From: Bacillota bacterium
Lineage (GTDB): Bacteria > Bacillota > UBA4882 > UBA8346
Direction of reading: 5' to 3'
Assembly: GCA_029776205.1 (NCBI GenBank)
Contig: JAKOTQ010000107.1
Location: 20,035 to 52,034 of the forward strand
Length of the DNA stretch: 32,000 nt
Below are positions 1 through 32,000 of this stretch, in pieces. The notes below the pieces were generated by a model. The model was not told the origin of the DNA. It made no database searches and worked only from the letters and a program-made list of their open reading frames with translations. How positions within the stretch are numbered: position 1 is the first letter of the stretch; the number at the start of each line of letters is the position of its first letter. A program made the position numbers and the translations under genes.

Positions 1-672
1 GAAAGTCAGGCTTTGCTGGCTGTTGACGATCCAGTGTGGCTTGCTGAGGAGGTTGCCCGTTGGGATAGCACGTTAAAGTATGAATTGGCGTATACGGACC
101 CGGCTGTACGGATTGAAATAGAACCTGCCGATGCGGTTAAGGCAGTTTATGATCAGGCGACCCAGTCTAAAGTGGTCCATCTGCTCAATCTGGTTCCCGG
201 AGGGCCCTTCCAGCGGGATCTGGAGCATGATGTGGTTGTAGCTTCCAATAATTTGGGTGTGTTGACCTCCGATGATGAGGCGATCACCTTAACCTGTGCT
301 CCGCGAAGCTCGATCCGGTCATTGCTGGATCATTTCCTGGAGTCGGCTGCAGCCATTGGGGAAATCCTCCATATCCAGGTGAGCGTCTCTTCCCTTTATC
401 CGGGATGGGAATATGCTACTCAATCGAAAATTAGGGACTTGTGCTTAAAAACCTATGGAGATTTATACCATAAGCCCGGAAAGGTCAATGTGATCCATGC
501 CGGTTTGGAATGTGGATTTTTCGTCGAAAAAATCCCGGGACTGGACGCGATCTCTTTCGGGCCGGATATGTTTGACGTTCATTCGCCAGATGAACATCTG
601 AGCATTGGGTCGACCCAGCGGACTTACATTTTATTATGTGAGATCCTGAAGGGGATTACCAAGGATTATTGA
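1..672 (+). CDS. pepD: aminoacyl-histidine dipeptidase (PepD family) C-terminal part; 5' end outside window
   Basis: Frame 1 is open from base 1 to TGA at 670-672. Translated IHAGLECGFF and ISFGPDMFDVHSPDEHLSI resemble conserved PepD C-terminal motifs. Confidence 0.75.
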   Translation, partial: ESQALLAVDDPVWLAEEVARWDSTLKYELAYTDPAVRIEIEPADAVKAVYDQATQSKVVHLLNLVPGGPFQRDLEHDVVVASNNLGVLTSDDEAITLTCAPRSSIRSLLDHFLESAAAIGEILHIQVSVSSLYPGWEYATQSKIRDLCLKTYGDLYHKPGKVNVIHAGLECGFFVEKIPGLDAISFGPDMFDVHSPDEHLSIGSTQRTYILLCEILKGITKDY

Positions 673-788
673 TTGAGCTGGTTCTAAATGCATAATATCT
701 CCTGGCATAGTTAAAAGGCAAAACCTCCAAACTAACCGAAGACGGGTTAATGCCTGTCAAAATTAAACCATAGGAGTAGGAGGGTTCT

Positions 789-1007
789 ATGCGCGCTTTA
801 ACGCCAGGAGAAATTTTATCGTTAAGTTCCTTACTTCAGATGGAATCCAATGCCTTAGCCGTAGCCAAAGCATCATTAATGGCTATTAACGATGAGCAAT
901 TGAAAACACTAACCCAAGCCGGGATTACGGCTACGCAAAGCCGGATCATGGGATTGCAGCAATTTATAGCGGAAAATCAGGTGGCTCCCATAAAGGAGGT
1001 GCAGTGA
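789..1007 (+). CDS. small helical protein, partner of a CotF-like spore coat protein
   Basis: GGAGGG lies 4-5 nt upstream of the ATG. The stop overlaps the next start (TGATG). Composition is helical and Q/L/A-rich, as in small coat-F-associated proteins. Confidence 0.5.
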   Translation: MRALTPGEILSLSSLLQMESNALAVAKASLMAINDEQLKTLTQAGITATQSRIMGLQQFIAENQVAPIKEVQ

Positions 1008-1321
1008 TGGCCTCTATTGTCGATTCTTTTTTTAAAGAGATGACCGATACCTCTGTCGATGAAACGTTAGCCTTAAATGGAATTGCTGCTGCAGCCACAG
1101 TTGCCGGGGCATATCTTACGGCAACCCTTCAAGCGACCACTCCAGAAGTCCGGCGGTTGTTTAGTGAGTATCTGACCCAATGCATCATGGGGCATGAGAA
1201 TTTGGTTGGACTCGCCCTGAAGAAAAATTGGATTAATCCTTACGACGTTCCGGAGAACCAAATTATGGTCGCTTACAAACAAGCTCAGAATATTGTGGAT
1301 GAAGTTAGTCAGGAAGCATAA
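1007..1321 (+). CDS. spore coat protein F-like (Coat_F domain) protein
   Basis: AAGGAGGTG lies 5 nt upstream of ATG 1007. The pattern AGAYLTATLQATTPEVRRLFSEYL...KKNWINP resembles the Coat_F family. I prefer ATG 1007 over the tracked GTG 1004. Confidence 0.55.
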   Translation: MASIVDSFFKEMTDTSVDETLALNGIAAAATVAGAYLTATLQATTPEVRRLFSEYLTQCIMGHENLVGLALKKNWINPYDVPENQIMVAYKQAQNIVDEVSQEA

Positions 1322-1343
1322 ATGAATACCTGAGACCGGTTTT

Positions 1344-1367
1344 AACCCGCTTTTGGCGGGTTTTTTT
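1344..1367 (+). terminator. Rho-independent terminator after the CotF-like pair
   Basis: Stem AACCCGC / GCGGGTT with a TTTTG loop, followed by a T-run. Confidence 0.8.
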
Positions 1368-1689
1368 ATGGATTAAAGATTTTTACTACTGAACCCGATA
1401 TAACTGCATAGTATTCCATGAACATCGAAGGTTTTAGGGATGGATTTGTACATGGAATAGAGGGTGATGTGGATTGGCTTTGGGAAACCTATGGATGAAG
1501 AGAGGTAGATGGAGTATTTGAATCGAAAAAATTAGGCGACAGAGATAAATCCTGGAAGGAAAAATACGGTTGGTGGTGAACTATTAGCTTTTATGAAAAA
1601 CAGCCAAAAGAGTAGACTTAAGGTAGTCGCCTGTAGTTAAATGGTTTTGATATAAAGGGAGAATAATTATAACATCATGGAGGAGCATC

Positions 1690-3132
1690 ATGTCTTACCG
1701 GCTTATTTTGCATTATTTCGGAAATATTCTGATTTTACTTGCATTGATTTTGTGGATTCCGCTGGCCTTTACTTTGCTGGACGGCAGAGATACCTTTGCC
1801 TTTTTTTCGGCCATCATTATTACAGCTATCGTTGGATTGGCACTGCGGACATTTAAACCGGAAGGTAAGTTTGGGCGGCGCGAGGGGTTTATCATTGTCG
1901 GTATCGGATGGATGATCTTAGTGGCCTTCGGAGCTTTGCCCTTATATTTCTCTGGTTCCGTACCAACCTATACGGATGCCTATTTTGAGATTATGTCGGG
2001 CTTTACAACCAGTGGAGCGACGGTGATTGCCGATGTTGAAGTATTAGGGCGCGGGATTTTATTTTGGCGAAGTTTTACGCCTTGGTTAGGTGGCATGGGG
2101 ATTATTTTACTGTCGCTGGCTGTGTTTTCAATGATGGGAATTGGGGGCGGTGCTTCTTAATTTCAGGCGGAGGTTCCGAGTTTAACCCATGAGAAAATTC
2201 TTCCCCGAATCAAAGATACCGCCTTTGTACTATGGCTGATTTATACTTGTATTACGTTGATTGGGGTAATTGCGCTGTGGCTGGCGGGGATGCCGGTTTT
2301 TGACAGTATTATTCATGCTATGGGCTCGATGGGAACCGGAGGATTATCTTCCAGAAATCAGGGGATTGCTGCATATGATAATGCGGCTATAGAGATCATT
2401 CTCGCGGTGTTTATGATTATATCCAGTTTAAATTTCTCTCTGTATTTTCGCGTTTATCAAAGGCGAAATTTAAATGCGCTTTTTAAAGATGCAGAGGCGA
2501 AAGGATTTTTGATCATTATTACTACAGCGGCTGTGTTAATGACGGCGTCTCTCTATTTTACCTTAAAACTTCCCCTGGGCCAGGCCTTAAGGCATGCTGT
2601 TTTTCAGGCGGTTTCGCTCTGCAGTACCACCTGCTATGCCACAACCGATTATGCCGCATGGCCGGCTTTCGCTCAGGCGATTTTGTTTATTCTGATGTTT
2701 ATCGGAGGATGTACCGGTTCGGCAGGCGGAGCATTGAAAGTCGGACGGATTATTACATTATTTAAATACATGGGTAAACAGATATTGAAGGTGGCTCAAC
2801 CCCGCTTGATGATCCAACCCAAATTGGGGGATACGCCCATCACCGATATGGTGGTTCATCAGGTATTGGCATATTTCTTCATTTATATCTTTTTGTTTGT
2901 GGTTGGAGGGCTGATTCTCGTTGGTACCGGCCTGGATTTGATATCCGGGTTTAGTGCAGCCGCTGCGGCTATCGGCAATGTCGGGAATGGTTTGGGACAG
3001 GTCGGGCCCTTGGAAAACTATAGTGCGCTACATCCTTTAGCGAAGTGGACCATGACCTTTTTGATGTTAACCGGAAGGTTGGAAATTATGACTATTCTCG
3101 TTATGCTTTATCCCGGCTTTTGGAAGAAATAA
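1690..3132 (+). pseudogene. trkH: TrkH/KtrB-family potassium uptake membrane subunit interrupted by one in-frame TAA
   Basis: ORFs 1690-2160 and 2257-3132 share one frame. Codons 2161-2256 have no stop and continue the family sequence (WLGGMGIILL...GIGGGAS*FQAEVPS...PRIKDTAFVLWLIY). The only lesion is TAA at 2158-2160. Confidence 0.85.
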
Positions 3133-3243
3133 TCATGCAACTGCTGTTCATTTTATCATCAAAACCTTTGTTGCAATTGTGGGCATGAGGATCTATAATC
3201 TTTTTATATTTAAAAAGGTTTCGCTTAGCAGGAGGATTTTAAC

Positions 3244-4620
3244 TTGAAGATTATCATTGTTGGAGCGGGAAAACTGGGATATGACTTGACCAAAATCTTA
3301 TCTCAAGAGGATCATGAAGTGATTGTCATCGACAAGGATGCGGATGCTCTTAAACCGATCGCAGACAATTTTGACGTGATGATTGTCAATGGCAACGGGG
3401 CCAGTATTAAGATTTTAGAGAAGGTCCAGGCCGAATCCGCCCAAATGGTTTTGGCTGTCACGGACTATGATGAGTTAAATATTATCGCTTGTATGATTGC
3501 AAAACAGTTAGGCGTTCCCATGACTGTCGCCAGGGTGCGTAATCCGGATTATGCTCCGGTGTCGCTGCCGATGATAGGGGCATATCATAATTTTGGAATT
3601 GACCTTTATTTAAATCCCGAATACCTGGCTGCCCAGGAAATTTACAGGTTGATCGAAGTGCCCAATGCCACCTCGGTTGGATATTTTGCCGATGGGAAGC
3701 TGAGCTTGATCTCCCTTAAGATCAGTGAAAATATGGCGATAGCCGGTAAAAGGATTTATGAGTTAAATTTGGATAAAATTACCGTAGTGGCAATTATCCG
3801 CCAAGGGGACGTATTGATACCGAACGGCAGTACCCAGTTACTTCTCAATGATAAAGTTTTTGTGATGGGGAAAACTGCCGGTTTTCATAACTTAAACCCG
3901 TTGATGAAATTGAAAACTCCTCGTTTTAAGCGGATTGTGATCGCCGGCGGTGGATTGATCACCGAATATCTGGTTCAAGAGTTGACTACGAAGCGGAATG
4001 TCCCGGATATTAAAGTTATCGAACCGTCTTTAGAACGATGCCGGGCCTTATCCCGGCAATTGGAAGGCTGTAGTATTATTCATGCCGATCCGACCCGCCT
4101 TGAAATTTTGGAGGAGGAAAATTTGGGAGCGGGAGATATCTTTATTTCTCTCACTGGTTCCGACAACTCCAATCTGGTCGCCTGTATGGTGGCGAAGCAA
4201 TTGCAGGTGTCTCAGATCCTCTGTGAAATTTCCCGGGAAGATTATATTTCGTTGGCAGAAACCATTGGGGTCACGGCGACCGTTACGCCGCGAATGCTTA
4301 CCGTAAGTTCGGTATTGAAGGCTATCAAAAAGAAGAATGTTATTGCAGTAAGCCTTCTGAATACAGGAGAGGCTGAGATTTTGGAACTGGAGGTCGAACC
4401 GGATGCGCCGGCGACCCATTTGCCATTGAAGCATTTGGAGATACCTGTTGGTATCGTGATCGGGGCTGTGCTTCATGACGGGGAAGTGGTGATTCCTCGG
4501 GGAGATACGCGGATCGCCCCGGGGGACCGGGTCATCGTATTTTCCTTAAGAACTATGGCATCATTTGTTGACAAGTTATTCCGCCAAAATGAAACCACTG
4601 GGGAAGATGATGCCCAATAG
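3244..4620 (+). CDS. trkA: Trk system potassium uptake protein TrkA (two RCK/NAD-binding modules)
   Basis: AGGAGG lies 8 nt upstream of the TTG start. The N-terminus MKIIIVGAGKLG is a Rossmann motif, repeated at IVIAGGGLITEY. Length is 458 aa, directly downstream of trkH. Confidence 0.9.
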   Translation: MKIIIVGAGKLGYDLTKILSQEDHEVIVIDKDADALKPIADNFDVMIVNGNGASIKILEKVQAESAQMVLAVTDYDELNIIACMIAKQLGVPMTVARVRNPDYAPVSLPMIGAYHNFGIDLYLNPEYLAAQEIYRLIEVPNATSVGYFADGKLSLISLKISENMAIAGKRIYELNLDKITVVAIIRQGDVLIPNGSTQLLLNDKVFVMGKTAGFHNLNPLMKLKTPRFKRIVIAGGGLITEYLVQELTTKRNVPDIKVIEPSLERCRALSRQLEGCSIIHADPTRLEILEEENLGAGDIFISLTGSDNSNLVACMVAKQLQVSQILCEISREDYISLAETIGVTATVTPRMLTVSSVLKAIKKKNVIAVSLLNTGEAEILELEVEPDAPATHLPLKHLEIPVGIVIGAVLHDGEVVIPRGDTRIAPGDRVIVFSLRTMASFVDKLFRQNETTGEDDAQ

Positions 4621-4634
4621 TCCGCGTCTTCAGG

Positions 4635-6557
4635 TTATTTTGGAATATTTTGGAGAATTTGAACCAATTCTGCGATTTTATAGGGTTTAGTCACTTCAGC
4701 AAAAAAACCGTAAGCTTTGGCATTGGACATGATCGGATCATGGGAATAACCGCTGGAAACGATGGCTTTAACATTGGGATCGAATTGCTTAAGTTCTTCC
4801 AAAGCGGCTTTTCCGCCCATTCCGCCGGGAACGGTCAGATCCATGATTACGGCATCAAAAGGTTTGCCCATTTTTTTATACTCCCGGTATAAAGTAACCG
4901 CTTCTTCTCCGTCTCGGGCCGTCTTGACTTCATAACCGAAGGTTTCCAACATTTCAGAAGTGGCCTGAAGGATTGATTGGACATCATCCATGATCAAAAT
5001 GCGGCCTTTGTCTTTCAAACGTCGTAACCGGGTTGGGTGGCGAGGAGGTATCCTTTCCTCAGCTGCCGGAAGATAAATGTGAAAAGTTGTTCCTTCATTG
5101 ACAACGGATTCGACGGAGATATGTCCCTGGTGTCTGGAGATAATCGACAGGGCCATAAACAAGCCGAGGCCGTTGCCATTTTTTTTGGTGGTATAATAAG
5201 GGTCAAATATTTTATTGAGGTATTCTTTGGGTATGCCAACACCATGGTCTTTGATCTGAATCTTAATATATCGGCCGGGTTTCAGATTGAGCAAGTTTTC
5301 CGGTTGAACGATGGTATTGGTTGCGGTAAATTGAATGGTACCGCCATTGGGCATAGCTTGATCAGCGTTGAGAAAAAGATTGCTGATGACTTGGCTGATC
5401 TGCCCGGCATCAACATTAGCCGGCCAAAGGTCATCGGCAATGACATAACTCCATGTGCTCTTGGAGCCACGGAGCACGAATTCAGCGGTGTCAATTAATA
5501 CTTCTTTCAAGGAGGTGGGTTTGAGAATTGGTGCGCCTCCTCTGGAAAAGGTCAGTAATTGGCGGGTAAGGTTGGATGCGGTAGTTACCGTATCTTCGAT
5601 TCGGGAAAACAGGTTGCTAATATCGTTGCCCCGGGCTAGTTTTAACTGTGCCAGCTGGACATTGGATAAAATACTGGCCAGAAAGTTATTGAAATCGTGG
5701 GCGATTCCTCCGGCCAGATTGCCTAAGACTTCATATTGCTGCATTCTTTCAAAATCTTGCTTCATTCGCTCGGACACATCGATAAAGACGATGACTCCGG
5801 CGATGATTTGACCGGAAACGTCCCGAATGGGAGCGGAATTGGCTTCGATCACGGTATAAGAACCATCGTGGCATTGAATATGGATGATTTCATCCCGGAC
5901 CGTTTCTTCATGGAATATGGAACGGTACAAAGGCCATTCTTCAGCTGAATACGGTGTACCGTCCACATGGAAACCTTTGAGTTCTTTGAAACTGGTGATG
6001 GGCTCTTTCCAAATCTCCTGGCTCATTCGGTTGCTGAGGATAATTTCTCCCGACGGGGCCGTGCCAATGACAACACCGAAAGGCAATTGATCAAGGACTG
6101 CTCTTAAAAAAGCTTCCTGCTGTTGGGTTAAGTTCATGGCAGCTTCCAGGGCATGGCTGGATTGAACTTCGGCAGTGGTTTCCTTTAGATAAAGAATGAG
6201 CCCGATGACTTGGTCGTTCGCATTTTTCACCGGTGATAATGTCCAGTTCCAATAGGTGGTTCCCCGCCAAGGCTCATGGTAGTAGATGAGAGGTTTGGCG
6301 CGGTAGGTTATGGCTTTGCCGCTTTCTCTGGTTTGGATAAACAATTGTTCATAATCGTTATCCGGAAAAATTTCGAAGTGATTTCGTCCGAGGAGTTTTT
6401 CTTTGGGGTAACCGGAGCCTAGAGCATAGGCTTCATTAACATAGATAAATCTGAAGTCTCGGTCAAGAAAAGCGATTTGTAAATCGGATTGGTTTAAAAT
6501 GGTCTCCAGGATGGAAATGCCCCATTGGTCTTCATAAGTCTTGAAAAAATCCTTCAC
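4635..6557 (-). CDS. hybrid sensor histidine kinase (PAS domains, HisKA, HATPase_c, C-terminal receiver)
   Basis: GTG start with GGAGGA 5 nt upstream. H-box GGIAHDFNNFL, N-box NLFLNADQAM, G-boxes DHGVGIP and GNGLGL. The C-terminal receiver shows ILIMDD...VIMDLTVPGG...VTKP. Confidence 0.9.
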   Translation of the reverse strand: MKDFFKTYEDQWGISILETILNQSDLQIAFLDRDFRFIYVNEAYALGSGYPKEKLLGRNHFEIFPDNDYEQLFIQTRESGKAITYRAKPLIYYHEPWRGTTYWNWTLSPVKNANDQVIGLILYLKETTAEVQSSHALEAAMNLTQQQEAFLRAVLDQLPFGVVIGTAPSGEIILSNRMSQEIWKEPITSFKELKGFHVDGTPYSAEEWPLYRSIFHEETVRDEIIHIQCHDGSYTVIEANSAPIRDVSGQIIAGVIVFIDVSERMKQDFERMQQYEVLGNLAGGIAHDFNNFLASILSNVQLAQLKLARGNDISNLFSRIEDTVTTASNLTRQLLTFSRGGAPILKPTSLKEVLIDTAEFVLRGSKSTWSYVIADDLWPANVDAGQISQVISNLFLNADQAMPNGGTIQFTATNTIVQPENLLNLKPGRYIKIQIKDHGVGIPKEYLNKIFDPYYTTKKNGNGLGLFMALSIISRHQGHISVESVVNEGTTFHIYLPAAEERIPPRHPTRLRRLKDKGRILIMDDVQSILQATSEMLETFGYEVKTARDGEEAVTLYREYKKMGKPFDAVIMDLTVPGGMGGKAALEELKQFDPNVKAIVSSGYSHDPIMSNAKAYGFFAEVTKPYKIAELVQILQNIPK

Positions 6558-6730
6558 TGCGTTCCTCCGGATGTGCGAGTATTATATAATTATTTTCAAT
6601 AAAATTCTTTATAAACCTCTTTTTTCCAACAAAAACAAAAAAAGGGTTATAGCACAGGTATGGACAACGCTCTTTTGTGAGATGATCTTGAGTAGCCTGA
6701 TGGCCGATAGGATAAGGGAGGTGAATAATT

Positions 6731-6910
6731 CTGGCAACTGCGGAAGAAATCCAACAATGTATCGATAGTTGTACTCAGTCAGCCCATATGTTAAGACATG
6801 CTGCCTGCAGTATGCTTTGTGCGATGGAACGTCAAACGGCTACTTTGGGTGCTGCCCATATCGAAATGTGCATTAATGCGTTGGTTAATGCCAAAACCTT
6901 GAAGTCCTAG
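6731..6910 (+). CDS. small Cys-containing helical protein, paralogue of the next ORF; requires a non-ATG start (ATT 6728 or CTG 6731)
   Basis: GGGAGGTG lies at 6716-6723. An in-frame TGA at 6722-6724 limits the upstream extent. The frame is open to TAG 6908-6910. The product aligns with the ORF at 6920-7105 (shared T, C, SA..LR..A, AAH positions). It is absent from the ORF track. Confidence 0.4.
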   Translation: MATAEEIQQCIDSCTQSAHMLRHAACSMLCAMERQTATLGAAHIEMCINALVNAKTLKS

Positions 6911-6919
6911 GAGGCGAAA

Positions 6920-7105
6920 ATGACCATACGTCAAGTGGAAGAAGCAACGCAAAATTGCCGGCGAAGTGCGGAGCAATTGCGTCAAATGGCCCAAAATGAA
7001 TCCAATCCTAATGTGCAAAAGCTGCTGTTGGAAGCCGCCCATCATTTGGATGTAGGCTTGGCAGAATTGGAGTATATTATGACGGAGTCGACGGTTTCGA
7101 TTTAA
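6920..7105 (+). CDS. small helical hairpin protein (possibly DUF1657-like; tentative)
   Basis: AGGAGG lies 6 nt upstream of the ATG. The 61 aa product is paralogous to the preceding small ORF. Confidence 0.5.
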   Translation: MTIRQVEEATQNCRRSAEQLRQMAQNESNPNVQKLLLEAAHHLDVGLAELEYIMTESTVSI

Positions 7106-7176
7106 TCGCAGTATCTGGTTTATAGTTTCCAGTACATAATTCACAATAGGATATGGGTTTTTTGAGGAGGAGAGGA

Positions 7177-7374
7177 ATGCCAAGTTTTAGCCATCGAACG
7201 AAAAAATATGGTAAAAACGGGCTTCAGGGAAATTTAGAGTATCAAAATAGCCTGATGGCCGTAGAAAACCGGGACGATGAGGAGGAAAGGCTAGAGCCTG
7301 AAAGTGAATTATCGACAAAAGTGGTATCGGAAGCTGAAGAAGCGGCAGATTTGGGAACCTTTGACTCGATTTAG
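7177..7374 (+). CDS. small acidic hypothetical protein
   Basis: GAGGAGGAGAGGA lies immediately upstream of ATG 7177, which I prefer over the tracked 7153. A terminator follows. Confidence 0.4.
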   Translation: MPSFSHRTKKYGKNGLQGNLEYQNSLMAVENRDDEEERLEPESELSTKVVSEAEEAADLGTFDSI

Positions 7375-7387
7375 ATGGGACTCTTAT

Positions 7388-7418
7388 ACCGGCAAAACGA
7401 AGGTTATGCCGGTTTTTT
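7388..7418 (+). terminator. Rho-independent terminator
   Basis: ACCGGCA / TGCCGGT stem with a 12-nt loop, followed by TTTTTT. Confidence 0.7.
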
Positions 7419-7562
7419 GTATTTTGGCCGTTTGAAATTTCTTAGATATTCATGGGCGAAATCAAAAGTTTTTTTTGAATATAACAATATACGAAACGCA
7501 GATGCTCATTTTAAAACAAAATGCAATACACTGGTTAGAGAACTCCTAAAGGAGGAATGATA

Positions 7563-8105
7563 ATGAGTATCAACCATGTTCCGATTTCAAGTCATCAACA
7601 TGCGAGGGTTGAGACCCAGCGGATCAAAACCTTAAAAGTGATTGGCGAAGCTGTTGGCCAATTGGTATTGGAAAACAAAGCAGATATCGATGCGATTAAG
7701 ATTATCAAAGTTGATGCTGAACTTCGGGATACTACCGATCATTTATTCAAAAATAAAGTGGTTAAGCAGGGAATCATTCATAAGCAAATTCTGTATGTAG
7801 ACCCCTATGATGTGGTACGCCATGCTTCCGAGGATGTCCCGTTTATGTTGACTGTGGATATTCCGGGGGTTGAACCCAATCCGTTTACGGAGGTTCAAAA
7901 CCATCTGCTCGATCTGGAAGTTGATTTTACGCTGAAACCGGCCTGCCATGATAAGAAGGGAGAAATCATTCAAAAGACAGTGGCTCATATTTTGGTAAGG
8001 GTTTCTGAATGGGCCCTTGTGGATGTTGTCACCAAACATGATATTTTCCCGAAGGTAAGCCATTCCAAAGGGTATAAATCCTTTGTCAAATGTTATAACC
8101 GGTAA
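7563..8105 (+). CDS. DUF3794 (SipL/SPOCS-like) domain protein
   Basis: GGAGG lies 7 nt upstream of ATG 7563; the tracked ATG 7557 is only 1 nt from the SD. The pattern KVIGEAVGQLVLEN...KVVKQGIIHKQILYVD is typical of DUF3794 repeats. Confidence 0.55.
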   Translation: MSINHVPISSHQHARVETQRIKTLKVIGEAVGQLVLENKADIDAIKIIKVDAELRDTTDHLFKNKVVKQGIIHKQILYVDPYDVVRHASEDVPFMLTVDIPGVEPNPFTEVQNHLLDLEVDFTLKPACHDKKGEIIQKTVAHILVRVSEWALVDVVTKHDIFPKVSHSKGYKSFVKCYNR

Positions 8106-8131
8106 AAAGATAAAATAATTTTAATTAGTAG

Positions 8132-8149
8132 GGGCCGCTATGGCGGCCC
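8132..8149 (+). terminator. GC hairpin after the DUF3794 gene (weak terminator; poor U-tract)
   Basis: GGGCCGC tatg GCGGCCC, followed by only TT. Confidence 0.35.
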
Positions 8150-8167
8150 TTAACCATTAACCGGGCA

Positions 8168-8434
8168 ATGAAAGGGGATGGTCCCGTGACAGATTCATCG
8201 GGAAGCCAATGGTTATTTCGTGTAGAATCTCTTCCCTTTGACATGGATCCGGGATTGGAGTTAACCTATGTTGAACAAGATGATGTAGGAATGAAGTTCA
8301 TTGGCGATCTCCCGTTTTTCTGGGATGGTAATTCAAAAAACGGCACCGGTCCATGTCTTTACGACGATGAACGGGTTTATCGGGTGGTAAAGGTAGATTA
8401 TGTGAATAATCTGATATGGCTTGAGGAACAATAA
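8168..8434 (+). CDS. hypothetical protein (88 aa; alternative GTG start at 8186)
   Basis: Only an intact ORF in a coding-like context supports this. I recognise no family. Confidence 0.4.
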   Translation: MKGDGPVTDSSGSQWLFRVESLPFDMDPGLELTYVEQDDVGMKFIGDLPFFWDGNSKNGTGPCLYDDERVYRVVKVDYVNNLIWLEEQ

Positions 8435-8471
8435 GTAAAATATTATCCGAAATTTAGTTTTAAATTTTGGC

Positions 8472-8499
8472 TTTACTTTTAGGCAAAGCTTGATATAAT
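8472..8499 (+). promoter_or_regulatory. sigma-A type promoter with extended -10 for the T-box leader
   Basis: TTTACT (8472-8477), 16 nt spacer, TGaTATAAT (8491-8499). It sits about 30 nt upstream of the first T-box helix. Confidence 0.5.
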
Positions 8500-8530
8500 A
8501 AATGGTAATTAATGTTACTATAGTTTGACC

Positions 8531-8838
8531 GCGATGACAGAGGATAGTAAACCAGATCGCTTTTTGTACAGAGAACCCCGGGCGCTGAGAAGGGGTAAAA
8601 AAGAACTGGTTGAACAGGCTCTTGAGCTTTGCACCGAGACTATTCGGGAGAAATTCTCAATGGTTTAGGCTGTAACGGGTGCGCCCGTTAACGCGCCAGA
8701 GTATACGTATTTCTATGTTTGTTTGTGGAAATACCGTACTTGTTGAGGCTGATACTGTCAAGTGTCGGTAAATTGGGGTGGCACCACGGGATTAAAGCTC
8801 TCGTCCCCAGGATTATATCCTGGAGACGGGAGCTTTTT
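8531..8838 (+). promoter_or_regulatory. T-box riboswitch leader (transcription attenuation); specifier read as CAG (Gln)
   Basis: K-turn GCGATGA/TGAGC, AGTA plus GAA S-turn, distal AGAGA and GCTGAGA. F-box CCGTTA near 8686. T-box sequence AAATTGGGGTGGCACCACGGG at 8770-8790. Antiterminator GGGG[TGGCACC]ACGGGA...TCTCGTCCCC competes with a 16-bp terminator at 8796-8834 followed by T5. Confidence 0.9.
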
Positions 8839-8947
8839 ATATGTTTAAAAATACGGTACCCCTTTGAATGTGGGAAAGATTGGCGTTATAAAGGCGGCGT
8901 TTGAAATCAACAGAAAAGGATAATGACGAATATGGGAGGATCTATTC

Positions 8948-10966
8948 ATGAATGACTTTGATGGAAAAGAAAACAATGTTTTGCATGTTTATGAAAGCAG
9001 GCCTCAATTTCCCAAGCGGGCAGTGATTACCGGCGGGATGCCCTATGGGATTAAAGACCTTCATCTTGGGCATATTGGCGGTGTGTTTGTTCATGCGGAC
9101 ACGTTTGCCCGTTTTTTAAGAGATCGAATCGGTAAAGAAAATGTGATCTTTATATCGGGGACGGATTGTTATGGCTCGCCAATCGTGGAAAGCCATCGGC
9201 AGTTGGTGGAGAAGGGGGAGTTCGACGGCACTCTCGATGATTTGGTCCGGTATTATCATGAACGCCAAAAAGAAGTATTGGAAGCATATTGCATTAGCCT
9301 CGATTTTTATGGGGCGTCAGCCATTGGACGTGCTGCCGAGATTCACCGGCATGTCTCCGCGGATATTATCCGGAAATTATATCAGAACGGTTTTCTGACG
9401 AAGTTGACCACTTCCCAGTTTTTCGATAGTGAGCACGGAGTATTTTTAAACGGGCGGCAAGTGGTGGGGCGGTGCCCGATAGCTGGTTGCTCGTCGGAAC
9501 GGGGTTATGCGGATGAGTGTTCTCTGGGGCATCAATATATGCCGGCTGATTTGATTAATCCCGTCAGTACCTTGTCGGGAAAGAAACCCGAGATGAGAGA
9601 GGTGACTAACTGGTATTTTAAACTGGATCAATTTCACGATCGTCTGGTGGAGTGGGTTGAATCCCTCAAGCAATCGCCGGATAGCCGGAATTTTGTGATT
9701 CGAAGTATTCAGGAGTTTTTAGAGCCGCCGGTTATTCATGTTAAACGGGAGCAGATGGATATTTTACAAACCTTGCAGACCCAACTTCCCCAATTTACGC
9801 TGTACGATGAAGCCAACAAATCGTCGGTAATTATGATCTTTGATAACGTTGCAGAGCGGGAGAAAGCCTGTGCCATTCTTACTGAACACAAAATCCGTTA
9901 TCGTACCGGGAAAACCTTGGTTCCGTTCAGACTGACCGGAAATATCGAATGGGGCATTCCGGCGCCTGTTATTGAAGGATTGGCGGATTTAACAGTTTGG
10001 GTTTGGCCCGAATCTCTTTGGGCCCCGATCTCATTTACCAAGACTTGTCTTGAACTCCGATACAGGGATCCGGAATCTTGGAAAGATTGGTGGTGCTCAA
10101 AAGAGGCTCAGGTTTATCAATTTATCGGAGAAGATAACGTGTATTTCTACGGGCCTGTTGAGATGTCGTTGTGGATGGCTTTACAATCCGGTTCGCCTTC
10201 GGTCGATCCGCCGGAGGGGGAAATACAGCTGCCCAAGCTCATTGTGAACAATCATATTCTCTTTCTTAATAAGAAGGCAAGTAGCAGCGGAGCTGTAAAA
10301 CCGCCGACTGCAAAAGAGCTGCTTGAATACTATACGCCGGAGCAGCTGAGAGCTCATTTTCTTGGGTTGGGGCTTGGGATTAAAAGTGTAGGATTCCAAC
10401 CTAAACCTTTCAATCCCAGAGCCAAAGAGACAGACAATGACCCTGTACTTAAAGAAGGAAACCTTTTAACCAATGTCTTCAACCGGGCGGTTCGTTCCTG
10501 TTTTTATACTGCTCAGAAATACTATGATGGAATAATTCCGGTGGGAGATATCAGTAAAAACGTTTTGAAGGAGTCGCGGGAGGCCATTCTTGAATACGAA
10601 AAACTGATGGCCCAATTTAACTTTCACTTAGTGATGAATTTGTTGGATACCTATATCCGGAGTATCAACAAAGACTGGGCCAAAAATATGAAAGAAGCGG
10701 AGGAAAGCCAAAACGAAGACCTCCGGCGGCAAGTGCTGATCGATACATTCCACCGGGTTCGGACGGCTCTCGTTCTTATGCATCCCATTGCTCCTTCCGG
10801 GACGGAGATGGTCCGGGAATATTTAAGAGTAGGTGAGGCCATTTGGAGCTGGGAACGAATCTTTGAGCCTATTTATCACTTTATGGAGAACCCGGAAACC
10901 CACAAACTAAAATTCCTTGAACCAAGAGTAGATTTCTTTAAAAAACATCCCAGCCAATTTCTTTAA
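8948..10966 (+). CDS. metG: class I aminoacyl-tRNA synthetase of the methionyl-tRNA synthetase (MetG) family, divergent paralogue-like
   Basis: GGGAGGA lies 7 nt upstream of the ATG. HIGH motif is HLGH (9062-9073). MetRS-like segments: GTDCYGSPI, CP...GYADEC...PADLINPVSTLSGKKPEMREVTNWYFKL, WGIPAP, FIGEDNVYFY, NVFNR and KDWAK. The KMSKS position reads KASSS (10274-10288). Confidence 0.8.
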   Translation: MNDFDGKENNVLHVYESRPQFPKRAVITGGMPYGIKDLHLGHIGGVFVHADTFARFLRDRIGKENVIFISGTDCYGSPIVESHRQLVEKGEFDGTLDDLVRYYHERQKEVLEAYCISLDFYGASAIGRAAEIHRHVSADIIRKLYQNGFLTKLTTSQFFDSEHGVFLNGRQVVGRCPIAGCSSERGYADECSLGHQYMPADLINPVSTLSGKKPEMREVTNWYFKLDQFHDRLVEWVESLKQSPDSRNFVIRSIQEFLEPPVIHVKREQMDILQTLQTQLPQFTLYDEANKSSVIMIFDNVAEREKACAILTEHKIRYRTGKTLVPFRLTGNIEWGIPAPVIEGLADLTVWVWPESLWAPISFTKTCLELRYRDPESWKDWWCSKEAQVYQFIGEDNVYFYGPVEMSLWMALQSGSPSVDPPEGEIQLPKLIVNNHILFLNKKASSSGAVKPPTAKELLEYYTPEQLRAHFLGLGLGIKSVGFQPKPFNPRAKETDNDPVLKEGNLLTNVFNRAVRSCFYTAQKYYDGIIPVGDISKNVLKESREAILEYEKLMAQFNFHLVMNLLDTYIRSINKDWAKNMKEAEESQNEDLRRQVLIDTFHRVRTALVLMHPIAPSGTEMVREYLRVGEAIWSWERIFEPIYHFMENPETHKLKFLEPRVDFFKKHPSQFL

Positions 10967-10969
10967 ATG

Positions 10970-11002
10970 GAAGAAAGGATATCCATAGGATATCCTTTCT
11001 TC
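10970..11002. terminator. bidirectional terminator between convergent genes
   Basis: 15-bp perfect stem GAAGAAAGGATATCC / GGATATCCTTTCTTC with loop ATA. T-rich sequence lies downstream and A-rich sequence upstream. Confidence 0.8.
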
Positions 11003-11005
11003 ATT

Positions 11006-12085
11006 TTAATACAGTATTTCACGGGCATGTTTAAGGATTTGGCGGACCGGAAGTTGATTGGGACAGCGGGATTCGCATAATCCACACGAAGTACAGTTTT
11101 TCAGTTTATAGCGAACATCCCATTGGATTTCATTAAATTGGTTTTTGGCGCTTTCAATGTTTAAGAATTTGTAGAGGTTATAATAGCCCAATATGCCGCC
11201 GACCTCCAGCTTTTGAGGGCAGGGGAGGCAATAGCCGCAACCGGTACAGCGGGGCTCCGAAGATCCGATAATTTGATTGGCCTCTTCCAGGATGGCTTCG
11301 GGGGACATTGGATTTTGGCGGGATGTTTCTTCGATCCATTTGGCATAGTCGACTTCAGCTTCGGAAGTAAACCCGATCAGAAGGTGGACATTATCCAAGG
11401 CCATCAGGTAGCGCAAAGCCAATTCTTTAAGACGTTCATTGCTGGCAAGAAAACCGCCGCCCAGCGGATTCATGGCGATCACTTTGATACCGTGTTCACT
11501 GGCATATTTGACGGCCTCCATCCGGGTTAGATTTGTGATGTTCAAGGGCAATGTGACCGTTTCAAAATGGCCGGATTTGAGATAGTTGATAATGGTATTG
11601 GAATCAGCGTGGGTAGTAATGCCCAGATGCCGGACGCGTCCGGCTGCTTTCTCCTTTAAAAATCCTTCATACCATCCTCCGGGTTTAAACGCTTCCTCGT
11701 ATTGTTCCATGGTATGACAAACCCACAAATGGTAATAGTCAACTTGAGAGAGGCCTAACCGGTCCAGGGATTGTTGAAAGACTTTGGCAAAGTCTTCAGC
11801 AGTCCGCACGCCGAAGCCTTTTTCCTGTTCGAATTTTTCGCCTACTTTCATTCCACCGTTTCCGGTGCCGCATTTGATGGAGACCAAGGCCCGTTCCCGG
11901 TAATCTCCGGCCTTAAGAGCTTCACCCACCCAGGCTTCTGAGTTTTCGGTCGCACTTTGCAGCCGATATAAGGGTGCAGTATCTAAATAATTAAATCCGT
12001 AATCGATGGCTTTCCGAATAAGCTGTACGGCAGTTTCACGGTTGGGAAGCCGCATAGTACCGATGATTATCTTATTTAATTCCAT
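11006..12085 (-). CDS. aldo/keto reductase fused to a C-terminal 4Fe-4S ferredoxin-type domain
   Basis: AKR N-terminus IIGTMRLP...AIDYGFNYLDTAPLY. C-terminal Cys clusters CTGCGYCLPCP and CTSCGLCESRCP. Confidence 0.85.
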   Translation of the reverse strand: MELNKIIIGTMRLPNRETAVQLIRKAIDYGFNYLDTAPLYRLQSATENSEAWVGEALKAGDYRERALVSIKCGTGNGGMKVGEKFEQEKGFGVRTAEDFAKVFQQSLDRLGLSQVDYYHLWVCHTMEQYEEAFKPGGWYEGFLKEKAAGRVRHLGITTHADSNTIINYLKSGHFETVTLPLNITNLTRMEAVKYASEHGIKVIAMNPLGGGFLASNERLKELALRYLMALDNVHLLIGFTSEAEVDYAKWIEETSRQNPMSPEAILEEANQIIGSSEPRCTGCGYCLPCPQKLEVGGILGYYNLYKFLNIESAKNQFNEIQWDVRYKLKNCTSCGLCESRCPNQLPVRQILKHAREILY

Positions 12086-12189
12086 TATGGGTCCTCCTTA
12101 CTTAAAGTTCATTTATTATAGCATTATCTTTTTTTGGAAACAAGCGATGATAATTTTGCCGAGAAAATCTTAAAGAACGAGGGGATACT

Positions 12190-12429
12190 ATGAAAAACAA
12201 TAAAAGGGGCAGAACAATGAAGAAGCAACGAATGAATTTTAAGGATGATCTAGAAGAGGTGAAAAACGGGATGGCTCTCGACCTTCTGGCGGATGAGCCG
12301 GGCGAAGCGGAGGCAGCCATGGTTTTAAATGCATTGGTCGATGATCCGGAGGAACTTCAACAGGAGGCTGAGGCATTGACCGATGTTGTGGTGGAGGGAG
12401 AAGGAGCGGATGGTACGGATGAAATGTAG
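12190..12429 (+). CDS. small protein with a basic N-terminus and a highly acidic remainder; hypothetical
   Basis: GAGGGGA lies 4 nt upstream of the ATG. I recognise no family. Confidence 0.4.
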   Translation: MKNNKRGRTMKKQRMNFKDDLEEVKNGMALDLLADEPGEAEAAMVLNALVDDPEELQQEAEALTDVVVEGEGADGTDEM

Positions 12430-12489
12430 AGGATCTGTTGGATAAACCGTCTCCGGAATGGAAACGATGGGTGTAAAAAGAATGGATTG

Positions 12490-12954
12490 ATGGAAATGCT
12501 TCAGGATAAAACAATACGCGGTGCAGTTTGCGGAATATTCGGCAATCTGCTGAAAAATATCGTGGAATTTCTCTTTTGGGACGTTCACTGGCTCAAGCAT
12601 CCCTTGTCCCACTTTGCTGCCAGTATATTTGTCGAACCCAACCACGATATGTTTTTTGGGTCGGGGCTTGGTTTTCTGATGGATTATCTTTATGGAGCCT
12701 TTTTGGGTGTTGTCTTCATTTTTCTGATTTCCAGGGTGGAGGAGCAGTATATCCAGATAAAGGGGTTGTTGTATGGGTCATTTGTTTGGTTCTTTTCCTA
12801 TAGTGGCATACGGGCTTTGCCAGTTGTAAAACTGAGGGGAGCGGGGGAGATTGATGCTTTCCTTGAGTTTTTAGTCCATTTAGTCTTTGGCTTAGGCATA
12901 GGTTTAACTATACAAATATTAAACCGTTATTACCGACGCTCGGCAACATCCTGA
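12490..12954 (+). CDS. hypothetical integral membrane protein (about 4 TM segments)
   Basis: Hydrophobic segments are visible in the translation. The RBS is weak and the start is uncertain (TTG 12487, ATG 12490 or ATG 12496). Confidence 0.5.
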   Translation: MEMLQDKTIRGAVCGIFGNLLKNIVEFLFWDVHWLKHPLSHFAASIFVEPNHDMFFGSGLGFLMDYLYGAFLGVVFIFLISRVEEQYIQIKGLLYGSFVWFFSYSGIRALPVVKLRGAGEIDAFLEFLVHLVFGLGIGLTIQILNRYYRRSATS

Positions 12955-12971
12955 GTTTAGATCGCAGGAGA

Positions 12972-13502
12972 TTAATGTTTGGTATTCAACCAGGAGACTA
13001 ATTTGATCCAGAGAATGCCGAGAATCCATCCGCCGAGGACATCGGTGGTAAAATGGACCCCCAGATAAACACGGCTTATTCCTACTAAAACCGGTAAAAC
13101 GAATAGGCATATTGCTGCCGGATGAAGTTTTCGCCGAGAATCTTTAACAAACAATAAATAGGCGATGATACCGTATGTGATAGTTGACATCAGAGTATGG
13201 CCGCTTGGAAAACTATAGCCGGATGCATCCGTCAGCCAGGGAAGGGGAGGACGTTCCCGATGAAAGGCCCATTTGAGGGTTTCATTCATGATTTCGCCGA
13301 GAGTGACGGTGAAGAAGAAGACTCTGAAATGGGTCCATTTTTTATGATATGCGAAATAACCCAGCATTCCCAGGGACACAAGGATAATCACGAAAACGGA
13401 ACCAAATTGGGTAATCATCTGAAAAAAACGGGTCAGAACCGGATTCCGAATAGCCGTAATTCCGGAAGAGACGAGGTTATCCAGTTGAGTTATCCATTCC
13501 AT
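12972..13502 (-). CDS. PAP2-family phosphatase (undecaprenyl-diphosphatase / lipid phosphate phosphatase type)
   Basis: The three PAP2 motifs are present: KWAFHRERPP, PSGH and SRVYLGVHFTTDVLGG. The protein has multiple TM helices. Confidence 0.85.
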   Translation of the reverse strand: MEWITQLDNLVSSGITAIRNPVLTRFFQMITQFGSVFVIILVSLGMLGYFAYHKKWTHFRVFFFTVTLGEIMNETLKWAFHRERPPLPWLTDASGYSFPSGHTLMSTITYGIIAYLLFVKDSRRKLHPAAICLFVLPVLVGISRVYLGVHFTTDVLGGWILGILWIKLVSWLNTKH

Positions 13503-13545
13503 GGGGGGCTTGGCTCCTTTTCGGATTGGTTCGTATAATTATATC

Positions 13546-13951
13546 AATTTTGAGAGGGTTCTGCCAATAGGGTAACCATGATGTATAGTTTTTAAAGAAT
13601 CGAAGTCATGTTTCCGTCTTTATGTTAAAGTTAAAAATTATGTCGACAGGAGGCTTTTTGCCCTCCTGCACCTCCTAAAGTCAAGTCGTTTCCGTTGCCC
13701 TGAACCCGCCGTAATGGATGCGGCGGCAATAATAGCGATGGCGAAGCCTTATCTATTGATGGTCAGGGATGTAAGCTCCAGGCTGGGGCGAATAAGCGAG
13801 AGGACATGGACGTCGGGAGCGTAAAATCGGGATTGGAGGGGTCTGGGGACATAATTGTCCCCAGCTGTGGGTTCCCAAAGGGGTTGACCGCACCACCCCT
13901 TGGGAAAAATTCGTTCATTGAGCTCACCCATGCGGCCGACAGGCCGTTTTT
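13546..13951 (+). ncRNA. candidate structured non-coding transcript, family unknown
   Basis: Possible promoter TTGGCT-18-TATAAT at 13510-13539. No SD-preceded ORF. Several GC-rich hairpins (13706-13726, 13843-13864, 13874-13904). Ends at CGGCC-GACA-GGCCG followed by T5. Confidence 0.3.
13933..13951 (+). terminator. short GC hairpin plus U-tract, plus-strand specific
   Basis: CGGCC gaca GGCCG followed by TTTTT. The opposite strand has no T-run after the hairpin. Confidence 0.5.
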
Positions 13952-13975
13952 GGAGATTCTGGGAAGCATACAGAG

Positions 13976-13997
13976 AAAAACCATCCGTTTTGGATGG
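13976..13997 (-). terminator. Rho-independent terminator of the minus-strand CBM-like gene
   Basis: On the minus strand: CCATCC aaaac GGATGG followed by TTTTT. It lies 37 nt after the stop at 14034. Confidence 0.7.
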
Positions 13998-14033
13998 CTT
14001 AGATAAATTAGGTAGATATAGAAATAAAGCTAA

Positions 14034-14390
14034 TTATTCCAAACTGATATGGGCTTTCCAGTTGAGGCCGTTGTTGTTATCCCAGTTATCGGCATTGTCT
14101 TTAAAGCAGAATTCAACTTCCGGTGAATCCGGTTGAATTCTAGCCGTGAAGCTACCATTGTAGTTTCTTTCCATTTTAACTGTTGTGGTATTGGCCCAAT
14201 CATGGGTCCCATAATGGAGATAGACTTCCTTAGCACCGGCGTTTTTAAGTAGCCCTTGATAATACACATGAAGTTGTTGGGTGTCTTGGGTTACAAAGGC
14301 TTCAATGGATACGGGCTGATCGGGATCGCCCCCAAATTCATGACGAGCAGTGAGATTTGAATTGATCGCCCATTTTAATAGATTAATCAT
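14034..14390 (-). CDS. small single-domain carbohydrate-binding-module-like protein (CBM25/CBM53-like)
   Basis: AAGGAGG lies 8 nt upstream of the ATG. The pattern YQGLLKNAGAKEVYLHYGTHDW...FCFKDNADNWDNNNGLNW matches the starch-binding CBM signature (W ... F.F.D ... WDNN.G.N). Confidence 0.6.
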   Translation of the reverse strand: MINLLKWAINSNLTARHEFGGDPDQPVSIEAFVTQDTQQLHVYYQGLLKNAGAKEVYLHYGTHDWANTTTVKMERNYNGSFTARIQPDSPEVEFCFKDNADNWDNNNGLNWKAHISLE

Positions 14391-14520
14391 CGCACTATCC
14401 TCCTTTGCAGTTATTATCCCCGTTCTGTCCCTAATTACCTAAGGAAATCATATCCCCCGCTACTAACCGTTGGTGAGTTGGTAAGGGCTATGAAAATCGT
14501 TTCGAATTAAATTGAAATGT

Positions 14521-14548
14521 TTGCAAAGTCAATGAAATTGTTTATAAT
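14521..14548 (+). promoter_or_regulatory. sigma-A type promoter of glnS
   Basis: TTGCAA (14521-14526), 16 nt spacer, TATAAT (14543-14548). This leaves only about a 35-nt leader. Confidence 0.5.
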
Positions 14549-14587
14549 ATAGGAAATATCTCACTTGTTATGAGGTGGTTTACAACA

Positions 14588-16303
14588 ATGGAGGATAGCG
14601 CTAAGATGGAAGATCTTAAAAATAAAGTTGACGAATGTGAAACGTCGGCGCCAGTTCCTGATTTGCCGTCTAATTTTATACAAGATATAATCAACGAAGA
14701 CCTTAAAAATGGCAAAAATGACGGAAGGGTCCATACCCGGTTCCCTCCCGAACCTAACGGATATTTACATATCGGACATGCGAAATCCATTTGCTTGAAT
14801 TTTGGCATCGCCGCTAAATACGGCGGATTATGCAATCTCCGGTTTGATGACACCAATCCTTCCAAAGAAGATACGGAATATGTAGAATCCATTATGGAAG
14901 ATGTCCGTTGGCTGGGTTTTGATTGGGACGACCGTCTTTTTTATGCTTCCAGTTACTATGAACAGCTATATCAATATGCTGTCGATCTGATCAAAGCGGG
15001 TAAAGCCTATGTATGTGAGTTGACTCCCCAGCAAATCAAGGAATATCGGGGGACCCTGACAGAACCTGGAAAAGAAAGCCCCTATCGGAACCGGTCGGTT
15101 GAAGAAAACTTGGACTTATTTGCACGGATGCGGGCCGGTGAGTTTCCGGACGGCTCCATGACTCTGCGGGCGAAGATCGATATGAGCTCTCCCAATATCA
15201 ATATGCGAGATCCGGTGCTCTATCGGATCATGCGAGTTCATCATCACCGTACCGGCGATGAATGGTGTATTTATCCGATGTATGATTATGCCCATCCTAT
15301 TTCCGATGCCTTAGAAGGGATTACTCATTCCATTTGTACATTGGAATTTGAAGATCACCGGCCGCTTTACAACTGGGTCATTGAAAACTTGGATTTACCG
15401 AGCAAACCTCGGCAAATTGAGTTTGCTCGTCTGAACATGACCCATACGGTGATGAGCAAACGGAAATTGTTGGACCTGGTGAAACGAAATATCGTCTCCG
15501 GCTGGGATGATCCGCGGATGCCCACCATTTCCGGTTTGCGTCGCCGGGGCTATACTCCTGAGTCCATTCGGGCCTTTTGTGAAAAAATCGGTGTGGCTAA
15601 AGCCAACAGCACAGTAGAGATTGCCCTTTTGGAACATTGTCTCCGGGAAGATCTTAACGCTCGGGCGCCCCGGGTTATGGCGGTGTTAAATCCTTTAAAA
15701 GTGGTTATTGACAACTATCCCGATGATTTGGTGGAAGAGTTTGAAGCTGAAATCAACCCGGAAAAACCGGAAATGGGGACCAGAAAAGTTCCTTTTTCCA
15801 AGGTGATTTATATTGAGCAGGATGATTTCACTGAAAATCCGCCAAAAGGATATTTCCGGTTAGCCCCGGGTCGGGAAATCCGCTTAAAGCATGCTTATTA
15901 TATTACCTGTCAGTCGGTGGTGAAGGACGAAAAGACCGGCGAGATCCTTGAGGTTCATTGCACCTATGATCCGGAAAGCCGCGGGGGATGGACACAAGAC
16001 GGCCGTAAGGTTAAAGGAACCTCCCATTGGGTATCGGCAGCTCATGCCATTCCTGCCGAAGTCCGGCTCTATGATCATCTGTTTTTAGATGAATACCCGG
16101 GCGAAGATGCGACGGTCAATCCTAATTCTGTGGTTTACCTGACCCATTGTATGGTAGAGCCCAGTTTGGCAGCAGCGAAGCCCGGAGACCGCTTCCAGTT
16201 TTTACGGCAAGGATATTTCTGTGTGGACCCGGATTCCACGGATAAGCGCTTAGTGTTCAACCGGACAGTTGGCTTGAAGGATTCCTGGGCTAAAAAATCG
16301 TAA
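14588..16303 (+). CDS. glnS: glutamine--tRNA ligase (GlnRS)
   Basis: [26 protein letters not shown]...[10 protein letters not shown] is near-identical to canonical GlnRS. KMSKS-type loop is VMSKRKL. GAGGTGG lies 8 nt upstream of ATG 14588, so the tracked start 14570 probably overextends. Confidence 0.95.
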
Positions 16304-16315
16304 ACTTGCCATGTA

Positions 16316-16343
16316 AAACCCTCCTGTAAAGGAGGGTTTTTTT
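16316..16343 (+). terminator. Rho-independent terminator after glnS
   Basis: ACCCTCC tgtaaa GGAGGGT followed by T7. Confidence 0.85.
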
Positions 16344-16414
16344 AATGGGCTGAAGGGGTAACTTTAGCGACTTTGGATATACTAATTTCAAAAAAGGATG
16401 AGGGAGGAATCTGA

Positions 16415-16753
16415 ATGCCTCGGAAGAAAACGGAAGAGGTCGTTGACGGTATTTTTATGGAACCGGTACCGATCACCTTAGGAGATGAAGTGAGGATCCG
16501 ATATAAAGGATTATTGGCCCAATCGGGCGCCAACAAGGTTTATCTGCATATGGGTTATGGAGCCAATGAATGGAGAAATATCGAAGACATTCCTATGCGT
16601 AAACTGAGGGATGGAAGTTGGTCAGCTACGGTCCAAGTCAGTGATCCATCCAGTTTGAATTTTTGCTTCCGGGATGATGCCGAAAATTGGGACAATAACT
16701 ACGGACGAAATTGGACTTATCAGGTGCATGACGGAGATCAACTTTCACATTAA
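16415..16753 (+). CDS. small CBM25/CBM53-like carbohydrate-binding-module protein, paralogue of 14034-14390
   Basis: GGGAGG lies 7 nt upstream of the ATG. YKGLLAQSGANKVYLHMGYGANEW...FCFRDDAENWDNNYGRNW aligns along its length with the other copy. Confidence 0.6.
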   Translation: MPRKKTEEVVDGIFMEPVPITLGDEVRIRYKGLLAQSGANKVYLHMGYGANEWRNIEDIPMRKLRDGSWSATVQVSDPSSLNFCFRDDAENWDNNYGRNWTYQVHDGDQLSH

Positions 16754-16849
16754 AAATTTAAATTTACCATAAAAGGAAAAAATTAGTTTCTCGCGAAATT
16801 AATTACAAAACTTAAAACCGGGTCTCAATCCAAACGAGGAGGGATCGGC

Positions 16850-17206
16850 GTGAAAATCCTCATCGTGGATGATTCGCTGCTTGTCCGAATGATGTTAAAA
16901 GACTGCCTCGTTAAAGCCGGCTTTAAAGTCGTAACTGCGGCCAACTTCAAAGAGGCCGAAGTAATGTTCGCACTATTTCATCCGCAAATCATTATCAAAG
17001 ATTTGTATATGAAAGGATGGAATTTAGTGGATTCGATCCGGTTTTTTAAAGAATTGGATTCTAAGGTTAAAATTATCCTTTGTACAACCCTTTCGTGTAA
17101 TGCTTTGCTTATTGAAGGGCTTAAGGCCGGTGCTACCGATTTTTTAGTCAAACCATTGGATCAAGAGAAAGTCCTAAATTTAGTGAAAAAGCTAGCTGCC
17201 TCCTAG
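16850..17206 (+). CDS. single-domain response regulator (CheY-like receiver)
   Basis: GAGGAGGG lies 6 nt upstream of the GTG. Receiver residues are present: ILIVDD, IIIKDLYM (acceptor Asp), ILCTT and FLVKP. Confidence 0.85.
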   Translation: MKILIVDDSLLVRMMLKDCLVKAGFKVVTAANFKEAEVMFALFHPQIIIKDLYMKGWNLVDSIRFFKELDSKVKIILCTTLSCNALLIEGLKAGATDFLVKPLDQEKVLNLVKKLAAS

Positions 17207-17237
17207 TTTGGTTTAATTTACATAAAGGGATGACAGC

Positions 17238-17978
17238 ATGATTCGACCAAATTACTCCGAAACTATTGTCGGAGTGATTTTTTTGTTCAGGCGATATATT
17301 ATTTTTACATTTGTATTGATAGTAGCCCTTTTCTTGGTTGTACCCATTGGAGCGGATCCCTCCGATGTTGTTCTCGATCAGGAAGTTCAGCTGGAGGTTC
17401 CTGGAGCTTTTAAGACAGTCGATGCGGACGGAAATGGTAAAGCCGAAGCTATCGAATTTACGATCGCCATCAAGTCGTACCGCGAAGGAAACTTTACGCT
17501 GACTGCTACTTTGGAAGCTCAGGAAGGTGCAGACTGGGTTCCGATAGCGACAACCGTTGATTCGTTTAAATGGACTGCCAAGAATAATGTGGCTAAAGTC
17601 GTTTTTTATCCATCCAAACTCATTGAAAAAAAGTTGAACGGCCCTTACCGGGTTAGTGTTGCCTTAAAAGAAGGCAATTGGGGACTTCCGGAGCAGGTGG
17701 CAGGTTTCACGGAGCAATACACATGGCAAATGTTTGAGGACAAAGGGGTAATGGATGAAACTGCTGTCGGCATTGCTTCATCCGCAGACGCCAAACGGGC
17801 TGCTGAAATGTGGGCCACATTAAATAAGATTGAATTAGGCGAATTTGTGGGTGTCAGTTATGATTATGATACCTGGCAAGTTGATTTTAAACCCAAGCGT
17901 TGGAATGGCTGGCTCTATCGTTTTTTGGTCCATGCAGACGGTCAGGTTCGATTTCTGCGGCTTAATCCAAAAGGATAG
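17238..17978 (+). CDS. hypothetical membrane-anchored or secreted protein
   Basis: N-terminal hydrophobic anchor IIFTFVLIVALFLVVPIG. I recognise no family; the C-terminal part is vaguely PepSY-like. Confidence 0.45.
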   Translation: MIRPNYSETIVGVIFLFRRYIIFTFVLIVALFLVVPIGADPSDVVLDQEVQLEVPGAFKTVDADGNGKAEAIEFTIAIKSYREGNFTLTATLEAQEGADWVPIATTVDSFKWTAKNNVAKVVFYPSKLIEKKLNGPYRVSVALKEGNWGLPEQVAGFTEQYTWQMFEDKGVMDETAVGIASSADAKRAAEMWATLNKIELGEFVGVSYDYDTWQVDFKPKRWNGWLYRFLVHADGQVRFLRLNPKG

Positions 17979-18014
17979 AGGATGGATGAGGTGCAGAAAC
18001 ATGTTGAATCGATG

Positions 18015-18052
18015 AAAAAAGGGTTGCCTGATTACATCAGGTAACCCTTTTT
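18015..18052. terminator. bidirectional terminator between convergent genes
   Basis: A6, then GGGTTGCCTGA ttaca TCAGGTAACCC, then T5. The 11-bp stem includes one G-U pair. Confidence 0.8.
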
Positions 18053-18755
18053 AAGCGGCGAAAACATGATCGCCGATTTGGATGATGGTTGTCCGAGACC
18101 GAATCCACTTAGAAGAGGTTTTGGCAGGATTGTAAAAATACAGTGCGCCATAGGTCGGATCCCAGCCCTTCAATGCCAATTGGGCAGCTTTATAGGCGGA
18201 AGCCACCGGTTCGTTCCAGATTTGTCCGTTGGATACGGGTTCAAACTCGCCTTTTTTGAGTACATTGGCTGTGACGGTCTTCGGGAATTTGCCGGATTTT
18301 ATCCGGTTTAAAATTACTGCACCAACTGCAACCTGACCTTGTAACGGTTCTCCTTTGGCCTCGGCGCTGATGATGCGGACCAGCATAGTATATTCTTTTG
18401 CGGATAAGACCGTTTTCGGTGTGGTAGTCTTTGATGCCGTCGTGGAAACTTCGGCACTTTTAGTACTTACTGTTGCTGGTGTGGCCGGCTGGTTTGCTTT
18501 CGTCACTGCTACAGTTGTTGGGTTGGTCATAGCTGTTTGGTTTGTTTTCGTGGCCGGTTTTTCAGTTGTTTTATCTGTTTGTTGAGGCGGCTGAACCGTT
18601 GTCAGGGTTTTAGTCTTGACCGGTTCCTTGACGGTTACCATTGCTGTTTGCCGGGATGAATCGGTACCTGAATCGAAAATGACGACGCTTGGGATAACCA
18701 CCGAATAGCTAAAGATACAAAACGCCATAAGGGAGCTTAATACCTTTTTCGTCAT
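18051..18755 (-). CDS. cell wall hydrolase, SleB/CwlJ family (Hydrolase_2), with signal anchor and T/P/K-rich linker
   Basis: The C-terminal domain LVRIISAEAKGEPLQGQVAVGAVILNRIKSGKFPKTV...GALYFYNP is typical of spore cortex-lytic enzymes. AAGGAGG lies 8 nt upstream of the ATG at 18755, so the tracked 18788 start is less likely. Confidence 0.8.
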   Translation of the reverse strand: MTKKVLSSLMAFCIFSYSVVIPSVVIFDSGTDSSRQTAMVTVKEPVKTKTLTTVQPPQQTDKTTEKPATKTNQTAMTNPTTVAVTKANQPATPATVSTKSAEVSTTASKTTTPKTVLSAKEYTMLVRIISAEAKGEPLQGQVAVGAVILNRIKSGKFPKTVTANVLKKGEFEPVSNGQIWNEPVASAYKAAQLALKGWDPTYGALYFYNPAKTSSKWIRSRTTIIQIGDHVFAA

Positions 18756-18971
18756 TTCAGTCGCCTCCTTTCTATTGTTAAATTCCAAAAATTAATTTCT
18801 AGTCGACAAAAATGACGCATTAAGTATTATAACAGCGGATGCCCTAGAGATGTAGTGGTAATTGTTTGTAATAAATCTTCTGTAAACGGGTAGGAGTTTT
18901 GAGGTGTTTCCCCGAAATAGCTTAGCGAAGTGTAAATAAGGGTAAGTTAAAATAAAGCTGGAGTGGTGATC

Positions 18972-20303
18972 ATGGATTTGTTTTCGCAAGGGCCGGAGAT
19001 CTCCCGGGAAGCTCCGTTGGCAGCCCGGATGCGTCCGCGGTCCTTGGCCGAGTTTTACGGACAAGAACATATTGTCGGAGAAGGCCGTTTGTTACGGAGG
19101 GCGATTGAAGCGGATCGGCTGACTTCGATGATTTTTTATGGGCCACCCGGAACCGGAAAAACCACATTGGCGGAGATCATTGCCAAGACCACCCAATCGC
19201 ATTTTGAACGTTTAAATGCTGTAACGGCCGGTGTAGCTGATATCCGCCGGGTAGTGGATGAAGCACGGGAGCGTTTGAAATTTTACCGTCAAAAAACGCT
19301 CTTATTTATCGATGAGATTCACCGGTTCAGTAAATCGCAACAGGATGCATTGCTGCCGGCGGTGGAGGAAGGAATCATTGTGCTTATCGGAGCCACCACT
19401 GAAAATCCCTTTTACGAAGTGAATGCTCCGTTGGTTTCCCGAAGTATGATCTTCAGGTTAAATCCACTGACCCGGGAAGAATTGAAAGCCATTATTGAAT
19501 CTGCTCTCCGGGATTCGGAGCGGGGCTTGGGTTATATGCGGATCGAGCTTGCCGAAGATGCCCTTGATTTTTTGTTGAATGTAGCCGATGGCGATGCACG
19601 GATGACTTTAAATGCTTTGGAATTGGCAGCGGTCACCACCAAACCGGATCCGGCAACCGGCATTCGGTATTTGACCTTAGCAGTTATGAAAGACTGCATC
19701 CAACAACGTCCGTTGGTCTATGACAAACAAGGGCAGGCCCATTATGATACGATTTCGGCGTTTATCAAGTCGATGCGGGGATCCGATCCGGATGCGGCTG
19801 TTTATTATTTAGCCCGGATGTTAACGGCAGGGGAAGATCCCAAATTTATCGCCCGCCGGATGATGATTCATGCGGCGGAGGATGTGGGCAATGCGGATCC
19901 CAGGGCATTGCTCATCGCGACTGCGGCAGCGCAGGCTGTCGAGATGATTGGGCTTCCTGAAGCGCAGATTATTATGTCTCAGGCGGCCATTTATATTGCA
20001 ACGGCACCTAAATCCAATGCCTGCTGTGCTGCGATTCATCAAGCCATGGCGGATGTTCAGGATCTGGAAAATAAAATGGTCCCTGCGCATTTACGGGACA
20101 GTTCCCATCCGGGCGTCCATAAGCTGGGGGATGGAGTCGGTTATCGCTATCCTCATGATGATCCTGAAGGATATGTCCCTCAAGATTATTTGCCTGAAAA
20201 TCTTTTGGATAAAACCTATTACCATCCCACGAACAGAGGGTATGAGCGGGAGATCCAAGATTATCTCGAACATATTCGTAAGCGGAAAGCAAAAGGAGAA
20301 TAA
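18972..20303 (+). CDS. rarA: replication-associated recombination protein A (RarA/MgsA AAA+ ATPase)
   Basis: Walker A GPPGTGKTT, Walker B LFIDEIHRF. The MgsA C-terminal domain shows HYDTISAFIKSMRGSDPDAAVYYLARML. Confidence 0.9.
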   Translation: MDLFSQGPEISREAPLAARMRPRSLAEFYGQEHIVGEGRLLRRAIEADRLTSMIFYGPPGTGKTTLAEIIAKTTQSHFERLNAVTAGVADIRRVVDEARERLKFYRQKTLLFIDEIHRFSKSQQDALLPAVEEGIIVLIGATTENPFYEVNAPLVSRSMIFRLNPLTREELKAIIESALRDSERGLGYMRIELAEDALDFLLNVADGDARMTLNALELAAVTTKPDPATGIRYLTLAVMKDCIQQRPLVYDKQGQAHYDTISAFIKSMRGSDPDAAVYYLARMLTAGEDPKFIARRMMIHAAEDVGNADPRALLIATAAAQAVEMIGLPEAQIIMSQAAIYIATAPKSNACCAAIHQAMADVQDLENKMVPAHLRDSSHPGVHKLGDGVGYRYPHDDPEGYVPQDYLPENLLDKTYYHPTNRGYEREIQDYLEHIRKRKAKGE

Positions 20304-20306
20304 CTC

Positions 20307-21368
20307 ATGAACAATACTCCCCGGGTGTTGATTTATACGGCAAAACTTATTGACAATTACCGGAAGATTCAGCGTCGGTGTTCGCAAGCGGGGATTGAGA
20401 TTACGGCGGTCGTTAAAGGCGTTGCCGGAGATCGGCGGATCATCCAGGCCTTTGTCGATAGTGGGATCACCGATATTGGGGATTCCCGGTTGGAAAACCT
20501 GCGGTTGATGTCAGATCATCCCCGGGTTTGCCCTACATTACTTCGTTTACCGGCCATGTCCGGATTGGATGAAGTGTTGCGATATGCTAAGCGAAGTTTG
20601 AATGCAGAGATCGAGGTCTTGCGTTTGTTGAACGAGAGGGCTTCGGCTGCCCGTATGACTCATGAAGTCATGTTAATGGTCGATCTGGGCGATCTGCGGG
20701 AAGGCGTCGATCCGGCGGATCTGCGTAGATTGGCAAAGGAGTGCCAGACCTTAACTTCTCTCCGGGTTACCGGGATTGGAACCAATTTTTCCTGCTTTGC
20801 CGGGGTACCGCCCACTGAGGAAAAACTGAAATTGTTGGTTGAATTAGGCCGAATGCTTCGGGATGAATACGGTTTTCCCATCGAACGGGTTTCCGGGGGG
20901 AATTCCAGCAGCTTGCCGTTGGTATACGACGGGACAATACCTTCGGGCATCAATCATTTGCGGATTGGTGAAGGCATTTTACTTGGGAAAGAGACCCTTT
21001 ATGGAAACCGGCTTCCGGATTTGCACCCGGATGCTTTTATTGTTGAGGCGGAGGTGCTTCAGTCTCAGATTAAACGGAGCCGTCCCGAAGGCAAGATCGG
21101 TCGGAATGCTTTTGGCCATGAAGCGGTTATTCCGGAGGTGGAAGCGGGATATCGGGTTCTCTTAAATATTGGAGCCCAGGATGCGGCATTAAACGGATTG
21201 ATGCCGTTAGATCCCGGGATTACTGTCCTCGGTGGCAGCAGCGACTATCTGGTGGCAGCAAGTACCCGGCAGTTGTCGGTAGGTACCCGGCTCCGGTTCA
21301 TCCCTGATTACTGGAGTCTTTTAACCACCATGTCCACCGTTTATATTAAGAAAGAATACTTTGAGTAA
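20307..21368 (+). CDS. alanine/ornithine racemase family PLP-dependent enzyme (YhfX/Orr-like)
   Basis: AAGGAG lies 8 nt upstream of the ATG. The N-terminal TIM-barrel racemase pattern has a candidate PLP lysine in AVVKGVAGD. Length is 353 aa. Confidence 0.7.
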   Translation: MNNTPRVLIYTAKLIDNYRKIQRRCSQAGIEITAVVKGVAGDRRIIQAFVDSGITDIGDSRLENLRLMSDHPRVCPTLLRLPAMSGLDEVLRYAKRSLNAEIEVLRLLNERASAARMTHEVMLMVDLGDLREGVDPADLRRLAKECQTLTSLRVTGIGTNFSCFAGVPPTEEKLKLLVELGRMLRDEYGFPIERVSGGNSSSLPLVYDGTIPSGINHLRIGEGILLGKETLYGNRLPDLHPDAFIVEAEVLQSQIKRSRPEGKIGRNAFGHEAVIPEVEAGYRVLLNIGAQDAALNGLMPLDPGITVLGGSSDYLVAASTRQLSVGTRLRFIPDYWSLLTTMSTVYIKKEYFE

Positions 21369-21622
21369 GCCATGATATGCTGCAGTTTGGGCATTTGGCC
21401 ATTTAGGTTAAAAAGTACATAGTGCACAGTTCGCAGTTTACAAATTAATTTATTGAAAACTGGTTTATAATGTATAATTTTTGTTAGATAATAAGCATGC
21501 AGATTTATCCCAATTTGGAACCGGTTATGCAAAACCAGTCTAAACCAAACTGTCGGCAATGTACTGTGAACCGAGCACACCCATTAGAAAACATGAACAT
21601 TGGGTTAATGTTGTGAGTTATA

Positions 21623-21651
21623 TTGACAGTAAAATAAAGGTATGTTAGGAT
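21623..21651 (+). promoter_or_regulatory. sigma-A type promoter of the iscS-iscU-mnmA operon
   Basis: TTGACA (21623-21628), 17 nt spacer containing TGt, then TAGGAT (21646-21651). Confidence 0.5.
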
Positions 21652-21656
21652 TTAAT

Positions 21657-21683
21657 TAAATCATACTAAATTAGTAGGAATTG
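21657..21683 (+). promoter_or_regulatory. CymR/IscR (Rrf2-family)-type operator overlapping the predicted transcription start
   Basis: TAAATCATACTAAATTAGTAGGAATTG fits most positions of the 27-bp CymR box as I recall it (TAAWNCNNANTWNANNNATMGGAATTW). It contains the inverted repeat TACTAA-a-TTAGTA at 21664-21676. Confidence 0.45.
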
Positions 21684-21746
21684 AAAAGCGGGTGTCCGTA
21701 CCGGTTTCCAAATTCTACGTTTTAAAGTTTCGTGGGAGGTGTAATT

Positions 21747-22955
21747 ATGGGAGAACGGATTTATTTCGACCATGCGGCGACAACCGGGGTTGACCCGAAA
21801 GTATTGGAGGCGATGATTCCGTATTTCAGTCAAACTTTCGGCAATCCGTCGAGCATTCACTCTTTTGGGAGGGAAACCCGGAAGGCTATTGAGGAAGCCC
21901 GTCAGATTGTCGCAGCGGAAATTGGGGCAGCTGCTCCCAATGAAATATATTTTACAGGTAGCGGTTCTGAAAGCGACAATATGGCGTTGCGCGGGGTCGC
22001 CGAGGCTTATCGGGATAAAGGACGACATATTATCACATCATCGATTGAACATCATGCGGTACTGGATACCTGCCATTATTTGGAGAAAAACGGTTATAAG
22101 GTCACATATTTGCCGGTTGATTCCGATGGATTGGTTCATCCGGAGACTGTACTGGACGCGTTAACACCAGAGACCATTTTAGTCTCCATTATGCATGCCA
22201 ATAATGAAATTGGAACCATTCAACCCATTGCCGAAATCGGGAAATTACTTAAAGAGCGGAACATTTTGTTCCATACGGATGCGGTTCAAACGGTAGGGAC
22301 GATTCCTGTGAATGTCCAGGATTTAAACGTTGATTTGCTGTCCATGGCCGCTCATAAATTTTATGGGCCAAAAGGTACCGGTGCTTTATATATCCGACGC
22401 GGGGTCAAGGTAAATCCGTTGATTTACGGAGGTGCTCAGGAACGGAACCGGCGGGCCGGGACGGAAAACATCGCTGGAATCGTCGGACTGGCCAAAGCAT
22501 TGCAACTGGCCAACAGCCATTTGGAAGAGAACCGGGCCCGAATAACGGAACTTAGGGATTATCTGATTGACCGGGTGTTGTCAGAGATGGATTACGTCCG
22601 GTTAAATGGGCATCGCACCAAGCGGCTGCCGGGAAATGCCAATTTCAGTTTCGATTTCATTGAAGGTGAGTCCCTCCTTCTCAATCTTGATTTAAAAGGG
22701 ATTGCAGCGTCCAGCGGTTCAGCATGCACTTCCGGATCATTGGAACCGTCCCATGTTCTACTGGGTATTGGATTGTGCCATGAAACAGCCCATGGTTCTC
22801 TCCGGGTTTCCTTGGGGAAAGGGAACACCCGTGAGGAAGTAGATTACTTTATGAGCGTTTTGCCGGAGATCGTGAATAAACTCCGGGCTATGTCGCCTTT
22901 ATATCATGCAGAAACTGAACGAAAGGAGTGCGCGTCATGTACACGGAAAAGGTAA
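21747..22955 (+). CDS. iscS: cysteine desulfurase (NifS/IscS type)
   Basis: GGGAGGTG lies 5 nt upstream of ATG 21747. Motifs: YFDHAATT, SSIEHHAV, PLP-Lys in SMAAHKFYGPKG, active-site loop SSGSACTS. Confidence 0.9.
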   Translation: MGERIYFDHAATTGVDPKVLEAMIPYFSQTFGNPSSIHSFGRETRKAIEEARQIVAAEIGAAAPNEIYFTGSGSESDNMALRGVAEAYRDKGRHIITSSIEHHAVLDTCHYLEKNGYKVTYLPVDSDGLVHPETVLDALTPETILVSIMHANNEIGTIQPIAEIGKLLKERNILFHTDAVQTVGTIPVNVQDLNVDLLSMAAHKFYGPKGTGALYIRRGVKVNPLIYGGAQERNRRAGTENIAGIVGLAKALQLANSHLEENRARITELRDYLIDRVLSEMDYVRLNGHRTKRLPGNANFSFDFIEGESLLLNLDLKGIAASSGSACTSGSLEPSHVLLGIGLCHETAHGSLRVSLGKGNTREEVDYFMSVLPEIVNKLRAMSPLYHAETERKECASCTRKR

Positions 22956-23311
22956 TGGACCATTTTCAAAATCCCCGTAATGTCGGTGAACTTAGCGATG
23001 CCAACGGCATTGGTGAAGTGGGCAATGCTACCTGCGGGGATATTATGAAGATATATATCAAAGTTGAAGATAACCGGATTGTGGATATTAAATTTAAAAC
23101 CTTTGGTTGCGGTGCTGCTATCGCCACCAGCAGCATGGTAACGGAGATGGTGAAGGGCAAGACGATAGAGGAGGCCCTCCAAGTTACCAACAAAGCGGTA
23201 GCTGAGGCATTGGATGGCCTTCCTCCTGCAAAAATGCATTGTTCAAATTTGGCAGCTGACGCATTGCATAAGGCCATCGAAAATTATCGGGCAGGTCAGA
23301 ACGGCGGATGA
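22937..23311 (+). CDS. iscU: Fe-S cluster assembly scaffold protein (IscU/NifU N-terminal type)
   Basis: AAGGAG lies 8 nt upstream of ATG 22937. Motifs: VMDHFQNPRNVG, GNATCGD, FKTFGCGAAIA, KMHCSNLA. Confidence 0.9.
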   Translation: MYTEKVMDHFQNPRNVGELSDANGIGEVGNATCGDIMKIYIKVEDNRIVDIKFKTFGCGAAIATSSMVTEMVKGKTIEEALQVTNKAVAEALDGLPPAKMHCSNLAADALHKAIENYRAGQNGG

Positions 23312-24393
23312 AGCAGCGGGTCATTATGGCGATGAGCGGAGGGGTCGACAGCTCGGTGGCAGCAGCCTTACTCTTGGAAGAGGGATATGAAGTGATCGGC
23401 GTCACGATGCAGCTCTGGGATAATGATCTTCCCTATGGCACTGAGGTGGAAGGGGGTTGCTGTTCCCTGAGTGCAGTGGATGATGCACGGGCAGTGGCTA
23501 ACACCTTGGGTATTCCCTATTATGTGCTGAACATGCATGCTCCATTTCGAGAGAAAGTGATTGACTATTTTGTTGATGAGTACCTGCAGGGGCGGACCCC
23601 CAATCCCTGTATTGTCTGTAATAAAAGCGTCAAGTTCGATCTTTTGCTGGAGAAAGCAGCTTCGCTGGATGGAGATTTTCTTGCCACCGGTCATTATGTC
23701 CGTCGCAGCTTTGATGCTGAAAGAGGGCGATTTATCCTTCGTCGAGGCGTCGATCTTTCGAAAGATCAAAGTTATGTGTTGTATGGAATGACCCAACCTC
23801 AGTTAGCAAAGACTTTATTTCCGCTGGGTGGTTATACCAAAGCCGCCATTCGGGAGAAAGCGGCTGAATTGGGTTTGAGAGTGGCCTCCAAACCGGACAG
23901 CCAGGAGATCTGTTTTGTTCCGGACCAGGATTATGGCCGCTTTATTGAGGATTATCAGCCCGGGTCTGTCCAGCCCGGCAATATTGTGGATGAGAGTGGC
24001 AAAGTCTTGGGACGCCATCGCGGGATCATTCATTATACCATCGGGCAGCGGAAAGGGCTGGGGATTGCCGCTCCGGAACCCTTGTTTGTCAAGGAGATTC
24101 GTCCGGATACCAATGAAATCGTGGTGGGGCCGGCTGAATCCGTTTTCTTTAAAGGCCTGTTAGCCAATGAGCTCAATTGGATCCTTTGGGATGATTTAAA
24201 CGGGGAATTGGAAGCCCAAGCCAAGATTCGTTACAGTGCCCAGCCTGTACCGGCACTAATAAAACCGGAACCTGGCGGCCGGGTCCGTGTAGAATTTGAA
24301 ACGCCTCAACGGGCAGTTACTCCGGGACAGGCTGTGGTCTTTTACCAACAGGATCTGGTTTTGGGTGGAGGAACCATCGTGCAGGCGATATAA
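23308..24393 (+). CDS. mnmA: tRNA 2-thiouridine(34) synthase MnmA
   Basis: PP-loop AMSGGVDSS, NPCIVCN, ATGHY, DQSYVL. The start overlaps the iscU stop (ATGA). Confidence 0.95.
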   Translation: MKQRVIMAMSGGVDSSVAAALLLEEGYEVIGVTMQLWDNDLPYGTEVEGGCCSLSAVDDARAVANTLGIPYYVLNMHAPFREKVIDYFVDEYLQGRTPNPCIVCNKSVKFDLLLEKAASLDGDFLATGHYVRRSFDAERGRFILRRGVDLSKDQSYVLYGMTQPQLAKTLFPLGGYTKAAIREKAAELGLRVASKPDSQEICFVPDQDYGRFIEDYQPGSVQPGNIVDESGKVLGRHRGIIHYTIGQRKGLGIAAPEPLFVKEIRPDTNEIVVGPAESVFFKGLLANELNWILWDDLNGELEAQAKIRYSAQPVPALIKPEPGGRVRVEFETPQRAVTPGQAVVFYQQDLVLGGGTIVQAI

Positions 24394-24472
24394 TCTATGT
24401 TTAGCCGAGACTTTTCCGGGGGATAATAAGCACTGTGAATGCAAATTGTCTCCCGGAAAAGAGGTGAACTAA

Positions 24473-24721
24473 GTGAATAAAGTTATTAGCGGAGTGATTG
24501 CCGGAAGTATGGTTGGGGCGGCCGTCGGTGCGGCGATGTTATTTCAAAATAACCGGAACCGCCATCGTTGGATGCGTATGAGTTATCGACGGGGCCGACA
24601 ATTTAGCCGCCAAGCCGGACATACTTGGAAAATGGTGCGGGATCAAGCCATGCATTTGACTTCAGGTATGCGGCGGAATACGGGAATGATGTCCCGAAAT
24701 TTTATCCGGCGTATGCATTAA
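24473..24721 (+). CDS. small basic protein with an N-terminal Gly/Ala-rich TM helix; hypothetical
   Basis: GAGGTG lies 6 nt upstream of the GTG. A strong terminator follows. Confidence 0.5.
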   Translation: MNKVISGVIAGSMVGAAVGAAMLFQNNRNRHRWMRMSYRRGRQFSRQAGHTWKMVRDQAMHLTSGMRRNTGMMSRNFIRRMH

Positions 24722-24753
24722 CTTAATATGGTATTCATATTTTCCGAGATATA

Positions 24754-24775
24754 GGCGCACAATTGTGCGCTTTTC
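24754..24775 (+). terminator. Rho-independent terminator
   Basis: Perfect palindrome GCGCACAATTGTGCGC followed by TTTT. Confidence 0.8.
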
Positions 24776-24798
24776 TAATAAGTCGAGTTAAAGATTAA

Positions 24799-25892
24799 TT
24801 GAAAGAAGGTTCTCCGACGTTTATTAAGAAAAAAACTGGGTTTCTTATTATAACGGTTCTCCTCTTAGGCGTGGTCATCTATTTATCCCAAACTATGCTG
24901 GCCCCCTTTTTAGTGGCTTTTTTTTTAGCCTATGCCATCAATCCGCTGGTTGAATTTTTGGAGCGAAAGGGGGCCAGGCGGGAATACGCCATCGTCACTG
25001 TTTACATTGGTTTGGCCATTGTGGCGGCTGTTTTTTTGGTTTGGTCATCCCACGCCTTCTCAATGACTTAACCCGGGCCTTGCAGAAAATTCCGGTGTTG
25101 GTTGATGAGTTTCACAAGATAGAACGGGCTGTAAACCGAATTCTTAGTCATTGGGAAATGTGGCCTCAATGGAAGTTTCTCACTTCGGAAGTGACCCGCC
25201 GCAGCGAATTGTGGTTGCGCCGGTTTATGATTGATCTGGCAGAAAGCGCCGTCAATCTCTTTTCGCAGACCCTTTATTTCATTTTGGTTCCATTGATCTC
25301 GTACTACATCAGTCGGGATTATCCCCGGATGAAGAGGACAACCCATCATTGGCTGGAGAAACATTTCGGAGAGCATTGGACGCAAACGTTTTTAGAGATT
25401 GATGCGGTATTTCGTTTATATATCCGGGGCCAATTATTGGTGACGTTAATTGTCGGACTGTTAATCAGCATTGGTCTGGTGTTGATGGGATTTGAGATCG
25501 CCTTTTTCTTGGGGATGCTTGCCGGAATTTTTAATCTCATCCCCTATTTCGGGCCGGTAATGGGTGCCATTCCGGTGATTGTTTTTGCGCTTTTGAAATC
25601 ACCATGGCATGTCGTCTATGTCATATTATTATTTTTCGGGGTCAATCAATTGGAAGTGATGTATCTGGCGCCTAAAATTATTGGCGGCAGCCTTGGCCTT
25701 CATCCGTTGGTTGTTATTTATCTGGTTTTAGCCGGAGGTAAGGTATTTGGACTTTGGGGGATGATCTTTGCCGTTCCTTTGGGAGCCTTAATCTTGATTA
25801 TTTTTAAAAGTATTTATGAAATCGCTTTCGGCTTGGTAAATACGGGGCAAATCCCAGGAAAGCCCGATTTTAATGATGGAGAGCCGGATTGA
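24799..25892 (+). pseudogene. AI-2E family transporter (PerM/YtvI-like) split by a frameshift in a T7 run
   Basis: ORF 24799-25071 (frame 1) and ORF 25041-25892 (frame 3) together form one AI-2E protein. Adding one T to the run at 25031-25037 gives the continuous reading ...VAAVFFGLVIPRLLNDL... Confidence 0.8.
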
Positions 25893-25982
25893 CAACCCTG
25901 GTAAGATTAGGTATGATAAACATGGCGGAGGTAATCCGCTTTTTCTTTATTTGTTTTAGGTTTCAGTCAGGAGGGTATCATA

Positions 25983-28154
25983 TTGCACCATCGGTTATTG
26001 CGCGCCATGGTTGTTTGGGGAATGATGATGTTGTGCCTTTTTGGGACTCCGGCAACCGGCCAAGCCTTCAAGAATGTACTGATCATTGATATACCTCGCT
26101 TGACGTTTTCGGATATTACATCGGAGTATCCGGTGTTGAACCGATTGGTCCATGAGTCGGCCACCGGTATTATGGCTTTGCCAAATGTGGAAGTAAAGAC
26201 CCCAGATAAGACATATCTCGAGTTAAACAGCGGCACACCGGTAAAAACCACATCTGATGCGATGGTTTTTTTTCAGGTTCATGATGTTTATCGAGGGATG
26301 CCGGTCGGGACGTTGTATCGAACATTGACCGGTGTGGAACCTCCGGCAGAAGGTGCTGTCAATCTGGGTTTTTCCAAGCTTGTTCAATTGAATCTTCCAA
26401 ACAAAGCCAATCAATCCCTGGGTTTAGTGGGAAAGCTTCTTCATCAGAAAGGGTACAAGACCATCGTTGCCGGGAATGCCGATGCGGATCGGGATAATTT
26501 CAACCGGATAGGAACGGCGCTACTGATGGATGACCAGGGGACGGTGGATCAGGCTTCCATCGGCTGGGAGACTGTGGCAGAAGATTTTAATTTTGTATTT
26601 GGAATTAAAACGGCAACTTCATACCTGTTGAATGTATGGGAAAAACATTCGAATGAAGCGGCTGTAACCCATTTTATCCTCGGTGATTTAGAGCGAATCA
26701 ATAAATTTAGCAATTATTTGCCTGGGCCGCGTCTGGAGTATCACCGAAAGAAAGTGCTTCGACAATATGAAGAGTTCTTTGAGGGATTGCTATCGAGAAT
26801 CGATTTCAACCGGACGTTGCTTGTTATCTTTTCGGTAACCGGTCCCGATTATGCTAAAACCGGAGCCAAGCTGAATCCGGTTATCATTAAAACGGCCGGC
26901 ATTTCCGGCGGAATGCTTTATTCTAACAGTACCCGAAGGCCGGGGCTGGTCACCGGATATGATGTGATGGCAACGGTTCTCGAGCATATGGAGATTAAAG
27001 AAGGATATTTTAAAGGCCGTCCATTAAAAGCGACTTCCGGGAATTGGCAGGCTGTTTCTTCCATGCAGCAAGACTTGGTCATCAATTATGATTTGCGTTG
27101 GCCGTTGTTATCCGTTTATGGTTATGGACTCATTGCTTTGGTAGTAGCATTCGTCATCGGATTTATTGCTTTCCGGAAGCGGATCACACTGTTTAAATGG
27201 TTAATGCGAATCTATTTGTTCTTACTGACTTTTCCGGTGATATTCCTGGCGGAAGCATTGTTTCAACCGGTGGATTGGTTGGCGATTATCGGTTTTACCG
27301 CGGTTGGGGCTGCCGTCCTCACGGGGTTGGCTTATAAGGTGGCCAAAGGCGATCCCGGTAAAGCATTGCTGTTTATTTCTGGTGTGACCGTTGTCGGCAT
27401 CATCATCGACGGATTGGGGAATGGTTATACCCAGTTGTATTCTTTTTGGGGCTATTCGGCTGTTGCCGGAGCCAGATTTTACGGTATTGGCAATGAGTAT
27501 ATGGGGTTTTTGCTGGGGGCCTATATTGTGATGGTTACCCTGGGTTTGGATCGGATTCCGTGCCGGTGGCAAAAAGCCGTTTGGCCTTTAGGTTTGGGGA
27601 TTGCGGTACTTCTCGCTTATCCGGCTCTGGGAGCCAATATCGGCGGAGGAATTACGGCGTTACTGGGATTGGGAATCGCCAATTACCTTTGGTTAAACCG
27701 GCCGGTCGGAATACGGCAGCTGCTGATTTTGGCCGGAGTATTTTCCCTGTTCATATTGGGCATTGCCGTGTCGGATCTGGCTATGGACGGGAAGGTAACT
27801 CATTTCGGCCAATTTTTAAAATCATTTCATGAAGAAGGTTTGGACGCACTGCTGCAGTTGTTCTCTAGAAAACTCAATATGAACCTGCAGTTGATCGGAT
27901 ATACGCCGCTCTCCAATGTTCTCATCGGTATGTTATTATTAGTGCCGGTTTTATACAAGAGACCTCCTCAGCTCATTGCAGGATGGGTTAACAGCCATCG
28001 ACGGGGAATCCGGGGTTTAACGGCTTTATCGCTAACTGCATTGATCGCTTTGATTGCTAATGATTCGGGCATCGTAAGCGTGGCAACGATGTTTATTTTT
28101 GGAGTGCCTTTGCTGATGGTGTTGATTTTGGAGAAAACCTCTTTAAGGAGTTGA
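25983..28154 (+). CDS. large polytopic membrane protein with a ~360 aa N-terminal extracytoplasmic domain; function unknown
   Basis: AGGAGGG lies 8 nt upstream of the TTG. It has a signal-like N-terminus, a soluble domain, then about 11 hydrophobic helices. VLIIDIPRLTFSDI...NSGTP shows a faint resemblance to alkaline-phosphatase-superfamily cores. Confidence 0.6.
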   Translation: MHHRLLRAMVVWGMMMLCLFGTPATGQAFKNVLIIDIPRLTFSDITSEYPVLNRLVHESATGIMALPNVEVKTPDKTYLELNSGTPVKTTSDAMVFFQVHDVYRGMPVGTLYRTLTGVEPPAEGAVNLGFSKLVQLNLPNKANQSLGLVGKLLHQKGYKTIVAGNADADRDNFNRIGTALLMDDQGTVDQASIGWETVAEDFNFVFGIKTATSYLLNVWEKHSNEAAVTHFILGDLERINKFSNYLPGPRLEYHRKKVLRQYEEFFEGLLSRIDFNRTLLVIFSVTGPDYAKTGAKLNPVIIKTAGISGGMLYSNSTRRPGLVTGYDVMATVLEHMEIKEGYFKGRPLKATSGNWQAVSSMQQDLVINYDLRWPLLSVYGYGLIALVVAFVIGFIAFRKRITLFKWLMRIYLFLLTFPVIFLAEALFQPVDWLAIIGFTAVGAAVLTGLAYKVAKGDPGKALLFISGVTVVGIIIDGLGNGYTQLYSFWGYSAVAGARFYGIGNEYMGFLLGAYIVMVTLGLDRIPCRWQKAVWPLGLGIAVLLAYPALGANIGGGITALLGLGIANYLWLNRPVGIRQLLILAGVFSLFILGIAVSDLAMDGKVTHFGQFLKSFHEEGLDALLQLFSRKLNMNLQLIGYTPLSNVLIGMLLLVPVLYKRPPQLIAGWVNSHRRGIRGLTALSLTALIALIANDSGIVSVATMFIFGVPLLMVLILEKTSLRS

Positions 28155-28160
28155 AGATTA

Positions 28161-29684
28161 GTGGGTGAAGGACAAGTTATTACTGTCTATTCCGATACTA
28201 AAATCGAACAACTTGTCAAAGAGATGATGAACAATCCGGCTGATCAGGTTATTTTGCGAGTTGCACCGGATTGTAAATTATTGAATAACGAGGTCAATCT
28301 TCGGCTGGTCAAATTTTATGCTGAAGAAGTCGATAAAGAGTTAATTATCAACGCCAGTGATGAGGCATTGATTGCGGCAGCACAGCGGGTGGGATTGTCG
28401 ACGATTCGGGAACGGGAAGTAACTGAAGCCGATTTTCGTCCGGAAGAATCACCGGCTCCAAAGTCAAAACGGCCGTCGGCCGGGGGAGGTTCGAAGTCCC
28501 AGCCGGTTCGCGTCTATCGTTATCATGGTGGACTGATACCTGCCTTATTGGTTGCTTTTTTCACTTTCATCGTCGCGGTATGGTGGTTTTTGCAACCCAA
28601 AGCCACAGTGATTGTTTATCCCAAAGAGCAATTTTTAAATTTTCGGACCGAGGTTTTATCAGGTTTGGAATATCAGGACCGGGATTTGGCTGAAGGCCGT
28701 ATTCCAGCGAAGCTGTTTGAGAAAAACTTTACCTTGACGGTTCAAAGTAAAGCCACAGGTTTTAAAGTGATCGGAGTCACCCAGGCAACCGGAAAGGTGA
28801 CTGTGATTAACAGTACTGCGCAACCGTTGACCATTCCGAAAGGCACGGTATTTGTCGGTAAGGACGGTATTCAGTTCACTTCCGATAAGGCCGTTGTGGT
28901 TCCTAAGAAAGTCACCAAGTATCAGTATGGTTTGCCAGTCGGTGAAGAGTACGGCCGGGTGGAGGTTCCGATTACTGCTGTGGCCAAAGGAAGCGGAGGC
29001 AATCTGCCGCCCAAGGCGATTAACCGGATTGAAGGAAGTTTACAACGGCATCTGACGGTGATCAATTTGACTCCTACAGCAGGTGGAACCGATCAAAAGG
29101 TTGCTGTTGTCACTCTTGATGATGTCAAACGGGGCGAAGCTGAAGCCAGAGAACAAATGATGATTTCCGGTACTGAAGAAGCCGGGCGGCTTGTAGATAA
29201 AAACTATTTATATCTGCCGGAACTAACGGAACTGGAGTTGATCCGAGTTACCAGTTCACCGGAGATTGGAGAAACAGCAGAGACGGTCACCACCAAGTTG
29301 GAATACCGGGTTTCAACGTTAGCACCGTCGCAGGAAGGGATCAGGAAGTATTTGAAGTTACAGTTGGACAAGAATATGCCTGCAAATTTTGAGGCTAAAA
29401 ATAATGATGTCAGTTTGGTCAGTGCCAATGCTGTCACTGCTTCCGGCAAAATCCAATTGGAGTTGGTCGGCCGGGGAACCATTCGTGGTATTCTCAATCA
29501 GGCAAAGATCAAAGAATTAGTCAAGGGTAAAACCATTACCGAAGCCAAAGCGGCGTTGGCAACTCTGAATGAAGTGGCTGATTGCAAATTTGACCTTCGG
29601 GATGGCCGTTCTAAGCTACCGTCGTTTGGTTTTCAGATCCGCACCTTATTTCCGGCTGGTTCCCGGGAGCCAGTTCGACCATGA
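28161..29684 (+). CDS. membrane-anchored baseplate J/gp47-like domain protein
   Basis: The GTG start lies 6 nt after the previous stop. There is a single TM helix (LIPALLVAFFTFIVAVWWFL). GKVTVINSTAQPLTIPKGTVFVGKDGIQFTSD...VPITAVAKGSGGNLP resembles Baseplate_J. Confidence 0.55.
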   Translation: MGEGQVITVYSDTKIEQLVKEMMNNPADQVILRVAPDCKLLNNEVNLRLVKFYAEEVDKELIINASDEALIAAAQRVGLSTIREREVTEADFRPEESPAPKSKRPSAGGGSKSQPVRVYRYHGGLIPALLVAFFTFIVAVWWFLQPKATVIVYPKEQFLNFRTEVLSGLEYQDRDLAEGRIPAKLFEKNFTLTVQSKATGFKVIGVTQATGKVTVINSTAQPLTIPKGTVFVGKDGIQFTSDKAVVVPKKVTKYQYGLPVGEEYGRVEVPITAVAKGSGGNLPPKAINRIEGSLQRHLTVINLTPTAGGTDQKVAVVTLDDVKRGEAEAREQMMISGTEEAGRLVDKNYLYLPELTELELIRVTSSPEIGETAETVTTKLEYRVSTLAPSQEGIRKYLKLQLDKNMPANFEAKNNDVSLVSANAVTASGKIQLELVGRGTIRGILNQAKIKELVKGKTITEAKAALATLNEVADCKFDLRDGRSKLPSFGFQIRTLFPAGSREPVRP

Positions 29685-30625
29685 AGAGAGTACGGCTGGG
29701 TTTAACCGATTTAATGGTATCTCCGCTTTGCATGGGAACGCTGACGGTAGGTCCTACGCAGAAAAATCTGCCCCAGCAGGAAGCTGCGGATTTGGTGATT
29801 CGAGCGTATGAGTTGGGAATCAATTTTTTCGATTCGGCGGAGATCTATGGGACCTATCCCATCCTGGGATTGGCGTTGCAAACTTATCCGGAACTGATCG
29901 TGACCGGAAAATCTTATGCCGTCACAGCGGATGAGATGCGAAAAAGCATTGAGAAAGCCCGGAAGGAGTTAAACCGGGATTATATTGATATTTTTTGTCT
30001 TCATGAAGTGGAAAACAGTGCTGCATTGAAAGGCCATCGCGGGGCTTTGGATTATCTTTATGAAGCGCGCCAACGGGGAATTGTACGGGCGGTCGGAATC
30101 TCCACCCATACCGTTGCCGGGGTTCGGGCCGGTGCCAATGAACCGGGGATCGACGTGATACATCCCTTAATTAACCGGGCTGGAATCGGTATCAAAGACG
30201 GAACGGTTGATGATATGATTGCAGCGATTCGAACTGCCCGGGAATTCGGAAAAGGGATATATGCGATGAAAGTATTGGGCGGTGGCCATTTATACCGGGA
30301 GGCTGTTGAGTCGATCCGGTTTGTTCGTCAACTGGGTATTGTAGATTCCATAGCCATCGGCATGCAATCTGAAGCGGAAATTCGGTTCAATCGGATGTTA
30401 GTGGAGGGAGAGACTCCGCCGCCGGACCTTGGGGACGAGGTGGCAGGAACGGCCCGGGCGTTACAGATAGAAGATTGGTGTTGCGGTTGTGGCCGTTGTG
30501 TGGCCCGATGCGGATTTGAAGCGCTACATCTGGAAAACGGCGTAGCTAAGGTTGATCGGGCCCGTTGTATGATGTGCGGATATTGTGCTCGGGTTTGCCC
30601 GGAGTTTTGCTTGAAAATTGTCTAA
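29681..30625 (+). CDS. aldo/keto reductase fused to a C-terminal 4Fe-4S ferredoxin-type domain (second copy)
   Basis: The start overlaps the upstream stop (ATGA). AKR N-terminus LGLTDLMVSPLCMGT...GINFFDSAEIYG. Cys clusters CCGCGRCVARC and CMMCGYCARVCP. Confidence 0.85.
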   Translation: MKRVRLGLTDLMVSPLCMGTLTVGPTQKNLPQQEAADLVIRAYELGINFFDSAEIYGTYPILGLALQTYPELIVTGKSYAVTADEMRKSIEKARKELNRDYIDIFCLHEVENSAALKGHRGALDYLYEARQRGIVRAVGISTHTVAGVRAGANEPGIDVIHPLINRAGIGIKDGTVDDMIAAIRTAREFGKGIYAMKVLGGGHLYREAVESIRFVRQLGIVDSIAIGMQSEAEIRFNRMLVEGETPPPDLGDEVAGTARALQIEDWCCGCGRCVARCGFEALHLENGVAKVDRARCMMCGYCARVCPEFCLKIV

Positions 30626-30643
30626 ATACATATAAGGAAGTCT

Positions 30644-31066
30644 ATGATGCGTTGGATGGGTTTGGATATTGGAGATAAGCGGATCGGGATCGCATTGAGT
30701 GATCCCTTGGAGATAACGGCTCAGAGCCATTCTATGTTGGAACGGCGCGGGTTGTCTCGTGATCTGGAACATTTGCGACAGCTCGTGCTGGACTATGAAG
30801 TCACCGGAATCGTTTGCGGTTTACCCGTTAATATGAACGGGAGCGAAGGGCCGATGGCCGAGAAAGTTCGACAATTTGGCGAAGCCTTGGGAGAGATTAC
30901 TGGAATCCGACCGGTGTTTTGGGATGAACGGCTTTCGACAGCTTCAGCCCAGAGGGTGCTGATTGAAGCAGATCTGTCCCGGGGGAAACGCCGGCAAAAA
31001 GTGGATCAGTTGGCAGCAGCCATCATATTGCAAAATTTTTTGAACAGTCGAAACCGTAATAAATAA
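30644..31066 (+). CDS. ruvX: putative pre-16S rRNA nuclease / Holliday junction resolvase-like protein RuvX (YqgF)
   Basis: WMGLDIGDKRIGIALSD, LPVNMNGSEGP, WDERLST. Length is 140 aa. Confidence 0.9.
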   Translation: MMRWMGLDIGDKRIGIALSDPLEITAQSHSMLERRGLSRDLEHLRQLVLDYEVTGIVCGLPVNMNGSEGPMAEKVRQFGEALGEITGIRPVFWDERLSTASAQRVLIEADLSRGKRRQKVDQLAAAIILQNFLNSRNRNK

Positions 31067-31090
31067 GGGAGATTATATTTCCGGTAAGAA

Positions 31091-31120
31091 TTGCACATTC
31101 TAATTTGGCAGTGTTATAAT
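31091..31120 (+). promoter_or_regulatory. sigma-A type promoter with extended -10
   Basis: TTGCAC (31091-31096), 18 nt spacer, TGtTATAAT (31112-31120). Confidence 0.45.
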
Positions 31121-31205
31121 TGTTTACCGTTGCCATAATGTTTAAGAAATCATGGCCGAACATTATGCAATACATTAATAGAAATAATATGAGGAGGAAA
31201 TGTCG

Positions 31206-31493
31206 ATGGCAGAAGAAAGCAATAAAATTACTCTGATCGATGAAGACAATGTGGAACATCAATTTATTTTATTGAATGTTGTCGAGATGGACGGCGCCAA
31301 ATATGCCGTTATGGTTCCTGAGGAAGAAATGACTGAAGAGGAAGAACAAGAAGCGGTTATTTTCCGGATTGAAACCGACGAGAATGGTGAAGAGGTTTTA
31401 GTCGATATTGAAGATGATGAAGAATTTGCCAAAGTCTGCGATTTGCTGGATGAATTGATGGCTGAGGATGAGGATGAAGAGAATCCGCAGTAA
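31206..31493 (+). CDS. DUF1292 family protein (YrzB-like)
   Basis: ITLIDEDNVEHQFILLNVVEMDGAKYAVMVP followed by an acidic tail is typical of the family. GGAGG lies 8 nt upstream of ATG 31206; the tracked ATG 31200 is only 2 nt from the SD. Confidence 0.85.
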   Translation: MAEESNKITLIDEDNVEHQFILLNVVEMDGAKYAVMVPEEEMTEEEEQEAVIFRIETDENGEEVLVDIEDDEEFAKVCDLLDELMAEDEDEENPQ

Positions 31494-31547
31494 GTAAGTT
31501 TGTTTTTTAGTCAGAATTTTAGTATAATGATGCCGGGAGGGATGTTT

Positions 31548-32000
31548 TTGCGTTTAACCTCTTGGCTTCATTATACAAAGATCAATCGATATCGTATGGA
31601 CGATGTTTTGGCAAAATTGCGCCAATGGATAACATCCCACCCTCTGCTCGGGGGTGGAATTATCATTTCTTTGGTGATCATATCGGCAGTCGGCGTTTCC
31701 TACCTTTGGAATCTGGCTCCGGTGGATTTCCAGAGCAGTGAGCGGCAAGTGGTGGAAATCCCCTTCGGCGCTTCGTTGCGGCAAATCAGTCAGCAGCTCG
31801 AAACCAAAGGGATCGTTCGCAATCGGTTTGTTTATGAACTCTATGTCCGGCTTGATTTTAAAGCACGGATGGCTCGATCCGGACGGTATTTATTGGGGCC
31901 GGGTATGTCTGTACCTCAAATCGTCAAGGAATTGACCAAAGGAACAACTCAGGATATCCGGGTGACTATTCCTGAAGGGTTAACCAGCAAAGAAATTGCG
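31548..32000 (+). CDS. mltG: endolytic murein transglycosylase MltG (YceG-like), N-terminal part; 3' end outside window
   Basis: It is missing from the ORF track because it has no stop in the window. GGGAGG lies 7 nt upstream of TTG 31548. A TM helix is followed by VVEIPFGASLRQISQQLETKGIVRNRFVYELY...GRYLLGPGMSVPQIVKEL...VTIPEGLTSKEIA. The ruvX-DUF1292-mltG order is conserved. Confidence 0.85.
   Translation, partial: MRLTSWLHYTKINRYRMDDVLAKLRQWITSHPLLGGGIIISLVIISAVGVSYLWNLAPVDFQSSERQVVEIPFGASLRQISQQLETKGIVRNRFVYELYVRLDFKARMARSGRYLLGPGMSVPQIVKELTKGTTQDIRVTIPEGLTSKEIA

Follow-up and report, generated by a model that had tools for sequence, protein, structure and literature searches.

In the window, the whole 32,000-nucleotide stretch of DNA that we analyzed, a T-box leader very likely reading tRNA-Gln precedes a gene for a class I synthetase derived from methionyl-tRNA synthetase (MetRS). 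Taken as a whole, we hold it to be the better-than-even reading of the data that this locus pairs a switch responsive to glutamine tRNA with a MetRS-derived synthetase most likely charging tRNA-Gln, and the enzyme may be a previously unrecognized way to charge glutamine tRNA. That tRNA-Gln is bound, which amino acid is the substrate and what the enzyme does in the cell are inferred. To our knowledge, textbooks and primary literature recognize exactly two routes to Gln-tRNA-Gln, namely GlnRS or GluRS together with an amidotransferase, and we found no published description of the present protein family in the literature searched.

The region 8525–8811 is a bona fide T-box leader, whose elements and the two synthetase genes of interest are as follows (window coordinates; + denotes the forward strand).

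8472–8499, +: putative sigma-70-type promoter of the leader (TTTACT, 16-nt spacer, TATAAT, extended −10 TG; 10/12 in a consensus scan)
8525–8811, +: T-box leader, RF00230 (Rfam covariance model positions 1–219, full length; 102.8 bits against a gathering threshold of 93; E = 7.2e-22)
8531–8628, +: Stem I with K-turn GCGAUGAC/UGAGC, helices, specifier internal loop, AG bulge and distal loop (Rfam alignment, ViennaRNA)
8531–8537 and 8623–8627, +: K-turn strands GCGAUGA and UGAGC (sequence check)
8539–8542 and 8619–8622, +: Stem I lower helix, AGAG with CUCU (sequence check)
8543–8549, +: specifier loop, 5′ side GAUAGUA, with the S-turn partner AGUA at 8546–8549 (Rfam alignment, ViennaRNA, RNAalifold)
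8550–8555 and 8606–8611, +: Stem I upper helix, AACCAG with CUGGUU (sequence check)
8570–8574 and 8580–8591, +: AG bulge AGAGA and distal loop of Stem I
8612–8618, +: specifier loop, 3′ side GAA-CAG-G, comprising S-turn GAA (8612–8614), specifier CAG (8615–8617; Gln) and trailing purine G8618
8676–8690, +: hairpin CGGGUGCGCCCGUUA in the Stem IIA/B region of the Rfam model (high posterior probability; kept in locus L082)
8748–8769, +: Stem III hairpin (Rfam alignment)
8773–8810, +: antiterminator helix with the 7-nt T-box bulge UGGCACC at 8779–8785 (Rfam alignment, ViennaRNA)
8779–8782, +: UGGC of the T-box bulge, expected to base-pair with G73-C-C-A at the 3′ end of the tRNA as in known T-boxes
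8794–8838, +: intrinsic terminator (hairpin 8794–8836 overlapping the 3′ half of the antiterminator; UUUUU, U-run to 8838; partial match in a terminator scan)
8934–8939, +: ribosome-binding site GGGAGG, 8 nt 5′ of the ATG (read from the sequence)
8948–10966, +: regulated gene, encoding a 672-residue MetRS-derived class I synthetase paralogue (profile searches, alignments, Foldseek)
14588–16303, +: canonical glnS, encoding GlnRS (the open reading frame listing starts at 14570, the ATG at 14588 has the better Shine–Dalgarno sequence; NF011291 887 bits against 681, TIGR00440 772 against 426)

All positions that the original prediction had assigned to the Stem I elements and to the UGGC match the sequence. 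For the 3′ part of the leader, ViennaRNA gave two competing and mutually exclusive folds, the UGGCACC-bulged antiterminator or the terminator, the latter with a minimum free energy of −32.6 kcal/mol (z = −5.27) and a stability reached by none of 200 shuffled sequences. The leader promoter is also kept in locus L082.

The triplet following the S-turn GAA had been proposed as a glutamine specifier, and covariance model, unconstrained fold and covariation now agree on CAG. Rfam aligned GAA-CAGG to the model sequence GAAauuca with posteriors of '*', placing CAG, and neither AUG nor another non-Gln triplet, in the codon columns and the subsequent G in the purine column; the unconstrained ViennaRNA fold of 8531–8628 yielded the same internal loop, GAUAGUA/GAACAGG. 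The sole AUG of Stem I falls within the K-turn GAUGA, in line with the earlier statement that none occupies a specifier-like context. Across 18 orthologous leaders, the specifier slot holds the synonymous Gln codons CAG (9/18) and CAA (9/18) and in no case AUG, and a single nucleotide (G in 17 leaders, U in one) separates the CAR triplet from the helix; 12 orthologous leaders passed the Rfam gathering threshold for RF00230. The third codon base varies with the G+C content of the leader, with CAG at 49–53% and CAA at 38–43% among the Rfam-scored leaders. The T-box-like core of locus L085 proved to be coding sequence and was discarded as a leader.

In a Stem I alignment of 16 leaders, MAFFT shifted the upper helix of the GAA-CAG group relative to that of the GAAA-CAA group, and this alignment was replaced by a structure-based parse together with RNAalifold of the CAG group. 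For the nine leaders of this group we obtained 22 pairs, 18 of them with compensatory changes. Across the leaders, covariation is seen in the helix above and in that below the specifier loop, the latter for example as AGAG/CUCU, GGAG/CUCC, AAGG/CCUU and GAGG/CCUC. The loop-closing pair of the CAA-group leaders is non-canonical (A·C or A·G), so that their frame is taken from the covariance-model alignment and from agreement with the CAG-group leaders. Specifiers are read in the '+0' frame according to the TBDB rule (PMC7778990), and the '+1' frame was excluded, as AGG or AAG would denote different amino acids across the leaders. Gln-specifier T-boxes are rare in TBDB (226), with CAG found in 11 of 23,535 T-boxes.

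The original prediction had furthermore taken UGGC to imply G73 and hence tRNA-Gln. UGGC is not universal, as it is present in 10 of the 18 orthologous leaders with UGGU in the other 8, and even leaders that are nearly identical can differ in this base (UGGC in L001, UGGU in L091). In bacteria, the identity of tRNA-Gln relies on G73 and that of tRNA-Met on A73 (PMC9976931). The C/U variation fits a G73 tRNA (C–G or U·G) and not A73, so that the discriminator argument would stand in this broader form for a host tRNA-Gln with the expected G73. No tRNA-Gln or dedicated tRNA gene was found beside the family gene in the window or the 88 loci, where the only tRNAs seen were unrelated ones for Pro, Leu, Arg and Thr. 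Altogether, these comparisons leave us highly confident that the leader reads tRNA-Gln. A misassigned specifier, with the leader reading another tRNA such as tRNA-Thr through ACA in the '−1' frame, appears extremely unlikely: AACARG is conserved, and with it ACA and AAC in all 18 leaders, and the loop boundary is soft in the CAA group, but in the CAG group ACA would run into the invariant GAA of the S-turn, violating both positional rules, and the covariance model places CAR in the codon columns for every leader. Moreover, the variable position is exactly the third codon base, tracking leader G+C, the G73 that UGGC requires is not the discriminator usually found in tRNA-Thr, and the linkage to gltX described below indicates Glx.

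The regulated protein had been described as MetRS-fold, and this is confirmed by its match to PF09334 (MetRS family, E = 3e-61), next to which Pfam returned only a weak match to PF08264 and no PF00749 (tRNA-synt_1c, the class Ib core of GlnRS and GluRS). It nevertheless scores far below all MetRS equivalog cutoffs (NF001100, 230 against 587 bits; TIGR00398, 176 against 336; others lower). Members of the family share at least 56% identity across phyla and 26–27% with E. coli MetRS, occur in at least 595 GTDB species genomes, and are labelled 'class I tRNA ligase family protein' in databases, where PGAP withholds the MetRS name and some sources annotate MetRS. A metagenome scan with a single protein as query gave 8 loci.

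The window protein carries HLGH (39–42), D73, W353, F363, N397, Y401, E405, KASSS (443–447), N512 and R516. In 88 orthologues the catalytic core reads HLGH or HFGH, with H39, G41, H42 and the α-amino-binding D73 invariant, and the KMSKS motif is an invariant KASSS without the second lysine, as compared to KFSTS in P. abyssi MetRS. W353, N512 and R516 are retained, the latter two in 88/88. With the pocket geometry taken from alignment rather than from coordinates, the sulfur-contacting residues of MetRS are exchanged throughout (E. coli numbering): Tyr260 for Phe (F363) in 87 of 88 orthologues and His301 for Tyr (Y401) in 88/88, accompanied by I297 to Asn and W305 to Glu or Gln, each in 88/88. 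A Collinsella homologue with 47% identity shows the same pocket signature. The equivalent of MetRS Trp461, which like Asn391 and Arg395 reads the CAU anticodon in MetRS, varies (W 51, M 34, Y 2, L 1), and anticodon reading may differ between family members given this variation. Together, these features argue for a tightly conserved family distinct from MetRS and against a methionyl-tRNA synthetase function of the open reading frame. The original prediction had left the choice between a rewired MetRS paralogue and an enzyme not using Met; with both sulfur contacts replaced in essentially all 88 orthologues, the evidence favors the latter, and we consider it quite likely that the enzyme does not use methionine.

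The genomic context associates the family with the genes for glutamyl- and glutaminyl-tRNA synthetase. The conventional glnS lacking a T-box was found as foreseen, with a short sigma-70 leader devoid of any Rfam riboswitch match, and lies 3.6 kb from the family gene in both the window and L082, where synteny is kept. The gltX gene adjoins the family gene in 22 of 88 loci, on the same strand and in both gene orders, with intergenic gaps of 2–19 nt at the three loci inspected. The linked copy often encodes a divergent GluRS (545–552 residues; 279–319 bits against the GluRS cutoff of 290). In R. albus 7, whose family protein is WP_013483668.1, the pair resides on a secondary replicon (megaplasmid), the other 'plasmid' matches being mislabelled chromosome pieces, and in Monoglobus the family gene is located beside the dcw cluster and a gltX annotated as regular GluRS. 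No other recurrent neighbor emerged from a census of 132 flanking ORFs, and gatCAB was seen in no neighborhood examined; an amidase beside the Proteiniborus family gene is generic and not GatA (244 against 481 bits), and is not a recurrent neighbor either. About one fifth of the loci examined bear a T-box, Rfam detected none on the gltX-linked operons, and L092 is likewise without one. The isolates with a T-box include Proteiniborus sp. MB09-C3 (CP127161.1), Anaeromicropila herbilytica TB5 (AP024169.1) and Clostridium amylolyticum DSM 21864. Many strict anaerobes carry the family, with high sequence conservation, and searches for phage copies gave no matches.

These properties suggest the following mechanism. 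The leader region 8472–8838 would act as a transcription-attenuating riboswitch for uncharged tRNA-Gln (anticodon CUG, G73), recognized through CAG and UGGC. Upon a drop in tRNA-Gln charging, the uncharged 3′ end would stabilize the antiterminator, the terminator 8794–8838 would not form, and the gene 8948–10966 would be transcribed. The specificity of a T-box tells which tRNA is served by its gene. As a T-box senses uncharged tRNA, its target should act on uncharged tRNA-Gln, and the product, with apparently intact adenylation machinery, a retained anticodon-binding domain and a side-chain pocket predicted to be remodelled and polar, would most likely aminoacylate this tRNA, probably with glutamine. 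Glutamine is nearly isosteric with methionine. In the MetRS-like domain of PyrN, Arg425 binds the γ-carboxylate of glutamate (bioRxiv 10.1101/2025.08.22.671884), and its position equals that of H301/Y401, which is thus expected to contact the tip of the side chain. Since the organism already has a canonical GlnRS, another enzyme charging glutamine is superfluous unless a particular reason accounts for it; here it could provide a starvation-inducible second route beside the constitutive one. Charging of tRNA-Gln with glutamine specifically appears to us about an even call or slightly below. Still more tentatively, and at somewhat less than even confidence, the family could add to the two known routes to Gln-tRNA-Gln a third one that evolved on its own, namely a GlnRS of class Ia derived from MetRS. 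Its gene would form an operon with gltX in some cases and in others stand under a Gln T-box, where starvation would induce it alongside canonical GlnRS, and horizontal transfer would have carried it through Clostridia, Erysipelotrichia, Coriobacteriia, Spirochaetota, Acidobacteriota and other phyla.

Other functions of the enzyme are conceivable. It could form adenylates without acting on tRNA, akin to the MetRS-like domain in hydrazine synthetases or to a different amino-acid ligase, with tRNA-Gln merely tying expression to glutamine or nitrogen status; we assign this a minor probability. The PyrN domain is among the Foldseek matches, hydrazine synthetase domains retain HLGH and a degenerate KMSKS (KFSTG), and non-synthetase genes are also under T-box control. 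True MetRS is far closer, however (E = 5e-59 against 2e-7 for PyrN), no cupin or N-hydroxylase partner occurs among the 132 flanking ORFs, and the fully conserved anticodon-domain N512 and R516, the housekeeping context (gltX and, in Monoglobus, the dcw cluster) and the high conservation across strict anaerobes speak against it. Attachment of glutamate to tRNA-Gln, feeding the GatCAB amidotransferase, appears improbable. Helicobacter GluRS2 is tRNA-Gln-specific, and such a role would match the T-box specificity, the gltX linkage and the ability of a MetRS scaffold to bind Glu, as in PyrN. Yet the family has no Arg at the γ-carboxylate positions of PyrN, Tyr401 with E/Q405 should disfavor Glu, a direct GlnRS is present in the window organism, and the neighborhoods examined are without gatCAB.

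That the protein is still a second MetRS, cross-wired by the T-box to glutamine starvation, we regard as very unlikely, even though the top Pfam, NCBIfam, PDB and Foldseek matches are all MetRS, some sources annotate it so, and the C34-reading residues are kept. The shortfall against every MetRS equivalog cutoff, the replaced sulfur contacts, the withheld PGAP name and the gap between identity within the family and to E. coli MetRS all oppose it, A73 is incompatible with UGGC, and we know of no precedent or rationale for glutamine control of MetRS. An equally slight chance is given to an ATP-dependent GatCAB analogue that amidates Glu-tRNA-Gln to Gln-tRNA-Gln with the adjacent GluRS. The gltX linkage, with a linked copy often at or below the GluRS cutoff, and the paired genes on the R. 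albus 7 secondary replicon would suit such an enzyme, but Glu-tRNA-Gln would read as charged to a T-box sensing uncharged tRNA, a class I active site keeps the side-chain terminus far from the ATP α-phosphate, the protein has no glutaminase domain, and the linked gltX of Monoglobus is a regular GluRS by annotation. Direct charging of tRNA-Gln remains our preferred reading.

The T-box consistently indicates tRNA-Gln for an enzyme filed in databases as MetRS or left unnamed. If this enzyme charges tRNA-Gln, it would represent a new synthetase type and a case of amino-acid specificity crossing from one class I subfamily to another, and a gene found in at least 595 species-level genomes, including those of the gut bacteria Ruminococcus, Monoglobus and Collinsella, would have to be annotated anew. 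Even with a different substrate, it would be a conserved translation-linked enzyme family. Mismatches between T-box specifier and gene annotation thereby offer a minable signal for mis-annotated synthetases.

Compared to transcriptional-class T-boxes (RF00230; B. subtilis tyrS and glyQS), the window leader has the full architecture in common, comprising K-turn, S-turn specifier loop, AG bulge, distal loop, Stem IIA/B, Stem III, UGGN antiterminator and terminator, and its GAA-NNN-purine order is that of the crystallized glyQ leader (GAA-GGC-A). The trailing purine is G instead of the usual A and, unlike in its RF00230 relatives, the specifier amino acid disagrees with the family annotation of the downstream gene. 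The encoded protein shares with MetRS1-type enzymes carrying a zinc knuckle (P. abyssi 1rqg, E. coli 1qqt) the Rossmann fold, CP domain and Cys/His knuckle, as well as HLGH, the α-amino Asp, the W253 equivalent and a helical anticodon-binding domain with N391/R395 equivalents (Foldseek E = 4e-29, TM 0.66–0.8). In contrast to MetRS, it has three extra residues in the Met-binding loop, a ferredoxin-like β-α-β-β-α-β insertion of some 60–70 residues (~262–320), the pocket exchanges Y260F, H301Y and W305E/Q, KASSS for KMSKS, and predicted control by tRNA-Gln rather than tRNA-Met. Hydrazine synthetases (PyrN, Spb40, Tri28; PDB 9l8v) likewise have a MetRS scaffold that takes an amino acid other than Met through a changed H301 equivalent, and a degenerate KMSKS, but PyrN bears Arg where the window protein has Tyr, is fused to or paired with a cupin, a domain that Pfam did not detect in the regulated protein, and transfers to a hydroxylamine instead of tRNA; the similarity between the two is remote (E about 1e-7).

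T-box-regulated duplicate synthetases are represented by thrZ and tyrZ of B. subtilis. A further example is the class I lysK of B. cereus (PMC2916919). Like these, the window gene is proposed to encode a second synthetase for an amino acid with a constitutive enzyme, induced by the uncharged cognate tRNA; unlike these, which belong to the same amino acid's family or to the known class I LysRS, it stems from the family of another amino acid. With canonical GlnRS (class Ib, GluRS-derived) and with GluRS plus GatCAB, the family would have the product Gln-tRNA-Gln in common, along with the gltX/glnS association, while its homology to canonical GlnRS is confined to the class I core. Were it a GlnRS, it would have originated separately, in a MetRS ancestor of class Ia, and such a third route would resemble the duality of class I and class II LysRS.

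The Rfam scan returned a full-length match to the T-box model RF00230 at window 8525–8811 (+), scoring 102.8 bits against a gathering score of 93 (E 7e-22), the sole Rfam family matched anywhere in the 32 kb window. The T-box call of the original prediction is thereby confirmed, and a sequence check recovered all its elements at the expected positions. Unconstrained ViennaRNA folding of 8531–8628 yielded a Stem I comprising a GC/GC clamp, the K-turn and the AGAG/CUCU and AACCAG/CUGGUU helices, with GAUAGUA and GAACAGG as the 5′ and 3′ strands of the specifier internal loop. The 3′ platform can adopt two mutually exclusive folds, antiterminator or terminator.

Features of the window leader
8472–8499: sigma-70-type promoter ahead of the leader (TTTACT, 16 nt, TGnTATAAT)
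8779–8785: antiterminator bulge in the fold, canonical 7-nt UGGCACC
8794–8836: terminator hairpin, then UUUUU (−32.6 kcal/mol, z = −5.3, no shuffle equally stable)

As judged from sequence and predicted folds, the leader is a complete transcription-attenuation T-box. Between the terminator U-run and the start codon lie about 110 nt (8839–8947); this spacer is probably dispensable, as it is largely deleted in L082, the locus of an 87%-identical orthologue on a 692-kb bioreactor contig. The L082 leader (2653–2930) is otherwise the same, with an identical GAACAGG loop, and lies under the Rfam threshold; its T-box core reads UGGGG-GGCACC, lacking the U of UGGC, which is explained by an indel in the assembly or by damage that cripples the riboswitch.

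The covariance model aligned GAA-CAGG against GAAauuca with one deletion after GAA, placing CAG in the codon columns and G8618 in the trailing-purine column, both with top posterior probabilities. The crystallised glyQ leader shares this GAA-NNN-purine-helix layout. The default frame of the T-box database (TBDB), nucleotides 2–4 of the specifier bulge counted from its 3′ end (PMC7778990), likewise gives CAG for the window leader, so that both approaches agree with the predicted Gln specifier. TBDB lists 226 Gln-specifier T-boxes, 11 of them CAG, among its rarest classes; the riboswitch class itself is therefore already known.

Orthologues were drawn from GTDB genomes (80 loci), metagenomes (8 loci) and encoding contigs. 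A T-box was present in 18 leaders including that of the window, roughly a fifth of the loci surveyed, and these fall into two groups.

Specifier groups, 3′ side of the loop
CAG (n = 9), GAA-CAG-G (U in L002): window, L082, L089, L001, L002, L003, L007, L012, L091
CAA (n = 9), GAAA-CAA-G: L020 (Anaeromicropila herbilytica), L028, L030, L033, L036 (Clostridium amylolyticum), L044, L050, L080, L090 (Proteiniborus sp. MB09-C3)

Thus, every leader carries a Gln codon and none has AUG in the loop, as anticipated. In the CAG group, pairing in the helix directly under the loop is complete in 7 of 8 parsed leaders (AGAG/CUCU, GGAG/CUCC, AAGG/CCUU or GAGG/CCUC), with one A.C mismatch in L002. RNAalifold predicted 22 pairs for this group, 18 with compensatory changes and both loop-flanking helices among them, which fixes the loop boundary. 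The closing pair in the CAA group is A.C or A.G, rendering the frame softer; CAA still occupies the codon columns, the frame there depending on the covariance-model alignment. Gln is the sole amino acid consistent with the aligned codons of both groups. Codon choice tracks leader G+C, which for the Rfam-scored leaders was 49–53% in the CAG and 38–43% in the CAA group, the pattern expected of synonymous third-position change. Two shifted frames were rejected: '+1' reads AGG or AAG, specifying no single amino acid across both groups, and, in CAG-group leaders, '−1' (ACA) would extend into the invariant S-turn.

The antiterminator bases predicted to face the tRNA 3′ end were UGGC in ten leaders and UGGU in eight, swapping even between the near-identical leaders L001 and L091. 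Only G73 pairs with both, since A73 cannot pair with C, and the alternation therefore points to G73. G73 belongs to the identity of bacterial tRNA-Gln, and tRNA-Met has A73 (PMC9976931). The pattern would fit a G73-bearing tRNA-Gln in the hosts: the G73-type pairing originally proposed from UGGC is favoured, although UGGC itself is not universal. A search of the window and the 88 loci yielded no tRNA-Gln gene, only unrelated Pro, Leu, Arg and Thr tRNAs.

The regulated 672-residue product matches Pfam tRNA-synt_1g (E 3e-61), with MetRS equivalog scores of 230 bits versus a cutoff of 587 (NF001100) and 176 versus 336 (TIGR00398). Its closest solved structures are the MetRS of P. abyssi and E. 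coli (26–27% identity to the latter), which its AlphaFold model (pLDDT 81, pTM 0.86) matches at a Foldseek E of 4e-29, corroborating the MetRS fold assigned at the outset. More than 100 clusters are 66–87% identical, most unnamed or termed 'class I tRNA ligase family protein'. The family occurs in at least 595 GTDB genomes (one per species); the GTDB matches listed are at least 56% identical and include Clostridia, Erysipelotrichia, and MAGs placed in Spirochaetales, Acidobacteriota, Oligoflexia, Latescibacterota, Anaerolineales and others. Full-text literature searches found neither a description of this family nor a report of any MetRS-like gene regulated by a Gln T-box, and NCBIfam release 20 (June 2026) holds no model for it.

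In contrast to MetRS, the family has an inserted β-α-β-β-α-β domain at about 262–320 of the model, present in 88/88 orthologues. Pocket residues were mapped by alignment of these orthologues, using literature numbering.

E. coli MetRS residues and family equivalents
HIGH: retained
D52 (α-amino binding): D73, 88/88
W253: W353, 88/88
N391, R395 (C34 readers): N512, R516, 88/88
Y260 (sulfur contact): F, 87/88
H301 (sulfur contact): Y, 88/88
I297: N, 88/88
W305: E in 78, Q in 10 of 88
KMSKS: KASSS

A 47%-identical Collinsella homologue retains Y401, N397, Q405, KASSS and the insertion. This 716-residue actinobacterial protein with the family signature (L095:5974–8124, Collinsella aerofaciens) differs at positions 31 (E for M) and 363 (Y for F), and its gene adjoins the queuosine genes queA and queH. 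Residue 577 (DNA about 10676–10678), the equivalent of the MetRS Trp461 that stacks on C34, varies across the family, with 51 W, 34 M, 2 Y and 1 L; members linked to a T-box carry W or Y, and M occurs solely in gltX-linked and other members. This dimorphism may mark sub-families differing in tRNA-Gln isoacceptor reading.

PyrN (PDB 9l8v), also among the Foldseek matches, is the MetRS-like domain of a hydrazine synthetase bound to a glutamyl-adenylate analogue, its Arg425 binding the Glu γ-carboxylate (bioRxiv 10.1101/2025.08.22.671884). Arg425 lies four residues past the D-N motif and is equivalent to H301/Y401, a position that accordingly tunes side-chain specificity: His in MetRS (Met), Arg in PyrN (Glu) and Tyr in the family. 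With its polar, uncharged or acidic pocket, a catalytically intact family enzyme is unlikely to use Met or Glu, and Gln, nearly isosteric with Met, would fit.

The regulated gene is monocistronic, followed by a convergent aldo-keto reductase. The canonical glnS (14588–16303, +) lies 3.6 kb downstream, with synteny retained in L082, and has a plain promoter and no T-box, as predicted. The only recurrent neighbour of the family gene was gltX (22/88 loci, same strand), mostly directly upstream (gaps of 2–19 nt in three loci inspected), downstream in two Erysipelotrichia and one gene apart in Ruminococcus. In R. albus 7, the 352-kb replicon pRUMAL02 carries the family gene together with the gene for a 'glutamate--tRNA ligase family protein' that scores 279 bits (cutoff 290); between the two lies the gene for a small hypothetical protein of 171 aa without a Pfam or NCBIfam match. 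In Monoglobus pectinilyticus, the family gene and gltX adjoin the dcw cluster. Across the 88 loci, no recurrent cupin, hydroxylase, gatCAB or other partner was found. Phage records contained no member of the family.

The linked GluRS is often divergent (543–552 aa, N-terminal extension, 279–319 bits versus a cutoff of 290), as in L093:131–2398 (R. albus 7 pRUMAL02), L018, L023, L024, L029, L056, L059, L062, L068, L070, L072 and L073. In both L086 and L087, the family gene is followed after about 150 nt by a degenerate 61-nt tRNA-like element (5105–5165, −) that scores 33 bits with the Rfam tRNA model and is ARAGORN-negative; its acceptor stem and D arm are truncated, and its anticodon loop reads CUCACAU. 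A TPP riboswitch beginning about 25 nt past the family gene (L072:4477–4583) and an upstream FMN riboswitch in another locus (L085:1518–1639) belong to neighbouring genes. Upstream of the window leader lie a PAS-containing hybrid histidine kinase/response regulator (4635–6557, −) and a SipL/SPOCS-domain sporulation protein (7557–8105, +), the latter indicating an endospore-forming member of Bacillota. A nifS-type cysteine desulfurase (21732–22955) precedes mnmA (23308–24393), encoding the 2-thiouridine-34 synthase for tRNA-Glu, Gln and Lys; in 3 further loci, the gene closest to the family gene is likewise of MnmA type. Enterobacterial plasmids of about 90 kb, more than 100 in number (e.g. NZ_CP047013.1, NZ_CP029365.1; E. 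coli, Salmonella), also carry full-length glnS; an accessory copy of GlnRS on mobile elements was unexpected.

Together, we propose that low charging of tRNA-Gln would leave its 3′ end free, CAG pairing with anticodon CUG and UGGC with G73-C-C-A, so that the tRNA-stabilised antiterminator would let RNA polymerase pass 8794–8838 into the synthetase gene. Because it is uncharged tRNA to which a T-box responds, the product of the controlled gene should act on tRNA-Gln in that state; this logic speaks for aminoacylation rather than an amidotransferase-like role, and the predicted pocket favours Gln over Glu or Met. The literature describes only two pathways to Gln-tRNA-Gln. In the window organism, the synthetase would act as an inducible counterpart of the constitutive GlnRS. 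Such an arrangement would resemble that of thrZ and tyrZ of B. subtilis, which are T-box-controlled. It would likewise resemble that of the class I lysK of B. cereus (PMC2916919).

Follow-up and report, generated by a model that had tools for sequence, protein, structure and literature searches.

Gln-tRNA-Gln is known to be made in two ways. The first relies on glutaminyl-tRNA synthetase (GlnRS), a eukaryote-derived offshoot of glutamyl-tRNA synthetase (GluRS), and the second on mischarging by GluRS followed by the action of GatCAB or GatDE. T-box-induced second synthetases are found beside the housekeeping enzyme in Bacillus subtilis (thrZ and tyrZ) and in B. cereus (class I lysK), and the lysK product belongs to a structural class unlike that of its housekeeping counterpart. 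The scaffold of methionyl-tRNA synthetase (MetRS) has been put to other uses in the hydrazine synthetases, whose MetRS-like domains have switched their specificity to Glu, Gly, Ala, Ser, Thr, and Tyr. One of them, PyrN, performs adenylation with a KFSTG motif and has been seen with Glu-sulfamoyl-adenosine bound (PDB 9l8v).

The window analyzed here, the whole stretch of 32,000 nucleotides from a Bacillota bacterium, contains an open reading frame on the plus strand (8948..10966) which encodes a MetRS-derived, class I synthetase-like protein of 672 aa. The match of its product to Pfam tRNA-synt_1g (2.6e-61) assigns it the MetRS fold. The closest solved structure is P. abyssi MetRS (1rqg, 1.1e-49), to which query residues 24-261 and 329-664 align separately, so that an insert is bracketed between them. 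The top 30 Foldseek matches of the predicted model are all MetRS. This full-length AF2 model was built from 14 close homologues and serves for fold assignment only, its pLDDT being 62.4 overall and below 50 in the active-site loops. In six of six curated MetRS models (NCBIfam NF001100, TIGR00398, and related ones) the product falls well under the cut-off, with 230.3 bits versus 587 and 176.3 versus 336.35. It likewise shows no GlxRS match and thus lacks the architecture of canonical GlnRS (TIGR00440).

Homologs of the protein, referred to here as the KASSS family, occur in at least 595 GTDB species. The family motifs are invariant across 14 members sharing 66-87% identity and are still present in members at 37-47% identity, and therefore do not reflect chance. 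The KASSS family is a distinct, widespread, and tightly conserved branch from the MetRS lineage. The sole name given to it is "class I tRNA ligase family protein", and we found no account of it in the literature on MetRS paralogues and Gln T-boxes. Automatic pipelines either tag its members as "methionyl-tRNA synthetase" or leave them unnamed. At none of 80 GTDB loci is a second MetRS encoded within 10 kb of the family gene; one extra match, at locus L064, is a LeuRS.

The window gene is a monocistronic unit consisting of a promoter, a T-box leader, the ORF, and a terminator, all on the plus strand. The promoter-like site (8472..8499), in which a 16-nt spacer separates TTTACT from a TATAAT with the TG of an extended -10 element, is called from the consensus alone (10/12 hexamer positions) and lies about 25 nt 5′ of the leader. 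The leader (8525..8811) matches Rfam model RF00230 over its full length (102.8 bits; gathering score 93; E = 1.3e-23) and contains a Stem I, a T-box sequence, and a terminator/antiterminator pair. Stem I (8531..8628) carries the GA/K-turn motif, the specifier loop, and the distal AGAGA / GNUGNGA motifs. The CM alignment and an independent MFE fold agree in the Stem I helices and show the same specifier internal loop (5′ GAUAGUA, 3′ GAACAGG). The specifier codon is CAG (Gln; 8615..8617), located at the canonical position with the S-turn GAA (8612-8614) before it and the purine G8618 after it. The specifier loop of B. subtilis glyQS reads GAA-GGC-A, and the window loop GAA-CAG-G shows the same geometry. 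Both loop types also contain the frames AAC (Asn) and ACA (Thr). We rejected these readings, since they disrupt either the S-turn GAA or the arrangement of a codon followed by a purine and since this loop is also found ahead of true glnS genes. The T-box sequence GGGGUGGCACCACGG (8775..8789) includes the UGGC bulge (8779-8782), whose predicted partner is GCCA at the 3′ terminus of a tRNA, with G73 as the discriminator. The intrinsic terminator (8794..8841; hairpin 8794-8836 followed by a U tract; -33.7 kcal/mol for 8765-8845) competes with the antiterminator. A ribosome-binding site GGGAGG (8934..8939) can be read from the sequence 8 nt 5′ of the ATG, and a terminator-like hairpin of 15 bp (10970..11002) directly past the stop codon is common to the ORF and the convergent gene 11006-12085.

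The assignment of the leader to glutamine is not restricted to this locus. A Gln codon is found in 23 of the 23 family leaders detected, namely 5 CAG and 7 CAA in the window and GTDB loci and 11 CAA in metagenome loci; AUG is found in none. Among the 80 GTDB loci of the family only 11 have a T-box. Calibration on glnS was obtained from metagenomes, where the pattern GAA-A-CAR-G...T-box retrieved 47 loci. The first gene downstream is a bona fide glnS at 14 of these (TIGR00440, 679-696 bits versus a cut-off of 425.8), the family gene at 11, and an MFS transporter gene at 18; the Rfam gathering score is reached in 10 of the 12 metagenome loci scanned. The window CAG occupies the same CM columns as the CAA in T-boxes ahead of bona fide glnS, and the C/U variation of the UGGN bulge is alike in the glnS leaders and the family leaders. 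In a survey of Firmicutes T-boxes the specifier corresponds to the amino acid of the ligase for every tRNA-ligase T-box (PMC2494555). A CUC (Leu) T-box at another locus (L002) was considered as an independent calibrator and dropped, since an acyl-CoA-ligase fusion and not leuS lies downstream of it.

The window also contains a canonical glnS gene (14570..16303, plus strand; TIGR00440, 772 bits versus 425.8), located 3.6 kb downstream of the family gene. No T-box was detected before it, even at E up to 1. The arrangement is thus that of a second synthetase, with a T-box on the family gene and none on glnS, the shared tRNA being read from the specifier. The idea that the KASSS protein stands in for a missing GlnRS fails in this genome because canonical glnS is present. 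The mnmA gene for the tRNA 2-thiouridine-34 synthase (23308..24393, plus strand), preceded by an IscS-like gene (21732-22955), lies 12 kb downstream and provides weak context. MnmA thiolates U34 in tRNA-Glu, tRNA-Gln, and tRNA-Lys. Other window neighbors encode a SipL-like protein, an ORF product without match, and an aldo-keto reductase with Fe-S domains. Across the 80 GTDB loci the only conserved neighbors are gltX (21/80) and mnmA (5/80). The gltX gene is found on the same strand, on either side of the family gene, with gaps of mostly 20-110 nt, and at the five mnmA loci the gene is located directly or almost directly 3′ of the family gene. Part of the gltX linkage is inherited within Oscillospirales, so the 21 loci cannot be counted as independent. 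The gltX-linked operons showed no T-box, and no genes for tRNA-Gln, tRNA-Glu, or tRNA-Met were found near the family gene in the 80 loci. At 43 of the 80 loci T-box, gltX, and mnmA context are all missing; both flanks are available for 27 of these 43.

The preliminary description of the ORF listed a number of departures from the MetRS signatures. All of its motifs (HLGH, DCYG, the knuckle, the insert, WGIPAP, FIGEDNVYFY, KASSS, NVFNR, and KDWAK) are located where it had placed them, and its assignment of these to MetRS positions agrees, except for the Trp of KDWAK, with a MAFFT alignment that sets the protein beside the E. coli enzyme and eight canonical MetRS, from which the residue correspondences given here are taken. 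The HIGH motif is part of K-D-L-H-L-G-H (9053..9073), with HLGH at residues 39-42 (nt 9062-9073) preceded by Lys36. This lysine is specific to the family; the position is Gly both in canonical MetRS and in the Bdellovibrionota type described below. DCYG (9164..9175, residues 73-76) indeed replaces D(E/D/A)HG. Its Asp73 corresponds to E. coli Asp52, a ligand of the alpha-amino group, and H54 is changed to Y75. The segment RTGKTLVPFRLTGN (9902..9943), invariant in the family, has RLTGN for the canonical I(S/T)RD, and the arginine of the latter, E. coli Arg233, is replaced by Gly331. It is followed by WGIPAP (nt 9950-9967), evident from the sequence, and by WVWPESLWAPISF (9998..10036), the counterpart of E. 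coli YVWLDAPIGY, which represents a remodeled pocket wall with a 3-residue insertion and Phe363 for Tyr260. In FIGEDNVYFY (10121..10150, residues 392-401) K295 of E. coli is replaced by E, I297 by N397, and H301 by Y401. The last two replacements had been put forward as a change of the methionine pocket. They are real but not diagnostic, as archaeal-type MetRS as a rule has Asn in place of Ile297 (KDN) and the Tyr is found in Bdellovibrionota. At the KMSKS position, KASSS (10274..10288, residues 443-447) retains the first lysine (Lys443) and the Ser residues, and E. coli K335 is replaced by S446. The reported loss of the second lysine is correct, but it is not diagnostic, since this lysine is also missing in P. 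abyssi MetRS (KFSTS), in canonical matches with K(I/L/F)STS, and in the adenylating PyrN. Among the residues of methionine binding and activation, Y15, D52, and W253 are thus kept, and L13M, R233G, Y260F, and H301Y are changed.

Catalytic competence of the protein is plausible, given that HLGH, Asp73, Lys443, and Lys36 are invariant in the family and that PyrN is capable of adenylation with KFSTG. Some ArgRS enzymes without KMSKS provide a parallel for a compensating lysine near HIGH, and by this analogy we infer that Lys36 may substitute for the lost second KMSKS lysine in catalysis. With the counterparts of Arg233 and Lys335 lost, activation of the amino acid could be impaired or could proceed differently.

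The zinc knuckle is changed as had been reported, to CPIAGC...ADECSLGH (9473..9532), with CPIAGC at residues 176-181 (nt 9473-9490) and ECSLGH at residues 190-195 (nt 9515-9532). Cys176, Cys181, Cys191, and His195 are invariant in the family, and E. coli C161 is replaced by Leu; a Cys3His metal site with His195 as the fourth Zn ligand is possible. The inserted module of about 65 aa before WGIPAP (residues 260-325, 9725..9922, a gap in the P. abyssi alignment and also delimited by MAFFT) extends by its motif limits from VIHVKREQ... to ...HKIRYRTGKT (nt 9731-9916). A ferredoxin-like beta-alpha-beta-beta-alpha-beta fold is predicted for it by AF2, with a pLDDT of about 80 in the full model and 74.7 when modeled alone. 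Foldseek returned no significant match to the insert in the PDB, the best one (PII-like, E = 0.02) being generic ferredoxin-like only. Although the module is real, it is not distinctive, because KMSKS-bearing relatives from Bdellovibrionota have it too. In the anticodon-binding domain, the helix NVFNRAVR (10472..10495; NVFNR at nt 10472-10486) keeps the N-x3-R pair, N512...R516 corresponding to E. coli N391...R395. The second position thought to be retained, the Trp in KDWAK (nt 10670-10684), does not hold: in the alignment W577 is offset from E. coli W461 by six residues toward the N terminus and is not conserved in the proteins P0121 or P0132, and the canonical PW, whose W461 is used for the CAU anticodon, is missing.

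A phylogenetic placement had been suggested, and in the neighbor-joining tree the insert-bearing "MetRS" proteins of Bdellovibrionota (Halobacteriovorax, Bacteriovorax, Oligoflexus; the P0153 type) form the sister clade of the KASSS family with a bootstrap of 200/200. They are about 30% identical to the window protein, are annotated as MetRS automatically, and also score below the curated cut-offs. Their pocket is nearly the same at Met31, Tyr33, Trp353, PESL..AP.SF, Asn397, Phe400, and Tyr401. If these relatives are true MetRS, the KASSS-family pocket may, judged by its residues, still bind Met. The gene context of one such relative was uninformative.

We propose, with somewhat less than even confidence, that the KASSS-family protein charges tRNA-Gln, probably with glutamine, and is thereby an inducible, MetRS-derived, non-canonical GlnRS. 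The T-box class and the gene linkage point to tRNA-Gln as the probable substrate and to Gln as the probable amino acid. The preliminary description had tied a changed function to the Gln-type T-box by way of a polarized pocket. The connection finds support in the comparative context, though not in the pocket argument: it follows from the 23 CAG/CAA specifiers, the calibration on glnS, the linkage to gltX and mnmA, the scores below cut-off, and the loss of R233 and PW. With tRNA-Gln fully charged, transcription would end at the leader terminator (8794-8841). When uncharged tRNA-Gln builds up, its anticodon would pair with the CAG at 8615-8617, and its free 3′ end would engage the UGGC bulge (8779-8782), so that the antiterminator would form and the enzyme would be synthesized. 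Because the T-box would respond to uncharged tRNA-Gln, the enzyme would provide an inducible second charging route beside the constitutive glnS (14570-16303), as in the pairs thrS/thrZ and lysS/lysK. It is also possible, if rather doubtful, that a MetRS-derived GlnRS constitutes a third independent route to Gln-tRNA-Gln, spread horizontally in Clostridia, Spirochaetota, Acidobacteriota, and other phyla and serving in some genomes as a T-box-inducible backup of unrelated structure to canonical GlnRS.

Part of this evidence is shared by other readings. The enzyme might charge tRNA-Gln with glutamate, as an analogue of GluRS2, and leave the amidation of Glu-tRNA-Gln to GatCAB. The CAG/CAA specifiers and the gltX/mnmA linkage fit this equally well, and PyrN shows that a MetRS-like pocket is able to hold glutamate (PDB 9l8v). 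We nevertheless consider it distinctly unlikely, since no conserved Arg or Lys for the gamma-carboxylate is evident in the pocket-lining segments, no gatCAB was seen among the recurrent neighbors, the 2008 Firmicutes survey found no T-box on the amidotransferase genes, and the same type of Gln T-box precedes glnS of the direct pathway. The related idea of a tRNA-dependent amidotransferase was put aside by reasoning from geometry. A protein which adenylates but does not aminoacylate the tRNA 3′ end, either an amino-acid ligase similar to the hydrazine synthetases or a GluQRS-like modifier of tRNA-Gln or tRNA-Glu that improves charging, is unlikely as well. MetRS-like domains with HLGH, a KFSTG-type loop, and a helical bundle are known to act tRNA-free, and the missing Arg233 and second lysine, the additional ferredoxin-like domain, and the linkage to the tRNA-modification gene mnmA would suit such a role. 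Against it, neither a cupin nor an N-hydroxylase is present in the ORF or, by Pfam, in the flanking genes, the hundreds of species with the family carry it in surroundings of a housekeeping type rather than in biosynthetic clusters, and the helical domain has many invariant polar residues. The T-box control, of a type common to glnS, points instead to the charging level of tRNA-Gln.

That the protein has remained a methionyl-tRNA synthetase, if one of an unusual subtype, with the Gln T-box and the linkages reflecting cross-regulation or general clustering of synthetase genes, appears quite improbable. Its MetRS fold, the conserved HIGH, Asp73, Tyr33, Trp353, and N512...R516, and the occurrence of KxSxS without the second lysine in true MetRS are compatible with it. 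So is the near identity of the pocket with that of the sister clade, which has KMSKS, ITRD, and zinc knuckles and is named methionine--tRNA ligase; however, these names are automatic, and those proteins are also below the cut-offs and without PW. The specifiers, CAG or CAA in 23 of 23 T-boxes and AUG in none, argue against MetRS, given the agreement of specifier and ligase throughout the Firmicutes survey (PMC2494555), as do the scores deep below the curated MetRS cut-offs, the missing PW (W461) for the CAU anticodon, and the changes of Tyr260, His301, and Arg233. The loss of Arg233 and Lys335, which E. coli uses for Met activation, and the tight operon coupling with gltX could alternatively indicate a pseudo-synthetase without catalytic activity, which would bind tRNA-Gln or work together with GluRS, for instance in specificity or delivery. 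This is very improbable: HLGH, Asp73, Lys443, the pocket wall, and FIGxDNxYFY are invariant down to 37% identity, a pattern typical of a ligand-binding, catalytic site, and the family-specific Lys36 is positioned beside HIGH.

If a MetRS-derived enzyme serves tRNA-Gln, it would be a new type of synthetase, on par with the discovery of class I LysRS, and it would imply that specificity for amino acid and tRNA is able to pass from one class I subclass to a distant one. A backup of this kind might, for example, be unaffected by GlnRS inhibitors or adapted to Gln starvation. Even with another amino acid, at least 595 species carry a conserved, unannotated, translation-related enzyme. Metabolic reconstructions, predictions of the spectrum of aminoacyl-tRNA synthetase inhibitors in gut Clostridia, and T-box-guided annotation would be affected.

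Compared with the known systems, the window protein shares with P. abyssi MetRS and E. coli MetG the Rossmann core, the CP domain with its knuckle, the KMSKS-loop domain, and the helical anticodon bundle, in the same order. HLGH, Asp52/Asp73, Tyr15/Tyr33, Trp253/Trp353, KDN, K-x-S-x-S, and N-x3-R are common to it and the archaeal/type-2 MetRS. It differs from the latter in the 65-aa insert, A12G, L13M, DCYG, RLTGN, Y260F with three additional residues, K295E, H301Y, the Cys3His-type knuckle, Lys36, and the lack of PW (W461), and from canonical MetRS in reaching only about 40% of the curated cut-off scores and in being controlled by a T-box for Gln instead of one for Met. The Bdellovibrionota type resembles it in the insert at the same site, GMPY, WPESLxAPxSF, FIGxDNxYFY (His301 to Tyr), and the absence of PW, but has its own KMSKS, TDDHG, I(S/T)RD, both CxxC knuckles, and an anticodon helix LNAAFEKP, and lacks Lys36. 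The hydrazine synthetases (PyrN, Spb40; PDB 9l8v) also have a MetRS-derived scaffold with HLGH and a KFSTG loop without the second lysine. They are, however, fused to or paired with a cupin, act tRNA-free, and belong to secondary-metabolite clusters, and the similarity of the window protein to them is marginal (E about 7e-6). As with thrZ, tyrZ, and lysK, a housekeeping synthetase in the window is accompanied by a further gene under a T-box; for those three the activity of the additional enzyme is proven, whereas here it is inferred. With canonical GlnRS (glnS, TIGR00440) the window protein has in common the Gln-specifier T-box, class I membership, and the proposed substrate tRNA. The two are unrelated in lineage and in architecture, GlnRS combining a GlxRS core with beta-barrel anticodon domains and the window protein a MetRS core with a helical bundle, and the window contains the genes for both.

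The gene at positions 8948–10966 (+) of the window is one long ORF of 672 amino acids. The preliminary description had read its product as an enzyme of the MetRS fold with unusual motifs. All motif strings that it quoted were found in place on the + strand: HLGH (nt 9062–9073), DCYG (9164–9175), CPIAGC...ECSLGH (9473–9532), an extra segment (9731–9916), WGIPAP (9950–9967), FIGEDNVYFY (10121–10150), KASSS (10274–10288), NVFNR (10472–10486) and KDWAK (10670–10684). The fold assignment also holds. The product matches Pfam tRNA-synt_1g (2.6e-61), its closest solved structure is the Pyrococcus abyssi MetRS 1rqg (1.1e-49), and every Foldseek match of its AlphaFold model is a MetRS. The protein lies far below the cut-off of every curated MetRS model (230 versus 587 bits; 176 versus 336). 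The match to 1rqg falls into two blocks, query residues 24–261 and 329–664, on either side of an inserted segment of about 65 residues. This insert is the best-predicted region of the full model (pLDDT about 80). Modelled alone from 37 sequences of both subfamilies, it shows a beta-alpha-beta-beta-alpha-beta order (pLDDT 74.7), and Foldseek searches with this model returned only generic ferredoxin-like domains (PII-like, ACT, EF-G domains, RRM-like) with E of at least 0.02. It is a reasonable guess that the insert touches tRNA.

The window gene is a member of a conserved family and not a decayed gene. The best 120 matches in a search of 5.8 billion proteins are all full length with at least 66% identity. 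Their names, where they have one, are "class I tRNA ligase family protein" or the "methionyl-tRNA synthetase" assigned by automatic pipelines. In GTDB, scanned with one genome per species, at least 595 stretches matched, at 56–71% identity. Among the matches listed, the Clostridia holding the family are Oscillospiraceae, Ruminococcus albus 8, Lachnospiraceae, Ruminiclostridium and Herbinix; outside the Clostridia it occurs in Spirochaetales, Acidobacteriota, Sumerlaeota, Anaerolineales and Erysipelotrichia. Across 14 aligned members, the motifs flagged in the preliminary description and the 14-residue stretch RTGKTLVPFRLTGN are invariant. Just a handful of full-length clusters at 37–58% identity turned up when 1.84 billion cluster representatives were searched in a sensitivity-unbiased way; the proteins ranking next form a group with about 30% identity, and ordinary MetRS come after them. 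The public names of the family are generic, and a literature search found no published description of it. One MAG, Herbinix sp. L_E1_T20_B_bin.19, carries two family copies on separate contigs (loci L029 and L032), each with its own CAA T-box; this reflects either duplication or strain heterogeneity.

The motifs were compared in an alignment of E. coli MetRS, eight canonical MetRS, family members as distant as 37% identity and the group at about 30%. The E. coli sequence used agrees with the PDB alignments of the window protein. The 30% group consists of Bdellovibrionota proteins (Halobacteriovorax, Bacteriovorax, Oligoflexus) that are labelled MetRS or unnamed and likewise stay under the curated MetRS cut-offs. 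It has in common with the family an insertion at the identical site, GMPY (A12G, L13M), a remodelled pocket wall WPESLxAPxSF (Y260F and three additional residues), FIGxDNxYFY (K295 lost, H301Y) and the absence of the canonical PW (E. coli W461). In all 200 neighbour-joining bootstrap replicates, the family, the Bdellovibrionota group and the two joined each form a clade apart from canonical MetRS. The Bdellovibrionota "MetRS" proteins P0153, P0176, P0190, P0197, P0273, P0336 and P0382, as well as that of locus L081, contain the ferredoxin-like insert with a conserved LPKHKSRYAPGK motif. They show H301Y and Y260F, have no canonical PW and score below the cut-offs; their real specificity may differ from the annotation.

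Other features are confined to the family. Lys36, three residues ahead of HIGH, replaces a Gly present in all other aligned MetRS types. TD(C/G/S)(Y/F)G is found where others have TD(D/E)HG, K(A/I)(S/A)SS stands at the KMSKS position, and R(L/I)(T/S)G(N/D) replaces I(S/T)RD, so that E. coli Arg233 is lost. The fourth knuckle cysteine is gone and an invariant His195 follows two residues further on, which suggests a putative Cys3His site formed with the remaining knuckle cysteines.

The alignment changes the weight of several features stressed in the preliminary description. KASSS is real, but the lack of the second KMSKS Lys is ordinary for archaeal-type MetRS: this Lys is also absent from P. 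abyssi MetRS (KFSTS) and from most canonical matches. The MetRS-like enzyme PyrN, which is active in adenylation, reads KFSTG there. The pocket change of Ile297 to Asn is likewise present, but Asn (KDN) is the rule in archaeal-type MetRS. The replacement of His301 by Tyr and the inserted module of about 65 aa are both there, but the former recurs in the Bdellovibrionota relatives annotated as MetRS, and so does an insertion at the same site. As for the anticodon motifs described as retained, N-x3-R is kept (N512...R516), but the Trp is not: W577 lies six alignment positions ahead of W461, and the family does not conserve it.

Upstream of the ORF lie a promoter-like consensus match (8472–8499, +), a full Rfam T-box leader (8525–8811, +; 102.8 bits versus the gathering score of 93), a strong terminator hairpin (8794–8836, +) followed by a U tract, and an RBS (8934–8939, +). 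A terminator hairpin follows the ORF at 10970–11002 (+). The MFE fold of the leader recovers Stem I with a 7-by-7 specifier loop (5′ GAUAGUA, 3′ GAACAGG). The specifier loop of the structurally characterised glyQS leader is GAA-GGC-A. Read in the same way, the window loop presents CAG as its specifier, and the next base is a purine (G). The bulge of the T-box has the sequence UGGC and would pair with a tRNA carrying a discriminator G.

A T-box is located immediately 5′ of the family gene in 11 of 80 GTDB loci, and all nine that were re-tested reach the Rfam gathering score. The specifier loop reads GAA-CAG-G in the window and four GTDB loci and GAA-A-CAA-G in seven. Both loop types can also be read in the frames AAC (Asn) and ACA (Thr), and therefore a family-independent calibration of the specifier was sought. 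JGI metagenome contigs were scanned with the pattern GAAACARG-N5-RAGC-N(113-143)-GGGTGGNACCRCG, which gave 47 loci. The first gene 3′ of the pattern belongs to the family in 11 loci, is GlnRS-like in 14, encodes an MFS transporter in 18 and is cut off in 4. The 14 GlnRS-like products share 55–60% identity with the window GlnRS, and two of them score 679 and 696 bits on TIGR00440 (cut-off 425.8). The Rfam gathering score was passed by 10 of 12 re-scanned metagenome loci, picked from all three gene classes. In covariance-model alignments, the CAA of the glnS leaders (loci L109 and L116) falls into the model columns that it takes in the family leaders. Leader identity is about 73–76% inside the family class and the glnS class and about 59–65% across classes. 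By their sequences, the family, glnS and MFS leaders represent a single T-box specificity in three lineages. In the bulge, glnS and family leaders alike have either C or U, which agrees with one tRNA carrying G73. In a published survey, the T-box specifier ahead of tRNA ligase genes matched the ligase in every case (PMC2494555).

The MFS transporter under the CAA T-box (L083, L086–L088, L093, L095, L097, L099–L101, L105, L106, L110, L111, L113, L115, L117 and L126) is a DHA3-like protein of about 405 aa (TIGR00900-like; relatives EntS and Mef). It may import Gln or export an agent that blocks tRNA-Gln charging. At locus L002, a CUC (Leu) T-box (2052–2296) stands ahead of an 843-aa ORF (2352–4883), the C-terminal 550 aa of which are an acyl-CoA ligase (PRK12583-like); this arrangement may be linked to the leucine synthesis of anaerobes from isovalerate.

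When all ORFs lying up to 6 kb from the family gene were clustered across the 80 loci, only gltX and mnmA stood out as noteworthy recurrent neighbours. Bacterial-type gltX is present on the same strand in 21 loci (18 upstream, 3 downstream; gaps mostly 20–110 nt), and its products score about 280–305 bits on TIGR00464 (cut-off 290). Three loci have mnmA directly downstream, at a distance of 66–70 nt from the family gene, and in two more a single gene lies between them. Its product forms 2-thiouridine at U34 of tRNA-Glu, tRNA-Gln and tRNA-Lys. The T-box, gltX and mnmA contexts never coincide and cover 37 of the 80 loci in sum; 27 of the 43 outside them have both flanks available and none of the three. 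No T-box was found in the gltX-linked operons, and none of the 80 loci has a second MetRS within 10 kb of the family gene. Besides gltX, a further aaRS neighbour is leuS (6188–8593), which stands immediately upstream of the family gene in one Ruminococcus MAG (L064).

The window also contains a canonical glnS gene (14570–16303, +; TIGR00440, 772 bits), for which no T-box was found. It is flanked by small CBM53/CBM25-like ORFs in opposite orientation (14034–14390, −; 16415–16753, +), which are 41% identical and show no inverted repeat at the DNA level. An IscS-like cysteine desulfurase gene (21732–22955, +) and then mnmA (23308–24393, +) lie 11–13 kb 3′ of the family gene. TrkH is encoded by two successive ORFs (1690–2160 and 2257–3132, +; Pfam TrkH positions 3–122 and 174–489) upstream of trkA (3244–4620), possibly owing to a frameshift or as a pseudogene. 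Aldo/keto reductases with C-terminal 4Fe-4S dicluster domains are encoded at 11006–12085 (−) and 29681–30625 (+); the former gene is convergent with the family gene and has the terminator hairpin in common with it.

The analysis shows the protein's fold and family, the leader and its specifier with the calibration, and the linkages. Three independent context types (a T-box specificity in common with glnS, gltX operons and mnmA operons) point to the metabolism of tRNA-Gln (or Glx-tRNA), away from methionine. The window protein retains HIGH, the Asp for the alpha-amino group, the first KMSKS Lys and a complete helical domain rich in invariant polar residues, and has gained an invariant lysine beside HIGH. 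It thereby appears to keep the requirements for class I adenylation and aminoacylation. Lost in comparison with canonical MetRS are the Met-sulfur residues Tyr260 and His301 and the CAU-anticodon residue Trp461. From the contexts, the kept motifs and these losses we infer which tRNA and which amino acid the enzyme uses and how it would catalyse the reaction. We tentatively propose, with somewhat less than even confidence, that the enzyme is a MetRS-derived synthetase for tRNA-Gln, most likely attaching Gln, and a T-box-inducible partner of a constitutive GlnRS. A substrate switch or non-canonical function tied to the Gln-type T-box had been regarded as conceivable; the T-box calibration, gltX and mnmA strengthen this idea, and Asn at the Ile297 position drops out as a clue.

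In E. coli MetRS, Arg233 and Lys335 are important for Met activation. Without them, activation could depend on tRNA, as it does in GlnRS, GluRS and ArgRS, or the chemistry could differ. The enzyme may bind Met as well if the Bdellovibrionota clade truly charges Met: the side-chain pocket is almost identical in this sister clade, which is fully equipped by appearance and annotated as MetRS, although it too is devoid of PW and fails the curated MetRS models. A tRNA-independent ligase is conceivable because the MetRS-like domains of hydrazine synthetases retain the helical bundle, but no cupin or hydroxylase partner was found in the ORF or the flanking genes, and the contexts of the family gene are of the housekeeping type. 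The family is best regarded as a type of class I aaRS whose tRNA and amino-acid assignment is probably new. If the proposed Gln-attaching synthetase is real, it would represent a third evolutionary origin for Gln-tRNA-Gln synthesis. In the window genome, the T-box-inducible family enzyme would act beside the constitutive canonical GlnRS, and the layout of the proposed glnS/family-gene pair is like that of thrS/thrZ and lysS/lysK.
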